Assembly (NCBI GenBank): GCA_016193315.1
Contig: JACPSJ010000006.1
Location: 1 to 63,041, forward strand
Length of the DNA: 63,041 nt
Direction of reading: 5' to 3'
From: Candidatus Kerfeldbacteria bacterium
Lineage (GTDB): Bacteria; Patescibacteriota; Patescibacteriia; SBBC01; CAIJZX01
In this document: positions 1 through 63,041 of the stretch, in pieces
Position numbering within the stretch: position 1 is the first letter of the stretch
Layout of the letters: every line of letters starts with the position of its first letter
Translations under genes and position numbers: made by a program
Notes under the pieces: generated by a model
The model's input: only the letters and a program-made list of their open reading frames with translations
Database searches by the model: none
Told to the model about the DNA's origin: nothing

Positions 1-400
1 AGTGAAGCCAGCTTGTCCGATTGCAGAACCAGCGCGATTTCCATCCGCGCCTAGCTGACCTTTGTGAACGCCTCCGTTACCATTTGGGAGGCAACCGCCC
101 CAGTTAAACTACCCACCAGACACTGTTCCCAGCACCAGTCACTACGTTCCGATTGAGCATCGAACCGCAGAGAGTGGTGCTCGGTTAGCCAACTCGATCA
201 GCGAGAGTGGTATTTCATATTGCGACTCCTCCCCAACCAGGATCGGGGGCTCAAAGTCTCCCACCTATGCTCAGCACGCAAACCGAGCGGGCAATGTCAA
301 GTTATAGTAAAGCTTCACGGGGTCTTTTCGTCTACCTGTGGGTAACGAGCATCTTTACTCGTCCTGTAATTTCGCCGAGTCCCTCGTTGAGAGAGTCGTC

Positions 401-453
<53 letters not shown>

Positions 454-1327
454 CACTGTGTTCTGGGCGAGACAACCTACGGTTTCCTCGTCCCACGCCA
501 CTCTTTCCCTCTCTTGAGTCGCCACCTCCATCCTCGCGCAAAGCAAGTTTGACGCTCGGCTGTTCGGTGCTCGACCTATCTTTTCTTTGTGCGGCGCTCG
601 CTATGGTTCGACTTCGTCGCGCTTAGCGCGACTTCGCTCACCACAGATCGCTCGCGCCGCCGGGATTGGTGACTGCTGCATATTACTATGCAGATCAGAC
701 TATATCTTCAACCTTGCATTCAGAAAAACTGATGGGGCGGCGGCAGACAAGCTTCGTTGTCGTCGCCCCGTACTGCAAGGTGCTCGGGTTGTAGTCGTTG
801 GGGGAATTAGTAGCGATGTGTATCGATGACAGAAGTTCCTCTGAACCCACGAATGAGTTCTATGCGTTCATATCCGTAGTTCATGGTCTTCTTCATCTTT
901 TCTTCGCGGAACCACCGTTTCGCTTCTTCATCTGAGTTCATCATTCGGTTCTCTTCAAGAATTTTACTAGGAACCGATGGATCTACTGGGTGGCGATAAT
1001 ATGCCACCACATCATAGAGTGGCATTTTATGCCTCCTCTGATTAATTCCCTGCGAATCGTCTCCATGTGGAGGGTTTTTCGCATATCTCCGAGTGTTTTA
1101 GGACCATTCACGAATTACTTCGTGGCGAGGCAGCGTATCCTGAGTCCCGCGGCTTGCGGGACGAAGGATCTCTTTTCATTCCGAGGCATTAATTCGGAAT
1201 GACTGCACTGTTTTCGGTAGAATGTTTACCACTTCACTACAACAGTCCTAGTCCTTCGCCCGATCACGTCCCCTCCTTTTCTAAGGAGGGGTGGCCCGCC
1301 GCATGGCGGGACGGGGTGGTCGAGCAA
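454..1327 (-). mobile_element. Group I-type intron (874 nt) inserted after U1931 (E. coli numbering) of the 23S rRNA
   Basis: The conserved block GGTCCTAAGGT|AGCGAAATTCC is split. The 5' exon ends in T (U, as needed for the P1 U-G pair) at 1328, and the last intron nucleotide is G (complement of C454), as expected for omega-G. L1931 is a known group I intron site in bacterial 23S genes. The interior has GC-rich hairpins (for example 1262-1322) and an AT-richer ORF. Confidence 0.7.
807..1025 (-). CDS. Intron-encoded small protein (72 aa), function unknown; no LAGLIDADG, GIY-YIG or HNH motif seen
   Basis: ORF track ORF. A strong Shine-Dalgarno (SD) sequence, GAGGAGG, lies 6 nt upstream of the ATG (reverse complement of 1026-1045). 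The ORF sits in the AT-richer centre of the intron and has a balanced, charged composition. Confidence 0.55.
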   Translation of the reverse strand: MPLYDVVAYYRHPVDPSVPSKILEENRMMNSDEEAKRWFREEKMKKTMNYGYERIELIRGFRGTSVIDTHRY

Positions 1328-1501
1328 ACCTTAGGACCGTTATAGTTACGGCCGGCGTTCATCAGCGCTTCAGATCAAGGCTTGCACCTCTCCCCTTAAC
1401 GTTCTGACACTGGCCAGGCATCAGCCCCTATACATCAGCTTACGCTTTCGCAGGGACCTGTGTTTTTGGTAAACAGTCGCTTGACGTCATTTATTGCAGC
1501 C

Positions 1502-1604
1502 GCGCTCCGCGCGGTAGATGCAAGATTTAAGTTAGAAGATTTAAGTTCGGATTCTTCAATCCTTAATCCTAAATCTTACTACTTACATCCACTGTGCGAA
1601 GCAC
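1502..1604 (-). repeat. 23S hairpin insertion module H1 (clamp GCGCTCCGCGC...GTGCGAAGCAC, AAGATTTAAG/CCTTAATCC arms)
   Basis: About 103-nt imperfect hairpin inside the 23S gene, absent from canonical 23S. It is near-identical to the copy at 1801-1903. Confidence 0.85.
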
Positions 1605-1800
1605 GGCAGGCCATATACCGAAGGTACGGCCACTGTTTTGCCGAGTTCCTAAACGAGGGTTCTCTCGTACGCCTTAGCAGATTTGCTGCCCACCCACCTG
1701 TGTCGGTTTACGGTACGGAGACGTCGTGACCTAACGGAATGACTTTTCTTGGCTCCCACCTCGTCCATATTGGCTTGCCCTTGCGGGTTCGCCGGCGGCT

Positions 1801-1903
1801 GCGCTCCGCGCAGCAGATGCAAGATTTAAGTTAGAAGATTTAAGTTCGGATTCTTCAATCCTTAATCCTAAATCTTACTACTTACATCCACTGTGCGAAG
1901 CAC
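1801..1903 (-). repeat. 23S hairpin insertion module H2, near-identical copy of H1 at a different 23S position
   Basis: Differs from 1502-1607 at only 2 positions (GCGGTAGATGC versus GCAGCAGATGC). The two copies are separated by 196 nt of genuine 23S sequence, including the AAACCGACACAGGTGG block. Confidence 0.85.
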
Positions 1904-2192
1904 GGCCACGCACATAACCAAAGTACGCATGGATCTGGTAGAAACGTCATCACTCCGATAATCACGCCGTCGGGCCGGAATATTAACCGGCTGTCCATCA
2001 GCTACGCCTTTCGGCCTCGCCTTAGGCCCGCCTCACCCTGGGTCGATTTGCGTTGCCCAGGAAACCTTAGGTTTACGGCGGACGGGGTTTTCACCCGTCG
2101 TTGTGCTACTTATACCTACATTCTCACTTCGGTGCGCTCCACGGTCGCTCGCGCTCCCGCTTCGGCGCACACCGAACGCTCCGCTACCACCA

Positions 2193-2357
2193 GCGCTACG
2201 CGCTGGAAATCCCAAATTCCAATTTCCAAATCCCAAGGAAAAGTCCAATTATTGAAACCCCGAGATCCTAACGCCTCGTTTTGGACATTGGAATTTCGGT
2301 CATTAGAATTTCCTTGTTTTTTGGTGCTTGGTACTTGGAATTTCCAGTGCGTAGCAC
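2193..2357 (-). repeat. 23S hairpin insertion module H3 (clamp GCGCTACGCGC...GTGCGTAGCAC, CCAAAT-type low-complexity arms)
   Basis: Arms CTGGAAATCCCAAATTCCAATTTCCAAATCCCAAGG and ...GGTACTTGGAATTTCCAG are mutually complementary. The clamp is the same as in H5. Confidence 0.8.
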
Positions 2358-2443
2358 TGGTCCTCAGCTTCGGTACGGCACTTAAGTCCCGATACATTTT
2401 CGGCGCCCCCGGGCTCGACCAGTGAGCTGTTACGCTTTCTTTA

Positions 2444-2474
<31 letters not shown>

Positions 2475-3037
2475 TTGTTTGAGCCCCGAGACTGCCTTTG
2501 ATACACTGAGTGCCGATTTTGGGACCTTAGCTGGAGATCTGGGTTCTTCCCCTCACGTCCAATGGAGCTTAGCCCCCATGGACTGACTGCCGGACTGTTG
2601 GACCGCGGCATTCGGAGTTTGGTTGGAACGACTAGGCTTGCGCCACGCCGTCCCATTCAGTGCTCTACCTCCGCGGTTGATCATCCGACGCTAGCCCTAA
2701 AGCTATTTCGCGGAGAACCAGCTATCGCCGAGTTCGATTGGAATTTCTCCTCTACCCACAACTCATCCCAGAGCGTTGCACGACTCACGGGTTCGGACCT
2801 CCACGGCGTTTTACCGCCGCTTCATCCTGGTCATGGGTAGCTCACCCGGCTTCGGGTCTACTCCGGCCCACGGGCTCAGGCGTGAGCGGCGCGACCGACC
2901 AAAGGTCAGTCATCCGCTCACACAAGAGCAGTCGCCACTGAAGGCTCGCTTTCACTACGACTCCGGCCTACTCGGCCTTAGTCTACGTGGGACGCAGTAA
3001 CTCGTAGGTTCATTCTTCAATAGGCACGCCACCACCC

Positions 3038-3129
3038 GTGCTCCGCACGTGAAAATCCCAAAGTACAAATACCAAATTCCAAAATTGGGATTTGGAAATT
3101 GGTGCTTGGAATTTCCTTGTGCGAAGCAC
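3038..3129 (-). repeat. 23S hairpin insertion module H4 (clamp GTGCTCCGCAC...GTGCGAAGCAC, CCAAAT-type arms)
   Basis: GAAAATCCCAAAGTACAAATACCAAATTCCAAAATTGGGATTTGGAAATTGGTGCTTGGAATTTCC forms a hairpin bounded by the clamp. Confidence 0.75.
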
Positions 3130-3191
3130 AAGGCTATGACTGCTTGTAAGCATATGGTTTCAGATACTATTTCATTCCCCTCACCGGGGTG

Positions 3192-3228
<37 letters not shown>

Positions 3229-3403
3229 ATCACCAATGATATTTAGCCTTGGAAGTCTAGTCCTCCCGGCTTCCCACAGGATTTCACGAGTCCCGTGGTA
3301 CTTGAGGACGATAACCAGTAAAGCTTTTGAGGGCCCATTTCGCCTACCGGGCTATCACCGTCTGTGGCTGGCCGTTCCAGGCCGATTCGACTATGGACTG
3401 GTC

Positions 3404-3495
3404 CCACCCTACCCCCCGACCCTCTCCCCTTGATCCCCGCTTCCCCCGATCAAGTCGGGGGCGGGGAAGGGGAGGGGGAGAAAGGGGGTGGGGTA
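3404..3495 (-). repeat. GC-rich hairpin expansion in the 23S (poly-C / poly-G arms)
   Basis: CCACCCTACCCCCCGACCCTCTCCCCT...CCCCGCTTCCCCCGATCAAGTCGGGGGCGGGG...AGGGGAGGGGGAGAAAGGGGGTGGGGTA is self-complementary and has no canonical 23S counterpart. Confidence 0.55.
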
Positions 3496-3724
3496 AAACA
3501 TGCGCTCTACTCCTAAAGTCACCGCGTATAGCTCGTCCTCGATAAACTCGGACTCGCACGCGGTCGCGTGTCCCGCGAAGCGGGACTAGACGCGACAAGC
3601 TTTAGACGTTACCATCTCGCAACACCATCATTGCGTGCGGGCTTGTGACCCTTGCTCCCTTGCGGAAGCAGCAATAAAGGTTTAGGCTCTTCCCGTTTCG
3701 CTCGCCACTACTAAGGGAATATCC

Positions 3725-3896
3725 GCGCTACGCGCTGGAAGCTCCAAATATCCAAATTCCAAATCCCAAACAAATCTCAAATTCCAATTCCCAAATCCCA
3801 AACGTCAATCATGAACGTTTCGAACTTTGGATTTTGGTCATTCGATATTGCTTGGTGCTTGGAAATTTGGTGCTTGGGATTTCCAGTGCGTAGCAC
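3725..3896 (-). repeat. 23S hairpin insertion module H5 (clamp GCGCTACGCGC...GTGCGTAGCAC, CCAAAT-type arms)
   Basis: CTGGAAGCTCCAAATATCCAAATTCCAAATCCCAAAC ... TTGGTGCTTGGAAATTTGGTGCTTGGGATTTCCAG; the clamp is identical to H3. Confidence 0.8.
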
Positions 3897-4140
3897 GGCT
3901 TGTTTTCTTTTCCTCTGGCTACTAAGATGTTTCAATTCGCCAGGTGCACTTCGCGCGCCCTATAGATTCAGGCACGGATTCCAAGACATTTCTGTCCTGG
4001 AGGGTTTCCCCATTCGGACATCCCCGGATCAAAGGTTGGTTGCCACCTCCCCGAAGCTTATCGCAGGCTCCTACGTCCTTCATCGTTCATTGGTGTCAAG
4101 GCATCCACCATACGCCCTTGTGTTCCGACGAAGAGTCGGA

Positions 4141-6696
4141 AGACGAGAGTATTGTGTCCGGCACCACCACTGATGCCGGTCACGACCAGAACCATCAACG
4201 AACGTTGACGGCTGGTTTTGATGCTTGTTTCCTACGTTGCTTATTCAGTTGTCAAATAGCCGGATAGCGGAAGACGGAGTTCAGTCGTCAGTGTTCGGAG
4301 CCCAGAGGTCAGATTGATCTGACTTCTGATTTTCTTATTTCCGACACCTGTTTTCTGACGTCTGACTGCCGATGGTTGGATCAACACCACTGGAATCATC
4401 ACGAGGGATCGTGATGGAACCACTAATGTGGATGAAAGGACGAAGAGATTCCGTCCGAGCGGGGCCTCGAAAGAGCCTTTGGCAGGGGCGCCCCCGCCGC
4501 AGAGTGCAGTCGAGCGCCCCAACTCGGAGCGGAAGTGGCCGAGGGCGCAACCGGTTCCACCATTTCCTCGCTAGGAAGATGAGAGGATTGGCATGCGCCG
4601 CTCGGCAAGCGTTGCTCCAGGGAGCGGAGCGTCGTAAAGAATCCTTGACATCCACGGAACCTTTGGGAAGGCCCAGGAGGAAACTTCACGAGCGCTCCGT
4701 CCTGGAGACGAAAGCGGGTGCCAAGCGCGTCGCGTCTCACTGCCGAGTGGAACGATACCCAGCAGCGCCCGACGTGTCGGCACCCGCCAGGGGTGATAGA
4801 AAGACCAGGATCAACCGCACTGGGAGGGTCACGACAAATGTCGTGGCCGAATCAGTGTTGTTGCAGAAGGTGCAGGTTGGCGCCCTGGGCGGAGCGTCGT
4901 GTGCCCCTCGCCGGATTGGCGATCCCTTGCTTATCACACGAACGCTCCTTCCCCGGAGCTTTAGAAATGGGCGCTACGCTGCCGGGCGCGGGTGCCACGT
5001 GGTCGCGGCCACGCCAGGGTGAGCCCAGCCCTCACAGTCTTAGCCCAACCCTGCAGCAGGTGCGCCCAAGTTGTTAGAAAGATCAACGACACTGGAAGAG
5101 TCACGACGGGGTCATGACCAAATCAGTGGAGCTGAGAAAAGTACAGCTGAGATGCTCCGAAAGCGGAGTACCGTAGCGTGGAAGAGAAGGCTGCAACCCG
5201 TCTTCCCACGTTCGGCACCCCGCCCCGGAGCTACGATATGGGCGTACGCATATGGGTCTCGAGCAAGGACCTCGGCTTCGTCTTTTCGGGACTCGCCTAC
5301 AGTGGTCGTCGCTGTCGTCCCGACGGACGCCCAGATTGATGCGCCGAGCAGTGCGCCCAGAAACGGTAGGAATTGGGCGTTCTTTCCAGGACCCGGACGC
5401 GGTTGGGCCCGGCGCATTGATTGGCGGGGGCCTGTGCCGATGATGGGAGGACGTGCCAAGGCCACCCCAAATGGACTCTCATCGGTCAGTGCCCCAAAAG
5501 GTTGAAGGATCGAAGTCATTTCACGGACATGGAATGTCTTCGAGCCTTAACCCCTCTGTCCGGCCCGGCCGGACATCTCCCCTTTATAAGGGGAGAGCTG
5601 CGAAGAAAGGTGGGCCGAGCGCACTACCGACCCTGGCCCCTGAAGCCGCCCCATTGGGGGCGGGAGGATCGAGTACGTGCGCTCGGCACTAGAGTATTGG
5701 GCGAACCGCCGATTAGTTCCTCTTTTTCTTTTCCACTTCGTTATAGCGCAGGAGGACCGAAATGGCTGGATACTCATCGTTGGAATCGCCCAACTCGTTA
5801 CGTTTCAATGTACAGATAACTCCATCAGGGGGCCGGGCGCGTGAGCACTAAGCCCTCGAGTGTCCGGTACGGGCAGCGCGATCTCCCCGGACAGTGATCG
5901 AGGCCGTTACCCGGTCCCCTTCCCCGCGTGGCGCGGAGTCAGCGAGCCTGAAACATTCGGCACCATCCAATTCAAGCGAGGGAGGGGACCTCACAACTCC
6001 TCAAGAATCAGACCGCGCCGATCATGGAAAGCGGTGGATCCTGCACATCGAGTTTTCCGCTTCTGTTGCCGCTTCGCTCAACTCGAGCGCAGGATCCCCC
6101 AAAGGGTCGGGGATCTCCGATGATGGAGGGAGGCCCTTCGGGCTGAGACGCATCTCATTCTCCGCTCAGCAATCACGAGACCCCCGTTACAGCGTCGGTG
6201 GTTGTCAACCGACGAACGGAGACGCCATGGTGGATGCCCCAACGACTCCGCAGTCGTTAAGTCCATCACGGTCGCCAACACCGACGCCAACTACTGGCGG
6301 GACGCTACCCATATTTTCGTGCTCCCCCTCCCAGAACAGCACGACTATACTGAGCAGCGTCCCACGTCTACTTTGAAGTCAAGGATCGAATCCGAGCCGT
6401 CAGTAATGGTGATTCAGATACGATGCTCGATGGTGATGGGAGGGGCGGATTGGGGAAACCCCAAACCACTCGCTACGCTCGGGTTCGAAGTGCTCCCCAC
6501 CCGTGCGGAGGCGGTCCCGCACTACTCGCTTTGCTCGAGTGCGGGATGCAACCAGTTTTTGTTAAAAGGGCTAAGGAGTTGCAAAAACCGCCTCGTCGGC
6601 GGCTCGGTGCAAAAGAAGGCTCTGGCGGTCTTCCTAGCCGACGACGGTCTCCTTCACGGCTGTCTTTCGCATACGAGCCAAAGTCATTGATTAAGC
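4141..6696 (-). ncRNA. About 2.5-kb non-coding, GC-rich, hairpin-dense region between a strong promoter and the 23S 5' end (giant rRNA leader or unknown large structured RNA)
   Basis: ORFs occur only as overlapping, Arg/Pro/Gly-rich ORFs on both strands. Many GNRA-capped or GC hairpins are present. There is a colinear 272-nt tandem module (4809 versus 5081). No 16S, tRNA, RNase P, tmRNA or SRP signature was found. The strand assignment rests only on the promoter at 6704-6732 and co-orientation with the 23S gene. Confidence 0.45.
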
Positions 6697-6703
6697 AGGG
6701 CTT

Positions 6704-6732
6704 AGTATACATTCTTGAAACTCGCCTGTCAA
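6704..6732 (-). promoter_or_regulatory. Sigma70-type promoter reading leftwards toward the non-coding region and the 23S gene
   Basis: Reverse complement reads TTGACA (6732-6727), a 17-nt spacer, then TATACT (6709-6704). The same box pair is seen at 25991-26018. Confidence 0.6.
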
Positions 6733-6805
6733 GGAGGGAAAAGGGCGAAACGCGTGGATAACTACAAAAAACTTGACACGAAGTGGAGTTTCTGTCGTGC
6801 TGTTG

Positions 6806-6832
6806 CGAAAAAGCCTCACTCCTGGTGAGGCT
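6806..6832 (-). terminator. Rho-independent terminator downstream of the GH1 gene
   Basis: 8-bp stem AGCCTCAC/GTGAGGCT with a 5-nt loop. It is followed on the minus strand by a T-run (plus-strand AAAAA at 6808-6812). Confidence 0.6.
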
Positions 6833-7022
6833 CTCTGAGAATTCTCGCGGGCCGCAGCCTGGAAACCGACTTCCTAGGTGGGGCCCGGGCTCCGGTTCAT
6901 GGTCGCCACGTAGTACGGTACTGAGAGCGCGCAGATCACTACCTCCGCTAATGCGACCCACCAAGGTAAACCAAGTTCCTGTTTGGACTTCACGGATCCC
7001 CCTTGCTGGACGATGCCCGTTG

Positions 7023-8264
7023 TTACGCCGTTGGTGACGATGAAGATGACCTGGAGCGACTGTGTTGCACAATGAGCTGTCGATAGGCGTGGGCGCTGGG
7101 ACGGATTGTACGCTTCAGCGTGTGATAGTCAACTTCGACTAGGCCGAACCGGGGCGTAAAACCTTCGCGCCATTCGAAATTGTCGAGCAAGGACCAATAG
7201 CAGTAGCCACGGACGTCGAGGCCGTGTCGTATGGCGTGGTCGACCTGCGCCACGTGGTCGCGGATGAAGGCCGCCCGCAAATGGTCATCGGCGTCAGCCA
7301 CGCCGTTCTCGGAAATGATAATCGGCAGCTGATACGGGCGGACCGATTCGAGAACCAGACCGAGTCCGGTCGGGTAGATTTCCCAGCCGAGGTCAGATTG
7401 CGGTGCGGCTGGCGGCGTTTGGGGGGCGAACAGTTTTGTCGGGCCGACCCAGCGCCAACGGAGCGGATGGTGAAAGTAGTAGTTGATGCCGAGGAAGTCC
7501 TGGGTGTCGTAGGTTTGGTTGAGCCACCAGCGGTTGTGCCAGAAGTCGGCCCACGCACGCAGTCCTTGATCCAGCAGGTGCCCGGGCCGAGCGGCGGCGA
7601 AATCATTAAGGTTGTTGGCGACGCCCACTTTCGCCGCTGGCCAGCGGCGATGGATGATTTGGTACGCCAGGCGGTGGGCGGTGACTAAGTTTCGGATGGC
7701 TTGCCAGGCTGACAAGTAGTTTTTTTTCTGCGGCGGCCAGTAGGCGCTGATGTAACCGTGGGAGGTGTAAACTGTCGGCTCGTTGAGCGTCACCCAATGG
7801 GTGATCAGATGGCCGAGTTGATCGACGATCGCCTGAACGTAACGCCCGAAGTCGTCGATCGTCCGGCGATTCGTCCAACCGCCTTGGTTGCGGATCCAAA
7901 TCGGGTTGGTGAAGTGCCAAAGCGTGACGAGAGGCTCGAGGCCTAGACGATGGAGCTCGACCAGGACTTGCCGGTAGTGATCAATCGCCGCCAGGTCAAA
8001 CCGGCCCGGCCGCGGCTCAATCCGACTCCATTCGATGGAGAAGCGGTGGGCGTTGTGCCCGAGTTCTTTGGCTAAGGCAAAATCCTCGCGGAACCGTTCG
8101 TAGTGTCCACAGGCTCGACCGGATTGTTCCCTGCTCTTCACCAGGCCGAGTTTTTCCCACTCGGTCCAGTCGTTATGGTTGTTACCCTCAACCTGGTGAG
8201 CCGACGTCGCGGCGCCCCAGAGGAAGTTGGTTGGGAATCTACTAGTACGCGAATCTACGAACAT
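7023..8264 (-). CDS. Glycoside hydrolase family 1 (beta-glucosidase-like)
   Basis: 413-aa ORF with the N-terminal FLWGAATSAHQVEG and both GH1 catalytic motifs, TLNEP (acid/base) and ISENG (nucleophile). Confidence 0.9.
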   Translation of the reverse strand: MFVDSRTSRFPTNFLWGAATSAHQVEGNNHNDWTEWEKLGLVKSREQSGRACGHYERFREDFALAKELGHNAHRFSIEWSRIEPRPGRFDLAAIDHYRQVLVELHRLGLEPLVTLWHFTNPIWIRNQGGWTNRRTIDDFGRYVQAIVDQLGHLITHWVTLNEPTVYTSHGYISAYWPPQKKNYLSAWQAIRNLVTAHRLAYQIIHRRWPAAKVGVANNLNDFAAARPGHLLDQGLRAWADFWHNRWWLNQTYDTQDFLGINYYFHHPLRWRWVGPTKLFAPQTPPAAPQSDLGWEIYPTGLGLVLESVRPYQLPIIISENGVADADDHLRAAFIRDHVAQVDHAIRHGLDVRGYCYWSLLDNFEWREGFTPRFGLVEVDYHTLKRTIRPSAHAYRQLIVQHSRSRSSSSSPTA

Positions 8265-8365
8265 TCAGACGAATCCCCCAACGAGGTTGACGGAGTCACA
8301 ATACTCATATATTGTGCATGTCAGTGGCTTGACCGAGCCACGTATTTGCGTTGTGGTAATTAATC

Positions 8366-8764
8366 ATGCGGACCATTAAGGGAAATGTTATTGAGAAGGA
8401 TTTGTCGTATCAGTTGGTAGGAATATTCTTTAGGATCCATAAGGAATTGGGCAGGTTTTGTCGTGAACGGCAGTACGGAGATGCGCTGGAAAGGGAGCTA
8501 AAGACGAGTGGCTTGAGGTATGAACGCGAACGATCATATCTCGTCGGAGGCAGATTTTCCAATCGAGTGGATTTTACCATTGAAGGCAGAATTATCGTAG
8601 ATCTGAAGGCAAAAAGGTTTCTTGAAGAAAATGACTTCTTCCAAATGAAAAGGTATTTGAAAAGCGCCAGTATTAAACTTGGAATAATAGTAAATTTCCG
8701 GGCCAAATACATTCATCCCAAACGCGTGTTAAATAACGAAGTAATTGTGACAAACCGTTCGTAG
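8366..8764 (+). CDS. GxxExxY-family protein (PD-(D/E)XK-like small protein, a family often carried in rRNA intervening sequences)
   Basis: 132 aa. It contains LSYQLVGIFFRIHKELG...YGDALERELK...VDFTIEGRIIVDLKA...KLGIIVNF, typical of the family. The gene is flanked by ACGAATC-type inverted arms. Confidence 0.75.
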   Translation: MRTIKGNVIEKDLSYQLVGIFFRIHKELGRFCRERQYGDALERELKTSGLRYERERSYLVGGRFSNRVDFTIEGRIIVDLKAKRFLEENDFFQMKRYLKSASIKLGIIVNFRAKYIHPKRVLNNEVIVTNRS

Positions 8765-8805
8765 CCATTTGTGGATTCGTAGAGGGGCCATTTGTAGATT
8801 CGTGG

Positions 8806-9930
8806 TCATTCGCCGTTTCGCAGCGGCCAGGACAGATGGCCAGTCTTAATTTGCGTCCGCAACTCCGTTGGTATGGCCGAATCTTTGGCCAACCGCTCGA
8901 GCATCGCGTCACGCCGCTCATCAGTCAACAATCGAACTTGCTGGTCGGTGGTGCGAATTGGTTGTAGTTCGATATCCGTGGAATTGGCGCGTAAGGTGAA
9001 CTGGAGCATCAACCCCTCGAGTGTGTCCTCGGAGAAATACTGATCGAATAGGAAATTGCCCAGACTATAGAAAATGAGCTTATCATTGTACAGTTCGATC
9101 GGCTCGACCACGTGCGGATGAGCGCCAATGATCAGATCAGCGCCGGCGTCGACTAGCTGATGCGCCTGTTCTTGCAGTCGTGGCTGGATTCCCAGCTGAT
9201 ACTCGGCACCCCAGTGCGGCATGACAATGACGAATAATTCTTGAGCTTTGGCCTCGCGAATATCTGCCAGAATTGTTTCTAGACCTACGACCAACCCGTG
9301 GTAGCCAATGAACGCGAGCCGATGTCCGGCCACGGTCTTGACGATGCCAAAGCCGTGGGCGTTCCGCGGGTCGCCGAAGAAATCCAAACCGGCTTCCCGC
9401 AGCACTCGCCGCGTGTTGTCGAGGCCGGCCTGACCGTAGTTAAGGGTGTGGTTATTGGCGAGCGACAACGTGGTGAACCCAACATCTTTGAGCACCGGCG
9501 CCAGGGCCGGGTCGAAAGTAAAAATCAAGGCCCCGCCGCTAACGGCGTACTTGGTACTGTCCGTGAATGGACCTTCGAGATTGGCCAGGACAATATCGCC
9601 ATTCAGTTCTGACCGGATGGCCTCAAAGGGGTAGGTTCGGCCGCGTTTGGCGATCGACTGGCGGACATTTCGATCAAGCATGATATCGCCGCCGACAGTC
9701 AGGATCCAGGGTTTTTCAACTGGTGTAGGGATCGACGTGTTCGCAAGAGTCGCGCCATTGCCATTGTTCTCTTGAGTAGGTGATTCAACCCAACCGGCGA
9801 GAAGTTGGCGATAGAACTCCCGCTCCGCACGTTTACTCCACCAGGAACCGGCGACCAGGATACCAATCACAAGCATCACCCCAGCCTCGACGATGAGCAA
9901 GAATTTCAGAACGCGCATCAATGTTGACAC
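8806..9930 (-). CDS. CapA-family (poly-gamma-glutamate capsule synthesis / metallophosphatase-like) membrane-anchored protein
   Basis: 374 aa with an N-terminal TM helix and the motifs GGDIMLDR, ANLEGP, LANNH, HWGAEY and GAHPH. Confidence 0.85.
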   Translation of the reverse strand: MSTLMRVLKFLLIVEAGVMLVIGILVAGSWWSKRAEREFYRQLLAGWVESPTQENNGNGATLANTSIPTPVEKPWILTVGGDIMLDRNVRQSIAKRGRTYPFEAIRSELNGDIVLANLEGPFTDSTKYAVSGGALIFTFDPALAPVLKDVGFTTLSLANNHTLNYGQAGLDNTRRVLREAGLDFFGDPRNAHGFGIVKTVAGHRLAFIGYHGLVVGLETILADIREAKAQELFVIVMPHWGAEYQLGIQPRLQEQAHQLVDAGADLIIGAHPHVVEPIELYNDKLIFYSLGNFLFDQYFSEDTLEGLMLQFTLRANSTDIELQPIRTTDQQVRLLTDERRDAMLERLAKDSAIPTELRTQIKTGHLSWPLRNGE

Positions 9931-9968
9931 GCTCTCAGTCTACCACAATCGCGTGGTATACTGACTGC

Positions 9969-11009
9969 ATGACAAAGGTCATGGTGACCGGTGGTGCAGG
10001 ATTCATTGGCTCGAACTACATCCGTCATGCCCTCCGATCTCACCCGGACTGGGAGATTTGGAATCTCGACAAGCTGACCTACGCCGGCAACCTGGCCAAT
10101 CTGGAAGATGTGGCTCAGGACCCGCGGTATCATTTTGTACGCGGTGATATTGCTAATGCCAAGACGGTCGACTCGGTAACGAATAACGGATTCGACACCA
10201 TTATCAATTTCGCGGCCGAGACCCATGTTGACCGCTCGATCCATAGCGGCAATGAGTTTTTGCATACTAATGTTCTTGGCACGAATGTTCTGCTTGAAGC
10301 CGCCCGCCACCATAAGGTCAAGACTTTTGTCCATATCTCGACTGATGAGGTCTATGGTGACCTACCGGCTGGTGAATTTGCCAAAGAATCTGATTCGCTC
10401 AAGCCCTCGAGCCCTTATGCGGCTTCCAAAGCGGCAGCCGACTTATTGGTTCTAGCCCATGTCCGGACCTATGGCTTGCCAGCCATGATCACCCGCGGCA
10501 CGAATAATTACGGTCCGTATCAGCACCCAGAAAAAATGTTGCCGCTGTTCGTCACTAATTTATTGCCGGGCAAGAAAGTTCCGGTCTACGGCGATGGTCA
10601 GCAGGTTCGCGATTGGCTGCACGTCGATGATCATTGTCGGGCGATTGATATTGTTTTGGAGAAAGGAAACGTCGGGGAGATCTATAATATCGGTGCAAAC
10701 CACCAACCCGAATGGAGAAACCTAGAAGTCACAAAACTTATTCTCGATGAACTGGGCATGGATGAATCGATGATTGAACACGTCACCGACCGGCCTGGGC
10801 ATGATCGCCGGTATGCGGTTGAGGTGAGGAAGATTAAAGATTTAGGATGGAAGATTCAGGTGCCGGCGGAGGAAGGGTTGCGCGGGACCGTGCGGTGGTA
10901 TCGGGATCATCAAGACTGGTGGGCTACCACTCCCAGGGCTGCGGCCAGCCTCCGTCTTAAGCCCCCGCTGTCGCTGGGGGGAGGGGACCGCCGACCGAGA
11001 CCCCAATGA
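9969..11009 (+). CDS. rfbB: dTDP-glucose 4,6-dehydratase
   Basis: MTKVMVTGGAGFIGSNY Rossmann start, plus STDEVYG and YAASKAA motifs. I moved the start to the ATG at 9969; the ORF track start at 9921 adds 16 non-conserved residues. Confidence 0.9.
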   Translation: MTKVMVTGGAGFIGSNYIRHALRSHPDWEIWNLDKLTYAGNLANLEDVAQDPRYHFVRGDIANAKTVDSVTNNGFDTIINFAAETHVDRSIHSGNEFLHTNVLGTNVLLEAARHHKVKTFVHISTDEVYGDLPAGEFAKESDSLKPSSPYAASKAAADLLVLAHVRTYGLPAMITRGTNNYGPYQHPEKMLPLFVTNLLPGKKVPVYGDGQQVRDWLHVDDHCRAIDIVLEKGNVGEIYNIGANHQPEWRNLEVTKLILDELGMDESMIEHVTDRPGHDRRYAVEVRKIKDLGWKIQVPAEEGLRGTVRWYRDHQDWWATTPRAAASLRLKPPLSLGGGDRRPRPQ

Positions 11010-11842
11010 AACTCATTGTTACTGGCGCGGCTGGGATGCTGGGGAAGGCTATGCTGGACGCCTGGTTCGACCATGAGGTCTTGGGGTTGGACCGGGGCGA
11101 GCTTGACATTACCGATCCGGTCCAGATTCGGCAGACTCTGGCCACGATCAGGCCACAACTACTGATCAACTGCGTTGGATATACTGATGTTGACCGATGC
11201 GAAACGGAAGAGGCGGTTGCAGAACGGGTCAACAGTACCGCTGTCGGTTACCTGGCCAAGACATGTGCCGAACATAAAATAACGCTGGTGCACATCAGCA
11301 CAGACTATGTATTTTCCGGAACCAAGGAGGAAGGTTACGCTGAAGACGATGAACCGGGGCCATCAATCAATGCCTATGGCCTAACCAAGCTTCATGGTGA
11401 AGAATTGTTGCGCCGCCATGCGGCACGGTGGTATCTAGTTCGGACTTCGTGGTTGTATGGATCGGGTGGACGAAATTTCGTCGACACGATTCTCAATCTA
11501 GCCAAGACAAAGTCAGAATTGACTGTGGTAAACGACCAACACGGAAAACCGACCTTTACCCGAGACTTGAGCGGATTCATCAAGCAGCTCGTGCTTGATC
11601 GCGCGCCATATGGGATTTACCACGGCGTCAACGAGCTGGCCTCGACCTGGTATGAATTCGCCACCGAGATTCTCCGGCAGGCGCAATTGTCCACGCCGAT
11701 CAAGCCAATCAAGAGCGAGGCTCTGCCGCGTCCGGCCAAGCGACCGGAATGGTCGGTGCTTCTCAATACCAAACGACCACCACTTCGTTCTTGGCAGGAC
11801 GCGCTGCGTGACTACCTGGCCGAGCTGGGCTATTCTGGTTGA
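11006..11842 (+). CDS. rfbD: dTDP-4-dehydrorhamnose reductase
   Basis: MKLIVTGAAGMLG, HISTDYVF and YGLTKLHGE motifs. The start overlaps the rfbB stop in an ATGA overlap. Confidence 0.85.
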   Translation: MKLIVTGAAGMLGKAMLDAWFDHEVLGLDRGELDITDPVQIRQTLATIRPQLLINCVGYTDVDRCETEEAVAERVNSTAVGYLAKTCAEHKITLVHISTDYVFSGTKEEGYAEDDEPGPSINAYGLTKLHGEELLRRHAARWYLVRTSWLYGSGGRNFVDTILNLAKTKSELTVVNDQHGKPTFTRDLSGFIKQLVLDRAPYGIYHGVNELASTWYEFATEILRQAQLSTPIKPIKSEALPRPAKRPEWSVLLNTKRPPLRSWQDALRDYLAELGYSG

Positions 11843-12579
11843 ACATGACCATGAAGGGAATTATCCTCGCCGGTGGAGCCGGGACCAGACTGCGGCCATT
11901 AACTATGGTTTCGAGCAAACAGCTGCTGCCAGTCTACGACCAGCCGATGGTCTACTACCCGCTGCAAACGCTGCTTAAGGCGGGGATCAAAGACGTTCTG
12001 ATCATTGTTGCTCCAGATCGAGCTGGTGATTTTCTCCGCGTGCTTGGTTCGGGCAAAGAATGGGGAGCGAAGTTCACCTACGAAATCCAGGACAAACCCG
12101 AAGGTTTGGCGCAGGCGTATCTCATCGGCCGCAGTTTCATCGGCGATGCGAACGTAACGATGATTCTGGGCGACAACATTTTCCTCGGCCAAGACGACCA
12201 GATTCACGAAGCCATCACTACGTTCCGACGCGGCGGACGGATCTTTGCCACCGAAGTGCCGGACCCGGAACGGTTCGGGGTGGTTGAATTTGACGCCAGC
12301 CGCCGCGTCGTCTCGATTGACGAGAAACCGAAGCGGCCGAAGAGCAACTTTGCCATTGTCGGCCTCTATATTTTTGACTCCCGTGTGGTCGAGATCGCGC
12401 AGCAGCTCAAGCTCTCAGCCCGCGGCGGGCTGGAGATTACCGACGTCCACAAAGCCTATTTGTCGCAGGGCGAGCTTGACGTTCGGATGTACTCGGGCGA
12501 ATGGCTAGATACTGGGACTTTTGATACCCTTCTGGCCGCTGGCAATCTCGTTGCGGAATGGAAGAAGAAGCGCGGCTGA
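11839..12579 (+). CDS. Glucose-1-phosphate thymidylyltransferase-like sugar nucleotidyltransferase (short RmlA-like form)
   Basis: KGIILAGGAGTRLRPLT signature and the rfb context. The true start may be the ATG at 11851. Confidence 0.8.
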   Translation: MNMTMKGIILAGGAGTRLRPLTMVSSKQLLPVYDQPMVYYPLQTLLKAGIKDVLIIVAPDRAGDFLRVLGSGKEWGAKFTYEIQDKPEGLAQAYLIGRSFIGDANVTMILGDNIFLGQDDQIHEAITTFRRGGRIFATEVPDPERFGVVEFDASRRVVSIDEKPKRPKSNFAIVGLYIFDSRVVEIAQQLKLSARGGLEITDVHKAYLSQGELDVRMYSGEWLDTGTFDTLLAAGNLVAEWKKKRG

Positions 12580-12580
12580 A

Positions 12581-14500
12581 TCAATCGACAACCTGGTACG
12601 AACCGCGGCGGTAGACCCACGAACCGCCGGGTCCGGAGGAAAAAACGATGCTGGCCAAGCCGGTTTCGTAGGCGATGCCAACGTTTTGTAAAAGATACAG
12701 CGACTCGGCGGTAATTTCTTTCAGGGCCGTGTTGTTACTCAGTTTGGCCAAGCCGTTGGGGACGTAGATGACCGCCGCCGCGTTGGGGTGGAGATCGGCT
12801 TTGCAAAAATTGTTGTTGATATTCGCCGCCGGATCGTTGACGTCAAGACTCTGGCTGGTGGCGATCGCCATGACGTAGGTATCGCTGGTGCTATTCCGGA
12901 CTAAACATGAGTCGTTGCTGGCGATCAACTTGCCGCTGGCCGCGTCATCCGGGTTGTCGATGATGACCACGCCGCTGTCGCCGCCGTAGGCGTCGGCTAG
13001 CTTGATGACTGCCCCTTCGTTGAATGTCAAGTTGCCTTTGACCCAGATAGTTCCGGCTAGCGTGACCGTGCCGTCAATGGTGACGTTGCCATCGTATTTC
13101 CTGGGACCGATGGTCGTGCCGTCAGTAATGGTGCAACTGGGGGAACAGGCGGTGGTTCCACCGCCCACCGCCGGGGTCTCCATCTGGGCGATTTCGGCCG
13201 ATGAGATGGGAAAGTCGGCGGTCGGCTGGTCATCGGAATCATCAAAACAATTCGGGCCGGATTCACCTTCGCTACAGGTATCGCTGCCGCCGGCGGCCTT
13301 GACCGTGCCAGCCAGGTTTTGATAGTAGGCTTTGCCGCCGAGGGTGGTGGAATCGATGGTCCGTGCATACCCGTTGCCCTCGACGTTTGGCACCTTGAGC
13401 GTCGGCGGCACGCCGCCCATGTTGACCTGGAAAGCGATATCACAACCGCCGGCGCAAGCGCTGAACATTGTGCTCGTATCGCCGTCGAGTTTGGCGGTCC
13501 CCTCGGCATAGCTGTTGTCATTTGGGCTGCGGACGACCACCCAGTATTTGGTGCTATTGGTTGAACTAGCTTTGATCACTAACCAGTACTTCTGCCCAGC
13601 GGCTAGGACCGGATTGGTCGGCGGGTTGAACGTCTGCGTGGTCCAACCATCCTCCCAACCCGACGGGCTGTCGTTTGGCACCGACACCGTCAGCGCTTGT
13701 CCGCCATCGGACAGGTCGCTGTCCGGATTGTCGCCGTTATTGGAGTAAATCATCAGCGTAATGTTCGACGTTGGCGCATTGTGCTTGGCAATTTTCAGAT
13801 AGAGACTGTATATTTTGTCGGTCACGGACGGCACGAAGCTCTGGGCCAGCCAGTCATTGCTGCTGTTGTTGCTGCCAACGGTCAGCGTCTGCAAGGGGCT
13901 GACGGACGGATCTGAAACTGCGTCTTGGGTGGGATCGCTGGGAGTTAAAACCGCGTCACCATCGATATGGGAACCATTGGCACCAATGACCGAGCCGGCG
14001 GAATAGAGATTGCCGTCGACAAAAGCGTTATTCTCCATGGTCACCCCGCCGGTGCCAGTTTGTACTCCGTACTGGAAAGATTCCGACGCGGCGGTAGTGG
14101 CCAGTCGGACCTGAACATGCTTGGTGGTGGTGGTCAGCGCGCCGCTGACCGTGCCGTAAGCGTCGATCGCTCGACTCCGGCCCGAACCGCTGACCGTGGT
14201 GGTGAAGTGCCCGCGCCCGAGGGCGACGTTGGTTTCACCAGTGTAGCTCGGATTGCCGGGGCAGTCGGTGGTGTTCGACGGGTTATTGAGGCACCAGACG
14301 GCTTTTTCAACCCCGGCCTCGGCCAGGCGGATCGCTTCTTGGTCGTTCACTCGGCGGCTGACGGTCCGAACGTGACCGTCGGTGCGGCTGAAGATGGTCA
14401 GCACCAGGATGGCAATGACACTCAGCAAGACGACGCTGAGCGCCAAGGCGCTGCTCCGGCGCAGGAGCGGACGTTTAGGGGTGGTTGCGGAACGTGCCAT
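12581..14500 (-). CDS. Large secreted pilus-associated protein with a PilX/minor-pilin-like hydrophobic N-terminus
   Basis: N-terminus MARSATTPKRPLLRRSSALALSVVLLSVIAILVLTIF, followed by a long Gly/Thr/Asn-rich region predicted to be beta-rich. It is the last gene of a three-gene pilin-like operon. I chose the ATG at 14500; the ORF track start at 14554 is a TTG. Confidence 0.65.
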   Translation of the reverse strand: MARSATTPKRPLLRRSSALALSVVLLSVIAILVLTIFSRTDGHVRTVSRRVNDQEAIRLAEAGVEKAVWCLNNPSNTTDCPGNPSYTGETNVALGRGHFTTTVSGSGRSRAIDAYGTVSGALTTTTKHVQVRLATTAASESFQYGVQTGTGGVTMENNAFVDGNLYSAGSVIGANGSHIDGDAVLTPSDPTQDAVSDPSVSPLQTLTVGSNNSSNDWLAQSFVPSVTDKIYSLYLKIAKHNAPTSNITLMIYSNNGDNPDSDLSDGGQALTVSVPNDSPSGWEDGWTTQTFNPPTNPVLAAGQKYWLVIKASSTNSTKYWVVVRSPNDNSYAEGTAKLDGDTSTMFSACAGGCDIAFQVNMGGVPPTLKVPNVEGNGYARTIDSTTLGGKAYYQNLAGTVKAAGGSDTCSEGESGPNCFDDSDDQPTADFPISSAEIAQMETPAVGGGTTACSPSCTITDGTTIGPRKYDGNVTIDGTVTLAGTIWVKGNLTFNEGAVIKLADAYGGDSGVVIIDNPDDAASGKLIASNDSCLVRNSTSDTYVMAIATSQSLDVNDPAANINNNFCKADLHPNAAAVIYVPNGLAKLSNNTALKEITAESLYLLQNVGIAYETGLASIVFSSGPGGSWVYRRGSYQVVD

Positions 14501-15107
14501 AGAGGACGATGGTTTTGGTGAAGGACCGCCCGGCGACGGTATCTGCCACGGCAATGGTCATCGTCAGGCCGGTAATGGGCGCAGCCGTAGTATAGCGGAA
14601 ATAGAGGTCTTTGGCTTTCTCCACCACCACCTGATTGAGGCTGGCCCGGGTTGAGGTTGGGGCCGGGTCAAGCAGGTAGCGAATGACCGGATAGTCTGCC
14701 TGGGAAGTGTCATGGGTGATGACGGCGGTGTCCGTGTCGCTGGCCGAGAGCGAGCCGTCACTGAGCAAGCTTGGGAGGCTCAAGACCACGGTCGTTGTGC
14801 CGGTCGAGTATTCGGTGCCGTCAATTGTGACGCTATCGAGAACCTCTTTAGCTTGTCGCAAGACGGGGTCAAGGACCGTAAAAACGCGACCGGCATTCTC
14901 GCCGACCACAATCCGCTGCCCCTCATCGCGCACGAAGCGGGTAGAATCAATGAACAACGTGCTGGCAATCGTGGTCACAAAGCCGAGAGCGAAAATACTG
15001 ATCATCAGTTCAACCAAAGTCAAGCCCGGCCGTTGTGGCCAGGTGGCGTGGTTACCTCTCCGGTCAGCAGCATGGTGGTTCAACCGAGGAGCTTCTAACG
15101 GGGTCAT
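14475..15107 (-). CDS. Type IV pilin-like protein (prepilin-type N-terminal cleavage/methylation motif)
   Basis: GLTLVELMISIFALGFVTTIASTLF matches the G/FTLxE class III signal. The start at 15107 forms an ATGA overlap with the upstream stop. Confidence 0.75.
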   Translation of the reverse strand: MTPLEAPRLNHHAADRRGNHATWPQRPGLTLVELMISIFALGFVTTIASTLFIDSTRFVRDEGQRIVVGENAGRVFTVLDPVLRQAKEVLDSVTIDGTEYSTGTTTVVLSLPSLLSDGSLSASDTDTAVITHDTSQADYPVIRYLLDPAPTSTRASLNQVVVEKAKDLYFRYTTAAPITGLTMTIAVADTVAGRSFTKTIVLYGTFRNHP

Positions 15108-16201
15108 ATTCCCAGATCGCTCTGACCAATAAGACTGGTGGTGGTGTAGCTTCGGCTTGACGGCCCATCCTGCCATTGGATAGTGACCGTCACTTTCTTC
15201 AGCGTCGTACTGCCGGTCGGGTACGCTTCAATACTCAGCAAGCCGTTATCGTCGAACGTGTTGGGCGTGTTGTCAGGAAGTTCGTTCAAACCGAGGCGGA
15301 CCCAGGCGGCCGGGATGGCGGTGTCGGCGTCGAAGTCCCAGGTTTCGGTGGTCGCGGTCATGGTCTGGACGTCGTCGACGTAGGCGTGGACGCCGCCCCA
15401 GCCGAGGAGCGCGGCCGCGCCCGAGGTATGCGCGGTGTCGGCAATGGTGCTCGTGTCTTGCTGGTTGCCGTCGATGTAGATCTTGATGGTTGGTGTGGTG
15501 GCAGCCAATTCAACTCGCAGCGTGTACCAAGTGCCGGTGGCGATGGCGACACTCGTGGCTTTGGCGAAGACCGCGGTGGCCGCACCATCCGACAATGACT
15601 CCAGATAGAGGTTGTGACTATCAGCCACGCCGCCATCGAGATCGGCGCCAGTGGCGGCAATCCGTAGGCGATAGCCGTTGTCCGAATCGCTGGCGTGAAA
15701 CAGAAAACCGATGGCCCAACCGGCCGGACTGTCGTTGACCACTTTCCATTTCGCCTCGAGCGTAGACGTGTCGTAGACGCCGGCGGGGAAAAGTCGGCGG
15801 CCGGAAACAGCATTGCCGATGCCGGTGTTGACGGACAGCTCAAGAACATTCGGGGTTGAATGGTCGGCGCTCATCTCGGACAGAATGCGCCAGCTGCCAG
15901 CCGGGTAGAGAACAGTGTGAAACGATCCGTTTGTTTGGTTCGTAAGATTATCGAATCCGAGGCGCCGGAGCGCGTTCAATTCCTCGTCCGCCAGGGCGGC
16001 GGCCTGGGCGCGGAACAAGACACGTCGGTTGATCTGACGAGCGTTGATAAGGCTGGCGAACAACAGGACCATTGTACCGACCACAAACAAGGTCAAAACG
16101 GTGTCGAGCAGCGTGAAGCCGGACGGATTCTTTGCAGCCAAGAACCGGCGCGGGGGGAGATTGCGTCGAGCTTGACGGCGCGTTGTTCTCTTGATTTCCA
16201 T
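15104..16201 (-). CDS. Type IV pilin-like protein with a large C-terminal domain
   Basis: SGFTLLDTVLTLFVVGTMVLLFASL prepilin-like motif. I chose the ATG at 16201, which has GGAGG just upstream. Confidence 0.7.
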   Translation of the reverse strand: MEIKRTTRRQARRNLPPRRFLAAKNPSGFTLLDTVLTLFVVGTMVLLFASLINARQINRRVLFRAQAAALADEELNALRRLGFDNLTNQTNGSFHTVLYPAGSWRILSEMSADHSTPNVLELSVNTGIGNAVSGRRLFPAGVYDTSTLEAKWKVVNDSPAGWAIGFLFHASDSDNGYRLRIAATGADLDGGVADSHNLYLESLSDGAATAVFAKATSVAIATGTWYTLRVELAATTPTIKIYIDGNQQDTSTIADTAHTSGAAALLGWGGVHAYVDDVQTMTATTETWDFDADTAIPAAWVRLGLNELPDNTPNTFDDNGLLSIEAYPTGSTTLKKVTVTIQWQDGPSSRSYTTTSLIGQSDLGI

Positions 16202-16623
16202 GGACCTCCAGACCCAGTCTACCAAAGGCGTTTGGGGCTGTCGAAGGCTGACCCCGTTAGAAGCCTCTCTTTTCGTGCCTCGTCCTGACACCATAATCCG
16301 GAGCTAAGTCAGCGTAGCTTCTGACGGAGTGACCCCACTAGAGCGCCTGATCACAAAGCCCAAGGTAATCAAGAACCCACTGGCGTCTTGCAGACACCGC
16401 TCTAACGGGATTGACTGCTGCGGCCGGAAGACGCATAATGTGTCCGCTAACAACGACGCGGGCGGGTGGTGGCTCGTAAAGTCCAGCCGAGGAACGTAAC
16501 ACGTTCCAGAGCCGGACCACGGGCCGAGGTGCTGGTAGACCCAGGAAAACATATCGCTGCATCAGGTAGTTCGCGCCAAGCTCGACGTCAGCAGGGCAGG
16601 CGCGCTATGGTTACTGTTGGCAC

Positions 16624-16709
16624 GCCGGGGTGGTGAAATGGCAGACACGCTAGGTTTAGGACCTAGTCTCCGCAAGGAGGTGGAGGTTCGAATCCTCTCC
16701 CCGGCACCA
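16624..16709 (+). tRNA. tRNA-Leu (anticodon UAG), long variable arm, encoded CCA
   Basis: Acceptor GCCGGGG/CCCCGGC; anticodon stem CTAGG/CCTAG with loop TTTAGGA (TAG at 16657-16659); variable arm CTCCGCAAGGAGGTG; T arm GAGGTTCGAATCCTC; ACCA end. Confidence 0.9.
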
Positions 16710-18140
16710 GTCAGTAAATGAGCGAAAATCGCGCGCGCTCGACCACCCGATTTTCGCTTCGTAGCCGAGTTTTCTCCCTTTCAAAAGAAAGTTCGAGCCG
16801 ATATTTTTCAGAAATGCACGAAGTTCGGCTGGCTCGCCGCGGTTAGCCAGGATTTTGGCTTGTTTATTGCGTAAAAGAAACTCTTTCATCGGTTCGAGCC
16901 AAAAACTGCCTTTCTGCCGAAGTTCATCAATTCGCTGTTCTAAAGAAACCCTTTGGCCAAGAAGTTTCTCTTTCTTAGCTTTATACTCGCTGGCTTCAAT
17001 AGCGCCTTCCAAGTGAGAGTCGAGCAGGCGGTCTAGTTTCACGTCCGTGGCCTTTATTTGGTCTCCAAGCGACATTACCAGCTCACCAGACTGCCTTGCT
17101 TCCTGTTCTCGATCTTCTTCTAGCTTCGCCAACATCTTGTCTGTCCAATCATCGGGAAGTGCTAGGTTTTTGTAGATCGTTTGAATCTGCTCGACTAACG
17201 CTTCTTCTCGCAAGTAGCCTTTTTCAGAACAGAAACCCTTTTTCTTAGTACAGCGATAGTACGTATGTCCTTTCTGAACTTCGGCAGTTATGTAACAACC
17301 GCAGGAGCATTTTATCAGTGCGCCGAACAAATGACTCTTATTGTGTTTCGCTTGAGGTTTACCGCGGCGAGCCATGACCGCTTGGCACTCGTCGAATAAT
17401 CGTTTGGAGATAATTGGTTTGTGCGCCGCTGGGTATAATTCTCCGTTGTAACGAATTAGTCCGGAGTAAAATGGATTGCGGAGTAACTTTTGGACGTTAC
17501 CTATAGCTATCGGACCACCAAAGCGAGTTGTCAGACCTTTTTTGCTGAATAAAATAGCGAGGTCTTGAAAACCATACTCCCCGGTAGCATATAGTTGGAA
17601 CATTTTTCTAATAAGCGGTGCGGTTTTATCATCAACGATAATGGTTTTATTTATCCGATCATTATCGTAACCCAGCGGCGCCCAACCTGGCCAAACTCCG
17701 CGACGAAGTTTTTGTCGCTGACCGCGTTTAATATTTTCGCGGAGATTATCGACGAAGTATTTGGATTGGCCAAAAGCAATCGAGAGCATAAATAATCCTT
17801 GCGGCGTTGGCTCAAACCAAAAGGTCGGAAACTTCATGGCTTTGAGTAATCCGCGATCTACCAAGTGAATTATTCGACCACCATCAACGGAATTGCGTGC
17901 CAAGCGGTCGGGATGCCAAGCGAGTATTCCGTCAGCCTTACCTTTCTCGATTGAATCCAGCATTTCGCCGAACTTCGTTCGGCCCGGTTCCTTGGCGGTT
18001 TTTGCTTCCTGAAAGGAAGCGACGATTTCAAGTTTTTCTTTGGCGGCAAATTCTTTTAATTCAATTAATTGGGCTTCAATACTTAAAACCTGTTGTGAAT
18101 CTTCCTCGGTAGATTTTCTAGCGTAGAGATAATATTTCAT
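16656..18140 (-). CDS. Large serine recombinase (resolvase domain + recombinase domain + zinc-ribbon/coiled-coil region)
   Basis: N-terminal YARKST(E)...QLIEL...ILAWHPDRLARN resolvase catalytic core, CxxC...C pattern and a long coiled-coil. The last 18 codons read through the tRNA-Leu 3' half (16656-16709). Confidence 0.9.
   Translation of the reverse strand: MKYYLYARKSTEEDSQQVLSIEAQLIELKEFAAKEKLEIVASFQEAKTAKEPGRTKFGEMLDSIEKGKADGILAWHPDRLARNSVDGGRIIHLVDRGLLKAMKFPTFWFEPTPQGLFMLSIAFGQSKYFVDNLRENIKRGQRQKLRRGVWPGWAPLGYDNDRINKTIIVDDKTAPLIRKMFQLYATGEYGFQDLAILFSKKGLTTRFGGPIAIGNVQKLLRNPFYSGLIRYNGELYPAAHKPIISKRLFDECQAVMARRGKPQAKHNKSHLFGALIKCSCGCYITAEVQKGHTYYRCTKKKGFCSEKGYLREEALVEQIQTIYKNLALPDDWTDKMLAKLEEDREQEARQSGELVMSLGDQIKATDVKLDRLLDSHLEGAIEASEYKAKKEKLLGQRVSLEQRIDELRQKGSFWLEPMKEFLLRNKQAKILANRGEPAELRAFLKNIGSNFLLKGRKLGYEAKIGWSSARDFRSFTDWCRGEDSNLHLLAETRS
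16704..16781 (+). repeat. Recombination-site copy A (next to the tRNA; lies inside the recombinase 3' coding end)
   Basis: 48-bp core identical to copy C, plus 23-30 bp (TTTCGCTTCGTAGCCGAGTTTTC...) shared in inverted orientation with copy B. The core contains the dyad GCGAAAATCG-N16-CGATTTTCGC. Confidence 0.8.
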
Positions 18141-18153
18141 ATCCTAGGGTTAG

Positions 18154-18428
18154 GAGAGAAAAGCCCGCGTTCGCCCGCGCCCTTAAGGGCGCAAAGGGGG
18201 AAAACTCGGCTACGAAGCGAAAATCGGGTGGTCGGCCGCGGCCGATTTTCGCTCATTTACCGACTGGTGCAGTATATACGCGCAGATTCGAACGGATTTT
18301 GCGGGCGGCGGCTAGCGCCCCTTCGCCCCCGCAGCCGCCGCCCGGGCGCGCCTTTTCAAAAACCGCCAAGCAACCGGTAAAAAATATCGGCTCGAACTTT
18401 CTTTTGGGGCGAACGCGGGCTTTTCTCT
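18154..18428 (-). repeat. Recombination-site copy B: inverted, junction-type (attP-like) copy carrying a relic recombinase C-terminus, enclosed by 22-bp inverted repeats
   Basis: The reverse complement of 18200-18357 equals [left arm of C, 87/87] + [core with 5 substitutions, 4 in the central 8 nt] + [right arm of A]. The plus strand encodes ...KLGYEAKIGWSAAADFRSFTDWCSIYAQIRTDFAGGG* followed by a 13-bp GC hairpin. 18154-18176 and 18407-18428 are inverted repeats. Confidence 0.75.
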
Positions 18429-18491
18429 TCCGTATTCCTATTATGAATATTCCTCAAGTGAATATATGATGATTACTGAATACTGTCAAAT

Positions 18492-18716
18492 ATGCGAAAA
18501 AACATATACTCACCGATTAGCAAGAGAATTGTCCACAAGTTAAAATTGGCTAGAAAACAGGCTGGTTTGGATCAAAAACAGGTGGCAAAACACCTTGGTG
18601 TTACCCAGTCTTTGGTTTCTAAAATTGAATCCGGCCAAGTTCGGCTTGATGTGACACAGCTACTTGAATTAGCTCGACTTTATCAAAAACACGTCACATT
18701 CTTTCTGGAACAATGA
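18492..18716 (+). CDS. XRE-family helix-turn-helix protein, probable R-M controller (C) protein
   Basis: 74 aa with LDQKQVAKHLGVTQSLVSKIESGQ. The stop overlaps the start of the downstream nuclease gene in an ATGA overlap. TGAATA repeats (18444, 18459, 18477), including the palindrome GAATATTC, lie upstream. Confidence 0.8.
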   Translation: MRKNIYSPISKRIVHKLKLARKQAGLDQKQVAKHLGVTQSLVSKIESGQVRLDVTQLLELARLYQKHVTFFLEQ

Positions 18717-20725
18717 ATCCTCAAGTCAGAAAACTAAGAATTCACGGTGACAATATTCTTGAGTGCGAACACGCTCTTGAATTGCTTTCTAGCTCTCTAA
18801 ATAATAAATCCCCAGAAATAAAACTCGTTGCTAGCCCACCATACGCGCCGGAGTACGAGCTTCAAACTGATTCCGGTGGAATTATTAGGGTCAAACTTTT
18901 CCCGGGCTATGGACGCTGGGAGTTTAAACTAGAAAAGTACTTGGTTTCACGAGGGGCGTCGCTACGTGAGGCTACTGATGCCTTGATAACTGAGTTAGTC
19001 TCGGACAAAGATAAGTCTTTTGAAAAACCATTGCTCGCTTTAGAATTCAGCGGGGCATTACCTGCAGGGAACAATGCTTGGCAAAGGAGTGGAAGAGCTC
19101 TAGCACTAGCCGGTAGCCATGTACCTTTTTTATACTTTGCCGAGATCGGTGGCGTTGAACTTGATTCAGCAAGAAGAATCAAAGCGCCACGATTTCCGAA
19201 TCCCCTAGTTCCATTTTCATACTTAGCGGCTGGTCAAGAGGAAGGCACTATCTGTATGCCAATCTATGCACCAAGCCCATCTATTGATCTAAAAAACCTC
19301 GAACTGTTCAAAAAATGTTTTGGTAATATTGACGCATTAGTTCTCACTAGAGCAATTATTCTTGACGATAAAAAGGGCGCTGAATCAGTAACTAAAGTAA
19401 TTCGTGAAAAAGCTAAGGAAGTCGTAAGAATACTAGCTGAACAAAGAAAAAAGAAGGATATTCTTACCCCAATTGAGTGGGTTCAACTATTAGAAAGAAA
19501 AACGGGCCTAGAGAAAGCGAAGTGGCTGATTAATCGCTCCATGAATTGGAGAAAGAAGACTGGCATTAAAGGTCTTACCCCTTCTTTTAAAAAACTGATT
19601 CTGGCTACACAAAAAATTGGTGCTTCGGCGCTTGGATCAGTTGATATGCCCATGTGTATCCTGGACGAGGCAAAAAGGACTGACTTTGCTAAAAAGGTGG
19701 GACTAATCTATAAAAACAAAGTTTCGTCGGATTTTTTGACTTGGTTAGCTCAAAATAATAAGCCACTAGCGATTGTTTGGGTAGCCGGATTCAAGCCAAG
19801 GGGTGATGATTCGCGACCGGATCGAGGTCTAACACCGTTAGTAAGAATGATTTTGGGTCAAGATGAAGTGGATATGCTTACTGTAATTTATGGACCCGCA
19901 AAGCCAAGTACATGGAAAAAACTCCGTGATGATATGTTCTCGCTCTCCCGAGATAACGGATTATGGGAAGCGATACTGCATCTTAGTAATGGCGTTATCG
20001 CAGATAGCCCAACCAATAAGCTAGGAATCGTTGGATTTAAAATACCAAAGAGAGCGTTTGAAGCAAACAATGAACCGCTTGTTGCGGCCCTAGACCTTCC
20101 AGTTTTTGGGGAACACGATATTGATTCTGTAATCCACAGTCTTTTTTCTCTGGCCGAGGAACAGGGAATATTTGAAGCAATGTGCAACCCACCCGGTGGT
20201 GATTGGAGCGGAGTTAATATTTTTGATTTTGAATCAAGAATACGTTATCGATGGACATCATTACCCAGAGTTTCCGGACCGACTACAAAAAGACCAGATC
20301 ATTTAGTGCAATTGAATGCCCTTGACCTATTACTGACGATTGAGTCTAAGGAATCTTCAAGAACGCTAGAAAAAAATATCGGACCAAGACTGATCAAGTA
20401 TGTTAAGACTTTAATTAGTATAGCCCCAAATTCTTTTAGAATTTCACTTGGTGATCCTTGGAGACCCTTTGAAACAGAGTATACAAAAAAGTTTTCTAGC
20501 TACATCTCGGGGGCAGCTATAAAGTACAAAGATGAGAACGATCTACGCGAAACCTTAAAAACCTCGCAAACAGATATAGTATTTGGTGTTGAATTTCTAC
20601 CAAAAGAACAGTCCTATAAAGTGGTCATACATTTGCAGGCCAACAAACAAGGAAGGGCAATTTTCTCAATAATAAAAAAACTATCGCGCCGATTTGGTGG
20701 CGGAGTTTCAGTAGTAGAGCACTAA
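18713..20725 (+). CDS. Putative restriction endonuclease (670 aa) with a C-terminal PD-x14-ExK nuclease motif; Type IIS-like architecture
   Basis: RPDHLVQLNALDLLLTIESK at residues 527-546 (nt about 20291-20350). The gene is translationally coupled to a C protein and converges on two methyltransferase genes. I recognise no other family. Confidence 0.55.
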   Translation: MNPQVRKLRIHGDNILECEHALELLSSSLNNKSPEIKLVASPPYAPEYELQTDSGGIIRVKLFPGYGRWEFKLEKYLVSRGASLREATDALITELVSDKDKSFEKPLLALEFSGALPAGNNAWQRSGRALALAGSHVPFLYFAEIGGVELDSARRIKAPRFPNPLVPFSYLAAGQEEGTICMPIYAPSPSIDLKNLELFKKCFGNIDALVLTRAIILDDKKGAESVTKVIREKAKEVVRILAEQRKKKDILTPIEWVQLLERKTGLEKAKWLINRSMNWRKKTGIKGLTPSFKKLILATQKIGASALGSVDMPMCILDEAKRTDFAKKVGLIYKNKVSSDFLTWLAQNNKPLAIVWVAGFKPRGDDSRPDRGLTPLVRMILGQDEVDMLTVIYGPAKPSTWKKLRDDMFSLSRDNGLWEAILHLSNGVIADSPTNKLGIVGFKIPKRAFEANNEPLVAALDLPVFGEHDIDSVIHSLFSLAEEQGIFEAMCNPPGGDWSGVNIFDFESRIRYRWTSLPRVSGPTTKRPDHLVQLNALDLLLTIESKESSRTLEKNIGPRLIKYVKTLISIAPNSFRISLGDPWRPFETEYTKKFSSYISGAAIKYKDENDLRETLKTSQTDIVFGVEFLPKEQSYKVVIHLQANKQGRAIFSIIKKLSRRFGGGVSVVEH

Positions 20726-21580
20726 CTAATAGTTTAAATAGAGGGATTCTAAGACGGGCTCTATTTTTTTGTCTTGTAGTTTCCTAAACGGTGCGTTTCC
20801 TGACTTCAGGAGCACATGTTTTTTATAAAGCCTTCTTGGAATTGATACTATAAAGGATTTAGTGCCACGTTTTCCATCATAGGACAAAGCAAATTTTATT
20901 TGTTTTTTGTTCAGATTCTCCAAGAATTTAATAAACCTCGAGTAGTCGATGGATTCAATATACCTAGATTTTGTATTGAAGTAGGGTGGGTCTAAGTAAA
21001 CAAAGTCTCCTTCTTTTACGTTTTTAGTGATCACTTCATAATCTCCACTTACAAAATGATAATTAGGTATTTTTTTAGACCACCCCCAAACAACTTTCTT
21101 AAAAGACTTGGGGGAGATACCTTTTCTTGAATGATGGAGCGAATTATTAAACTCGCCGTTTTTATTAAATCTAATTAATCCATTTACACAGGTTCTGGAT
21201 AAAAAAAGTAGGTCGTGAGGGTTTTTAGTCTTATTAAAGTTATCACGAACAGTATAAAAATATTTATACCCTTTCTTTTGTAGAAAATTCCACCTTTTTT
21301 CATACTCAGAAACTACTTCCCCCGGCGTTTTCTGAACGGCTTTCCAAATGTCGATCAGCGGTTTATATAAGTCTCCGCCAATTGCCTTTTTGGGTGTCAG
21401 AAAGCCAAGCACCGAACCACCACCCAAAAATGGTTCATAGTAAGTATTTACGTGACTCGGAAAGTAGCTAACTATTTGTTTAGCTTGAGATCGCTTACTA
21501 CCACTCCATTTTATGAGAGGTGGGAGGATCATATTAGAAAGAAGTTTGGACTTTACAATTCTCGAGTCTTTTTTTTGCAA
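20726..21580 (-). CDS. D12-class (Dam-like) N6-adenine DNA methyltransferase
   Basis: PLIKWSGSKR, EPFLGGGS (motif I) and VYLDPPY (motif IV). The likely true start is the ATG at 21532, 1 nt after the upstream stop, giving 268 aa. Confidence 0.85.
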   Translation of the reverse strand: MQKKDSRIVKSKLLSNMILPPLIKWSGSKRSQAKQIVSYFPSHVNTYYEPFLGGGSVLGFLTPKKAIGGDLYKPLIDIWKAVQKTPGEVVSEYEKRWNFLQKKGYKYFYTVRDNFNKTKNPHDLLFLSRTCVNGLIRFNKNGEFNNSLHHSRKGISPKSFKKVVWGWSKKIPNYHFVSGDYEVITKNVKEGDFVYLDPPYFNTKSRYIESIDYSRFIKFLENLNKKQIKFALSYDGKRGTKSFIVSIPRRLYKKHVLLKSGNAPFRKLQDKKIEPVLESLYLNY

Positions 21581-22988
21581 TATCTACATACTCTTTTTCT
21601 AACTCAATGCCAATATAATGCCTATTAAGCATTTTTGCGGCCACACACTCTGACCCGGCTCCTGTAAATGGGGCAAGAATAATATCCCCCTCTTTTGAGG
21701 CAACCGAGATAATCCTTTTACAAACACTTAGTGGTTTTTGGGTTGGATGTTTGCCGAATTTAGTTTCGTTAGATTCTTTATTATTTGGAATATCCCACAC
21801 GGTTCGCATTTGTTTACCTTCAGGTTTGAGAAGGTCGTTTGGACTAAAAAAGGCCTTTGCTGTTTTGTAATCGAAATAATATGATCGTTTCTTTCCAACA
21901 TGTCCCCAGAGTAAATTTTCATGACTCGCTGTCAACCTTCGGCCTGATAAATTTGGGAAGGCATTTCTTTTGTACCAAATAACCTCATTGATAATCTCGA
22001 TCTCAAGTAGTTGGAAAATTGTATTTATTACTCCAATATTGTGGTAAGTGCCAAAAACCCATATGGAGCCGGTTTCTTTCAATATTCTTTTACATTCTGA
22101 TAGCCAAGCAAAAGAAAACTCAAATAATTCTGAAAGGCTTTGATTGTCCCACGCCTCCATTACCTTATTCCATTTTCCACCGAACCCCTTGTAGCCACTA
22201 ACCGCAGACCACTGCAGCTTATTACCCTTAGAAAGATTATAAGGTGGATCGGCAATAATTAGATCAACGGACTTGCTAGGAGTTTTTTTAAGATTTTCAA
22301 TTGCATCTCCACAAACTACTTGGTCAATTGGTAACGGTCTACTTTGGACTTCTAGTTCTTGGGTAAAAGTTATTTTTGGTAGAGTTTCTATCCTAGTTTC
22401 TGTCTTAATAACATCAATTACAATTCCCTGAATATTTAAACGATCTGGCTCCAACGTAATTGGTTCATATTTTGAATTTCCGGGAATTAGCGTGACGTTG
22501 TTTCTTCCTTTAGAAAACTTTTTTAGGGTTGCTTCGCTGTTGTCTATCAGAGCCACAACCTTTTGCCCAGTTTCAGCAAAGTTTTGTCGACGTAAAATTA
22601 CAACATCGCCATCATCAATATTTTCCTCGACCATACTATCACCAGTAACTTTTAAAGCAAAAAAATCTCCGCCACGCGACAGAATTGATCGAGGGACTGT
22701 AATAGATTCTTTTTCTTCTATGGCTTCGATTGGATTCCCAGCAGCAATGGTTCCCGAAAGGGGGATGCGTACCATTTGTTCTTTTTGGTAAACATCAATG
22801 GCACGAGGCTGATTATCCTCTTTTCGTAGGTAGCCTAAATCTTCCAGTGCTCGCACATGGTGATGCGCAGTGGATACAGCAGAAAGTCCTAAATGCCTCC
22901 CAATCTCCTCTAGGGAGGGTGCGAACCCCTTTTTCTGGGTATAGGACTTAATGAAGTCCAATGCCTGTTTTTGCCGCTTGGTGAGCAT
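21534..22988 (-). CDS. Fusion protein: full-length LexA (winged HTH + S24 autopeptidase) joined to a beta-class N6/N4 DNA methyltransferase
   Basis: The N-terminal part has the LexA HTH (PSLEEIGRHLGLSAVSTAHHHVRALEDLGYL), the cleavage site IAA-GNP, the catalytic Ser in GDSM and the Lys in ATLKKF. The C-terminal part has DLIIADPPYNL (motif IV) followed by PFTGAGSE (motif I). It is a single uninterrupted 484-aa ORF. Confidence 0.85.
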   Translation of the reverse strand: MLTKRQKQALDFIKSYTQKKGFAPSLEEIGRHLGLSAVSTAHHHVRALEDLGYLRKEDNQPRAIDVYQKEQMVRIPLSGTIAAGNPIEAIEEKESITVPRSILSRGGDFFALKVTGDSMVEENIDDGDVVILRRQNFAETGQKVVALIDNSEATLKKFSKGRNNVTLIPGNSKYEPITLEPDRLNIQGIVIDVIKTETRIETLPKITFTQELEVQSRPLPIDQVVCGDAIENLKKTPSKSVDLIIADPPYNLSKGNKLQWSAVSGYKGFGGKWNKVMEAWDNQSLSELFEFSFAWLSECKRILKETGSIWVFGTYHNIGVINTIFQLLEIEIINEVIWYKRNAFPNLSGRRLTASHENLLWGHVGKKRSYYFDYKTAKAFFSPNDLLKPEGKQMRTVWDIPNNKESNETKFGKHPTQKPLSVCKRIISVASKEGDIILAPFTGAGSECVAAKMLNRHYIGIELEKEYVDIAKKRLENCKVQTSF

Positions 22989-23003
22989 AGAATAGGGGAT
23001 ATA

Positions 23004-23063
23004 TTGACTTTCGATTTATTTTCGATTACATTACTATTGTACCGGTTAAACCGGATCCGTCAA
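23004..23063. promoter_or_regulatory. Overlapping divergent promoters with candidate operators between the LexA-methyltransferase gene and the rightward genes
   Basis: Minus strand: TTGACG (23063-23058), a 16-nt spacer, TACAAT (23041-23036). The spacer holds the palindrome CCGGTT-A-AACCGG (23042-23054). Plus strand: TTGACT (23004-23009), a 17-nt spacer, TACATT (23027-23032). That spacer holds the direct repeat TTTCGATT x2. Confidence 0.5.
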
Positions 23064-23287
23064 GGACGGAGCTTATCCACATAACTGCCGAATCTATGGC
23101 ACATCCAAAGACCACTGGTCGACGGGTAGCCCGAACGGCTTCAAAACTGTTACGAAGCAGTCGAAGTCCCAAGGTGCGATCTGTTGCTGGAAGCGCTTTG
23201 AGCCAAAAACACGGACGCCGAGCAAAAAGATAACGTCGGTGTAAAAATAGGTTAATTTTCAGATATTCTTAATGTTGCATCAATCAC

Positions 23288-23524
23288 ATGACTTGGAAAG
23301 AAAAACAGGGAGATGAGCTTAAGCGGGAGGCACTAAAGCATGGATTGGCCCCCAACGAGTGGTACGACAGTAATGGAGTTCTTCGTGAAGCGGCATTACA
23401 GGAAAGATTGAGGTCTGCCAAAACCTCGCGCTTCGTCCAAAAGACCTGGATGATCGCTCTGATTTCGGCTATCGCTTCAGTAGTAAGCGCGATTGCGGCT
23501 TGGGTTGCAATTTTAAAGTCATAA
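23288..23524 (+). CDS. Small tail-anchored membrane protein (78 aa)
   Basis: Charged N-terminal two-thirds, then a single C-terminal TM helix, WMIALISAIASVVSAIAAWVAIL. Confidence 0.55.
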   Translation: MTWKEKQGDELKREALKHGLAPNEWYDSNGVLREAALQERLRSAKTSRFVQKTWMIALISAIASVVSAIAAWVAILKS

Positions 23525-23557
23525 AAAAGTTACCATCATACAACCTGCGTAAACTCC

Positions 23558-24445
23558 ATGTCTAAAAAATCTAAGAACCGTAATATCCCACAACTCCCCA
23601 GACAACTTAAGCGGCCTGAAAAGTTCCACTCATTCGCCGACTGTGTAAGCTTGTTAAAAACATCAGTTTATATGATCGTGCGCGGACGTGAGCACGATAA
23701 TAATGGTCAGAACGGAATGAGGTGGTTGACCCTAGGGTCAGGTTTTGTTGCTGGACAATATCGAATGCTGTCGGCAAGCCACGTTTTTGACGACCCTAAC
23801 AACACCGACCCGTTAGCTCACCACCAGGACACAGACAGATATTACTTGTTGAAAGTGGATGACCTTGGTCGATGGCACGCTGCGATACGGCAACTTAAGC
23901 TCAACGAAACTTTATTTTTGTACCCCGACAGAGACTTGGCAGTGCTTTATCTTGACGAAGGGTTTTATGGGGTCGACGGAAAAATGTATCACGAAAAAAA
24001 TGACTTTATTCGTATCTCCAAGGATTTTCACATCATTGGAACATCCGTGGGCATACTTGGATACCCCTTGTCCAAGCTAGAATTTGATGACTCTGATATT
24101 AACAAGCCACGTCTTGGTAATGTATTGCTCCGAGTTGACCAAGGCGTGATTAACACTCGTTACCGAATCAACGAACATCGACATCAGTACGAATTTACAA
24201 TGGCCTTCAACCCTGGCAATAGTGGCGGACCTGTGTTTGATGCAAAAACCGGACGAGCGATCTCTATCGTACATGGTTTTAGGGTTATTAATATGAGGCT
24301 GGAAGAAAAAGACCTTCCGAAAGCATTTCAGCCAAAGCAATACACTGAAAAAAGCTATCTAGAACCGTTGAACGCAAGCTACTCGGTTGGAGTTGCGACT
24401 CCATCGTTTATCGATCTTTTAGGCCAGCACAACATTACGCATTAG
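23558..24445 (+). CDS. Trypsin-like (S1/chymotrypsin-fold) serine protease
   Basis: His in SASHVF, Asp in DRDLAVLYLD and Ser in NPGNSGGPVFD, in the canonical order. No obvious signal peptide. Confidence 0.75.
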   Translation: MSKKSKNRNIPQLPRQLKRPEKFHSFADCVSLLKTSVYMIVRGREHDNNGQNGMRWLTLGSGFVAGQYRMLSASHVFDDPNNTDPLAHHQDTDRYYLLKVDDLGRWHAAIRQLKLNETLFLYPDRDLAVLYLDEGFYGVDGKMYHEKNDFIRISKDFHIIGTSVGILGYPLSKLEFDDSDINKPRLGNVLLRVDQGVINTRYRINEHRHQYEFTMAFNPGNSGGPVFDAKTGRAISIVHGFRVINMRLEEKDLPKAFQPKQYTEKSYLEPLNASYSVGVATPSFIDLLGQHNITH

Positions 24446-24508
24446 GATTTTACCTACGTATTCCGAATCTGTACTAATTCGGAATTCGTAGAAAAACTTG
24501 AAATTGTC

Positions 24509-24643
24509 GAAAAGGCGCGCCCGGGCGGCGGCTGCGGGGGCGAAGGGGCGCTAGCCGCCGCCCGCAAAATCCGTTCGAATCTGCGCGTATATACTGCACC
24601 AGTCAGTAAATGAGCGAAAATCGCGCGCGCTCGACCACCCGAT
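24509..24643 (+). repeat. Recombination-site copy C (right island end; carries the detached native 3' end and hairpin of the recombinase gene)
   Basis: The minus strand encodes IGWSSARDFRSFTDWCSIYAQIRTDFAGGG* plus the hairpin GCGGGCGGCGGCT/AGCCGCCGCCCG. The 87-bp left arm is identical to B (inverted) and the 48-bp core is identical to A (direct). Confidence 0.8.
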
Positions 24644-24680
24644 CCTTTCAGATAAGGAATAATTCTCCTACAATATTCAC

Positions 24681-25400
24681 ATGGAGATTCTTTACATCGC
24701 GCTTCTGACACTGGTCGCCGCCGCCATTGGTACGATCACTGGATTCGGGACATCGACCCTGATGATTCCGGTTTTGGCGATATTCTTGCCACCCGTGGAG
24801 GCGATATTTCTGGTGGCGATTATTCATTGGTTCGGCAACGTTTGGAAAGTCGCTCTGTTTCGCTCAGGATTTAATATTCGCCTCCTCTCCTTATTTGGCG
24901 TTATCGGCCTGGCGACGAGTTACCTCGGCGCGTATTTCTCACTTGGTACGAACGAGCACATGCTACTGCGACTCCTCGGTGCGTTTCTCGTGGGTTACGC
25001 GCTGTTATTGATGATTCGATCAAAATTAATAATTCCGGCCGGAAATGTGACAGCCCTATCCGGCGGAGCGCTGTCAGGATTTTTCGCCGGGATGTTCGGG
25101 ATCGGCGGTGCTATCCGCGGTATGTTCTTGGCGGCCTTTGATCTGCCGAAGGCGGTGTATATTGCCACGGTCGGCGCCATTGGGCTCTTGGTCGACTCAA
25201 CGCGCATCGCTACCTATTACCACGGCGGCGCCACGCTGCCGAAAGAACTCTCGTACGGATTACTCCTCTTCATTCCAATTTCGTTCGTCGGGGCACAGAT
25301 CGCCAAAAAGATCGTTGACAAAATCCCCCAGCATAGCTTTCGTGCCGTGATTGCCGCCTTTCTGTTGATCGTTGGGCTAAAACTGATCGCCTGGCCGTGA
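24681..25400 (+). CDS. TauE/SafE (TSUP) family anion exporter-like membrane protein
   Basis: 239 aa with multiple TM helices. The N-terminus LVAAAIGTITGFGTSTLMIPVL and a repeated GIGGA motif are typical of the family. Confidence 0.75.
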   Translation: MEILYIALLTLVAAAIGTITGFGTSTLMIPVLAIFLPPVEAIFLVAIIHWFGNVWKVALFRSGFNIRLLSLFGVIGLATSYLGAYFSLGTNEHMLLRLLGAFLVGYALLLMIRSKLIIPAGNVTALSGGALSGFFAGMFGIGGAIRGMFLAAFDLPKAVYIATVGAIGLLVDSTRIATYYHGGATLPKELSYGLLLFIPISFVGAQIAKKIVDKIPQHSFRAVIAAFLLIVGLKLIAWP

Positions 25401-25579
25401 AGCTTCACGCCGGCGTGCCGAAACCGGGGCGTGGGAAATACAACGTTTTTCCCCCTGAAAATCCGTCGGGATTCTCTTAGATAGTGTCCAACAACCTGAA
25501 AGCCACAAACAATCAGTCGATTTTCCCTACCGCCTGCCCGGCCTGCCCGAGCAGCCCGAAGTGTTTGCCCGCGCACCAG

Positions 25580-25604
25580 CCCCGCACCAGTGCTCGGTGC
25601 GGGG
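25580..25604. terminator. GC hairpin CCCCGCACC/GGTGCGGGG between convergent genes (same stem recurs at 52749-52780)
   Basis: 9-bp perfect stem with a 7-nt loop, lying between the TauE-like gene (+) and the 86-aa ORF (-). No clear U-tract, so terminator function is uncertain. Confidence 0.4.
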
Positions 25605-25670
25605 CGGATGCGGGGTTTCGCCGCGCCCGGTCCGGCGTGGTGCCGCCAACTCCTGTTGGCGGGGCTCCAC

Positions 25671-25931
25671 TTATGCCCCGATGTTGAAAACGTCGATTTT
25701 TTCTTCGGGCAGAACGAGGAAGCTGAGGTCCGGCCGTTTGATCATGAGGTACGGCTTGTCCTTGACGTAGAATGTCGTTTGGCCGGTGCGCTTGGCCTCA
25801 AAGATTAGTCGCTCCAAGATAATTCGGCTAGTGGAGCGGAGAAATTCCATCGCTTCCCGGTCACCCTTCATATGGTGAACGACGATATATCCCTCCTCGG
25901 TATCGCGTTTGAATGATTGGGTGTTTTCCAT
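25671..25931 (-). CDS. Hypothetical small protein (86 aa)
   Basis: Balanced, non-repetitive composition and a candidate TATATA -10 upstream. No clear SD and no recognisable family. Confidence 0.45.
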   Translation of the reverse strand: MENTQSFKRDTEEGYIVVHHMKGDREAMEFLRSTSRIILERLIFEAKRTGQTTFYVKDKPYLMIKRPDLSFLVLPEEKIDVFNIGA

Positions 25932-25990
25932 CAGGCTGTCGATGAGGTGTCAGTACTATATAGTCTTTTCGCTTTTTCAACAAGCTAATC

Positions 25991-26018
25991 TTGACAGGTC
26001 GTCAGCGTCGGGTATACT
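25991..26018 (+). promoter_or_regulatory. Sigma70-type promoter upstream of the lamin-tail-domain protein gene
   Basis: TTGACA (25991-25996), a 16-nt spacer, TATACT (26013-26018). The leader contains the 9-bp GAAA-capped hairpin GGTGGTTCC-GAAA-GGAGCCACC. Confidence 0.6.
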
Positions 26019-26150
26019 GAAACCATAGACAAATTTTGGTGGTTCCGAAAGGAGCCACCGAAATGTTATCTACGAATAGTAAAAACCTATCGCGCGGATT
26101 GGGCCGCGAGGGCTACGAACCCACAAATAGGAGAGACTACGAATCTACGA

Positions 26151-28322
26151 ATGGCAGTTTGTGGATGGTTGCTGGCGTTTTCCGCGATGGCACTTGGTGG
26201 ACGAATCTTTACATCCTTGATCCCGGCGGCGACTCAGGCGGACACTCCGCCGGTCGTCATCAACGAATTGATGTGGATGGGATCGTCGGCCTCGTCGGCC
26301 GATGAGTGGATCGAATTGCGCAACCTGACCAGCCAGCCGGTTGATTTGGCGAATTGGAAGCTGACGAAGAAAAGCAGCGGGGTGGAGGCGGCGATGGTGA
26401 TTATCCCCGCCGGCGCAACGGTCGGCCCAAATGGATTTTTTCTGATCAGCAACTACGCGGAGACCAATACCAATTCAGTTTTGTCGGTCACGCCTGATTT
26501 GGTGACGACTGATGTGGCACTCGCGAATACCGCCCTGCAGATAAAACTGTATGACCAAAGCGGTACCGTCATAGATACAGCTGACGATGGATCGGGGAAT
26601 CCATTAGCCGGTAACTATGAGAGTAGCGGCACGGTTTTCGCCTCGATGGAACGCAACCTGGTGCCTGGTGACGGAACAATGGCTGGCAGTTGGCACACCG
26701 CTCGGATAAGTCTTGGTTTCAGGACTGGCCGGACCGAGCAGGGAACGCCGCGGGCGGCCAACTCGAACGCTTTGCCAGTGGCGGAAGCCGGAGCGGACCA
26801 GACTGGCGTCGTCGGCCAAGACTTGAACTTCGACGGCAGCGACTCGTTCGACCCCGACGGTCAAGCGCTGACATTTAACTGGGACTTCGGCGATGGCACA
26901 TCGAGCGGCAGTTCGACCCCGGCGCATGTCTGGGCGGCGGCCGGGGGCAACACCGTGACGTTGACCGTCAGCGACGGGGTGGACAGTGCGAGCGACACAG
27001 CGGCGGTGACGATTGCTCAACCCCCGGCCGCCGCCCCGTCACTATCGCCATCACCGCCGACGCCGGAGCCCTCTCTGCCGGAAGCTCCGCCTGCAAGCAA
27101 TCCGCCTCCAGCGACGCCAACCTCATGCCAAGGAGCGCGACTGAGCGAATTGCTGCCGAACCCGGTTGGGAGCGATGACGGAGAATTCATCGAGTTGGAA
27201 AACGCAACTGGCCAGGCGGTCGAGCTTGGGGGCTGCCAGGTGTGGGTCAATGACCGGCGCGTCTACACCTTTCCGGATGGCGAGCAGGTGACAGCGCCAG
27301 GGTTCTATCGGCTCGATAAATCGACCAGTCGGTTGACTTTAACGAACAGTGGAGCGGTAGTGCGTTTGGTTGACACCGATGGTCAGGAGCTTGACGAGAC
27401 GGAATACGGAAAGAGCGCCGAAGGATCGAGTTGGGCGAGGTTTGGTAACAGTTGGGGCTGGACTGACCAGGTCACCCCAGGGGCGACAAATCGCGAGCCG
27501 GTGGAGCCGGAAACTGCTGCGTCGGAGCAGGAACCGAGCGGTCAGACACCGTCCCAACAGAAATCCAAGGGTCAAGACAACTCGAGAGACCCAGAATCAA
27601 GATCAGCTCGGACGGTCACGCTCGGCGAGATTCAGGATGTTGAAATCGGGACTTTGATCTCCGTCCGGGGCACGGTCACGACCCCAGTTGGGGCACTCGG
27701 TGCGCGGGTGACCTATATCGAAGATGACAGCGGCGCGGTCAGCCTACTGTTATCCGCCGAAGGAATCCAGCCGGCTGTCGGCGACCTGGCAGAAGTCGAG
27801 GGCACAGTCCGCTCGTATCAAGGACGGAAGCGGGTGTCGGTGAAGAAAGACGACTTGAAAATCATTCGTTCGGGCGAAGTTGTCGACCCAAAGTCGATCA
27901 GCCTGGACGACCTGACGGTAGAGCTGGCCGATCAACTGGTCCAGATCCAGGGAGTAGTCAGCACCAGCCGGGCCAGCGCCGTCGAGATTGACGACGGCAG
28001 CGCCAGCGCCACGGTCTATCTGAAATCCTCGACCGGCATCGTTAAACCCAAGCTATCGGCTGGCGACACGCTTCGGGTGGTCGGGATTGTCAACGCTGTC
28101 ACTTCGGGGTTGCGGGTGTTGCCGCGAACGCAGGACGATCTGCGCATCGAACGCGTGCTCGGTGTCACCACCAGCCAGGCGGCGAAACCAACTCAGCTGC
28201 CGACGACCTCAGCGCGGCAAGCGTGGTGGTATTGGCTGATGGTCGGGCTGGGATTGGCGGCCGCCGCCGCCAAGCCGGCTTGGGAGGCGTGGAAGAGGCG
28301 GGGATTAAAGATCAAAGATTAA
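26151..28322 (+). CDS. Secreted, C-terminally membrane-anchored protein with two lamin-tail domains, a PKD domain and an OB-fold-like region
   Basis: Signal peptide; lamin-tail domain (LTD) signatures VVINELMW...DEWIELRN and LSELLPNPVGSDDGEFIELEN; PKD motif FDGSDSFDPDGQALTFNWDFGDG; C-terminal TM WWYWLMVGLGLAAAAA. Confidence 0.8.
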   Translation: MAVCGWLLAFSAMALGGRIFTSLIPAATQADTPPVVINELMWMGSSASSADEWIELRNLTSQPVDLANWKLTKKSSGVEAAMVIIPAGATVGPNGFFLISNYAETNTNSVLSVTPDLVTTDVALANTALQIKLYDQSGTVIDTADDGSGNPLAGNYESSGTVFASMERNLVPGDGTMAGSWHTARISLGFRTGRTEQGTPRAANSNALPVAEAGADQTGVVGQDLNFDGSDSFDPDGQALTFNWDFGDGTSSGSSTPAHVWAAAGGNTVTLTVSDGVDSASDTAAVTIAQPPAAAPSLSPSPPTPEPSLPEAPPASNPPPATPTSCQGARLSELLPNPVGSDDGEFIELENATGQAVELGGCQVWVNDRRVYTFPDGEQVTAPGFYRLDKSTSRLTLTNSGAVVRLVDTDGQELDETEYGKSAEGSSWARFGNSWGWTDQVTPGATNREPVEPETAASEQEPSGQTPSQQKSKGQDNSRDPESRSARTVTLGEIQDVEIGTLISVRGTVTTPVGALGARVTYIEDDSGAVSLLLSAEGIQPAVGDLAEVEGTVRSYQGRKRVSVKKDDLKIIRSGEVVDPKSISLDDLTVELADQLVQIQGVVSTSRASAVEIDDGSASATVYLKSSTGIVKPKLSAGDTLRVVGIVNAVTSGLRVLPRTQDDLRIERVLGVTTSQAAKPTQLPTTSARQAWWYWLMVGLGLAAAAAKPAWEAWKRRGLKIKD

Positions 28323-28347
28323 GGATTAAGGTTAAAGGATTACGGTT

Positions 28348-28892
28348 GTGAAAGTGGATGACTTGGAGGTTTATCAGAAGCTGGTTAGTCTAGAACTCAT
28401 TTCAAAACCTGCTTTCAGGGCGAAATGGCAGATTTCGCGGGCGCGGCGCCGCGGCGGAGGGTGAAATGTATTGGAGATACATTGAACCCGAGCCGCCAGC
28501 CGGAGCCCGAAATCGGGCCTGGCAGCCAAAATGAGGTTTTGCAATGAATTCTAGTACTTGAAATTCATGACCAGACCATGCGTTTCCCGAGGTTTGAGCT
28601 TTACGAACTTGGATCTCAACTAAGACGATCATCAAATTCTGCTCCCGCAAACCTGGCGGAGGGATTTGATAGCAAACATACAAACATCTACACAGAATGC
28701 ATCAGTCGGGCCCAGGGAGAAATTCGAGAAACAAAACATCATCTTCTGATCGCCCAACGAAAAAGATATTTGACCGACAATGAATTACGTCGACTCGTTA
28801 ACGAACTGGAAAGTTGCTCGAAAATGCTGTACGGACTTGAGCAAGCCTTGTATTCGAAGTTCAGAAGTTCCTCCCCACACTTATCTACCTAA
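28348..28892 (+). pseudogene. Four-helix-bundle protein gene ('23S rRNA intervening sequence protein' family) interrupted by a 156-bp insertion
   Basis: GTG at 28348 encodes VKVDDLEVYQKLVSL. The family sequence resumes at 28551 in another frame (LVLEIHDQTMRFPRFELYELGSQLRRSSNSAPANLAEGF...). Removing 161 bp restores one continuous ORF. The ORF track sees only 28578-28892. Confidence 0.75.
28394..28549. mobile_element. MITE-like hairpin element with about 16-bp terminal inverted repeats and a TCTAG (5-9 bp) target-site duplication
   Basis: Ends AACTCATTTCAAAACCT and AGGTTTTGCAATGAAT. Flanking TCTAGAACT (28389-28397) and TCTAGTACT (28550-28558). The interior folds into one long GC-rich hairpin centred on AATGTAT-TGGAG-ATACATT. 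Confidence 0.7.
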
Positions 28893-28917
28893 ACCCGAAA
28901 CCCTTAATCTTCACTAC

Positions 28918-28944
28918 AAAAAAAGACCGCTTTCCCAAGCAGTC
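28918..28944 (-). terminator. Rho-independent terminator (minus strand)
   Basis: On the minus strand: GACUGC-loop-GCGGUC stem (with one G-U pair) followed by a run of seven U, immediately after the stop of the 28945-29316 ORF. Confidence 0.55.
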
Positions 28945-29316
28945 TCACTGTGCCAGTCCTCGTTGGCAGGGAAGAGGCGAGAGTGATTGGCTTTTGTCGG
29001 CGAAGCGGAAGGCGTGGTAAGCGCCCCCGACACGACACTCCAGGAATACAGGCGACCAGATGTTAGCTTGCCACTGCAGGCCAACCCACCCCTCGAACTG
29101 CCGCTCTTCACCATCGGTAGTGGTCATAACGCCACCGAAACAAAGGCTGGCTTGTTGTGGGGTGCTCGTCTGGACCTGGAGTTCATAGCCGAGCGAGGCG
29201 GCTGTCGGTTCGGCCTGGAATAAACAATCGGCAATCGCTCGACGGACGGACTGTGGAAGCCTGCCCGGCGGTCGTTCTTGTTCCTGACGGCGAGAGCAAC
29301 GCTTGATAGCTCTCAT
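28945..29316 (-). CDS. Hypothetical protein (123 aa)
   Basis: GGGAGG lies 7 nt upstream of the ATG at 29316 and a terminator follows the stop. The composition is only moderately protein-like and an antisense ORF of similar quality exists. Confidence 0.35.
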   Translation of the reverse strand: MRAIKRCSRRQEQERPPGRLPQSVRRAIADCLFQAEPTAASLGYELQVQTSTPQQASLCFGGVMTTTDGEERQFEGWVGLQWQANIWSPVFLECRVGGAYHAFRFADKSQSLSPLPCQRGLAQ

Positions 29317-29580
29317 GCATTGGCCTCCCGGAAAGCCCCGAAGTGGAAAAAGGAACTGCGGTTGGTGTACCGCATTGGGGATCAGCAGTCAAGCCGTGAT
29401 ACAGTCACGTTACTACTGTCCATCACGCATCCATTACTTTGTCCACGTACCAACCTCGCATCGATTCGCTAGGCGGCTGATGCGGGGTAGTTTATGGTAC
29501 CACGGATTTATCCGTGGGCTCCATTTACAACGCACGGGTGGACGAAGGTCAAAAAAAACTCCGCCACGGCCTGCCTCGTG

Positions 29581-30207
29581 CTAACGGAGTGAACGCTTTC
29601 TTTGCGTCGTCATGTACGCGTCCGCGATGAAGCCGAGCGAAACGACTTGTTGCCAGAACATCAACCGTAAGTCTTCGACCCACATCAACCATCCGCAGCT
29701 GACGTGCATGAGCACGAACCACAGGTATCCCGTCTTGTGCTCCTTGGCCAGCTGGTACGTACCGATGAGAAATCCGGTCACCAGACCAACTTCCAGCCAC
29801 TGAGTCAGCAGCGTCAGCCCGCCAAATTCTCGGATGCTGATCGTGAACCCGAGAACGATGAAAATCAGGGCCAGGACGTCGAGCCAACGCGGCGCTCTCT
29901 TGATCTCCCCAGTGCGCAGTGCCGTAACTAGTCCGAGGATCATCGATGGAGCCCCGCTCGCTTCAACCGAAGCCGCGATCCAGTTTCGCTTCAGGATGAA
30001 CATAGCCACGATCGGCCCCAGACCGGCTAGGTAGACGATCCATGAAGCCACGCGCCATCGACGGGCTTTGGTCTGACGTCCACGGTGCCTTATCCGTTCC
30101 GAGACTGATAAAAAGATCTTGTTGAGGAGGTACAACCCTCCTCCCAGCAATTGCAGAAGCTGAAGCAAGGTTTGACCTCCTTTTCCAGAACGGAAACGCC
30201 GATTCAT
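29581..30207 (-). CDS. Multi-pass membrane protein (possibly PnuC-like transporter; weak call)
   Basis: About 6 predicted TM helices and a Trp-rich C-terminal segment. I moved the start to Met-81 (30207), because the ORF track start at 30447 would overlap the polA start region. Confidence 0.55.
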   Translation of the reverse strand: MNRRFRSGKGGQTLLQLLQLLGGGLYLLNKIFLSVSERIRHRGRQTKARRWRVASWIVYLAGLGPIVAMFILKRNWIAASVEASGAPSMILGLVTALRTGEIKRAPRWLDVLALIFIVLGFTISIREFGGLTLLTQWLEVGLVTGFLIGTYQLAKEHKTGYLWFVLMHVSCGWLMWVEDLRLMFWQQVVSLGFIADAYMTTQRKRSLR

Positions 30208-30343
30208 CACCGGCCGCCGTCTCGGCAGCGACGCAACGAGAATCCTTCTCTTCACATCGCTACCGGGAGGGCCATTGAAAAGAACGGCTGGCCAAGGCTT
30301 ACACCATTTCTTGAACCCTGTCAAGGCATGATACACTGCGGGC

Positions 30344-33067
30344 ATGCCGGCCAAACAGAAACTCCTTATCATCGACGGTAACGCTTTAATCCATCGCAGT
30401 TTCCACGCCCTGCCGCCGTTGACGACGAAAGACGGCGAAATAGTCAACGCGGTCTACGGTTTTGCCTTGTCGCTCTTGAAAGCCTGGAAAGATGTCCAGC
30501 CGACGCACATCGCCGCTTGTTTTGATTTGGAAGGCCCGACGTTCCGCGATGAGCTGTACAAAGAGTACAAAGCTATGAGAGTGAAGGCGCCGCAAGAACT
30601 GTATGACCAAATACCGAGAGTCAAGCAGTTAGTCAAGAGTTTCAACATCCCGATCTACGAAAAACAAGGTTACGAGGCGGATGACATCCTCGGGACGATC
30701 ACCGGGCACGAGCCGGGGGTGGAAAAAATTATTCTGACCGGTGACAATGACACACTCCAGCTGGTCGACGGCAAGACCAAAGTTTTTACCATGCGCAAAG
30801 GTTTGACTGACACCGCGCTGTACGACGTGCGGGCGGTGAAAGAACGATTCGGCTTGGGGCCGGAACAGATCGTTGATTTCAAAGCCCTGCGAGGCGACGC
30901 CTCGGACAATATTCCCGGCGTCAAAGGGATCGGTGAAAAGACGGCCACCGATTTGTTGCACCAGTTCGCCAGTGTTGACGCGCTGTATCGGGCCTTAGCC
31001 GACGAGACGCCAGAGGCCAAAACATTGAAAGAATCGGTTCGTGACAAGCTGGTGAAGTTTAAATCGGACGCCTTTCTGTCAAAGAAGCTGGCCACCATCG
31101 ACCGGAAAGTGCCGATCGCGTTTCATCTCGATGAGGCGGCGGTCAAACACTATGACCGGGCAAAAGTAGTATCGATGATTCAAGATTTGGGATTTAGGTC
31201 ATTGTTGACGAAGCTGCCAGACGTTGACACCAAGATTGGCAAGCAAGCGGCCATGCGTTTTGATCTGTCCGCACCGGCTCCTAAGAAAAAAGGACATGAT
31301 TACACGTTGGTGGACAATGACACCACTTGGAAGCAGTTTTTTTCCGAACTTAAGCGGCAACCGCGTTTTGCCGTTGACACGGAAACGACCGATCTTAATC
31401 CGTGGAACGCGAAGTTGCTCGGTTGGAGTTTTTCTTGGAAAGCGGGAACTGGTTGGTTCGTGATGGCGAACAATGAGCGGCTGGAATCGCTGCGGTCGAT
31501 TTTGGAACATCCGAAGGTGGAGAAAATCGGACACAACATGAAATTCGATGCGGAAATCTTGAAGTTGAATGGTGTGGACATAACGCCGCTGTCGTTCGAC
31601 ACGATGTTGGCCTCGTACTTGTTGAACCCGGGCACTCGGCAACATTCGCTAGATTCGCTAGCTTTCGCGGAATTCGGATATGAAATGATGCCAATTCAGG
31701 CGCTGATCGGCCCAAAAGGCAAGAACCAGCTGGCCATGGAAGATGTGCCAGTCGAGAAACTTTCGTGGTATTCCTGTGAAGACGCAGATTTCACTTGGCG
31801 CCTTTACGAACGCCTGAAACCGAAGCTAGAGAAAGCCGATATCAGCGGCTTATTCGCCGATCTAGAAATGCCGGTGATCGAGGTGCTGGTGGACATGGAG
31901 CTAACGGGCGTCAAGATCGACACCGAGTTTTTGGCTGAGATGGGCAAAACCATGCGGGCGAACCTGAAAAAAATCGAACAGAAAATCTACGCCATGGCCG
32001 ACGGTGAGTTTAACATCAATTCGCCGATTCAGTTAAAAGAGGTGCTGTTCGAGAAGTTGAAAATCTCCACGCACGGCGTCGGCCGTACGAAAACCGGTTT
32101 CTCGACGGCGGCTGATGAGCTAGAGAAAATGAAAGACGCCCATCCGATTATTCCGCTCATCGGTCAACAACGTGAATTATCGAAGTTACTGTCAACATAC
32201 ATTGAAGCATTACCGGAAATGGTCAATGGAAAAACCGGCCGGATTCACACCGACTACAACCAAGCGGTCGCTGCCACCGGCCGGTTGTCGTCGAACAATC
32301 CGAACCTGCAAAATATTCCCATCCGTACTGATCTCGGCGCGGAAATTCGCAAAGCGTTCGTGGCCGACCGCGGCAAGCGCCTGCTGTCAGCCGATTACTC
32401 GCAAATTGAGTTGCGCATCATCGCTTCGATGGCCAAAGACGAAGCCATGATCGCCTCTTTTCGTAAAGGCGAAGATATTCATTCTCGGACGGCGGCCAAC
32501 ATCAACGGTGTGGCCCTCGACAAAGTCACTCACGCCATGCGCCGGGCGGCCAAAGCAGTGAACTTTGGGATTATCTATGGTCTGGGGTATGTCGGCTTGG
32601 CCCAGGGTGAAGGGATTTCCCGCGAGCAGGCCAAGGAATTCATCGAAAAATATTTCCAGATTCACAAAAACATCAAAGCCTGGATCGACAATACGAAGAA
32701 ACTGGCCCATGAAAAAGGCTTTGTCGAAACGCTGTTTGGTCGGCGACGCTATTTTCCGGAAATCAATTCTTCCAACCAACTGCTCGTCTCGAGCGCCGAA
32801 CGACAGGCGATCAACGCCCCGATCCAAGGCACGGCCGCCGACTTGATGAAGTTGGCGATGATCGAAGTCCATGCCGGATTGCCGAAAATCAGTAAAGAAG
32901 CAAAGTTATTGTTACAAGTGCACGATGAACTGGTGGTCGAAGCGCCGATGGACGAGGTTGAGAAAGTGTCGAAGTTTCTTAAGAACACCATGGAAAGGGT
33001 GTATACTTTGAACGTGCCGATTGCGGTGGAAGTCGGCGTCGGCAAGAACTGGGGCGAAGCAAAATGA
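30344..33067 (+). CDS. polA: DNA polymerase I (5'-3' exonuclease, 3'-5' exonuclease and polymerase domains)
   Basis: 907 aa. LLIIDGNALIHRSFHA (5' nuclease), FAVDTETT (Exo I), DYSQIELR (motif A), RRAAKAVNFGIIYG (motif B) and QVHDELV (motif C). Confidence 0.95.
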   Translation: MPAKQKLLIIDGNALIHRSFHALPPLTTKDGEIVNAVYGFALSLLKAWKDVQPTHIAACFDLEGPTFRDELYKEYKAMRVKAPQELYDQIPRVKQLVKSFNIPIYEKQGYEADDILGTITGHEPGVEKIILTGDNDTLQLVDGKTKVFTMRKGLTDTALYDVRAVKERFGLGPEQIVDFKALRGDASDNIPGVKGIGEKTATDLLHQFASVDALYRALADETPEAKTLKESVRDKLVKFKSDAFLSKKLATIDRKVPIAFHLDEAAVKHYDRAKVVSMIQDLGFRSLLTKLPDVDTKIGKQAAMRFDLSAPAPKKKGHDYTLVDNDTTWKQFFSELKRQPRFAVDTETTDLNPWNAKLLGWSFSWKAGTGWFVMANNERLESLRSILEHPKVEKIGHNMKFDAEILKLNGVDITPLSFDTMLASYLLNPGTRQHSLDSLAFAEFGYEMMPIQALIGPKGKNQLAMEDVPVEKLSWYSCEDADFTWRLYERLKPKLEKADISGLFADLEMPVIEVLVDMELTGVKIDTEFLAEMGKTMRANLKKIEQKIYAMADGEFNINSPIQLKEVLFEKLKISTHGVGRTKTGFSTAADELEKMKDAHPIIPLIGQQRELSKLLSTYIEALPEMVNGKTGRIHTDYNQAVAATGRLSSNNPNLQNIPIRTDLGAEIRKAFVADRGKRLLSADYSQIELRIIASMAKDEAMIASFRKGEDIHSRTAANINGVALDKVTHAMRRAAKAVNFGIIYGLGYVGLAQGEGISREQAKEFIEKYFQIHKNIKAWIDNTKKLAHEKGFVETLFGRRRYFPEINSSNQLLVSSAERQAINAPIQGTAADLMKLAMIEVHAGLPKISKEAKLLLQVHDELVVEAPMDEVEKVSKFLKNTMERVYTLNVPIAVEVGVGKNWGEAK

Positions 33068-33507
33068 GCAGCCCTAAACTTTTCGTAGCCATGAAAGCCT
33101 TCATTGTGCACGATGAGAAAGTTTTGATCATCCGCGAAGCTGCGGCCAATCCGGTCGGGACAAATATGAATAAATACGACGTGGTTGGCGGGCGGGTTGA
33201 GCCTGGTGAACGATGGGACGAAACGCTGTTGCGGGAAGTACAAGAAGAGACTGGACTTCACGTTACTATCGGCCGCCCGTTCTACGTCGGCGAATGGCGG
33301 CCGGTCGTCCACGGCGAGCCGTGGCAGATCATTGCGACGTTCTTTTTGGTTCAGGCCGCATCAGACAAAGTGACCTTGAGCCGCGATCATGACGACTATC
33401 AATGGATCGACCCAAAAAAGTTTCGCGACTATCCGCTGATTGAAAACCTTAAGCCGGCTTTCGAGGCCTATAACCAGATAGGAACAGAAGGCCGTGGCGG
33501 CGGGTGA
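33064..33507 (+). CDS. NUDIX hydrolase
   Basis: Nudix box GGRVEPGERWDETLLREVQEETGL. The start overlaps the polA stop in an ATGA overlap. Confidence 0.85.
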   Translation: MSSPKLFVAMKAFIVHDEKVLIIREAAANPVGTNMNKYDVVGGRVEPGERWDETLLREVQEETGLHVTIGRPFYVGEWRPVVHGEPWQIIATFFLVQAASDKVTLSRDHDDYQWIDPKKFRDYPLIENLKPAFEAYNQIGTEGRGGG

Positions 33508-33690
33508 TGCTTTTCGTAGCCTGCCCACTGATGGGTGGATGCCGATGAATCGGCAGGCTACGTTGCGGGCGGAATTCGTCATCCAAACACCAGCCGCCGC
33601 GGGCAGGGGTTGACAAAACTCCGATTTTGATCTAACGTCAGCCGGTTCACGCTTCACCGTCAACCGAGAGCTGCATTTTCTGGAGGGGAA

Positions 33691-34086
33691 ATGCCCAGGA
33701 TCGATCTGTACCGCAAACCGCAGTTCATTTCCGACAGCGTGGTCAGGGTGATCACCGCCTCACTCCGAGAGGCGGTGGCGCGTCTGCTGAGCGATGGCAC
33801 GCTCGAAAACCAGCTGACGCCGGAGCAAGTGGAAGTGCGTGTCTCGGACGGACACCTGCTCGACGACAACACCTGCGACGTCGCGATCGACATCTCGGCC
33901 AAGACCTCGGATGGTCGCAAGGGGACGTGTCGCCGGATCGTGATCGAGCTGGCCGAGCTCATGCGCAAGATCGTTCCGCCGATGGTCGGTGACCCGCCAC
34001 GCGTGATCGACACGTGGATCGAGCTCGATCTCGGGGACAAGACCGGACGGAAGATTTGGTCCAAGGAGGACCTGCCGGCGAGCTGA
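33691..34086 (+). CDS. Hypothetical protein (131 aa)
   Basis: GGAGGGG SD 2-3 nt before the ATG. The third codon position is strongly biased to G/C in this frame only, and the overlapping antisense ORFs are Arg/Pro-rich. A TTGACA-N17-TAACGT promoter lies at about 33610. Confidence 0.55.
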   Translation: MPRIDLYRKPQFISDSVVRVITASLREAVARLLSDGTLENQLTPEQVEVRVSDGHLLDDNTCDVAIDISAKTSDGRKGTCRRIVIELAELMRKIVPPMVGDPPRVIDTWIELDLGDKTGRKIWSKEDLPAS

Positions 34087-34391
34087 GCCAACATGTTTCA
34101 ACCGTGCCCGTCGCGCTTCCGCCCTTCTGGCGATGGCGCGGCGGGATTTTTTGATAGTTCTCGGTCAGAAGTTGGCTAACCTTAGCCCCAAGTAACCCCC
34201 GGGAAGGTCCTTGGGCGTCTGACCCTTGACGCATTTTCAAGGGCATGATAGTCTGTTTCGGCTGCCTGCAAACCTTGCGAGCAGCGTTTACCCTCCCTGA
34301 CGGGACCAATCAAACGCCAGAGCGGCTGCTTTAGTCGCTGGCTAGGTCTCTGAAGGGGCGTTCTTTCACCCTCCACAAGGAGGCTGTACCA

Positions 34392-34661
34392 ATGGTTCAG
34401 TCCAAGGCTGTCAGCCGCGTCAACCCGGCCACGACGATCCAGTACCAGGACGTCGGCACCCCCGGCGCGTACGTCTCGAAGAGCGGCCTGCTCTTCCGGA
34501 TTCCCGAGGAGGCGCTGAAGCAGGGCCACAGTCCGGTCCTCAACTTCGTCTCGTCCAACCCGGACGACACGACGCTGGTGCTGATCGAAGGCAACCCGAA
34601 CGTGGCCATCGGGAAGGCGCGTCAGCTGGCGGCCAACGCCGACATCGAGCCCAGGTTCTAG
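34392..34661 (+). CDS. Hypothetical protein (89 aa)
   Basis: AAGGAGG SD 7 nt upstream, with normal composition. Confidence 0.55.
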   Translation: MVQSKAVSRVNPATTIQYQDVGTPGAYVSKSGLLFRIPEEALKQGHSPVLNFVSSNPDDTTLVLIEGNPNVAIGKARQLAANADIEPRF

Positions 34662-34792
34662 GTCGCCGAGCCGCACCCCGGGCGGACCGAATCGGTTCCG
34701 CCCACCCCCAATGCTCAAGCCTCTTGCGCTGCAGCGGGGGTTTTCTTTTTTTCGGCTGTGATTTGTTTGCGACATCCGCTAGAATGGGAACG

Positions 34793-35380
34793 ATGAGGAT
34801 ATGCTACGCTACCACCAACCAAGCTAAGGTTCAATCGCTGCAGGCCGCCTTGAGTCCGGCGGGGTTTGAAGTGATTCAAAAGCCACTCTCTATTCCTGAG
34901 CCCCGACTCGACCGGGTGGAAGACATCGCGAGATTCAAAGCGATGTTTGCTTTCCAAGAAGCGAAAGCGCCGGTCGTGGCCCTCGATGCCGGATTCTTCA
35001 TTCGCCACTTGAACGGTTTTCCGCGGTCGTTCGTGAACTTTGCTCTTGATACGGTCAAGGTTGACGGGTTGCTGAAACTCGTCAGCGGCTCTGACCGCCG
35101 CGCTGAATTCCGACACTCGTTGGCTTATCACGACGGTCAGGCCGATACGCCGGTGGTCTTTACCGACATCGTGCGCGGAACCATCGCCCCGGCCATGCGA
35201 GGAAAGTTGAAGCCGTATCACTGGTCGGTGCTGTCGGCGATTTTCATCCCGGCCGGGGAAACCAAGACGCTGGCTGAGATGGGCGAAACTGAATATCATG
35301 ACTGGCATGAGCGGCGGATTGGCGGGTCGAGTTACGCCCAGCAATTTATTCTATGGCACCGCCAGCACCGCCGCAACTAG
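34793..35380 (+). CDS. HAM1/RdgB-like non-canonical purine NTP pyrophosphatase
   Basis: MRICYATTNQAKVQS start (ATxNxxK motif) and an overall ITPase-like pattern. The ORF track start at 34724 adds a non-conserved extension. Confidence 0.6.
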   Translation: MRICYATTNQAKVQSLQAALSPAGFEVIQKPLSIPEPRLDRVEDIARFKAMFAFQEAKAPVVALDAGFFIRHLNGFPRSFVNFALDTVKVDGLLKLVSGSDRRAEFRHSLAYHDGQADTPVVFTDIVRGTIAPAMRGKLKPYHWSVLSAIFIPAGETKTLAEMGETEYHDWHERRIGGSSYAQQFILWHRQHRRN

Positions 35381-35446
35381 CCGTGTACTACAGCTGCCCC
35401 CGTTTTTCTTGGTGCCCGCGCTTCGACATGGTATGATTTTTCAATC

Positions 35447-35785
35447 GTGAACCAGCCGCTTCTCATTCTGATTGGCACGCAACTGCTCTTTTCCACCAGC
35501 GACTTCATGGGACGGTGGTATATGTCGAAGCTGGGTTTCCACGCCAGCTCGTTCTTCAGCTGGTGGTTCGTGGCTTATTTTCTGGTTCGGACGCTCGCCA
35601 TGTTCGGCATGCTTTATGTTTTTTCGCACATCCAGTTGGGGCGGACGATGGCTCTCTTCGGCGCCTCCTCAATTCTGTTAGCCAACGTACTTGGCCTGCT
35701 GGTGTTACGAGAAGTCCTGAGCCCCACTGCCTATGCCGGAGCGTCTTTGGCGATCATTGCTTTTCTTATTCTCGCCTGGCGCTAG
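35447..35785 (+). CDS. Small 4-TM membrane protein (SMR/EamA-like, DMT superfamily)
   Basis: 112 aa with four hydrophobic helices. Confidence 0.6.
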   Translation: MNQPLLILIGTQLLFSTSDFMGRWYMSKLGFHASSFFSWWFVAYFLVRTLAMFGMLYVFSHIQLGRTMALFGASSILLANVLGLLVLREVLSPTAYAGASLAIIAFLILAWR

Positions 35786-36373
35786 ATGAAAAAGAGAGTT
35801 TTCATCATCCACGGCTGGGACGATTCACCTGCCGGCAGCTGGTTCCCGTGGTTGAAATCAAAGCTCGAAGACGAAGGCTGGCAGGTGGAAGTACCGGCCA
35901 TGCCCGACCCCGGGCAGCCGGACATCGGAAGATGGGTCGAAGCCTTGGCCGACGCAGTCGGTGAACCTGAAAAGCAAACGTACTTTGTCGGGCACAGCGT
36001 CGGCTGCCAAACGATTATTCGTTACCTAGAGAGGCTGCCGAGTAGCATTCGAGTCGGTGGAGCAGTCCTCGTCGGAGGGTGGCTCAACCTCAAACCAGCA
36101 GCGATAGAGGATAACGAGTCGAAAGCCATTGCTGAGCCGTGGTTAACCGAGCCGATTGACTGGTCCAAGGTGCGGGCGCACCTGCCGAAGGTCATCGCCA
36201 TCATGTCTGACAACGATCCGTATGTCCCACTGAGCGATGGTGCGTTGTGGCAGAAGAATCTTGCCGCGGAGCTGGTTTTGGAAAGGCAAAAGGGTCACAT
36301 GAATAGCGATGGCGACGGGGTAACCGAGTTACCAAGCGCTCTCGAAGCTATCCACAGGCTGGTTGGAAAATAA
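35786..36373 (+). CDS. Alpha/beta serine hydrolase, YdeN/RBBP9-like
   Basis: VFIIHGW start, nucleophile elbow GHSVG, about 195 aa. It starts at the nucleotide after the preceding stop. Confidence 0.7.
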   Translation: MKKRVFIIHGWDDSPAGSWFPWLKSKLEDEGWQVEVPAMPDPGQPDIGRWVEALADAVGEPEKQTYFVGHSVGCQTIIRYLERLPSSIRVGGAVLVGGWLNLKPAAIEDNESKAIAEPWLTEPIDWSKVRAHLPKVIAIMSDNDPYVPLSDGALWQKNLAAELVLERQKGHMNSDGDGVTELPSALEAIHRLVGK

Positions 36374-36436
36374 TCTTGTTGATCAAAAAAAGCAGTGCTA
36401 GACTGACTGGCGATTTTACATATTAAAGAGAGGTAT

Positions 36437-36622
36437 ATGCAGGAAGAGGAACGCGAACCCATGGACAAGGGCTTTGAAGACGAGGAAACCGGGCACGAGG
36501 TCGATGACCGAGTTAGCCAAGGGTACGTCGAGGATAAGGAGGAAGAAGGGTTGGAGGACGAGGCTGGACTGAACGACGCGGATTTGGAAGAGGAGGAGGA
36601 AGAGGAAGGAGAAGAGGCATAG
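36437..36622 (+). CDS. Hyper-acidic small protein (61 aa, about half Asp/Glu)
   Basis: AGAGAGG SD-like sequence 5 nt upstream. It could still be a chance ORF in a GA-rich tract. Confidence 0.35.
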   Translation: MQEEEREPMDKGFEDEETGHEVDDRVSQGYVEDKEEEGLEDEAGLNDADLEEEEEEEGEEA

Positions 36623-37063
36623 TAGTTGATTGGTTAATTGACCTGGGCCAGGAGTCCGGGTTTTCAGAAAACCAGGATAAAAAGAAAGGCCCCGAGCTAC
36701 CGCGGCCATTCGATTATTTGATCGCCGGGCGAGGGTCCGTTGGACCCCGCACGATTGGCGCTTTTTTGTCCCTTACCTGCGGATCCTTCCGCCGGTGCGG
36801 GTCGTTTGGCTAAAGCTCGGGGCGGGCAACTGTCCCCGGTCGGTTGGCCCGTCAGGGCCTAACCGGGGTGATCCCAGGTGGTCATCCGATGTGCCTCCTG
36901 GATCGTTCCGTCCATGGCAGTCGCGGCCAAACCGTCGTCCATGGCGGGTATGTGGTACCCTAGCACAATCGAGAAGAACAGTCCAGTCGTTGGTCGGTGG
37001 ATAAAGAAAATGGCCGTCCGGAAGGACAGCCACTGGTTTCGGTGTGCGCGGATACTGATCCGA

Positions 37064-37552
37064 CTAGGCGGGTGCCGGTTGGGGGAGCGGGGATGCGGCC
37101 GCTCTGCGGCGGGCTAGGACGCAGATGTTCAAGGGGCCATAGTAAGCCAGCTCGTCGTTGACGAATCCTTGAGCGGCGTACTCGATCGAAGCGCGACTGA
37201 CTCTCGTCAGCACCACCTCGACAACGAGGGTGTCTCCTGGGGCCGCTGGCTTGATCACTTCAACCGTGAACTTGTGAAGCCAGCCGTTGACTTGCCCACC
37301 TCGATCGTGGCCGATCATGACGCCGACGGTCTGTGCGGCGAGCTCCGGCCACCAGTGGCCCGGGAATATCTCATGTTCAGGGAAGTGGCCGTCGCAAACG
37401 CGATGGCCGACGCGCATCGTGCCGCGCGCGCGTTGCTCATCGAGAATCGTGACGCGCTGAACCAGGAGCGCCGGCAGTCGATGCGGAATGAAGCCGATGA
37501 TCTGCCGAGCTTCCAGCACGACTCCGGCCGCTTGGAGCGTCGAATCGCTCAT
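37064..37552 (-). CDS. FabZ/FabA-like hot-dog fold dehydratase
   Basis: IPHRLPALLVQRV ... DGHFPEHEIFPGHWWPELAAQT matches the (3R)-hydroxyacyl-ACP dehydratase signature HFPxxPxxPG. Confidence 0.7.
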   Translation of the reverse strand: MSDSTLQAAGVVLEARQIIGFIPHRLPALLVQRVTILDEQRARGTMRVGHRVCDGHFPEHEIFPGHWWPELAAQTVGVMIGHDRGGQVNGWLHKFTVEVIKPAAPGDTLVVEVVLTRVSRASIEYAAQGFVNDELAYYGPLNICVLARRRAAASPLPQPAPA

Positions 37553-37660
37553 CGGTTGACCTCCTCGGGTGGGGAACGAAAGGGCAGGGAATGAAAACTA
37601 TGGCTGACACTATCGAATGTTCCGTCGGTTGTCAACGGACAGGCGGTCTGTGATAGGATA

Positions 37661-38647
37661 ATGATGATGATCATCCACCTGACCGGAGCCGACACCTATC
37701 GTTCGCAGCGCCGCTTTGGGCAGCTCCGCGATGCCTTTCGGGCCAAGCACGATCGTCAAGGACTGAATACCGTCGTGCTCGACGGACAGACGGTGACCGC
37801 CGAAGAACTTCGGACGGCGGCGACCACCGTCAGTTTCTTATCCACCAAGCGTTTCATTGGCATCAATGCCTATGACTCGCGACAGTCCAGTTGTTCACCG
37901 GAACAGTTGGGCTTAGTCCTCGCACCATTGGCTAATTCGCCGGACGTGATTGTTGTCATTCGTGAAGTCCAGCCACCCAACCGTCAGGCTGGTCGAATAA
38001 AAGCTCGTGTGAGGGCGACCCGCGCGGCGGGCGTCAAGATCACGGGTGCGGACGACGAAGAGTTCTTGCCGCTGGCGCCGGCGGCCACGAGACGCTGGCT
38101 ATTAAAAGAAGCTATCAGCCGCGGCGGAAAAATTTCAACGCCGGCGGCCGACTTGTTGCTCGACTATTTCCCCGACGATTTATGGCGGCTGTCGAACGAA
38201 TTGGATAAACTGGTAGCCTATGCCGGCTCTCGGGCGATCACCCCGGCTGATGTCGACGACCTTGTTCGGGCGCCAGAGGTTTCGGATGTTTTTGCCTTGA
38301 CAGACGCCCTCGGCCAACGTCAAACCGCGACCGCCTTGCGGTTGCTACGACAAGAACTGGCGGCCGGGACGCACCCGCTGGCGTTGATTAGTCTGCTGGC
38401 CACGCATGTCCGAAATTTGTTGCTAGTTCAATCACTCGGCCAGAAAATTCACCAGCCGAACGCCATTGCTTCGGACCTCAAATTGCACCCTTTCGTAGTC
38501 AGGAAGGCCCTGGCGCAAAGCCAGAATTTTCCCGCCACCACACTTCGGCGCTGGCACCACCAACTCGTCGAGATTGATGCGGCCGTCAAAAGTTCTCCGC
38601 TCGATGCGGAGACGCTGCTCGACTTGCTGATTGTTCAGGCTGCTTAG
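37661..38647 (+). CDS. holA: DNA polymerase III delta subunit-like
   Basis: 328 aa with length and helical C-terminal pattern typical of delta subunits, and the conserved holA-rpsT neighbourhood. No sharp motif. Confidence 0.55.
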   Translation: MMMIIHLTGADTYRSQRRFGQLRDAFRAKHDRQGLNTVVLDGQTVTAEELRTAATTVSFLSTKRFIGINAYDSRQSSCSPEQLGLVLAPLANSPDVIVVIREVQPPNRQAGRIKARVRATRAAGVKITGADDEEFLPLAPAATRRWLLKEAISRGGKISTPAADLLLDYFPDDLWRLSNELDKLVAYAGSRAITPADVDDLVRAPEVSDVFALTDALGQRQTATALRLLRQELAAGTHPLALISLLATHVRNLLLVQSLGQKIHQPNAIASDLKLHPFVVRKALAQSQNFPATTLRRWHHQLVEIDAAVKSSPLDAETLLDLLIVQAA

Positions 38648-38919
38648 CCGACCGGTGGCGCCAGCTTACGAAGCGCGGCGTAAACTCGGCTTTTCTTCCG
38701 CGCGGCTGTGTTGCGGTGAATACCATGACTGCGCGCTGCCTTGTCGAGCGCTCGACTGTACTCGGCGGCTAGCGATGTAGCCTGGTCGACGTTTTTCGCT
38801 ACCAGCGCCTTACGCCATCGCAGCTGAAGTTTCTTCAGCTGTCCGCGGGCGGCGACGTTCCGCCGCCGAGCTTGTTGATTTTGCCTCAGGGATTTAGATG
38901 CCGCACGAGTGACTGGCAT
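38644..38919 (-). CDS. rpsT: 30S ribosomal protein S20
   Basis: 91 aa, highly basic, with SKSLRQNQQARRRN ... AAR HGIHRNTAARKKSR, typical of S20. Confidence 0.9.
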   Translation of the reverse strand: MPVTRAASKSLRQNQQARRRNVAARGQLKKLQLRWRKALVAKNVDQATSLAAEYSRALDKAARSHGIHRNTAARKKSRVYAALRKLAPPVG

Positions 38920-39004
38920 GGAGTGGAACTACTATCTGGTAGAAGACGCAGTGTACCATAGCCACTTTGTTTTTGACAATGCCAATCAGACGAGGTAGGG
39001 TGCC

Positions 39005-39257
39005 GATAGATCTGTCGGAATGCAGGTGCTGGTTGGGGCTCATATGTCTGCCTGGCAGGCAGCGTCACTGGCCCCCTCGGGACATCCCAGCTCGACTTCC
39101 CAATCCCCCAGAGAACGTCGGAGCGGTGAGAGCGAGTATTAGATGCACCTCCATCGCGTTCTCGCTGTGTGGCGTCCCGTTGCCAACGCCATGCCGACAC
39201 CAGCACCATTTGCTACCCCCGCAATTCGATGAGTGGCTTCCCGAATTGCGGTTTTTT
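39005..39257 (+). ncRNA. Candidate small RNA (about 250 nt) delimited by a promoter-like element and an intrinsic terminator
   Basis: TTGACA (38973-38978), 17 nt, TAGGGT (38996-39001). Terminator CCGCAATTCG-loop-CGAATTGCGG followed by TTTTTT (39219-39257). No convincing ORF between them and no match to RNA families I can recognise. Confidence 0.25.
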
Positions 39258-39744
39258 AGCTCACCAGAAATCTATTGACACCTTGACAAGCCAGGCGTAG
39301 TTTGGCGGTAGTCGCTCCTTGAGCGTCTACGACATAGAGTCGCGGGCAAAAACCCGTGATTTTAGCGCAAAGGCGCGGTCTGTAACAGTCCGCCCTTTGA
39401 CAACCTATTCGGATAGAAAGGAGGTATGCAGAATCTGAGGCAGTTGTGGTACTTGTAGCTACCTGAAACGTTTCCCATCCCCCTGAACCATATTCGCGCC
39501 CCATCCTAATGTGGCGCGGCAGCTCCCATCCAAAACAGGGAGCGGGAAGGAAAGCATTGCGAAGATTGATCGCGGCAGTTTTGTTTACGGCCGCAGTCAT
39601 CGCGATTCGAGCGCACGCGGTTCTGGAGGTTGAAAAACTCCGGTTCCAACTTCGCCCAAGAGAAACCCAAACTCTGGTTTGTGTCCGACATCCAGTCGAC
39701 GCAGATCAGTACGCCGCCGATTCATGGTGGCCAGGAGGAGAGCG

Positions 39745-40650
39745 ATGATCAAGGTGTTGATCGTCGTCATGCTATGGCTGGGCATCACCAGTCAATCGTT
39801 CGCCCAGGGCAGGACGCCAACCCTGCCCCCGCGGGCGCAGACGTTTGAGGAGTTACTGGCCTCGCCGGCCAGCGATCTGGTCGTGACCGGAACGGTCCTG
39901 ACCGCGGTCGAGAAGCCGCGCGGCTACGCCGGCGGCTGCGGTTACGGTACGGACCTGTCCGTCCTGCCAGTGACGGACATCGACATCCGGGTCGGCCGCG
40001 TCATCTTCGGCGTGGCCGAGGACTCGGTGGTCAACGTCACGATTCTCGATCAGGGGTTCGGATACCTGATCGGTAAGGAAGTCGTCGTTTGGGCCCACCG
40101 CACTTGTCAAGACGCCATGCGTCTTCGCGGGTGGATGGGCGTCATCGAATCCGATGGCCTGATCGGTCACGGCAATGGACGGCCGGTTTTCAAAGTGCGG
40201 TCGGGCCGGTGGGAACCGAGGATGCCGAGCAGTCGGCTCGAGTCTCCATCGCTTACCGGACGCCAGCACTCGACCGGTCTCTTCAACGGCGTCGGCGGAA
40301 TCGCGATGGCCCGGGTGGTGACGGTCGAACCGTGGTCTGAACACGGGTCGGTCTACCACGTTCAGGGCCTGGGGTGGCTCGTCGGTAACGGCGAAGTCAT
40401 TCCGACGGACATCAGCTTCCCGCGCGAGGCGCTGTGTTACCCACACATCAACGCGGGCGACTCACTGCTGGTGCCGGTGCGACTCAATGGCCGGGACGCG
40501 CGGCTGACGTTGCCAGCTTGTCCGACAGCGCTGCGGGTCAGAGACGGCTTTGCCCCCGGACTCGGGGTGCCAATCGCCAATCTTGACCGGGCGTTGCAGC
40601 AGGTCGGGTCGACGTGGTGGCTGCGAACGTTTCAACGGCGGGGGCCGTAG
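39745..40650 (+). CDS. Secreted hypothetical protein
   Basis: AGGAGG SD and signal peptide MIKVLIVVMLWLGITSQSFAQG. I chose the start at 39745 rather than 39679. Confidence 0.65.
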   Translation: MIKVLIVVMLWLGITSQSFAQGRTPTLPPRAQTFEELLASPASDLVVTGTVLTAVEKPRGYAGGCGYGTDLSVLPVTDIDIRVGRVIFGVAEDSVVNVTILDQGFGYLIGKEVVVWAHRTCQDAMRLRGWMGVIESDGLIGHGNGRPVFKVRSGRWEPRMPSSRLESPSLTGRQHSTGLFNGVGGIAMARVVTVEPWSEHGSVYHVQGLGWLVGNGEVIPTDISFPREALCYPHINAGDSLLVPVRLNGRDARLTLPACPTALRVRDGFAPGLGVPIANLDRALQQVGSTWWLRTFQRRGP

Positions 40651-40652
40651 TC

Positions 40653-43199
40653 ATGCGGCCCGCACGAGTGGTTCTGTTCATCGCGTGGGCGGTGTTGGGG
40701 GTATACGCACCCCACACCGCTCGCGCCGATCCCTGTGCCACCTTCATCACCTGCGAGGATGACAACTCGAAGTACGTGATGAGGTGGCCGCGCCAAAGCC
40801 AGAATTGGAATGTCGACCTTATTCCCGGCGGCGCCCATGTGGTCTTCACCCACTTCGACGCCCAGGATATGATCGCCATTGCACTCCGGAGGTATTACAG
40901 GCTTGATCCGGCAGTGCCCTGGGACCAAGTCGACCTGGCACGGTCGGGTTCGTACGCCAGAACCGTCCATTGGGTTGCGCAAGCGGACCTCGAGGCTGAC
41001 CCCGAGAACGAAGAGGGGTTTCCCTTTGCCTGGGCGGGGAGTGGGTTGTCAAGTCGCCCACTGTGCTGGCTCGTTACGAGCGAAGTTCGGTTCGCGGTTG
41101 ATCCGCATACCGGTTCTCAATCAGCCTGTTGGATGAACCACGACTATGACCCGTTTTTCTGTGGGCCGATTGCCTGCGGCAACACGCGGCTGGATTTCTT
41201 GTCAGTCGCGGTCCACGAGGTCGGGCACGTATTCGGTCTGGCCGACAATTACGATAGCAACTTCGATCGGGCGGCAATGTACAACTGGGTCGCCTTCTGC
41301 GACACCACGAAACGCCAGCTGTTGCCGTGTGAGGCGGACACGGTTCGGCGTCGCTACCACGACAATCCGGCGGCCAGCCTGCGAGGGTTTGCCGCCTACC
41401 GGTCTGGGAGCGGAGTCGAAGCCGTCTGGGATCTCGAGACCGGGGAACGGAATACCCGGCAATACCACCTCGCTCATGCTCCGGACTGGAATACAACCCC
41501 ACAATACGTGGCAGTTGTACCAACCACCGGGGCGCGCACCTACGCGGTGGAGATTCCCGGCGTCAACGACGGCGTGATCCGCATCTACGAAGAGGAGCTC
41601 GACGGGACGATGTTGTCCCTCGGCGCCGATCTGATCGGAGAACGTCCGCCTCCGGTTGTCCCGGCTGTCTTCAGGGCCGGCAACATCGACAGCATGTGTC
41701 GGGCCATCGAGGCGGAGTACGCCCGCTACGGCATGAGGCGGGCGGTGCCAGAAGGAGTCGGGATTCAGAACATCATCTTCGCCCGAGATTCGATGATGGC
41801 GCCGGCCCGGTGGTTCGCGGATTGGAAACGCGACAACTGGGGAATCAATTCGGTGGCCATGTCCGTCGATTCGATCGGCGGAGACGTAATGATCAAGCCG
41901 ACCATCCAGCAGCAGCTGCCGTCCGGAGGCACGGTGACGCTGCTCGGGAGCGCCTTCGAGGACTACTCGGTCACCGGCGAACCGATGCGGGCCGATCCGG
42001 ACAAGTACCGAAACGGTCTGGTCAAGGATCCGTTTCCGAATCAGCCCTACCGGGACATCATCCGGACCTACTTCATCGTCGATACGTTGCCCCCGGATGC
42101 CTCGGTGGGTAGCGGACTGCCCTGGGTGACGACCGATGCCTGGTTCGTAGACTTCACCGGCGACCTGTTCGCTGATGAAGGATACGGGATCGGCCGGTTG
42201 CCAGCGCAGAACGTCGATGAATCCTGGTTGATGATTTTCGAGTCAGCCAGGTTCTTCAACCCCCAGCAGGGCAACGTCTGGCACCTCAGCTACGCTCAGG
42301 ATTGGCAGTGGAATCTCGGGGTGGTGGCCACGTCGATGGCCGACAGCGTCCAAGCCGTCGAGATTCCGCAGTTTGCACGGCAATACCGGTTCGAGGATAA
42401 TCCAAGTAATCCGATGTCCGGGTCGCAACGGGACGCGGCCTTCACCACCGCTTTCAACAACGGCGGGCTGTGGGTCGATATGTCCGGGACGGTGTCCGGC
42501 GGATACAACACGGTCGACTTCGGACGCGTCAACCGGGGTTACCGCATTTCCGACCTGCAATCGAATCCCGGCAATCTGGCGATCGTCCTCGGCTGGTCGT
42601 GTTACATCGCGAACCACGCCGGGACGGAAAACCCCGTCTACGGACACCGCTCGTCCATCCAGCTGTTGCTGGATGATGGCGGCGCCCGGGCGGTCATCGG
42701 CGCGACGTCCGGTACCTTGCAGATGCCGAACCAGAGCATCGGGGTGTACTGGCATCGCAATTGGATGGCGCATCCGGAGTGGGGGCTGGGGCGTCTGTTG
42801 CAGGCGACCCTCCGGGATGCTTACCAAGCGGATGAACGGGACTCCACGGTGGCGCGCGAGTATGTGCTGCTTGGAGATCCAGACATCACCGTGCCGCACC
42901 CGCTGCCGCCGGTCGTTGGCAGAGACGACCCGGATGCCCCGTCGGTCAAGCTCTACGTCTCGCCGAATCCGGCCTGGTCGGATGTCGGCCTAGCCTGGGT
43001 CATGCCGCAGGAGGAGCATGTCCAGCTCGAAGTGTTCGATGTCAGCGGCCGCAAACTGCAAACCCTTGTCGACCGTCAGCTCTCGGCTGGTCTCCACACG
43101 ATGTCTTGGAAACCGATATCGGCGCAGCCCGGCATCTACTTCGTCGGACTACGCGTCGGATCGGAGGTATCCAGACGGAAAGTAGTCTGGCTGCGGTAG
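40653..43199 (+). CDS. Large secreted protease: HExxHxxGxxD zincin motif, large middle region (tentatively gingipain/C25-like) and a T9SS-type C-terminal sorting domain
   Basis: Signal peptide MRPARVVLFIAWAVLGVYAPHTARA; HEVGHVFGLADNYD (snapalysin-like metal site); C-terminal ~80 aa VSPNPAWSDVGLAWVMPQEEHVQLEVFDVSGRKLQTLV...GIYFVGLRVG...RKVVWLR matches the Por/T9SS CTD pattern. Confidence 0.75.
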   Translation: MRPARVVLFIAWAVLGVYAPHTARADPCATFITCEDDNSKYVMRWPRQSQNWNVDLIPGGAHVVFTHFDAQDMIAIALRRYYRLDPAVPWDQVDLARSGSYARTVHWVAQADLEADPENEEGFPFAWAGSGLSSRPLCWLVTSEVRFAVDPHTGSQSACWMNHDYDPFFCGPIACGNTRLDFLSVAVHEVGHVFGLADNYDSNFDRAAMYNWVAFCDTTKRQLLPCEADTVRRRYHDNPAASLRGFAAYRSGSGVEAVWDLETGERNTRQYHLAHAPDWNTTPQYVAVVPTTGARTYAVEIPGVNDGVIRIYEEELDGTMLSLGADLIGERPPPVVPAVFRAGNIDSMCRAIEAEYARYGMRRAVPEGVGIQNIIFARDSMMAPARWFADWKRDNWGINSVAMSVDSIGGDVMIKPTIQQQLPSGGTVTLLGSAFEDYSVTGEPMRADPDKYRNGLVKDPFPNQPYRDIIRTYFIVDTLPPDASVGSGLPWVTTDAWFVDFTGDLFADEGYGIGRLPAQNVDESWLMIFESARFFNPQQGNVWHLSYAQDWQWNLGVVATSMADSVQAVEIPQFARQYRFEDNPSNPMSGSQRDAAFTTAFNNGGLWVDMSGTVSGGYNTVDFGRVNRGYRISDLQSNPGNLAIVLGWSCYIANHAGTENPVYGHRSSIQLLLDDGGARAVIGATSGTLQMPNQSIGVYWHRNWMAHPEWGLGRLLQATLRDAYQADERDSTVAREYVLLGDPDITVPHPLPPVVGRDDPDAPSVKLYVSPNPAWSDVGLAWVMPQEEHVQLEVFDVSGRKLQTLVDRQLSAGLHTMSWKPISAQPGIYFVGLRVGSEVSRRKVVWLR

Positions 43200-43232
43200 T
43201 ACTGGCGAGTCTGCTTTGAGGAGGTGATCAAG

Positions 43233-43457
43233 GTGCATTGGTTGAATAGATTCCTGGGTCGTAAGCTGTGGGTCGGGGTAGTGGTCATTCCGCTCCTCGG
43301 GCCGGTAGCCGTGACCGTACACACCTGGACAGCGGTGCTGTCCGGTGCGGCGGTGACCATCTCGCTCACGGCTTCGCGCTGTGGCAACAACGAGCCGCGC
43401 GACCAGCGGCCCGTCAAGAACATCGACGGCGAGTTGCCGCCGGACAAGGAACCGTAA
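43233..43457 (+). CDS. Small secreted/membrane peptide, paralogue 1 (about 74 aa)
   Basis: GAGGAGG lies 8 nt upstream of the GTG at 43233. It shares RKLWxGxVxIPLxGP, VTVHTxTAVLxGA and RPVxKNxxGxLPPDKxP with the next ORF. Confidence 0.55.
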   Translation: MHWLNRFLGRKLWVGVVVIPLLGPVAVTVHTWTAVLSGAAVTISLTASRCGNNEPRDQRPVKNIDGELPPDKEP

Positions 43458-43493
43458 TCTGCCAGGAACGTGCTTGAGAAAGAGGTGATCGAT

Positions 43494-43721
43494 GTGAACC
43501 GGTTAGTGAAATGCATGACCAGGAAGCTGTGGACCGGCATGGTGCTCATCCCGCTCTTCGGCCCGGCCCCAGTTCTGGTGACCGTACACACCGGCACAGC
43601 CGTTCTGGTCGGGGCGGTCGGGACTGCGACCTTGTCCTCGTGCTGGGGGGGCGGGTCAGGGGACGAGCGGCCCGTCATGAAGAATCTCGGCGATGTGCTG
43701 CCGCCGGACAAGAACCCATAA
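43494..43721 (+). CDS. Small secreted peptide, paralogue 2 (about 75 aa), lipobox-like LSSC
   Basis: The duplicated SD-plus-spacer (AGAGGTGATCGATGTG versus GGAGGTGATCAAGGTG) places the start at the GTG at 43494. TATLSSCWGG resembles a lipoprotein signal cleavage site. Confidence 0.55.
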   Translation: MNRLVKCMTRKLWTGMVLIPLFGPAPVLVTVHTGTAVLVGAVGTATLSSCWGGGSGDERPVMKNLGDVLPPDKNP

Positions 43722-43819
43722 GGGCGGCCACCGAAGGAGTCACGTCGCATCCGTACTTTCCGCTGAATCAGGGGCATCATCAGGGTCCCCACCCTCCTGA
43801 CTTCTGCGGGAGTCAACCT

Positions 43820-43847
43820 GCCGCTCGGCATCGCCGGGCGGCTTTTT
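43820..43847 (+). terminator. Rho-independent terminator after the small-peptide pair
   Basis: GCCGCTCGGC-ATC-GCCGGGCGGC followed by TTTTT. Confidence 0.6.
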
Positions 43848-43852
43848 CTGTT

Positions 43853-43888
43853 AAAAAACCCCCTAACCTGCTGGTCGGGGGTTAGGGG
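43853..43888 (-). terminator. Rho-independent terminator of the M16 peptidase gene
   Basis: Minus strand: CCCCTAACC-loop-GGTTAGGGG followed by a T-run (plus-strand AAAAAA at 43853-43858). Confidence 0.55.
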
Positions 43889-45180
43889 TCTAAGGCTCGA
43901 AGGATCTGAGCTCGACGCAGACCGTTGACCGGTCCGCGGATGACCATTGTCATTCGCTGCGGGTCAAGTACCTCGCGGGCGATTGTCCGCAGCTGCCGGC
44001 GAGAAAATCCTCGGACCAGGTGGAGATACTGTCGAACGGGGATGAAACGTCCGAGATTGAGCACTTGCTGAGCCGCAAACATCGCCGATGCCCACGGCTC
44101 ACTGAACCTGGACCTGGTGTCGATGCTGAGGTTGGTGACGGCCAAGTCAAGCTCCTCGGTCGAGACCAGATGTTCGCGCAACCGCTGCAGCTGACGGCCA
44201 ATGATCTGAGCGGCTTCACGCAGGTGGTCGCCTGACATCGGGAAATAGATCGAGTACCAGCCGATATCCTCCAGGCCACAGCAGGTGTCCGACAGACTGT
44301 AGCCGTGACCAAAACTGTCTAGTCCGAGCTTCAGCCAGCTGCTGGTCCGGTGCGACAGCATGTTACGGATCAGGCCAATGGCCGGTCGCCGTCGGTCGCG
44401 GACGCCCGGGGTCGGCCAGCCGACGAGGCAATGAAGTTGGTGGGTGCCATCGCGGAAAAGATGGAGTCCGCCTTTGACCTCGTGGAAATCGAGACTATGC
44501 TTCGGCGGCGAGGTGCCGGCGCGAATCGGACCGAAGACTTGACGGATGACTGGCTTGACCAGTTCCGGCTCGAACCCGCCAGCCAGAACCAAAACCATGC
44601 GCCGTCCGACAAAGGCTCGACGATGCAAGGCCCGGAGGTGGTCGATGGTGATCCGCTCGATCGTTCGTTCCGTCCCGAGGATCGGATGACCGAGTCCATT
44701 GGCCGGGAACATCAATCGGTGGAGATCGAGTAAAGCTCGCTCCTGCGGTTCGTCATTGAACTCGCGGCACTCTTGCCGAATCCGCTCGCGCTCGAAGGCC
44801 ACGTTCTCGGCGGTCAGCCGAGGTGAACGGATGATCTCGCCGAGGAGGCGGAGCATACCTCGGACCCGCCGTCGGTCTGACTCCATGACGTAGAGTTGAG
44901 TGCTCCAATCGGTGTAGGCGTTGTAATTCGAGCAGAGCGAGTCGGCATCACGAGCTAACTCGGCCCAGGTCGGGTGACGCCTCGTGGCGCGGAAGAAAGC
45001 GTGTTCACCGAAATGGTTGACGCCGGCCAGCAGGCTACCGTTCAGCAGTCGGCTGCTGCCATGGAAACCAACCGGGTCATCACGGCTGCCGCTCCGGATA
45101 CCGACTGCGGCGGTGGCCGAGAGCGAAGCCCAGGGTAACAGAACGACTGTTAGACCATTCGGCAACGAGAACTGGCTCAC
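43882..45180 (-). CDS. M16-family (pitrilysin/insulinase-like) zinc peptidase
   Basis: Inverted zinc motif HxxEH in GVNHFGEHAFFRAT; two-lobed, about 430 aa. Confidence 0.8.
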   Translation of the reverse strand: MSQFSLPNGLTVVLLPWASLSATAAVGIRSGSRDDPVGFHGSSRLLNGSLLAGVNHFGEHAFFRATRRHPTWAELARDADSLCSNYNAYTDWSTQLYVMESDRRRVRGMLRLLGEIIRSPRLTAENVAFERERIRQECREFNDEPQERALLDLHRLMFPANGLGHPILGTERTIERITIDHLRALHRRAFVGRRMVLVLAGGFEPELVKPVIRQVFGPIRAGTSPPKHSLDFHEVKGGLHLFRDGTHQLHCLVGWPTPGVRDRRRPAIGLIRNMLSHRTSSWLKLGLDSFGHGYSLSDTCCGLEDIGWYSIYFPMSGDHLREAAQIIGRQLQRLREHLVSTEELDLAVTNLSIDTRSRFSEPWASAMFAAQQVLNLGRFIPVRQYLHLVRGFSRRQLRTIAREVLDPQRMTMVIRGPVNGLRRAQILRALDP

Positions 45181-45281
45181 CAGCCACCTCCCTTCGGGAA
45201 ACGGTGTGATGTTGAAAGGGACGAGAAAAACAAGCTGAGCTATCCTATCACAGTCCGGCCGGGAAGCAAGAGCGATGTCGG

Positions 45282-47333
45282 CTATCGTCGCCGTGCGCCG
45301 AAGCGAAGTGCCTTAACTCGTTTTCCCCTCCCGGGGCGAGTCAGGACGGACAACTCGCCTTTTGGCAACCGTTTCTCCAACGCGGTCAGTTGATCTCGCC
45401 ACAAGGCGGCCTTTTCAAACTCCAGGTTGCGAGCCGCCAGGTCCATCTTTTCGCGTAATTGTTTAATCACAAAGTTCAGTTCGTCGGTTGGAATGCCGGC
45501 CACGTTCAATTTCGGCACCTCATACAGCTCGCGCTTCAGGCCGACTAGATGTTCGGCGCGGATGGCTTTGGTGATTGAGGTCGGGGTGACTTGGTGTTGC
45601 CGGTTGTAGGCTTCTTGGACGGCCCGCCGGCGCTTCGACTCACCAATGGCGCGGGCCATGGAACCGGTAATGGTGTCGGCGTACATAATTACTCGGCCAT
45701 CGAGATGCCGAGCCGCCCGGCCCATGACTTGGAGCAACGCCGTCTCGGAGCGCAAAAAACCTTCTTTGTCGGCGTCGAGGATGGCGACGAACGAAACCTC
45801 CGGCAGGTCCAATCCTTCCCGGAGAAGATTGATGCCGACCACGACCTCGTATTTTCCCAACCGCAGATCACGAAGGATTTCTAATCTTTCGAGAGTTTCC
45901 ACATCGGAGTGGAGGTAGTGAACCTTGATTCCTGCTTCATCGAGATATTCAGCCAAGTCCTCGGCCATACGTTTTGTCAGCGTCGTGACCAGTACCCGCT
46001 GGCCTTTGGCTGTCGTCTTCTTGATCTCGGTCAGAAGATCGTCGATTTGGTGCTTGGCCGGCCGGACGCTGATGGCCGGATCGAGCAGGCCGGTCGGGCG
46101 GATGAGCTGTTCGACCACTTGTCGCGATTCTTTGAGTTCATATTCGGCCGGAGTGGCGGAAACGAAGATGCGTTGCTTAATGCGGTTGAGAAACTCATCG
46201 AATTTCAGCGGCCGGTTATCCAGCGCCGAGGGCAAGCGAAACCCATAGTCTACGAGCGTCTGTTTCCGCGAGCGATCGCCCTCATACATGCCGCGAATCT
46301 GGGGGACGGTCATATGCGACTCATCAATGAATAACATGAACCCCTTTGGAAAGTAATCGAGAAGGGTGGCCGGTGGCTGACCGGCCTGACGGAAGTCGAA
46401 GAACCGCGAGTAGTTTTCAATGCCAGTGCAGTATCCAACGGACTCAATCATTTCCAGGTCGAAGCTAGTCCGTTGTCCGATCCGTTCGGCTTCCAAAAGT
46501 TTCCCCTGCCGCTTGAGCCAACCGACTCGGTCGGCCAGCTCGGCCCGGATGGTTTTGGTTATGGTCGGGAGTTGTTCTTCGGCCGCCACGAACTGACGGG
46601 CCGGGAAAACCGTTACCCGCTGATACGGCTCGCCGGTTCGGCCGGTCAATGGATCAAGGCGGTGCATGTTGGCCACCGTGGCATTGTCGAATTGAACACG
46701 GATCGCCTCTTCACTGTAAGCCGGATGGATGTCGAGCGTTTCTCCGCGGACCCGATAGGTGCCGCGGGTAAAGTCGTAATCATTCCGTTGGTAGAGGGCT
46801 AGGTTGAGGGCGCGCAACAATTCAGTGCGTAGCTGTTTTTGCCCGGCCGTGATAGTCACCGCCGCCCGCAGATATTGCGTCGGGTTACCGAGGCCGTAGA
46901 TGCATGAGACGGACGCGACGATCAACACGTCCGGTCTGGTTAGGAGTGCGTGCGTGGCCGCATTCCGCAGGCGATCGATTTCTTCGTTGATCTCCGATTC
47001 TTTCTCAATGTAGGTGTCGGTCCGGGGGACGTATGCTTCCGGCTGGTAGTAATCGTAGTAGGAGACGAAATAGTGGACCGCGTTGTCGGGGAAGAACGAT
47101 TGGAACTCGCTGGCCAGCTGCGCGGCCAAGGTTTTATTGTGGGAAACCACTAAGGTTGGTCGCTGGAGCTGGGCCACGACGTTGGCCATGGTAAAAGTTT
47201 TTCCCGAGCCGGTGACGCCGAGCAGAGTTTGGGCTTGGTCGCCGCGTTTTAGTCCGGCCACCAGCTTGGCGATCGCGGCTGGCTGATCACCAGTCGGCTT
47301 GAAGGGCGCCACGAGTTGGAACTTCTTGGCCAT
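45282..47333 (-). CDS. uvrB: Excinuclease ABC subunit B
   Basis: [21 protein letters not shown] (Walker A), DESH and a C-terminal UVR domain ([11 protein letters not shown]). I chose the start at the ATG at 47333. Confidence 0.95.
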
Positions 47334-47417
47334 GGCCCCCAGCCTACCATGACGGTCCGGCAAAGCCAAAAACGCGGCTGGCCATTTCTCGCGCTTTTCG
47401 CTAGGCTGATAGTAACT

Positions 47418-49025
47418 ATGGCCTACCGCCGAACGTTATCTTCCCGGTCGTTCAGACGCCGGTTTGCAGAACATACTCACCTAGCGACGGCCGAGCGAGT
47501 TGACATCGACCAACGAATAGCGATCAGCTTGGTAGCCTTGTCACTGGGGCTTATTTCACTTGGGCTCGGCCTGTCTTTTTTGAAATATCCGGCGGCCTTA
47601 CTGATTGTGCCGACGGAAGCGTCAGCCGGTCCCATCTCCTCGGCCACGGCCGTGACTATCTCATGGACCGCGCCGAGCAGCGTTAACCCCTTTTCTCGCG
47701 TCGTCGCCTACAATCTTCGTTACTCCACCACCCCGATCACGGAGGTGAATTTTGCCGCGGCCACGCCAGCGCCGAACCTGCCATCGCCGCAGCCAGCTGG
47801 TACCACTGAGCGTTTGACGGTCAGGGGCCTCGAACCGGCCACGACATATTTCTTCGCCCTCAAGATGGTTGAGGATACCGGTCTAATCTCCCCGATTCTA
47901 ACAGTCATGGCGAAAACCACCGACGGGGCGAACGAGGGGTGCGTGCCGCAGTACCGATGTAGCGGATGGTCGAGTTGTCTGCAAGGAACCACACTCAGAG
48001 AGTGTTCGGTGATCAACGGCTGCGCCAGCGATCTTGGCCAGCCGGTCATTGAGCAAGCTTGCGGGCTCGGCCCAGTTCCCGAACCGCTGCCCCGGCAGCT
48101 GGCCGCCAGTCTGACCACCAACCGCGGCCCGCGTCTGGCCATGGTTAATCTGGCGACTGAGCAAACCTCGGTCGTTGATCTTCTCTGGCCGCAGGCGCGT
48201 AGTTTCGAAGTAGCGTTGGGGGACGTCGATGGCGACCAAGAGACTGATTTAGCAGCTAGCAGCGGGCGAGGACTGGTTAGAATCCTAACCTCGATCGGCC
48301 AGTCACTGGCCGAGTTTGAACCGTACCCGACCAGTCCAGACCAGGCAGTGGTTTTGGCCACCGGCGACGTGAACGGCGATGGACTGGATGAAATCCTAAC
48401 CGTCCCAGCCAACTCAACCTCCCAGGTTCGTATCTGGCATTATGATCCAGCCAGCGGCAAAATCCGGCTACTGAATCAAATCTTTGCTTTCCCATTCCGC
48501 GAGCAGTATGGTTACCGGCTGGCGACTGGTGATTTCGATCTTGACGGCCGGGATGAATTCGTGGTGGCGCAAAACTCAGGGCGTTCGAAAGTTCGCATCT
48601 TTCGCCTGCGACTAGCCGGTACCGTCGAGCGGGTGGCGACCTTCGAAGCCTACCGTCAACCGATTGACCATGGTCAGAGCGTCGCGGTCGGCGACGTTAC
48701 CGGCGACGGCCGGGCTGAGTTCCTGACGGCGCCGGGGGCGGGGGCGCTGCCGGAAGTGAAAGTCTTCGACTCCGCCGGTCGACAACTTTTTTCCTTCCTT
48801 GCCTCCTCGACGGCTGACCGCAGCGGCCTGGAACTAACGACGGCTGAAGTCGATGATGACGGTCAGGATGAAATTTTGATTGGACGGTCAATCAAGACGA
48901 ATGGAGAGGTCGCAATCTGGCGTTACGAGTCAGCTTCCAATCAGTTTCGTCAAAGCGGGCGGTTCAGGGTCTGGCCCCCAACGGTTCGCGGTCAACTGCG
49001 CCTGGGTGCGGTTCCACACCAATGA
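47418..49025 (+). CDS. Membrane-anchored FG-GAP/VCBS-repeat protein with a fibronectin-III-like domain
   Basis: N-terminal TM helix and repeated GDVDGDxxxD / [10 protein letters not shown] / [10 protein letters not shown] / [10 protein letters not shown] calcium-binding loops. Confidence 0.75.
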
Positions 49026-49102
49026 GCCCGTTAGAGCGCCCGCGAAAAAAAGATATTCGCACACATGTCTCTCCACGCCATAAACAGTAACGCTCTAACG
49101 GG

Positions 49103-49660
49103 GTGATTGCCTCTCTCACCGGTCGTGTAACTGATCGCGACGAGCGAACCGTGACGCTCGACGTCCATGGTGTTGGCTTTCGGATCCATGTCCTGCCGCG
49201 AGCCCAAGAACAGTTGTCGAAGAACACCGCGGCGGTCACGATCATGACCCACCTCCATGTGCGGGAGGACGCGCTTGAGCTCTACGGTTTCCTGAGCCGC
49301 GAAGAAGTGCGCCTATTCGAACAGTTATTGACGGTTTCCGGTGTCGGGCCGCGGATGGCCATGGCCGTCCTATCCGCGGCCAGCGTCCAGGACTTGACCC
49401 AGGCAATTGACCGCGGCCGATCGAGCTTGCTGACGAAAGTCTCGGGCATCGGCAAAAAAACAGCCGAGCGGATTATTGTCGACCTGCGCGGAAAACTAGC
49501 TGAGGAGGAGACAGCCGATGATAGCCTGTCCGCGGTTATTGACGCCCTCGTTAGTTTAGGATATTCCAGCCGCGAAGCGCGGGAGGCGGCCGTCGGGACT
49601 CCGCCGAGCGCCACCGTCGAAGAGCGAATCAAGGCGGCTTTGAAACGAATGGGACGATAA
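49103..49660 (+). CDS. ruvA: Holliday junction DNA helicase subunit RuvA
   Basis: MIASLTGRV..., VGFRIHV, LLTVSGVGPRMA and GIGKKTAERI helix-hairpin-helix motifs. Confidence 0.9.
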   Translation: MIASLTGRVTDRDERTVTLDVHGVGFRIHVLPRAQEQLSKNTAAVTIMTHLHVREDALELYGFLSREEVRLFEQLLTVSGVGPRMAMAVLSAASVQDLTQAIDRGRSSLLTKVSGIGKKTAERIIVDLRGKLAEEETADDSLSAVIDALVSLGYSSREAREAAVGTPPSATVEERIKAALKRMGR

Positions 49661-49667
49661 GCGGCCA

Positions 49668-50675
49668 ATGTTTGTCGTTCGACCACTGGCCGAGCGCCAG
49701 GAATTGGAGCAGCTGATCGCCGCTCAGCCGCTTCATCCCTTCCTTCAAAGTTGGGCTTGGGGCGACTTTCAAGCGTCTGTGGGTCGGAAGATCTGGCGGC
49801 TTGGTGGCTATGAAGAGAAGCAGCTAGGCGGCGCGGCCTTAGTTATCGAGCATCAAATTTTGCTCGGCAAAACCTACCTCTATTGTCCGCGCGGACCGTT
49901 GGCGAGCAACCGAGCAGTATTCGATAAGCTGCTCGCGGCGATCCAGCGCCTCGCCGCCGAGCAGGGCGCGATGTATGCAAAAGCCGATCCTGGGCGCTAC
50001 TCCTTCGCCCTCTCCGCCGAGAGTTTGCCGGCTGGCTACGAGCTAGGTACCCCCTTGCAGCCGCGGCAGACGCTGCTCATCGATCTGCGCCCGTCGACGG
50101 CCGAGTTGCTGGCCGCGATGCATCGAAAGACCCGATACAACATCCGTCTGGCTGAACGTAAGGGCGTGACGATTCGGTGGTCGAAGAGCGCCGAGGATAT
50201 CTCGTTGTTTTTATCCTTGCTCCACCAAACCGCCGCCCGGCAGGGGATTCGGCTTCACGGCGACGACTACTATCGACAGCTGATTACTATTCTGGGAGCC
50301 GCCGGGATGGCCGAACTCGTCATCGGTGAGTATCACGGTCAAGCGCTGGCGGCGCACCTGATGATTTGGCACGGCCAAACTGCGACTTATCTTCATGGCG
50401 CCTCATCGGGAGAACAACAAGAGCTGATGGCCCCGCACCTCGTGCAGTGGCGGTCGATTGAGCGGGCTAAGCAGCGCGGCTGCACGACCTACGATTTCTG
50501 GGGCGTGGCCCCGGCCGATCAGCCGGGCCATAAATGGGCCGGCATCACCCGTTTCAAAAAGGGATTCGGAGGACATGTCGAAGTGTTTCCGCCGGCAGTC
50601 AACGCGATTATCCAACCACAATGGTACTGGGCCTACCGGATGGCCAAGCGGTTGCGGGGAGGGGTGGACGAGTAA
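49668..50675 (+). CDS. FemAB-family peptidoglycan aminoacyltransferase
   Basis: 335 aa with FLQSWAWGDF, KTRYNIRLAERKG, the pair HGASS and TYDFWG, and GITRFKKGFGG. Confidence 0.75.
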   Translation: MFVVRPLAERQELEQLIAAQPLHPFLQSWAWGDFQASVGRKIWRLGGYEEKQLGGAALVIEHQILLGKTYLYCPRGPLASNRAVFDKLLAAIQRLAAEQGAMYAKADPGRYSFALSAESLPAGYELGTPLQPRQTLLIDLRPSTAELLAAMHRKTRYNIRLAERKGVTIRWSKSAEDISLFLSLLHQTAARQGIRLHGDDYYRQLITILGAAGMAELVIGEYHGQALAAHLMIWHGQTATYLHGASSGEQQELMAPHLVQWRSIERAKQRGCTTYDFWGVAPADQPGHKWAGITRFKKGFGGHVEVFPPAVNAIIQPQWYWAYRMAKRLRGGVDE

Positions 50676-50683
50676 TTTGATTT

Positions 50684-51388
50684 GTGATGCTAAACCAGAG
50701 GGAGATCGAAACAATCACCCGACTTCAGCTAGAGATGCAGCGAAGATTTCGTACAGTCCCGGGGCATGGGGTCGAGGTCGAATACCTAGGCGAGAAATTT
50801 GTTGTTCTACCGGATGTATTTTGGCCATTTGTTGATAGCCAACCGTTGGTTGAGAATTACGTTGTACATCCGGGTGAAGAAGTTCTGGATATTGGTACTG
50901 GGACTGGAGTCATAGCCATCTTTTCGGCCAAGAAGGGAGCCAGGAAGGTGGTAGCGCTTGATATCAGCTCTCGGGCTGTAGCAAACGCAAGGATCAATGC
51001 CGATCAACATGGGTATAATCATATTATAGAGGTTCGACAATCCGACGTATTCTCTGCTCTCAAGAGGAATGAGCAGTTCGACGTGATTACCGCCAACCTG
51101 CCATTTCGCAACCAACCGGCCGCGGATGCAGTTGAAGCAACACAATGGGACGAGAATTTTCAGGCTCACAAGAGATTTTTCGGAGGGGTGAATCACTATC
51201 TCAAACCTGGTGGGCGGATCTATTTGGCACAGGCAAACTTCGGTGGGTTGAAGGAGATGCACCTGATGGCAAAAAATGGTGGATTTTCTGTACGTCAAAT
51301 CGGTCAACGGGTGATGCCAGAAGGCGATCCCAGGATTTTTTATGCCTTTGAGTTGGTAAAGGATGAAGGGTATACTGCGCAGGCATGA
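50684..51388 (+). CDS. Class I SAM-dependent methyltransferase (HemK/PrmC-like small-domain type, NLPF variant of NPPY)
   Basis: VLDIGTGTGVIAI (motif I) and ITANLPF (motif IV). Confidence 0.7.
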   Translation: MMLNQREIETITRLQLEMQRRFRTVPGHGVEVEYLGEKFVVLPDVFWPFVDSQPLVENYVVHPGEEVLDIGTGTGVIAIFSAKKGARKVVALDISSRAVANARINADQHGYNHIIEVRQSDVFSALKRNEQFDVITANLPFRNQPAADAVEATQWDENFQAHKRFFGGVNHYLKPGGRIYLAQANFGGLKEMHLMAKNGGFSVRQIGQRVMPEGDPRIFYAFELVKDEGYTAQA

Positions 51389-51592
51389 GCCTTTCTCTGA
51401 CTATACTTTGGATCATCCTTATTTCCGGTTTTACCATTTTCGGCGCATTCTGGCGCGGACAATCTTGGGAAGGGATATGATCAAACCCGAAGTCTCGGTG
51501 GGGATCACCAACCGTCCAACTTAAATCAGACGACCCAAGCGGCTGCGGGGCCGGGTGGACGAGTAAAAAAGCCTACGTGCGGACCTTCATGG

Positions 51593-52585
51593 TTAGGCCC
51601 GTCGGCTGTAAACTCCCTCGATTTCTTCTCGCTTTACTGGGTTGATTCCGATAGTTTGGAACTGAAGCGTCCCGGCAATGATGCCGAGCTCAGCCGCCTC
51701 TTCGACGCTTCGACCCCGGTGAATGTATGCACCAAATGCGGCAATGGTTTGGTCCCCGCAGCCGGTTTCGTCGTTCGCAGACGTGGTCGCGGTGAGGGGC
51801 GCCGGAATGTGTTTGCGCACTTGGTCGGTGAATAGGTATCCGCCAAGGGCACCGGCGGTGATAAGTACGTTTTTGATACCGTACGATTGTAAAACTCTGG
51901 CCGCCCGACCGGCGGTAGCAAAATCCGTCACCTCCACCCCGGTCAGAATTTTAGCCTCGTGTTCATTCGGCTTGATCAAGAATAATTCTGTCGGTACTAA
52001 GGCCCGGCCGTCGATGGCGGATTTAATTCCGCCCGGATCCAACAATATCCTGAGACCAAGAGCCGCCGCCTTTTTCATCGCGTGAATCGCTGTCGGGAAA
52101 GGACATTCTAGCGTGACCAAAAGAATGCCGTTGTTTTTACTAGCCATGGTAAATGCTGTGGTGGCGTCGTCAATATCGGCGGGAGAGAAATCGTTACTGG
52201 CACCCGGCAGGACAAAAATCTGGTTACGGCCATGTTCATCGACCGGAATTAATGCCACGCCCGGAAAGAGATTCCCAGATTGAGTCTTAAGATACTTTGT
52301 GTTTACGCCAGCTTGGTGCAGCGCATCAACTGGTACTCGCCACAGGCCATACGAATCTTTCGCGGTTCGGCCGACCATAACAACCCTATCTCTTCCGGCT
52401 AGATAGGCAATCATCTGGGCAATGTTGCGCGATTTTCCTCCCGGGCCAATTTTCAGTTCTCGACCGTATACGTGTTCGCCCGGTTGCGGGAAGCGTTCGA
52501 CGCCGGCAGCAATAATGTCGGTATTCAATGCACCAATAACAATGAATGAAATGCCCATCAGTGAAGGATCCGGGGTCTTTTTCAT
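51593..52585 (-). CDS. PfkB-family carbohydrate/nucleoside kinase (ribokinase-like)
   Basis: VIGALNTDI, GPGGKSRN and the C-terminal DETGCGD (DTxGAGD-type) motif. Confidence 0.8.
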   Translation of the reverse strand: MKKTPDPSLMGISFIVIGALNTDIIAAGVERFPQPGEHVYGRELKIGPGGKSRNIAQMIAYLAGRDRVVMVGRTAKDSYGLWRVPVDALHQAGVNTKYLKTQSGNLFPGVALIPVDEHGRNQIFVLPGASNDFSPADIDDATTAFTMASKNNGILLVTLECPFPTAIHAMKKAAALGLRILLDPGGIKSAIDGRALVPTELFLIKPNEHEAKILTGVEVTDFATAGRAARVLQSYGIKNVLITAGALGGYLFTDQVRKHIPAPLTATTSANDETGCGDQTIAAFGAYIHRGRSVEEAAELGIIAGTLQFQTIGINPVKREEIEGVYSRRA

Positions 52586-52714
52586 CGACTTAATTGTAGC
52601 ATAAGGTTGTCCTAGCGCTTGGAGCACTCTCAACACATGCGGGGGCGGAGTGGACGAGTCGCGCAGTTTTTCCTATACTCCACGGCGATCATTCAGTCCG
52701 GCACCAATTCCTTT

Positions 52715-52749
52715 GTCCCTATAGCTCAACGGATAGAGCGCCGGCCTCC
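52715..52749 (+). pseudogene. tRNA 5'-half fragment (acceptor + D arm + anticodon-stem 5' strand), related to the downstream tRNA-Arg
   Basis: GTCCCTATAGCTCAACGGATAGAGCGCCGGCCTCC aligns with GTCCCCATAGCACAGTGGATAGTGCGTCGGCCTCC (52851-52885). No matching 3' half follows. Confidence 0.6.
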
Positions 52750-52780
52750 CCCGCACCATTCGCTGCGCTCAGGTGCGGGG
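52749..52780. repeat. Hairpin CCCCGCACC-N14-GGTGCGGGG, with the same stem as 25580-25604
   Basis: Identical 9-bp stem sequence at two unrelated loci. Confidence 0.6.
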
Positions 52781-52850
52781 TAAACTCCGCCGTACATTTC
52801 ATCATTACCCAGTGCCCTCGTGGTTCAACGCATACCCAGCACCACTCTGG

Positions 52851-52925
52851 GTCCCCATAGCACAGTGGATAGTGCGTCGGCCTCCGGAGCCGGAAACAGA
52901 GGTTCGAATCCTCTTGGGGACACCA
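52851..52925 (+). tRNA. tRNA-Arg (anticodon CCG), encoded CCA
   Basis: Acceptor GTCCCCA/TGGGGAC; D arm GCACAGTGGATAGTGC; anticodon stem TCGGC/GCCGG with loop CTCCGGA; T arm with GGTTCGAATCC; ACCA end. Confidence 0.9.
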
Positions 52926-53044
52926 GAGTGGTGCTGGGCGGAGCTCGAGATACGGGTTCGATTCTTCTTAGGGAAGTAGGAGTGGTGCGGGAGGTAAGAA
53001 TGTCATTTCGAAAAAAACACGGCCTAGGCCGCCTGGGGCAAACC

Positions 53045-53078
53045 AAAAAAGTCGCCCCTCCATTTCAAGCGACTTTTT
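53045..53078. terminator. Bidirectional intrinsic terminator
   Basis: AAAAAGTCGC-loop-GCGACTTTTT lies directly downstream of the minus-strand gene that ends at 53086. Confidence 0.6.
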
Positions 53079-53085
53079 GGCACCT

Positions 53086-53670
53086 CTACAGTTTGACGAA
53101 GAGAGTCGCTCCGCCGATGGACTCGTCGAAGTGAATCAAGCCGGGCATGATAATCCGCACTCCTTCAACGGCTCCGCTGGGAATGGAATCTCCCAACGTG
53201 CAGTCGATGATCACGTAGCCGAAGAACTTCTGACTTGGATTGTCGTCGAGGACCGCCTCAATCAACAGTCTGGCCCGCCCACCATCGAAGTTGTCTGGTA
53301 ATCCCTGGGTCGCACCAGAACCATACGACCGGTAGCTGACGCGATAGAGCGCTCGCCAGGTCCCGGTGGCGATTATTTCTCCATCAGCATTCCGATGGAC
53401 AAATGTCCCGCCGCCAGTCACATCGTCTGGACGATGACCAAACGTGCCCGTCCCAACTACTTCGACTGTGTCGCCGTTCGCGGCCCGGGCGATGTCCGGT
53501 CCGAAGCTAGGGTCAAAGGCGGTCAGGAAGGCATCGCCGATGTGGTACTCGTAGGTGACCGGGTGAAACGCCGTGGCCCGTTGGAATGGAAACAAAGCCA
53601 AAACGGTCAACAACGCCATCCCTCCAAAGATGCTTTTTTTTAGTCCGCGTGTGTTGTTCAATTGGTTCAC
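53086..53670 (-). CDS. Secreted hypothetical protein (194 aa)
   Basis: Signal peptide KKSIFGGMALLTVLALFPFQRATA and a terminator after the stop. Confidence 0.6.
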   Translation of the reverse strand: MNQLNNTRGLKKSIFGGMALLTVLALFPFQRATAFHPVTYEYHIGDAFLTAFDPSFGPDIARAANGDTVEVVGTGTFGHRPDDVTGGGTFVHRNADGEIIATGTWRALYRVSYRSYGSGATQGLPDNFDGGRARLLIEAVLDDNPSQKFFGYVIIDCTLGDSIPSGAVEGVRIIMPGLIHFDESIGGATLFVKL

Positions 53671-54083
53671 CCCCTTTCGTGGGAGATACGACCTCGAAAG
53701 TTAGTGTGTCATTACCGTCTGGCGGCGTCAACCACAGGCCGGCACAAGGCCGGGACTAAGGAAGATAGGGCTTAGTCAAACACTTCCCGTAGAGGAAAGC
53801 CCGACCGAGGCCGTGTGCCAGGTGAAGGCTGGAATAGAATTATAGAACGGGGCCACGCGTTCATCTATGGGCGCTTTGACCTCCTGTCGCATCGCAAAAC
53901 ATGATTTTTTGATTGACAAATCAATTTTTTTGTGCTACAATACATGATGTAAATGGCTAACTTTAGCCAAAAATAACAAAAATAAGTTATCGAATGGAGG
54001 GTTTCGAAAAAACAATCCTTTCGAAGAAAGGTCTCAAACAATAGAACCATGAGGCTTACTCATCGGTTTTTGTGCTTACTCAT

Positions 54084-57000
54084 ATGAAACAGAGAACCAA
54101 AAAGGCGATCTTCCTCGGCCTGACTCCGGGCCGGTGGATAGCCGGGGTCAAGACCGCCACTTCCATCGTGGCCATTCTGGCCATGGTCGGGTGGCAATTC
54201 GTTACCACCGCCCAACCAGTTTTGGCTGAGGGTTCAGTCAGCGGCCGGATTATGGCTGGCGGAGCGCCGGTTGGATCGAACGACGCCCGGATTAACATCA
54301 TGCAGCCCTTCAACCCGCCGACGGTGCCTGGTACTGAAACAGCCAGTAACGGTACCTTTGCCCTCGCCGGTGTTCCGGCAGGCGGCGGGTATCAGGTGAT
54401 GGTTGAAGTGGCCGATTCGGCCCTGGCCTTCATGGGTACGACCGTCGATAATGTGACGGTCAACAATAACGCCAACTCCAATCTCGGAGACATCAATCTC
54501 GTGCCAGCTCCCAAAACCTGGCGTGGCCGAGTGACTCGGGCGTCGAACGGTCAGGGCGTGGAGGAGGTCCAAGTCAACGCTTTCCGGATGGATGGGCAGT
54601 TCCAGAACGCTCATGCCACGACCGACGACGATGGCGATTACCTACTGCACCTGACCGGCGGCACCTGGGGCTTGAGTCTTGAGGCGCCGCGTGATCAAAA
54701 TGGACAGCCGGAAGATGTGGACTGGGTCTTCGTCGGCCAACAGCCTCAGGTCAGTTTCTCAAATGACGCCACGGCCCAATCAAAGACTACCAATCTGCAA
54801 GTCCAAAATGCTTCGGCTACGGTCAGCGGCCGGGTGCTGCTGCCGGGCGGCGATCCAGCTCAATTCATCGGCTTGGAGCTGCGCGCTGGCGAGATGGGAA
54901 TTCAGGGCCATACCGAACAAGACGGTAGATTTGAGATCCGGGCTGTACCTGGTAGTTATGAACTGCGCGGCTTCCTGCCGCCTGAGCAGCAACAGTACAC
55001 ATTCCCGACTCGGAAGCTGACGGTCGGCGAAGACGACGACCTCGACCTTGGCACTATCCGACTGGGCGAGAAATCATCGCGCATCCGCGGCCAGGTAACC
55101 TGCGAAGACGTACCGGAGCAGGGCGTCTTCGTCAATGCCTTCCAGCATGAGGGCATGGACTTTGGCATGACCCAGACGGATGGCAATGGCAACTATTCGC
55201 TGCCGGTCTCAGCCGGCACCTGGGGCGTCATGGTTCAGCAGGGTGTGAACAGTGACTGCGTTTTCAGCGGTCAACCGCGGGATATTAGTCTCGGCGATGA
55301 CCAGACGAAGAGCGGCGTTGATTTCGAACTGATTCGAGCTGATGTGACCGTTAACGTCCTGGTGGTTGATGAGGAGGGTAATGGGATCGACAACTTCTTC
55401 GGATTCGCTTTCGTCCACAGTAACAGTGGCGGCAAGTTCGGCCGAAATGATTTCTTCGGCAACCCGATTCAGGGCGGGGTGGCGCAAATAAAGTTTCCGT
55501 CGGCGAGCATGTCCGAGGCCTTGGTCGGCGTCTTTCCGCCGCCGAATAGTGAGTTCTCACTCCAAGAGGAGGTTGAACTTGATGTTGAGCCCAATCAAAT
55601 GTACAACGTGCCGCTGGTCATGCTGGCGAATGATGCGGTCCTGATGGGTGAAGTTCGAGATAACAACGGTCAGCTAGTGACCGATGGTTTCGGCGACGTC
55701 TATATGAACGACGATCAGGGCTCGTGGCGAAATGCGCGGATCGAGAATGGTCGCTACCGCCTCAGTCTGCTCGGTGGTTCGGAATGGCGCGTCGGAGCGC
55801 ACGTCGAGGGCGGGAATTTCCTTGATGAGGGCCCGGCGAACGAAAAAATCTTCATTGGCCACGGTCAGACGGTCGAGCATGACATCATTCTGACCCGGAC
55901 CGATGCCACCATTACCGGGCAGCTGCTCGATCCGAATGGCAATCCGGTCGAATTCGGCTTCGCCTACGCGCATGAACCATTCGCCCCTCCGCAGCCGGGC
56001 GAGGAACCAAAACCACCCAAGGGCACCGGCACGGAAGTCCGCGGCGGCAACTTCGAGCTCAACGTCGTCGGCGGTGGAGAATACCAGGTTGGCGCCGGCA
56101 TCCCACCGGAGCTGGCCGACAACTTCTTGCCGCCAGAGGAAGTTACGGTCTTTGTCCCCGCCAACGGTAACGCCCAAGCCGTGCTCCAATTCAAACAGGC
56201 TGACGGACGAATCACCGGCACGGTTTACGATAGCGGCGGCCAGCGCGTTGACTTCGGCTTCGTCGGCGGCTGGTCAGAAAAGGGCAGCAACTCGGGTGCG
56301 CCGATCTTCGATGGCCGGTTCAGCCTGAACGTGACGAAGGACGACAGCTGGCACTTGCGGGCCAATACCTTCGAAGACGAGACCTTCTTCGACAGCGGCG
56401 AGATCGTCATTCGGACGCCCGACGCCACCAACTTCCAAATTGCCAAGGACATTACGGTGGCCGAATCCCAGTTCGTCTTCCCCGAGCCAGTCAGCGAAAC
56501 CTTCGATGCCAGCCAGCCGAAAGTCATCACCCTGTCGGACGGTACGACCATTACCATTCCGGCTGGCGCCCTGGCCAGCGAAGGCAATGTCACGGTCACG
56601 ATCAATCCGACGGTCGATGTCCGGCCGATGAAGAGCTTCAAGCCACTGGGCTTCGCCTACAGCATGACCGCGACGGATGAAAACAACACCGCTATCAGCA
56701 CCTTCAACGTGCCGGTGACCATTAGTTTCCCCTACGACCCCGACATCCTGGAGGCGATGGGGCTGAGTCCAACTGATCTAATCCCCAGCTTCTTTGACAC
56801 CACCACCAACACCTGGACCCAGGTAACGACGGCGGTGATTAACGAAGCCGCCGGAAGGATCACCTTCACCATTACCCACTTCACAGACTTCGCCCTCGGT
56901 TCGAACGCCGAAGCGAATGCAGTCTCACCGAAGCGCCTGCTGGTGATGCCTGGTGCCAGTGGCGGCCCGAACATCCGCATCTTCGACTCGAGTAACACCC

Positions 57001-58001
57001 TGACCGCCGGTTTCTTCGCCTACGCCGATGGCTTCCGCGGCGGGATGAACGCGGTCAGCGTCGATCTTGACGGCGACGGCGTTGATGAGATTGCCACGAT
57101 TCCGGCCAGCAAAGGCGGACCGCACCTGCGCGTTTTCGACAGCAACGGCACGCCCTTGGCCAGCACCATGATTACCGCCACCTCGTTCCGCCAAGGTTGG
57201 CAATTGGCGGCTGGGGATGTCGACGGCGATGGTCAGAATGAACTCGTGCTGGGCGCCAATGCCGGCGGCGGACCGCAAGTGCAAGTCTTCCAGTACGACG
57301 GCGATGGTACGATCACCCGCGAAGCAGCCTGGTTTGCCTATCAGCTCACCTATCGCGGCGGAGTACAGGTCGCCGTGGGCGATGTCGACGGCGACGGAAC
57401 CGATGACATTGTCACCGCGCCGAATCGTGGCGGCGGCCCAAATGTCAGCGTCTTCTCGAAGTTCGGCACGCCGAAAGCCCGCTTCTTCGCCTATGATCAA
57501 GGCATGACCGGCGGGGTGAAGTTGACTCTGGCCGATGTCGATCAAGATGGGGCGGCTGATATCATAACTACTCCTGGCGCCGGCCGAACGGCGAATGTGG
57601 CCGTCCACTCGGGCATCGGACAAACCATGTCCAGCTTCTTCGCTCTGCCAGAATCGATGCGTATGGGTGTCACGGCCCAGACGGGCGACGTCGATGGCGA
57701 CGGGGCGATGGAAATCGTGGCCGTGCCGAACGCTGGCGGTGGCCCACAAGTCAGCATCTTCAGCTGGCAAGGCAACCTCGAGCGCCGGTTCTTCGCTTAC
57801 GACGAGAACCTCCGCTCCGGCCTGACCGCCGCCGTGGTCGATCTCGAAGCCGATGGCTCAGTGGATATCGTCACCGCACCCGGTAAAGGCGGTGGACCGC
57901 ACGTCGGCGTCTTCAACGGCGATGGCACGGTCAAGGCTCGCTACTTCTCGCACCAAGAAAGTTTCCTCGGCGGCATAACGCTGTCCGTCGGAAACGAATA
58001 A
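54084..58001 (+). CDS. Giant surface protein: repeated carboxypeptidase-regulatory-like beta-sandwich domains followed by FG-GAP/VCBS repeats
   Basis: Signal/anchor sequence; recurring SGRV..G.P....V...... modules; C-terminal array of VDLDGDGVDEI / GDVDGDGQNEL / GDVDGDGTDDI / ADVDQDGAADI / GDVDGDGAMEI loops. Confidence 0.8.
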   Translation: MKQRTKKAIFLGLTPGRWIAGVKTATSIVAILAMVGWQFVTTAQPVLAEGSVSGRIMAGGAPVGSNDARINIMQPFNPPTVPGTETASNGTFALAGVPAGGGYQVMVEVADSALAFMGTTVDNVTVNNNANSNLGDINLVPAPKTWRGRVTRASNGQGVEEVQVNAFRMDGQFQNAHATTDDDGDYLLHLTGGTWGLSLEAPRDQNGQPEDVDWVFVGQQPQVSFSNDATAQSKTTNLQVQNASATVSGRVLLPGGDPAQFIGLELRAGEMGIQGHTEQDGRFEIRAVPGSYELRGFLPPEQQQYTFPTRKLTVGEDDDLDLGTIRLGEKSSRIRGQVTCEDVPEQGVFVNAFQHEGMDFGMTQTDGNGNYSLPVSAGTWGVMVQQGVNSDCVFSGQPRDISLGDDQTKSGVDFELIRADVTVNVLVVDEEGNGIDNFFGFAFVHSNSGGKFGRNDFFGNPIQGGVAQIKFPSASMSEALVGVFPPPNSEFSLQEEVELDVEPNQMYNVPLVMLANDAVLMGEVRDNNGQLVTDGFGDVYMNDDQGSWRNARIENGRYRLSLLGGSEWRVGAHVEGGNFLDEGPANEKIFIGHGQTVEHDIILTRTDATITGQLLDPNGNPVEFGFAYAHEPFAPPQPGEEPKPPKGTGTEVRGGNFELNVVGGGEYQVGAGIPPELADNFLPPEEVTVFVPANGNAQAVLQFKQADGRITGTVYDSGGQRVDFGFVGGWSEKGSNSGAPIFDGRFSLNVTKDDSWHLRANTFEDETFFDSGEIVIRTPDATNFQIAKDITVAESQFVFPEPVSETFDASQPKVITLSDGTTITIPAGALASEGNVTVTINPTVDVRPMKSFKPLGFAYSMTATDENNTAISTFNVPVTISFPYDPDILEAMGLSPTDLIPSFFDTTTNTWTQVTTAVINEAAGRITFTITHFTDFALGSNAEANAVSPKRLLVMPGASGGPNIRIFDSSNTLTAGFFAYADGFRGGMNAVSVDLDGDGVDEIATIPASKGGPHLRVFDSNGTPLASTMITATSFRQGWQLAAGDVDGDGQNELVLGANAGGGPQVQVFQYDGDGTITREAAWFAYQLTYRGGVQVAVGDVDGDGTDDIVTAPNRGGGPNVSVFSKFGTPKARFFAYDQGMTGGVKLTLADVDQDGAADIITTPGAGRTANVAVHSGIGQTMSSFFALPESMRMGVTAQTGDVDGDGAMEIVAVPNAGGGPQVSIFSWQGNLERRFFAYDENLRSGLTAAVVDLEADGSVDIVTAPGKGGGPHVGVFNGDGTVKARYFSHQESFLGGITLSVGNE

Positions 58002-58149
58002 AACAAAAAGCTGAACGCTCCACCTGACGCTTGTCGCAGGTGGAGCGTTCTTGTACACTGGGATTATTGTGATGAGCATGGACTCTTCGACCGCCCACTT
58101 GCGTTCACCGACATCGAAACGAGCGCGGGTTGACTGAGTCAATGCGAAG

Positions 58150-58596
58150 ATGAATCGTGCTGCTAAGCTTAAGGAAGACAAAGTCGGCCTGTCCCAAAAG
58201 GCAATCCTCTATCGCGAGGATGGAAGAATTCTCACCATCCGACGTACCAAGACCGCACCATCACGACCTCGGTATTGGGATTTGCCCGGAGGAGAAGTAA
58301 ATTTTGGAGCAAATGTCCAATCAGAAATACGGCGAGAAATCAAAGAAGAAACGGGCTTCGTAATTCAGCATCTGAAAGTTTTTGACGTCATCTCAGGATT
58401 TGACGACAACGGTGAATTTTGGGTAACCATCTGTTACCTGGCTCAACCAAAGACCATGCACGTCGGACTCAGTTATGAACACGACGCTTTCCGGTGGGTC
58501 ACACCCAGCGAATTTGAACAACTCCTAGCTTCGCCACGGAACAAGAAGTTTGTGGAAAGATACAAGTCTCTCGGGGCCCGCAAAAGGCGGTTGTGA
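58150..58596 (+). CDS. NUDIX hydrolase
   Basis: Nudix box GGEVNFGANVQSEIRREIKEETGF. Confidence 0.8.
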   Translation: MNRAAKLKEDKVGLSQKAILYREDGRILTIRRTKTAPSRPRYWDLPGGEVNFGANVQSEIRREIKEETGFVIQHLKVFDVISGFDDNGEFWVTICYLAQPKTMHVGLSYEHDAFRWVTPSEFEQLLASPRNKKFVERYKSLGARKRRL

Positions 58597-58927
58597 ACTT
58601 TTTAAGGAAAGATTTAAGAATCAATCCATGAATACGCCTGTGGAAAAGATTTGCCTTGGTTCAAAAACCCTTGGAAAATCAGGGCTTGACAGGTTTTTAC
58701 GGCGGGTATATGCTACTTCTCCTGCACATTGAGTAGGGAAGAACGAAGTAGGCCACGGCTGAACCGGAAATCCTGAGAGCATCATGCTTTCTGATGATCG
58801 CTCCTGCGATTTCCCCCAGCCCCAACCTTACGTTCTTTATCCGCCTCTGTGCACCCCTCTTTGGCCCAACGCTTCACGCAATGGGCCTCCTCTTTTTATT
58901 GGGGGTCCGGAGTGTTAGCATAGAGTC

Positions 58928-59173
58928 ATGGGTAAGCATCTTCTAGAAATCCTCGGCCACAAGGTCTACTGCAGCAGCGATCGCGAGTACTACGGACTGA
59001 AGCATTTGAAATATGAGCTGGAGGACGAGGAAGCCCGCCAGCTTTTTGCCCAGTGCGAGCAGCAGCGCGAAGTGGATTTTGAGGACCAGGATCACCGCCG
59101 GTTTACGCTCGTTGATGGTGAAGACGGATCATTCACCGTTGTTTCCCATGACAAGCCGAGCGGCTGGTTCTGA
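58928..59173 (+). CDS. Hypothetical small protein (81 aa)
   Basis: Clean ORF with normal composition, preceded by a long untranslated stretch that contains a TTGACA box at 58686. Confidence 0.5.
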   Translation: MGKHLLEILGHKVYCSSDREYYGLKHLKYELEDEEARQLFAQCEQQREVDFEDQDHRRFTLVDGEDGSFTVVSHDKPSGWF

Positions 59174-59186
59174 AACGAGGTCCAAA

Positions 59187-59405
59187 TTGCGAGCCACCAT
59201 CCATGGTCAGGTGGTAGTGGCGCCAGCTGAGATGGTCAAGACTATGCGCCGGCTGTCGACCGCGACCCTCGGCCAACTTTTTCTTCATGCCCGCGAGTAC
59301 GGTTCGGCCACCATCACCATCGATGGCCAGCCGTGGACGGTCTATCGCCACCCCGACCACACTTTTTCCGTCGAGCGCGGCCACCCGGCGATGCCGTCGC
59401 TCTGA
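59187..59405 (+). CDS. Hypothetical small protein (about 72 aa), weak paralogue of the preceding ORF
   Basis: TTG at 59187 with GAGG 6 nt upstream; the alternative start is the ATG at 59232. It shares the xGxxV...QLF...(F/I)T(L/I)xDG pattern with 58928-59173. Confidence 0.4.
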   Translation: MRATIHGQVVVAPAEMVKTMRRLSTATLGQLFLHAREYGSATITIDGQPWTVYRHPDHTFSVERGHPAMPSL

Positions 59406-59471
59406 CGGTTGAGCCGTGTCAAGTTCAGTAGCCTCGACCGGAAGGCGGTGGTTTGTTAGACTTAGACGCTG

Positions 59472-60797
59472 ATGGTACTCGACCTCATCCGCCGCTTGGT
59501 GCCCCGCCGTCTGCTGTTGCTTTATCATCGTTGGCTAGCGACCTTTGCCGCTTTGCGGTACGGCCGACCATCGCGCAAGATGGTAGTCATTGGTGTCACC
59601 GGCACCGACGGCAAGACGACCACGGCGCTCCTCATCAGCCAGCTGTTGCAGGCCGCCGGAAAGCTGGTGGGCCTATCATCAGGAGTCTACTTTCAGACCG
59701 GTCAGCGGCGCTGGCGGAACGAAATGCACATGACCATGCCGGGCCGGATGCGCCTTCATCGATTGCTGCGGCAGATGGTTGACGCCGGCTGCCAGTACGC
59801 AGTGATTGAGGTGTCTTCCGAAGGCTTGCTCCAGCACCGGCACTTAGGCATCGATTTTGACGCCGCCGTGCTGACCAACTTGACAGCTGAGCATTTGGAA
59901 ACGCACGGCGGGCTGGCCGCTTACCGACGGACGAAAGGACGCCTGTTCCACCAAATCATACGCAGCGGCGATAAACGGCTCGACGGCCTCCCCGTCAAGA
60001 AATTCACAGTCGTCAATCTTGATGACGCGTCGGCCGAATACTTTCTTGGTTTCTGGGCAGAAGAACACCATGGTGTGACGCTCCGCGACAAGCCGGCCAC
60101 GCTGGCGCGGGTCAAAAATAAGCTGCGGATCTGGCGGGCGGAATCGGTCAAGACCGAACCGAACGGCAGCCAGTTCGTTGTCGAGAGGCACCATCTTCGT
60201 CTGCCGCTGCCCGGGCGGTACAACGTTTACAACGCACTCGAAGCGGTGGTCACGGCGGCGGCGCTGGGCATTGACTGGTCGACAATCGAGCGCGGTTTGG
60301 CGCAAGCGTCACACATCCCTGGACGGTGGGAAGAGTTTGCCCTGCCAAACGGCGCCCGGGCGATTGTTGATTACGCCCTGACCCCGGCGGCGCTGGTCCA
60401 GTTCTATCAGGCGGTCGAGCAGTTTGGCTCGAAACGGATCATTGCGGTTTTTGGCGCGGCTGGCGGCGGCCGCGATCGGTGGAAGCGGCCGGATTTGGGC
60501 GAGATTGCCAGCCGCCACGCCTCGGTCATCATCCTGACCACTGACGATCCGTATGACGAAGACCCGGGCGCGATCACCGGTGAGATCGCGGCTGGCATTT
60601 CCGCCGCCAGCCGCGCCGAGGTATTCATGATTCTCGATCGGCGGGAAGCGATTCGCCGCGCCTTATCATTGGCGCAGCCTGATGATGTGGTGGCCATCAC
60701 TGGCATGGGTGCGGAAACATCGATGGTCATCAAGGGGAAGAAAGTGCCGTGGAGTGATGCGGACACAGTGAAGGAGCTCATAGCATCCTTAGGATGA
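59472..60797 (+). CDS. murE: UDP-N-acetylmuramoyl-tripeptide synthetase (MurE-type Mur ligase)
   Basis: GVTGTDGKTTT P-loop, the Mur ligase middle and C-terminal pattern, and DDPYDEDP near the C-terminus. Confidence 0.85.
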   Translation: MVLDLIRRLVPRRLLLLYHRWLATFAALRYGRPSRKMVVIGVTGTDGKTTTALLISQLLQAAGKLVGLSSGVYFQTGQRRWRNEMHMTMPGRMRLHRLLRQMVDAGCQYAVIEVSSEGLLQHRHLGIDFDAAVLTNLTAEHLETHGGLAAYRRTKGRLFHQIIRSGDKRLDGLPVKKFTVVNLDDASAEYFLGFWAEEHHGVTLRDKPATLARVKNKLRIWRAESVKTEPNGSQFVVERHHLRLPLPGRYNVYNALEAVVTAAALGIDWSTIERGLAQASHIPGRWEEFALPNGARAIVDYALTPAALVQFYQAVEQFGSKRIIAVFGAAGGGRDRWKRPDLGEIASRHASVIILTTDDPYDEDPGAITGEIAAGISAASRAEVFMILDRREAIRRALSLAQPDDVVAITGMGAETSMVIKGKKVPWSDADTVKELIASLG

Positions 60798-61522
60798 GTC
60801 ATTTTCCGACAAACAAGATCGTCTATGCCACCTCAACCCAGGCCGATGGGAGCATGTCTTTCAAGTGGGGCGGGCCAGAGGCCATACTAAGAAACCGGGA
60901 ACTTTGGTTAGCGACTAGTAACCTTAAACTTGGTGAATGTGTCTGTTTGCACTGTCAGCACGCTGATCAGATCTCCATAGTCAACCGGGACCAGTCTGGG
61001 CGTGGGATGAAATCGCTTGATGACGCCATCATGGCCGATGCGGTTTTTACGAGAGAACGTCGGCTTGGCCTGATGTTGTTAACTGCTGATTGTATCCCGG
61101 TCGCCGTCTACGACCCGGACCATGATGTGATCGGCTTAATACATTTGGGATGGAAGAGCACCGATCTCCACTTGGCTGACAAGAGCGTTGGTTTTATGAA
61201 CCAACAATTCCAGTCCGTCCCAAGCAATTTGTTAGTTTCCCTCGGTCCGGCCATTCATCAGGATTCCTACCGATTCAGCCAGCCGACCCAGAAAACGCTT
61301 CTGGGCTGGGGGCCATTTCTTCGTGACCTGCCAGATGAGGAAACCGCCATTGATCTCATCGGCTATAATCTCTTCCAGCTGCGAAGGGCTGGAGTGCTGG
61401 AAAAGCACATTGCCGTGGATCGAGAAGACACGGGAAAGTCCAAACAGTATTTTTCACATTTCCGGGCCAAGCGAACAGGAGAATCCGAGGGTCGGTTCGC
61501 AACCGTTTTGGCGTTACGTTAA
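60794..61522 (+). CDS. pgeF: YfiH/PgeF-family (DUF152, laccase-domain) protein
   Basis: LLTADCIPVAVYDP, GLIHLGWKS and a C-terminal FFSHFR pattern. Located downstream of murE. Confidence 0.75.
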   Translation: MSHFPTNKIVYATSTQADGSMSFKWGGPEAILRNRELWLATSNLKLGECVCLHCQHADQISIVNRDQSGRGMKSLDDAIMADAVFTRERRLGLMLLTADCIPVAVYDPDHDVIGLIHLGWKSTDLHLADKSVGFMNQQFQSVPSNLLVSLGPAIHQDSYRFSQPTQKTLLGWGPFLRDLPDEETAIDLIGYNLFQLRRAGVLEKHIAVDREDTGKSKQYFSHFRAKRTGESEGRFATVLALR

Positions 61523-61538
61523 CGGACGAGACAATACC

Positions 61539-62057
61539 ATGATCGTACTTCTCTACATGGCCATGTCTCTGAATGGGATGATCGATCGCCAGAACGGCGA
61601 AGAAGATTTTCTGAGCCATGACAACTGGCGAATGTTTCTGCGTTTAGTCCGCCAGCATGGAAATTTGATCTACGGTCGGAAAACGTATGAGGCAGTCAGG
61701 CGCTGGGGGCCTGAATACCGACTCGATGATTTGCCGGAGGTTGATAAGGTAATTGTTTCACGCCGCCGACAACCGCCGCCGACAGGCTGGTTCGTGGCCG
61801 GATCGCCGGCGGAAGCGTTGTCGTATCTGGCCACGCGCGGGCAGAAAGTGGCCTTACTGAGTGGTGGGGCGACGACCAATGCTGCTTTTGCTCAAGCCGG
61901 ATTGATCGATGAAGCCCTGATCAACGTTGAGCCAGCCATCATCGCGCCGGGCGTGCCGCTGTTCAAACCGGACAAAATCGACCTCCGATTTACACTGATC
62001 TCAGTAAAACGGCTTGGACGGGGTGGAGTGACGTTACACTACCGAATTCGGAAGTAA
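61539..62057 (+). CDS. Dihydrofolate reductase-family (RibD C-terminal domain) protein
   Basis: MIVLLYMAMSLNGMI..., GRKTYE and LLSGGATTNAAF. I set the start at the ATG at 61539, because the ORF track start overlaps pgeF. Confidence 0.65.
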   Translation: MIVLLYMAMSLNGMIDRQNGEEDFLSHDNWRMFLRLVRQHGNLIYGRKTYEAVRRWGPEYRLDDLPEVDKVIVSRRRQPPPTGWFVAGSPAEALSYLATRGQKVALLSGGATTNAAFAQAGLIDEALINVEPAIIAPGVPLFKPDKIDLRFTLISVKRLGRGGVTLHYRIRK

Positions 62058-62246
62058 ATGAATTTCACTCGACTGCCAGCTGAGCTCGGGTCCGTTTGAC
62101 AGCCGGGAGGTAATTCAGTATTATTGATGTGCTCAATTTCCACAGGTTGTGGAAGGCTCTGGATAATAACTTCAGAGGGGCCTCTGAAAAATGGAGGGTC
62201 AAATTGCTACTTCAAAAAACATTCATTGAAAGGAGGTGAGAAAACA

Positions 62247-63041
62247 ATGAAAAGATTAATAGGGATAACTACGGGAATGCTGATTATTCTCGGTTTTGTG
62301 TTTCTGGCATCTTCGGCCTGGGCCTCGGTGCCAGACGGCTCAGTGACTACAGCCAAGATCGTTAATGGCGCCGTGACCAGCGCTAAAATAGCTGATGGCA
62401 CCATTACTTCCGCTGACATCGCTACTAACACGATCACCTTCGCCGAAATCGCCACTGGCGCGGTTCGTACAAGCGAGATCCTCGACGGCACGATTGCCAC
62501 AGCCGACATTGCGGCCGGCGCCGTGACGACGACAGAGATTGCCCTCGACACCATTGCCGCGGCAGACATTGCGGACGGTGCAGTTGGCACAGGCGAAATC
62601 GCTGATGGCGCAGTAGCCTCCGCAGACATCGCGGCTGATACTATTGCCGCCGCTGACATCGCGGCTGGCGCGGTAGCCACGAGCGAGATCCTGGACGGTA
62701 CAATAGCCACGGCTGACATCGCCGCTGGCGCGGTGACGACGGCCGAAATCGCCCTCGACACTATTGTGGCCGCGGATATCGCGGCGGGTGCGGTCTCCAC
62801 AACCGAGATTCTCGATAGCACGATTGCTTCCGCCGATATCGCAGCTGATACTATCGCCGCCGCTGACATCGCTGCTGGCGCAGTGCCGACGGGAGAGATC
62901 CTCGACGCCACGATCGCCACGGCTGACATTGCGGCGGGCGCAGTGACGACGGCCGAAATCGCCCTCGACACTATTGTGGCCGCTGATATCGCCACTGGTG
63001 CAGTTGGCACTGATGAGATAGCAGACGGGATCTTCACTTCA
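62247..63041 (+). CDS. Secreted protein made of 10-residue tandem repeats ([ST]x[DE]I[AL]xGx[IV]x), 3'-truncated by the window edge
   Basis: AAAGGAGG lies 8 nt upstream of the ATG at 62247. Signal peptide MKRLIGITTGMLIILGFVFLASSAWA. An open frame of exactly 265 codons runs to the window end. It is not in the ORF track, presumably because it has no stop codon. Confidence 0.8.
   Translation, partial: MKRLIGITTGMLIILGFVFLASSAWASVPDGSVTTAKIVNGAVTSAKIADGTITSADIATNTITFAEIATGAVRTSEILDGTIATADIAAGAVTTTEIALDTIAAADIADGAVGTGEIADGAVASADIAADTIAAADIAAGAVATSEILDGTIATADIAAGAVTTAEIALDTIVAADIAAGAVSTTEILDSTIASADIAADTIAAADIAAGAVPTGEILDATIATADIAAGAVTTAEIALDTIVAADIATGAVGTDEIADGIFTS

Follow-up and report, generated by a model that had tools for sequence, protein, structure and literature searches.

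A 2.5-kb modular region upstream of an unlinked 23S rRNA gene in a Kerfeldbacteria-like bacterium is most likely an expanded rRNA leader

In bacteria, the leader of an rRNA operon normally measures a few hundred nucleotides, and the boxA element of the Escherichia coli rrn operons reads UGCUCUUUAACAA. Nut-like sites (boxB-boxA-boxC) occur in rrn operons both in the leader and in the spacer, each combining a hairpin with a linear boxA a few nucleotides further on (PMC8632103). Patescibacteria often have unlinked rRNA genes (bioRxiv 10.1101/705046), and the unlinked 23S-5S precursor of Helicobacter pylori, a stand-alone operon with its own promoter, has a 374-nt leader that ends in an RNase III processing stem (PMC6582327). 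In attenuators of the trpL, pheL, ilvL and pyrL type, a short ORF stands just upstream of an intrinsic terminator, and its 3' end overlaps a segment complementary to the 5' arm of that terminator. Here we analysed a locus of a Kerfeldbacteria-like CPR bacterium that recalls each of these systems in part, and whose region upstream of 23S is most likely an extraordinarily long, modular rRNA leader, predicted to be transcribed.

The window (the whole stretch of DNA analysed, 63,041 nt) contains on its minus strand, at 1-4131, the 5' part of a 23S rRNA gene with large insertions; model position 1 falls at 4131, and 4131 nt are needed to span model positions 1-2374. The upstream GH1 gene lies on the same strand (7023-8264) and, as the original prediction had claimed, has its own intrinsic terminator, a hairpin at 6833-6808 that marks the boundary of the unit. 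Downstream of it, a near-consensus promoter facing the 23S gene (minus strand, 6732-6704) combines a -35 TTGACA (6732-6727), a 17-nt spacer and a -10 TATACT (6709-6704); this site, likewise part of that prediction, is the sole promoter-like one in a consensus scan of 4000-7100, which found no promoter for an antisense RNA. With the promoter and the 23S start on the same strand and no gene between them, positions 6732-4132 (minus strand) probably represent the promoter and 5' leader (external transcribed spacer, ETS) of an unlinked 23S-5S rRNA operon, whose leader transcript would start at this promoter. The arrangement would be that of H. pylori, with a leader of about 2.45-2.57 kb (2451 nt when compared with relatives), roughly 6.5-7 times longer than the 374 nt of that species.

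Consistently with the claim that this stretch holds no credible ORF, six-frame translations of 4132-6703 (stops masked) gave zero Pfam matches at E<=1, the listed ORFs overlap one another on both strands, and tblastx against the spacers of relatives returned noise only. The 16S, tRNA and tmRNA signatures reported as missing were also missing in our scans, 16S anywhere in the 63-kb window and tRNA and tmRNA in 3900-7100. An Rfam/Infernal scan, proposed earlier as a check, retrieved rRNA alone at gathering score over the whole window and, at E<=10 in 3300-7100, no family besides rRNA, plus microRNA-model noise in a 23S insertion.

Fifteen related genomes share this layout, and GH1-to-23S synteny without 16S is seen in relatives (in L082 the order is leader, 23S, then 5S); the leaders measure 575-1600 nt compared with 2451 nt here, a range of about four-fold. 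The order common to these relatives runs from the promoter and block A through a boxB-like hairpin, boxA and the processing stem to 23S. Conservation, which had been named as a further check, was found in the form of short islands (promoter, mini-ORF, terminator-like hairpin, boxA-like site, the M2 and HM hairpins, and processing stem); the bulk of the leader sequence is not conserved even among relatives, and alignment is limited to the islands. Block A (promoter, mini-ORF and terminator-like hairpin T1) lies upstream of 23S in 16 genomes, even where other genes separate it from GH1, at a variable distance and with no gene between it and 23S. Most relatives carry a TTGAC[AG]-17-TAnnnT site at an equivalent position (-128 to -147 relative to the terminator-like hairpin), and no positionally conserved internal promoter was found in the leaders. 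The GH1 protein of the window is a singleton whose best relative is 72% identical, and genome and metagenome scans for closer relatives reached at most 67% identity. Another candidate relative with an HM match, L195, was discarded: a real gene lies downstream of its GH1, and the HM match is a chance one.

In block A the promoter is followed by a mini-ORF (minus strand, 6672-6634; ATG CGA AAG ACA GCC GTG AAG GAG ACC GTC GTC GGC TAG, encoding MRKTAVKETVVG), with an upstream in-frame ATG at 6687. In 16/16 genomes the mini-ORF has an invariant ATG, five variable codons free of indels and the C-terminal pattern [K/Q/M]-E-x-[V/I/F]-x-G, then a stop after 0-1 further codon; its length is 12-13 codons, and the stop itself varies among genomes (TAG, TAA or TGA). 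Within the variable codons, stops number 0/80 in frame, compared with 2 and 5 in the other frames. No Shine-Dalgarno sequence precedes the mini-ORF, in a genome that rarely shows one (10/32 ORFs). The last three codons are fixed at their third positions, so the conservation need not reflect selection on the peptide. The mini-ORF, the terminator-like hairpin (6605-6583) and the boxA-like elements had been overlooked by the original prediction.

The last mini-ORF codons form segment S1 (UCGUCGGCU; minus strand, 6644-6636), a proposed antiterminator strand that pairs with AGCCGCCGA (S3, 6604-6596) in the 5' arm of T1. T1 (minus strand, 6605-6583) consists of GAGCCGCC-GACGA-GGCGG followed by UUUUU; neither its stem nor its U-run varies in any relative, and it is the RNAalifold consensus structure. 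Across GTDB genomes, the exact T1 pattern is essentially confined to this clade, where each genome has it once, upstream of 23S; two extra matches (L163, L165) look like chance. Eight base pairs of the S1:S3 pairing are invariant in all genomes, and the central mismatch position of S1 varies (U/C/A) between neighbours that are invariant, third codon positions included. Because S1 and S3 are invariant, covariation support comes from one flanking pair (GC 6, AU 2, GU 2, UA 1), whose score was attained by 16/500 shuffles. The S1:S3 conformer is 0-11 kcal/mol worse than the terminator fold, the two energies being close in several species and 6-11 kcal/mol apart in others. Most species have the terminator fold as their minimum free energy (MFE) structure, the exceptions being L001 and L164, where the antiterminator-type fold is the MFE.

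The layout of an attenuator, an ORF (6672-6634) followed by a hairpin with five U residues (6605-6583), is conserved in 16 genomes and is shared with trpL-type systems, as is the overlap between the ORF 3' end and a segment complementary to the terminator 5' arm. Here, however, the operon is an rRNA operon and not a biosynthetic one, there is no run of regulatory codons, and the design has three segments in which translation would favour termination. T1 could act as an attenuator, as a boxB-like hairpin of the first nut-like site, or as both; it may simply be that boxB hairpin and not a regulated terminator. The mini-ORF/terminator unit is the most novel part of the leader and may gate rRNA synthesis.

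Taking the E. coli element as the boxA consensus, we found linear motifs resembling it at two places, 6571-6555 and 4259-4240 (minus strand). T1 precedes the first (boxA1; GCCCUUUUAACAAAAAC; GCCCUUUUAACAA) by about 12-20 nt. BoxA1 is similar to the E. coli rrn boxA. Its aligned counterpart in L003 is AGCUCUUUUCAACAA, L001 and L193 have similar sequences, and it is recognisable in some relatives, not in every one. The second, boxA2 (CUAUUUGACAACUGAAUAAG; UAUUUGACAACUGAAUAA), belongs to a spacer-type nut-like site and aligns with UUGACAACUGAAUAA in eight relatives and with CUUUAACAAUUUAAUAA in L082, the latter matching the E. coli boxA across 13 nt (CUUUAACAAUUUA). A boxB-like hairpin, HM, is found 5' of boxA2 in the relatives, where it is present in a single copy fixed beside boxA and ends 7-8 nt before boxA2, the L082 version being E. 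coli-like. In the window, the HM copy nearest 23S (HM1) is displaced 120 nt from boxA2, and HM3 abuts a boxA-like motif. A perfect 11-bp hairpin (CAGAAGUCAGA-UCAA-UCUGACCUCUG; minus strand, 4328-4303) stands between HM1 and boxA2, and a comparable hairpin directly precedes boxA2 in L082 and L196.

The leader ends in a predicted 5' strand of the 23S processing stem (minus strand, 4196-4132; GAUGGUUCUGGUCGUG ... ACUCUCGUC), whose GUGGUUCYGG block all relatives retain. The homologue of this strand in L082 pairs with the 3' trailer of 23S, as judged from obvious stem segments only, RNAduplex on long flanks having over-extended the pairing; by homology, the same stem would form in the window, which ends inside 23S and lacks its 3' end. 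The pair of nut-like sites in the leader corresponds to those of classical operons, which have one in the leader of 16S and another in the spacer between 16S and 23S; in both cases one site comes after the promoter and one about 110-180 nt before 23S, followed by the 23S processing stem. Unlike the E. coli operons, no 16S lies between the sites, the unit is present in three copies, NusB/NusE binding is putative, and the boxB-like HM is sequence-conserved and three-tiered.

The modular part of the leader is defined by GATCAACNNCACTGG, which occurs exactly three times in the 63-kb window (4379, 4809 and 5081; chance expectation 0.07, with 0/100 shuffles reaching three), as the original prediction had noted for its composite motif. 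Each copy belongs to an HM hairpin, a conserved three-tier boxB-like structure whose stems covary through compensatory changes. Module 3, the 5'-most in the RNA (minus strand, 5352-5081), comprises an M2 block (5249-5223) and HM copy 3 (5134-5081); the boxA-like UCUUUCUAACAACUU that follows (5082-5068) lies almost wholly outside it, in the first bases of module 2. Module 2 (minus strand, 5080-4809) has M2 as GCUCC-GGGGAA-GGAGC+GUUCGUG (4979-4951 region) and HM copy 2 (4863-4809), and is followed by GGUCUUUCUAUCA (4806-4794). Module 1, nearest 23S (minus strand, 4808-4379), carries a degenerate M2 (4541-4523) and HM copy 1 (4433-4379). M2 is common to the window, L003, L004, L168 and L196.

The two units 4809-5080 and 5081-5352 had been described as a tandem 272-nt module. 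They do have in common a 60-nt hairpin and a 29-nt block at equal offset (4951-4979 and 5223-5249; 5/300 shuffles), but their remainder is no more similar than shuffles and Tandem Repeats Finder reported nothing. Moreover, the GTGCGCCCA copies proposed as the unit ends are 291 nt apart and do not fit a 272-nt period. The extreme length of the leader would combine three copies of an ancestral M2-HM(-boxA) unit with about 1.2 kb of lineage-specific, hairpin-forming sequence. A scan of GTDB genomes with the HM pattern gave 24 matches, about the chance number, none of them a hairpin or near 23S.

Towards the promoter, a hairpin, H2 (minus strand, 6547-6514; AUCCCGCAC...GUGCGGGAC), is conserved in L001, L002, L081, L082, L193, L199 and L201. 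Between H2 and the modules lies the distal leader (minus strand, 6513-5353), a GC-rich, lineage-specific chain of local hairpins without a Pfam or Rfam match and without a BLAST match to the leaders of relatives or to the rest of the window; it could be neutral filler. The idea that it is an array of decayed HM units was rejected, since an HM covariance model run with filters off found no extra degenerate copies in 5140-6510. Within it, GGCAUCCACCAU (minus strand, 6238-6227) is a perfect 12-nt complement of AUGGUGGAUGCC in 23S (4111-4100). Such a length is reached in 1/200 shuffles in the window, and the complement is not conserved in relatives; a conserved chaperone pairing of the leader with the 23S 5' end was therefore discarded, and the match may be due to chance.

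Since perfect hairpins turned out not to separate the leader from coding sequence, structure was assessed by folding z-scores. The leader has 10 perfect short hairpins compared with 3.9 expected, in line with its description as full of them, but coding sequence has a similar excess (8 compared with 3.4). All four hairpins singled out earlier as examples are present at the coordinates given for them; the GNRA-like loops attributed to some of them lie on the plus strand, antisense to the transcript, and in the RNA read UUU and CUUU. The GC-richness, described as visible, is weaker than that (59.0% in the leader, 55.1% in the whole window). The description of the sequence as structured held: on the minus strand, the mean z-score of 120-nt windows was -1.91 for the leader, compared with -1.95 for 23S and -0.35 for neighbouring coding sequence, so that the predicted folding of the leader exceeds shuffles by as much as that of the adjacent rRNA. 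Over 5150-6500, slightly wider than the distal leader, the mean was -1.74. Folding of the sense strand was more negative than that of the antisense strand in 10/10 leaders tested. The MFE structure of the distal leader is a chain of 60-100-nt hairpin domains, and no long-range architecture closes the predicted fold.

An rRNA leader, extraordinarily long and modular, was one of the two readings originally proposed, and it fits all the comparative evidence (15 relatives, no conserved internal promoter, sense-strand bias). The other, a novel, large structured RNA that stands on its own, comparable to OLE, GOLLD or ROOL and co-transcribed with the rRNA or processed from its precursor, would agree with the size, GC content, strong local structure and absent ORFs of the region. 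No covariance model of OLE, GOLLD, HEARO, ROOL, raiA or others in Rfam 15 matched at gathering score or at E<=10, however, and beyond short islands, which are themselves leader-type elements, neither sequence nor length (varying about four-fold) is conserved; the fold is a string of local hairpins, and the repeat, being a duplicated hairpin of the antitermination type, is no domain of a large fold, which makes this reading very improbable. A DNA-level role of the repeats, for example as a replication origin or an array of protein-binding sites, might be suspected from a GATC-containing motif repeated in a non-coding region beside an rRNA operon, and from a cumulative GC skew minimum near 4000. 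This minimum is explained by the G-rich sense strand of the rRNA, the GC-rich region has neither an AT-rich unwinding element nor dnaA in its vicinity, and the motif is a hairpin with covarying stems that occurs once in relatives, fixed beside boxA; we consider such a role extremely improbable.

Two other explanations accept part of the anatomy and deny that the whole is a leader. Block A could be an independent small-RNA or small-protein gene, with 23S transcribed from its own, nearer promoter and most of the 2.5 kb untranscribed or weakly transcribed. T1 resembles a complete intrinsic terminator, most species have it as their MFE fold, conservation is lacking in the distal region, and CPR promoters are poorly known, such that a consensus scan can miss one. 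Against this, block A stays with 23S and not with GH1 in 16 genomes despite the variable distance, a boxA-like site follows T1, the leaders lack a positionally conserved internal promoter, and the sense-strand bias in structure extends along the whole leader in 10/10 genomes; an independent block A is unlikely. Still less probable, in our estimate, is that the region, or the distal 1.2 kb of it, derives from a decayed gene, an intron, a mobile element or a 16S relic; it would then be debris without RNA-level function, left between two nut-like sites when an ancestral 16S-23S operon lost its 16S. The two boxA sites do lie where the leader and spacer sites of a classical operon would be (PMC8632103), the 23S gene itself has large insertions, and the unconserved sequence and four-fold length variation would suit debris. 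Six-frame Pfam searches were nevertheless empty, no SSU, intron or other Rfam match appeared at E<=10, no repeat copies exist elsewhere in the window, and neutral debris would not predict z-scores equal to those of rRNA, with the stronger values on the sense strand.

For the rRNA leader, which remains our preferred reading, we infer from the observed anatomy, conservation and structural propensity how transcription would start, how T1 would be attenuated or read through, how Nus factors would load and how 2.5 kb would be co-transcribed. Transcription would begin at the strong conserved promoter, and its first ~115 nt would carry the 12-codon mini-ORF, whose last codons could pair with the 5' arm of the invariant terminator-like hairpin. 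On a mini-ORF without a ribosome, the S1 pairing would form first, the terminator would be blocked and RNA polymerase would continue; a ribosome on the last codons or the stop would free the arm, the terminator would form and transcription would abort, 23S synthesis being thereby tied to translational capacity. Polymerase that had passed T1 would reach the boxA-like site and later the HM boxB-like hairpin with the boxA just before 23S; both nut-like sites would presumably load a Nus-factor antitermination/RNA-chaperone complex, so that polymerase could traverse 2.4 kb of hairpins. The final ~100 nt would provide the 5' strand of the processing stem, cut to release pre-23S. That the mini-ORF and terminator form a ribosome-sensing attenuator of rRNA transcription, through which translation by free ribosomes would stop 23S-5S synthesis, is a tentative proposal that we hold to be possible and less likely than not to be correct; a full-text literature search turned up no leader-peptide attenuator described for an rRNA operon.

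At about 2.5 kb, the leader is unusual for a lineage whose genomes are known to be streamlined, and so are its partial construction by multiplication of an antitermination-type unit and the persistence of rRNA-like structure without sequence conservation. The same lineage tolerates large extra sequence in rRNA transcription units (literature on CPR insertions is cited in bioRxiv 10.1101/705046); those insertions lie inside rRNA genes and often encode homing endonucleases, whereas the present leader is outside the gene and holds no ORF. By analogy only, it recalls the eukaryotic 5' ETS, a kilobase-scale, fast-evolving, hairpin-rich spacer before rRNA with short conserved islands, although the spacer described here is bacterial, precedes the large-subunit rRNA and gives no sign of snoRNP- or processome-type scaffolding. 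Bacterial external transcribed spacers would thus be able to expand much as in eukaryotes, which raises the question of their role where ribosome-biogenesis factors are few. If the attenuator were real, it would link translational capacity and large-subunit rRNA output in reduced-genome CPR bacteria through a cis-encoded feedback, and the kilobase-scale hairpin leader behind it would be a protected, Nus-dependent delay or chaperone segment. If functional, the mini-ORF/terminator unit of at least 16 Kerfeldbacteria-like genomes would allow translation-coupled feedback on rRNA synthesis to be tested directly, with a bearing on how these bacteria may balance unlinked 16S and 23S and control growth rate without classical regulators.

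The 23S rRNA gene on the minus strand is bacterial (position 1 of the Rfam model falls at 4131 in a local alignment), and the stretch separating it from the same-strand promoter at 6732-6704 is predicted to be the 5′ leader of an unlinked 23S-5S operon, exceptionally expanded. Consistently with the original prediction, this promoter (TTGACA-17-TATACT) is the sole sigma-70-like one in 4000-7100, the GH1 glycosidase gene upstream of the leader (7023-8264, minus strand; Pfam E = 1e-89) has its own terminator (hairpin at 6833-6808, minus strand), no tRNA or tmRNA was found between promoter and 23S, and a 16S gene was found nowhere in the window with Rfam. GC content was 59.0% in the leader vs 55.1% in the window, in which a low-GC island (18001-24000, about 41% vs about 55%) may be horizontally acquired. 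The 23S gene is itself enlarged, occupying 4131 nt for model positions 1-2374 only, with its 3′ end outside the window; its insertions (minus strand) comprise two in domain I (about 3950-3390; 176 and 237 nt), one of ~85 nt near 3099-3015 and one of 65 nt near 2900. At about 3400-3500 the inserted sequence is a long GC-rich hairpin that attracts spurious microRNA-model matches.

The closest relatives of the GH1 protein (63-72% identity, none closer in the collections searched) came from MAGs of Kerfeldbacteria and other Patescibacteria, in which unlinked rRNA genes are common (bioRxiv 10.1101/705046). In the related genomes the same neighbourhood runs into 23S without a nearby 16S, and locus L082 shows the order leader, 23S, 5S. 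Several loci (L003 and L168 among them) carry the MAG titles "uncultured Gammaproteobacteria", "Saccharibacteria" or "Bdellovibrionales" on a Kerfeldbacteria-type locus, probably automatic mislabels. Spacer-vs-spacer BLAST revealed similarity in islands only. The first, block A (promoter, mini-ORF and terminator-like hairpin at the leader start), keeps company with 23S even where other genes part it from GH1. In L004 (5579-11700) and L005 (3084-5200) the several kb between GH1 and block A hold internally repeated, paralogous segments; L005 gap positions 177-512, for instance, are matched by L004 gap positions 2054-2389 and again by 4120-4452. They probably represent a gene family that has undergone duplication.

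In 16 genomes (the window and 15 relatives), a TTGAC[AG]-17-TAnnnT promoter is followed by a G-poor 30-45-nt stretch and an invariant ATG, which begins a 12-13 codon ORF whose next five codons vary without indels and whose end reads [K/Q/M]-E-x-[V/I/F]-x-G, with TAG, TAA or TGA directly or one codon later. Its window version, MRKTAVKETVVG plus stop, lies at 6672-6634 (minus strand); the variable codons had 0/80 stops in frame vs 2 and 5 when read in the two alternative frames. The mini-ORF has no Shine-Dalgarno sequence, although of 32 long ORF starts in the window (start codons assigned mechanically) only about 10 have such a motif, and SD-led initiation seems to matter little in this genome. 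About 30 nt downstream of the ORF, RNAalifold predicted as consensus structure an invariant terminator-like hairpin (GCCGCC-N5-GGCGG plus U4-5; 6605-6583, minus strand). Across 185,579 GTDB species scanned, the exact pattern was essentially limited to the Kerfeldbacteria-like clade, where each genome has a single copy, upstream of 23S; matches in L163 and L165 look like chance. The final mini-ORF codons, UCG-N-CGGCU, are invariant, third positions included, and complement the 5′ arm of this hairpin (AGCCGCCGA), with eight invariant pairs flanking one mismatch that is precisely the single varying nucleotide (U/C/A, encoding V/A/D). Covariation was thin, with one covarying flanking pair (GC 6, AU 2, GU 2, UA 1, unpaired 3) whose score was reached by 16/500 shuffles. 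Most species had the terminator fold as their predicted MFE, with the alternative conformer 0-11 kcal/mol worse; in L001 and L164 the predicted MFE was instead an antiterminator-type fold. The hairpin is followed by a boxA-like element, GCCCUUUUAACAA (6571-6555, minus strand; AGCUCUUUUCAACAA in L003), and a conserved hairpin, H2 (6547-6514, minus strand). L193 has two H2-type hairpins in succession (3600-3740; CCCGCAC...GCGGG).

Nearer the 23S gene, the repeated motif GATCAACNNCACTGG was found, as predicted, at 4379, 4809 and 5081, its only occurrences in 63 kb (0.07 expected by chance). On the RNA strand it forms the 3′ half of a predicted three-tier hairpin, HM (CAAC..CACUG, internal loop, apical stem, CAGUG..GUUGAUC), with folding z-scores of -3.9 to -6.4 and a 15-bp consensus (13 copies, ten genomes) showing compensatory change at five pairs; in L081 the apical stem is wholly different. 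Most relatives have a single HM, ending 7-8 nt upstream of UUGACAACUGAAUAA, which aligns with CUUUAACAAUUUAAUAA of L082, an E. coli-type boxA; this position makes HM the putative boxB-like hairpin in a nut-like site of the spacer type. Leader elements are duplicated in relatives too: L081 carries HM twice (about 10895-10965 and about 11100-11170), one copy adjoining boxA and the other about 170 nt further upstream. Downstream of boxA, a conserved GUGGUUCYGG segment is the predicted processing stem strand, since the L082 copy pairs with the 23S 3′ trailer. L003, L004, L168, L196 and every window unit also have a small hairpin, M2 (GCUCC-N6-GGAGC, then GUUCGUG), at 120-230 nt upstream of HM. Classical operons have nut-like sites in both the 16S leader and the 16S-23S spacer (PMC8632103); judged from its motifs, the leader has two predicted sites, as in a classical operon minus 16S.

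The proposed 272-nt tandem module held in part: two units (4809-5080 and 5081-5352) have HM in common, together with a 29-nt M2 block at a matching offset (5/300 shuffles), while their remainder is no more alike than shuffles. The third, at 4379-4808, measures 430 nt, and Tandem Repeats Finder reported no repeat. Directly after HM3 stands UCUUUCUAACAACUU and after HM2 GGUCUUUCUAUCA; whole boxB-boxA units appear to be duplicated. An HM covariance model found no further copies in the window. We interpret the three units as an old triplication, now largely decayed, of an ancestral M2-HM(-boxA) unit. From the block A hairpin to 23S the leader spans 2451 nt, compared with about 575-1600 nt in the 15 relatives and 374 nt for the Helicobacter pylori counterpart (PMC6582327). 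Two extra modules (about 700 nt) and about 1.2 kb (5353-6513), for which neither the relatives nor the rest of the window yielded a homologue, supply the excess.

The leader is indeed structured (mean folding z-score -1.91 on the minus and -1.36 on the plus strand, 120-nt windows vs dinucleotide shuffles), to a degree indistinguishable from 23S (-1.95/-1.43) and far above that of the adjoining coding sequence (-0.35/-0.04). Counts of short perfect hairpins failed to separate it from coding sequence, and the supposed GNRA-like loops sit on the plus strand and therefore read UUU and CUUU in the RNA. The predicted whole-leader fold is a chain of local 60-100-nt hairpin domains without a global closing architecture. 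In 10/10 leaders the sense strand folded better against shuffles than the antisense (mean -1.75 vs -1.08), which suggests that hairpin content is maintained despite unconserved sequence. Three ~95-100-nt predicted domains (5792-5698, 5333-5239, 5068-4968; minus strand) have UGGGCGN/NCGCCCA closing pairs, the RNA-strand form of the GTGCGCCCA motif noted originally, and hint that another module, more decayed, lies upstream of the third. At 6227-6238 the leader carries GGCAUCCACCAU, whose 12 nt are perfectly complementary to a conserved sequence at the 5′ end of 23S, AUGGUGGAUGCC (4100-4111), about 2.1 kb downstream; this length was reached by only 1/200 shuffles. Relatives do not conserve the pairing, which may be chance or lineage-specific.

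The original prediction offered a 23S leader or a novel large structured RNA. The layout fits the former, whereas a free-standing large ncRNA is opposed by absent conservation and the lack of any Rfam match. The region may instead combine an independent small RNA with a separate 23S promoter, but no conserved internal promoter was found. For a decayed gene, an intron or a 16S relic, no homology appeared between promoter and 23S (Rfam, E<=10; six-frame Pfam, E<=1); as had been claimed, there is no credible gene, the listed ORFs overlapping on both strands. Against a DNA-site array stands the covariation of the HM stems, and the GC skew that a replication origin might explain is accounted for by rRNA.

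Within the predicted 23S leader, the mini-ORF and terminator are laid out like a ribosome-mediated attenuator, and we infer that they may act as one: a ribosome halted at the final mini-ORF codons would free the terminator arm. The hairpin could also be no more than the boxB belonging to the first nut-like site. No precedent for a unit of this kind on an rRNA operon emerged from a full-text literature search, and this putative pair is the most novel element of the leader.

Follow-up and report, generated by a model that had tools for sequence, protein, structure and literature searches.

In the window (the whole 63,041-nt stretch of DNA analysed here), a serine recombinase gene converges on a tRNA-Leu gene, and three related repeats, sites A, B and C, lie next to the tRNA, immediately upstream of the recombinase start codon and at the far end of the cargo genes. 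The locus raises the question of where strand exchange occurs within these repeats, and of what the inverted copy in front of the recombinase gene is for. The first-pass annotation was right that the three sites exist, but the mechanism it proposed for them was partly wrong.

Results

The segment between 16704 and 24643 is an integrated small mobile island of 7.9 kb and low GC (37–48% versus 55–60% in the flanks), put into the 3' end of tRNA-Leu by a large serine recombinase (LSR; Table 1). The recombinase contains the Pfam domains Resolvase, Recombinase and Zn_ribbon_recom; the catalytic residues R8 and S10 and four Cys residues are invariant, and a profile of the recombinase family searched against structures matched the A118 integrase 4KIS (1.8e-14). 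A serine-recombinase island at tRNA-Leu, as initially proposed, is borne out by Pfam and by ARAGORN and Rfam. The cargo, spanning 18492–24445, is a type II restriction-modification system according to Pfam and PADLOC, the latter returning an MTase_II match besides REase_II. Beyond the island and the remnant of an older insert, host synteny with a related locus, L001, picks up again at about 25991.

Table 1. Features of the island and its surroundings in the window.
Feature	Position	Strand	Remarks
tRNA-Leu(tag)	16624-16709	+	integration target; ARAGORN; Rfam RF00005 (tRNA), 57 bits
Large serine recombinase ORF, integrated form	16656-18140	-	494 aa; tail is antisense tRNA
O of attL, GCACCA	16704-16709	+	last 6 nt of tRNA; putative crossover region
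P' arm of attL (site A)	16710-16808	+	inverted repeats I2 and I3 with B block; alignment
Two short recombinase-gene stretches with inverted copies	17984-18039	-	codons ~46-53 and ~34-40
Right arm of closing stem	18155-18176		perfect, 22 nt; 14 nt from recombinase ATG; I4
Site B, complete attP copy	18193-18362	-	inverted relative to attL and attR; P' 18193-18264, O 18265-18270, P 18271-18362
Left part of B block	18357-18428		codon 46-53 copy, 27-nt copy and stem left arm
Copy of recombinase codons 46-53	18357-18377		in B block; I6
Copy of the 27 nt immediately before P' arm in gene	18380-18406		I3
Left arm of closing stem	18407-18428		I4
Sigma-70-like promoter	18461-18489	-	best in region; TTGACA-17-TATATT, 11/12 matches; faces recombinase gene
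XRE/C-protein-like HTH	18492-18716		cargo; Pfam
Type II restriction endonuclease	18713-20725		cargo; Pfam; PADLOC REase_II 3e-112
Dam-like methyltransferase	20726-21580	-	cargo; Pfam
LexA-S24-methyltransferase fusion	21534-22988	-	cargo; Pfam
78-aa ORF			cargo; listed between fusion and protease
Trypsin-like protease	23558-24445		cargo; Pfam
Site C, attR	24504-24601	+	P arm and O GCACCA (24596-24601)
Relic P' arm	24602-24643	+	42 nt; left edge of older tandem element
Older-insert remnant	24644-25990		permease and 86-aa ORF
TauE-family permease	24681-25400		inside remnant
86-aa ORF	25671-25931	-	inside remnant
Inverted pair I3	16782-16808 and 18380-18406		27 nt, 100%
Inverted pair I4	18155-18176 and 18407-18428		22 nt, 100%; flanks B
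Inverted pair I6	17984-18004 and 18357-18377		21 nt, 95%
Inverted pair I7	18020-18039 and 24490-24509		20 nt, 95%

In the integrated state, the recombinase ORF passes through the repeat and enters the tRNA, giving the C-terminus ...CRGEDSNLHLLAETRS*. Deletion between A and C in silico yields a 493-aa recombinase ending in ...FTDWCSIYAQIRTDFAGGG*, and site B encodes the same native ending: on the plus strand it spells ...WCSIYAQIRTDFAGGG*, followed by a GC-rich terminator hairpin. Both the read-through and the presence of the native ending at C and in B had been noted before and are confirmed, and they support a swap, upon integration, of the native C-terminal tail and terminator for antisense tRNA sequence.

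A and C share a perfect 48-nt direct repeat (16704–16751 = 24596–24643), the 48-mer downstream of tRNA-Leu being GTCAGTAAATGAGCGAAAATCG... B forms inverted pairs with both: with C over 140 nt (18223–18362 and 24504–24643, 95% complementary, left arm 87/87) and with A over 78 nt (16704–16781 and 18193–18270, 92% complementary), lengths that far exceed chance expectation. By part, B matches A at 43/48 positions of the 48-mer and 29/30 of the right arm; with 6/78 positions differing, the B copy of this window may be drifting. As the first-pass annotation stated, joining the P arm of C, O and the P' arm of A gives the reverse complement of B, and this is exactly the junction expected of an excised circle. 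We identify site A as attL, site C as attR and site B as an intact attP in inverted orientation. In attL, the P' arm runs antisense to the ~33 final recombinase codons and includes the dyad GCGAAAATCG-N16-CGATTTTCGC at 16722–16757, whose hairpin may serve as a terminator of the tRNA transcript; in attR, the P arm runs antisense to the native tail and its terminator. The element's attP thus overlaps the ~35 final codons of its own recombinase gene.

The 48 identical nt common to A and C, together with B differences falling mainly in the dyad loop, had suggested that the 48-bp core is the recombination site, cut in the centre of the dyad, and that B is disabled by its differing central 8 nt. Relatives argue strongly against this. 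L001 has an 88% identical recombinase, the same tRNA and a syntenic host, yet the segment common to its attL and attR is GCACCA only; in L002, which occupies a tRNA-Met, it is GTACCA only. In both, G(C/T)ACCA is the end of attR, which contains neither the dyad nor the 42-nt P' relic. Across ~40 mapped loci the common segment measures 3–9 bp, at the tRNA 3' end, a long overlap being found elsewhere in L044 only, and half-site motifs are placed around the tRNA end, not the dyad. The 42 extra nt at C are the edge of a 1.35-kb insert missing at the syntenic L001 site, and mark where an older tandem insert, now decayed, has its left edge; A and C resemble a 48-bp core because this relic adjoins O at C. 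Besides the relic in this window, tandem arrays were seen in L014, L177 and L084, and speak for attL or attR serving again as a target. These comparisons place crossover at the very end of the tRNA, within its ~6 final nt (GCACCA in this window), rather than in the dyad or the 48-bp core. With crossover at the tRNA end, the central 8 nt of B that had been taken for the cut region lie in a hairpin loop outside it; their difference from A and C is peculiar to this island, A and B being 99–100% identical, loops included, in L001 and L002. Comparison with relatives rules out crossover in the dyad of a 48-bp core, to which we assign a negligible likelihood.

In 49 loci, the distance between the motif GTTCG and O is 18 nt on the tRNA side and 23 nt on the P arm, and 11 further loci have spacings of 17/22 or 16/21; the half-site consensus was built from 81 loci. 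In LSRs generally, the attP motif lies 5 bp further out than the attB motif. The spacings suggest that the T-loop of tRNA-Leu, GGTTCGAATCC, is the recognition motif of the attB left half-site and that the attP arm mimics it, moved 5 bp outward.

This arrangement is not unique to the window. A search for homologues returned 7012 at E ≤ 1e-20. About two-thirds of 182 inspected recombinase C-termini carry antisense T-arm motifs (e.g., DSNP, ESNL), and in ~105 of 162 fetched loci, mostly from Patescibacteria, the recombinase 3' end reads into a convergent tRNA, with 14 amino-acid types represented in the genome set. The B block is present in nearly all convergent-tRNA loci and in most cases does not differ from the A and C arms: the inverted repeats (A/B 75–159 nt, B/C 86–139 nt) are mostly 100% identical, with 140 mismatches in 11,991 aligned nt. 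L001 and L002 have retained B, whose sequence covaries with that of the target (it reads TGGTAC in the element at tRNA-Met) and preserves the exact O matching the target tRNA. The islands are tiny (2.4–11.5 kb), and many have just one cargo gene; the minimal ones lack any conserved accessory gene or RDF gene, and the elements have no transfer or packaging genes. At their C-terminus, the recombinases carry ~50 additional aa that are specific to the family and encoded by the P' arm. The A/B/C layout is standard for a very large LSR family, mostly of the ultra-small Patescibacteria (CPR). We found no published description of this family in the literature, and it is apparently undescribed so far.

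Site B is part of a larger block. Four inverted-repeat pairs (I3, I4, I6 and I7) had been overlooked in the earlier reading. Across the family, the block measures 214–284 nt, precedes the recombinase ATG and is closed by a perfect, covarying stem, an equivalent of which is present in 61/63 loci (median 19 nt) with sequences that differ between loci; site B itself keeps a constant, short spacing from the ATG (25–77 nt). The piece copied from codons 46–53 occurs in 59/63 loci and covaries with its own gene; in the window, an inverted copy of this stretch lies in the B block and one of the ~34–40 stretch beside C. The order of the block is a circular permutation relative to the recombinase gene. 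The promoter-like site in front of it, with a counterpart at the equivalent place in L001 (TTTGCA-17-TATATT), would place the block in a ~300-nt leader; the promoter call rests on similarity to the consensus, and little is known about promoters in these bacteria.

In three loci (L030, L109 and L150) the recombinase cassette is inverted, with endpoints exactly at the two crossover sites: the tRNA adjoins the B-side arm and lies upstream of the recombinase gene, in the same orientation. The earlier suggestion of an invertible cassette gains support from these loci. Positions 269–1870 of L109 are colinear (86%) with the O-to-O segment of the unflipped L104, whereas the flanks are swapped, the tRNA being upstream and a native-type tail downstream; L150 and L030 resemble this arrangement. 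The B-left remainder is missing in L109 from the place predicted by a simple cassette flip, and the history of this locus is probably more complex, involving an array-level event. Junctions in L178 and L176 are compatible with a flip of the segment between the P arms, and one locus appears to have its cargo flipped. The flipped state (3 versus ~105 loci, ~3%) is rare, so flipping is infrequent, selected against or accidental. Since the arms are identical, recombinase exchange at O would look the same as RecA recombination anywhere in the repeats.

Discussion

The explanation that we judge somewhat better than even is that of a tRNA-targeting LSR island with attP in the recombinase 3' end and B as an intact, inverted second attP. 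With attP there and crossover in the tRNA end, the ORF at attL runs into antisense tRNA, and attR carries the displaced native tail and terminator. The recombinase would read the universal tRNA T-loop (GTTCGAAT) as the attB half-site motif, and its mimic, the GTTCGAAT in the P arm of attR, would be offset outward by 5 bp, the offset known from other LSR attP/attB pairs. Retaining the tRNA half-site, attL would stay a usable target, which would explain the tandem arrays and would also allow the internal attP, B, to recombine with it, so that the recombinase cassette could face either way. The common state would leave the gene its own promoter and a tRNA-derived tail but no terminator; in the rare flipped state, it would regain its native tail and terminator and be positioned behind the tRNA. 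From its sequence, B would be a recombination-competent spare attP and, located in the leader, probably also the recombinase's own operator; a role as operator or decoy, raised before, is plausible. Recombination between attL and attP is not known for canonical LSRs unless a directionality factor is present, which counts against B × attL. The repeat identity also stretches far past the ~50-bp att footprint, which a recombination or operator role leaves unexplained; neither function accounts for the circular permutation of the block relative to the gene or for the 20–27-nt pieces covarying with their own gene.

B might instead be purely cis-regulatory and take no part in recombination: an operator resembling attP, placed in the 5' leader, by which the recombinase would repress its own production after integration has split the working attP. 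The few flipped loci would then have arisen accidentally, when long inverted repeats underwent homologous recombination. Tn3/gamma-delta resolvase is a classical case of autoregulation by way of a recombination site at the promoter, and the position of B between the best promoter-like site and the ATG, its constant short distance to the latter, the lack of any other conserved regulator and the scarcity of flipped states all fit. An operator, however, needs ~50 bp rather than 170–280 nt of near-perfect identity to both arms, and no native stop codon, terminator or extra gene fragments; B also keeps an exact O matching the target tRNA, and rearrangements with boundaries at O do exist. We give this alternative a real but minor chance. 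A relic of a nested or aborted insertion without function, or an assembly artefact, could be read from B itself, which looks like the recombinase 3' end after circular permutation and deletion, and orphan copies and one tandem copy of the B unit exist. The same block, however, recurs at the same position in >100 independent assemblies with recombinases only 48–59% identical, so B is not the assembly artefact that had been considered, and it follows each element's own sequence; conservation and concerted evolution rule out both versions, which we hold to be extremely improbable.

The covarying inverted repeats (A/B, B/C, the 27-nt and 20-nt gene pieces and the closing stem) could also specify the fold of a single-stranded element, for instance of DNA taken up by natural transformation, in which B, acting as a splint, would pair with both element arms (P' in attL, P in attR) and thereby rebuild a duplex attP from the integrated copy. 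All six inverted-repeat pairs are near perfect, some merely 20–27 nt long; segments contiguous in the gene ('gapGene 0') are split in B exactly at the closing stem, giving three-way-junction geometry; the mismatches show no RNA-type G:U bias, so that the constraint acts at the DNA level; and transfer or packaging genes are lacking. Yet the intermediate is hypothetical, a planar structure cannot hold all pairs simultaneously, gene conversion could explain the longer repeats, and serine recombinases work on two duplex sites through double-strand breaks. We regard such a fold as unlikely.

Comparison with known systems

Like phage-type LSRs (A118/LI, Bxb1, phiC31), the recombinase combines a resolvase catalytic domain, a recombinase domain and a zinc ribbon with coiled coil, and uses short att sites with a small crossover and an attP motif set 5 bp outward; the position of B likewise recalls phages, where attP just upstream of the integrase gene is common. 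Unlike these, it targets the 3' end of a tRNA gene, has its working attP inside the enzyme's own 3' coding end, keeps two inverted attP copies and the C-terminal extension, and has no conserved directionality factor. According to the Islander paper, no serine integrase was known to insert at tRNA gene 3' ends (PMC4383910).

The archaeal SSV-type 'suicidal' tyrosine integrases also have attP in the integrase ORF and tRNA targets, and their integration alters the gene (PMC7253208). There, a tyrosine recombinase gene is split in two halves, whereas here a serine recombinase exchanges only its ~15 final codons and terminator, and a spare intact site is kept. In mycobacteriophage BPs and relatives, attP lies in a gene 3' end and integration alters the C-terminus of the protein (PMC4557955). 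That gene is a repressor, the integrase is a tyrosine recombinase and there is no second attP; the functional consequence of the tail swap, demonstrated in the integration-dependent immunity of BPs, contrasts with a swap known here from sequence.

Like hin, which sits within its own invertible segment, the recombinase gene lies between inverted recombination sites, and both orientations occur among relatives. Hin and Gin, however, are small invertases that work with an enhancer and Fis and have no integration function; here, the two sites (attL and attP) belong to an integrase, flipped loci are rare and the recombinase is a putative catalyst of the flip. Finally, the island shares with tyrosine-integrase islands at tRNA genes the 3'-end insertion, the restoration of the tRNA by element sequence and the tandem accretion at one tRNA, but differs from them in its recombinase superfamily, its short identity segment and the small size of the islands.

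Anatomy of the island and its recombinase

All three related sites reported by the first-pass annotation lie where it had placed them: site A (16704-16781), which is attL at the tRNA-Leu end, site C (24509-24643), which is attR, and site B (18200-18357), an inverted attP upstream of the recombinase start codon. A and C share an identical direct repeat, perfect over 48 nt, and B is inverted relative to both, with 95% complementarity to C over 140 nt (87 of 87 positions in the left arm) and 92% complementarity to A over 78 nt. The claim that the integrated recombinase gene ends inside the tRNA also stands, as does the claim that deletion between A and C gives back a native C-terminus: the product would be 493 aa long and end ...FTDWCSIYAQIRTDFAGGG*, an ending that B spells identically. 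GC content is 37-48% between A and C versus 55-60% outside. The segment has the features of an integrative island: the tRNA is intact at one end, a displaced tRNA-end repeat marks the other, the composition is atypical, and a relative (L001, see below) has different cargo at the same site. In what follows, O denotes the crossover segment, the P' arm is the recombinase-gene side of attP, and the P arm is the side with the native tail and terminator.

Coordinates of features in and next to the island
Feature	Position	Strand or orientation	Remarks
tRNA-Leu(tag)	16624-16709	+	integration target; T-loop GTTCGAAT
Recombinase ORF	16656-18140	-	494 aa, continues through A into the tRNA
Repeat shared by sites A and C	16704-16751 and 24596-24643	direct	perfect, 48 nt
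P'-arm-encoded part of the recombinase	16710-16808		C-terminal extension
Dyad GCGAAAATCG-N16-CGATTTTCGC			in the P' arm, outside the crossover
LexA-S24-methyltransferase fusion	21534-22988	-	484 aa
Hairpin TACGTATTCCGAAT...ATTCGGAATTCGTA	24449-24496		immediately inside site C
1.35-kb stretch next to C	24644-25990		TauE-family permease and 86-aa ORF
Promoter-like CTTGACAGG-N17-GGTATACT, then CATAGACAAATTTTGGTGG	25991-26040		host DNA just past the attachment site

The cargo combines a trypsin-like protease with a type II restriction-modification system, which has an endonuclease, a small XRE/controller-like protein, and two methyltransferases. One methyltransferase is a single fusion of a LexA DNA-binding domain, an S24 self-cleaving peptidase, and an N6/N4 DNA methyltransferase, located in the same cassette as a second, Dam-like methyltransferase and a 670-aa endonuclease. 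Such a LexA-like methyltransferase is unusual and is possibly damage-responsive. The XRE protein, which lies beside B, was considered as a conserved regulator or recombination directionality factor (RDF) and rejected, since minimal islands hold unrelated single genes; here it probably serves the restriction-modification system as its controller.

By domain content, the recombinase is a large serine recombinase (LSR). It matches the resolvase-type catalytic domain PF00239 (5.4e-20, residues 4-150) and the recombinase domain PF07508 (1.1e-15), and the zinc ribbon PF13408 at 20.3 bits, under its cut-off of 25.3 bits. In a 22-sequence alignment, R8 and S10 as well as Cys278, 280, 297, and 304 are invariant. 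A family profile aligns with the C-terminal-domain structure of A118 integrase (4KIS) over positions 158-442 (1.8e-14), and searches of the recombinase against Pfam and NCBIfam returned serine-recombinase domains only, with no tyrosine recombinase catalytic domain. Profile scores place it outside the named LSR subfamilies CcrA/B/C and XisF, whose cut-offs are missed widely (CcrB, 107.6 bits versus 900; XisF, 67.8 versus 375). Beyond the 4KIS-aligned part, residues about 443-494 form a family-wide C-terminal extension of about 50 aa (FLKNIGSN...); the P' arm encodes exactly this stretch, whose DNA in several subfamilies contains hairpins that differ in sequence. No conserved accessory gene or RDF occurs in the islands of 2.4-3.5 kb, which carry one variable cargo gene each, and an RDF could be encoded by the host or be unrecognised.

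Crossover at the tRNA end

Comparison with two related loci located the crossover. In L001, the recombinase is 88% identical to that of the window, the same tRNA-Leu is occupied, and the host flanks are syntenic with different cargo; in L002, the recombinase is 74% identical and the target is tRNA-Met. Both have sites A, B, and C as in the window, A and B being 99-100% identical, and in both attR stops at the tRNA-end hexamer, with host DNA directly after it. The sequence common to attL and attR is GCACCA only in L001 and GTACCA only in L002, and B of L002 contains TGGTAC, covarying with the target tRNA. Across about 40 loci in which all three sites were mapped, attL and attR overlap by 3-9 bp (mode 6) at the last tRNA bases, and a long overlap is found only in this window (48 nt) and in L044 (147 nt). 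These alignments place the crossover in the terminal tRNA bases, GCACCA here. The first-pass annotation had located recombination in the 48-bp core with its dyad, which cannot be upheld given the short overlaps of the relatives at the tRNA end. Its view that the altered central nucleotides of B mark a difference in the cleavage region falls likewise: the changes lie in the dyad loop, outside the crossover, and are confined to this island.

The extra 42 nt at C abut the 1.35-kb stretch, which is missing at the syntenic L001 site; similarity to host DNA returns at about 25991. Since this adjoining insert is missing from L001, the 42 nt are what is left of the P' arm at the left edge of an older element that has decayed, and the current island inserted tRNA-proximal to that element. 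The 1.35-kb stretch looks like a remnant of an older member of the same family that has lost its recombinase. The hairpin just inside C recurs, slightly altered, in L001 and L002. The promoter-like sequence past the attachment site, upstream of the LTD/PKD-protein gene downstream of the island, is conserved at L001:5680-5730.

Extent of the family

The arrangement is a family trait and no peculiarity of this locus. Recombinase homologues number 7012 at E<=1e-20, and in about two-thirds of the 182 that we inspected, the C-terminus runs past a W into the antisense of the tRNA acceptor and T arms (for example, ...WCxGxDSNP...). We fetched 162 related loci; those from genomes are mostly Patescibacteria MAGs, and the others are metagenome contigs and two viral contigs. 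A convergent tRNA gene overlaps the recombinase 3' end in about 105 of the 162; the loci that have none are mostly contigs ending at the recombinase gene, and the targets in the genome set comprise tRNAs for 14 amino-acid types. Nearly every locus with sufficient upstream DNA has a B copy, which forms an inverted repeat of 75-159 nt with the gene 3' end, extending about 6 nt into the tRNA, and a second of 86-139 nt with the far island end. Both repeats are usually 100% identical, and the A and B arms mismatch at only 140 of 11,991 positions (125 distinct loci), though the elements are far apart. Island size ranges from 2.4 to 11.5 kb, the smallest carrying one variable gene.

Two viral contigs (L171 and L172, IMG/VR) encode relatives 43-48% identical to the recombinase, and the other matches in the viral collection are unrelated small resolvases. 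An Rfam scan of the island returned the tRNA only. We found no published description of the family in the full-text literature outside subscription journals. Contigs very often break 200-300 bp upstream of the recombinase ATG or at its 3' end (for example, L003, L006, L007, L012, L052, L034, L068, L075, and L078). As these are the positions of the inverted repeats, either the elements fragment short-read assemblies or the breaks represent real heterogeneity.

Target recognition and tandem arrays

The T-loop GTTCG on the tRNA side begins 18 nt ahead of O, and its counterpart in the attP P arm begins 23 nt ahead. Of the loci, 49 show this 18/23 spacing and 11 more show 17/22 or 16/21; the pattern is clear in an 81-locus consensus. 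Structural work on the A118/LI integrase reportedly established an outer half-site motif 5 bp further out in attP than in attB as a hallmark of LSR sites. LSRs typically recombine short attP and attB sites at a central dinucleotide, and the overlap of 3-9 bp and the motif spacing seen here would be in keeping with such sites. The T-loop is probably read as an attB half-site, with a mimic in the P arm; read in antisense, this mimic gives the IRTxF motif of the 'native tail'. If the half-site is the universal T-loop, the spread of the family across many tRNAs, of at least 14 types, would be explained, and a non-conserved right half-site would explain the reuse of attL and attR.

Tandem arrays are present at L014, L177, L084, and in this window. 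In three of them (L014:5700-6796, L177:4658-6833, and L084:4050-4955), one recombinase runs at its 3' end into the P arm of a neighbour of another subtype and thereby acquires a foreign 'native-type' tail; at L014, a second recombinase gene runs from 6746. Proteins with native-type tails (P0104, P0121, P0152, and P0142) were considered as candidates for a free circular form; they proved instead to run into the P arm of a tandem neighbour or into rearranged B units.

Architecture of B

We described the layout of the B block from one large clade of 63 loci, in which it is 214-284 nt long. On the recombinase sense strand, it opens with the left stem arm, continues with antisense copies of the 27 nt preceding P' and of codons 46-53, then has the terminator, the P arm, O, and P', and finishes with the right stem arm; the ATG follows at 25-77 nt from the end of P'. 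In 61 of the 63 loci the closing stem, whose sequence varies among subfamilies, is perfect, with a median of 19 nt. A 20-nt piece covaries with the element's own gene, with 0.8 mismatches versus 3.4 to the genes of other elements. In its order of pieces, the block corresponds to a recombinase 3' end that carries an internal deletion and has been circularly permuted. A second clade, which has long arms and Asn or Gln tRNAs as targets, shows a simpler, contiguous B. At L178:4078-4377, a B unit of about 230 nt (P arm, O, P', 27-nt piece, 20-nt piece, and terminator) is opened at O and repeated head-to-tail, and orphan units with no recombinase adjacent are found at L019:3427, L059:8770, L102:159, and L155:4539. 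Such copies suggest that the B unit is a non-autonomous mini-element mobilised in trans.

In this window, the best promoter-like site, TTGACA-17-TATATT, is upstream of the B block and aimed at the recombinase, so that B would sit in the leader. Pairing of this leader with the mRNA 3' end would be an RNA-level cause of the repeats, and it was dropped on the mismatch spectra, which display no G:U excess (40 versus 47 in the main arms and 17 versus 27 in the 20-nt piece); the constraint thus acts at the DNA level. B as a separate tail-peptide gene was rejected for want of a start codon in frame.

Rearrangements involving B

In three loci (L030, L109, and L150), the tRNA is upstream of the recombinase, co-oriented with it, and joined at O to the B-side P' arm. 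The clearest is L109: its positions 269-1870 are colinear (86%) with unflipped L104 from O to O, its flanks have changed places, and its ORF has a native-type tail. Neither a simple cassette flip nor integration via B cleanly predicts its downstream flank, and L109 probably arose by an event at the level of the array. Two further loci, L178 and L176, have the left part of B, in reverse, attached to the 3' end of the recombinase gene; in L178 the pieces beside the two P arms are swapped as well, as inversion between P arms predicts. These rearrangements show that the repeats are recombinogenic in nature; with identical arms, exchange by the recombinase looks the same as exchange by RecA. Flipped loci are about 35 times rarer than those in the common orientation, and a scan of the loci, which was noisy, gave no clear further cargo-flipped states. 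The suggestion of an invertible cassette is plausible in that inverted sites flank the gene and both orientations exist among relatives; the enzyme, however, is an LSR of 494 aa and does not belong to the small invertases. The first-pass reading as a whole is supported in part: B as an attP-like site, the swapped tail, and invertibility were right or plausible, and the core and cleavage claim was wrong.

Proposed mode of action

The loci directly show the anatomy with its conservation, where the crossover lies, how the motifs are offset, and that tandem arrays and flipped isomers exist. From these we infer the functional steps, including how the enzyme binds, catalysis, regulation, and whatever effect the tail may have. 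The element would enter as a circle, whose attP at the recombinase 3' end would integrate into the tRNA end. Integration would strip the recombinase gene of its native tail and terminator and leave it facing the tRNA. B would stay behind as an intact attP in the leader, where it could bind the enzyme and thereby mediate autoregulation; it could also recombine with attL, which is still target-like, flipping the cassette and restoring the native gene end.

This account of B as attP and operator leaves unexplained the near-perfect, short covarying pieces, the permuted layout, and the missing G:U bias. Together with constraint at the DNA level, the pieces and the layout leave room for a folded single-strand intermediate. 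The conserved, covarying inverted-repeat set (a spare attP against both ends, two short copies of segments of the recombinase gene, and a closing stem) would then be the fold of single-stranded element DNA, in which B splints the integrated ends into a duplex attP. We regard this as improbable. If true, an LSR element could move via single-stranded DNA, natural transformation among ultra-small bacteria being one possible route, and could do so without a circle-transfer machine or an RDF.

Comparison with known systems

Serine integrases are textbook avoiders of tRNA targets. They were not known to target tRNA genes according to the Islander database paper of 2014 (PMC4383910). The present LSR family, abundant with thousands of members and mostly from Patescibacteria, does use them. 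Its islands of 2.4-11.5 kb, often with a single cargo gene and here with a restriction-modification system, are candidate agents of gene flow into ultra-small genomes. A second attP built into the element, three site copies homogenised almost perfectly, and flipped isomers are all unusual; together with the lack of a conserved RDF, these raise the question of how an LSR element controls its direction and its own expression. LSRs are widely used in genome engineering, for which a conserved tRNA motif as half-site could be useful.

In this family, O and P' lie within the last ~35 codons of the recombinase, and the ORF continues into the antisense of the tRNA. The 'suicidal' integrases of the SSV type (PMC7253208) likewise have attP in the integrase ORF, so that integration into a tRNA alters the gene, but the analogy is functional only: those are tyrosine enzymes, whereas the enzymes here have serine-recombinase domains only. 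The integration-dependent immunity of BPs (PMC4557955) resembles the tail swap. The layout of a gene between inverted sites is similar to that of Hin, although Hin, Gin, and Pin are small recombinases with a C-terminal HTH and not LSRs of 494 aa. None of SSV, BPs, and Hin unites the features of this family.
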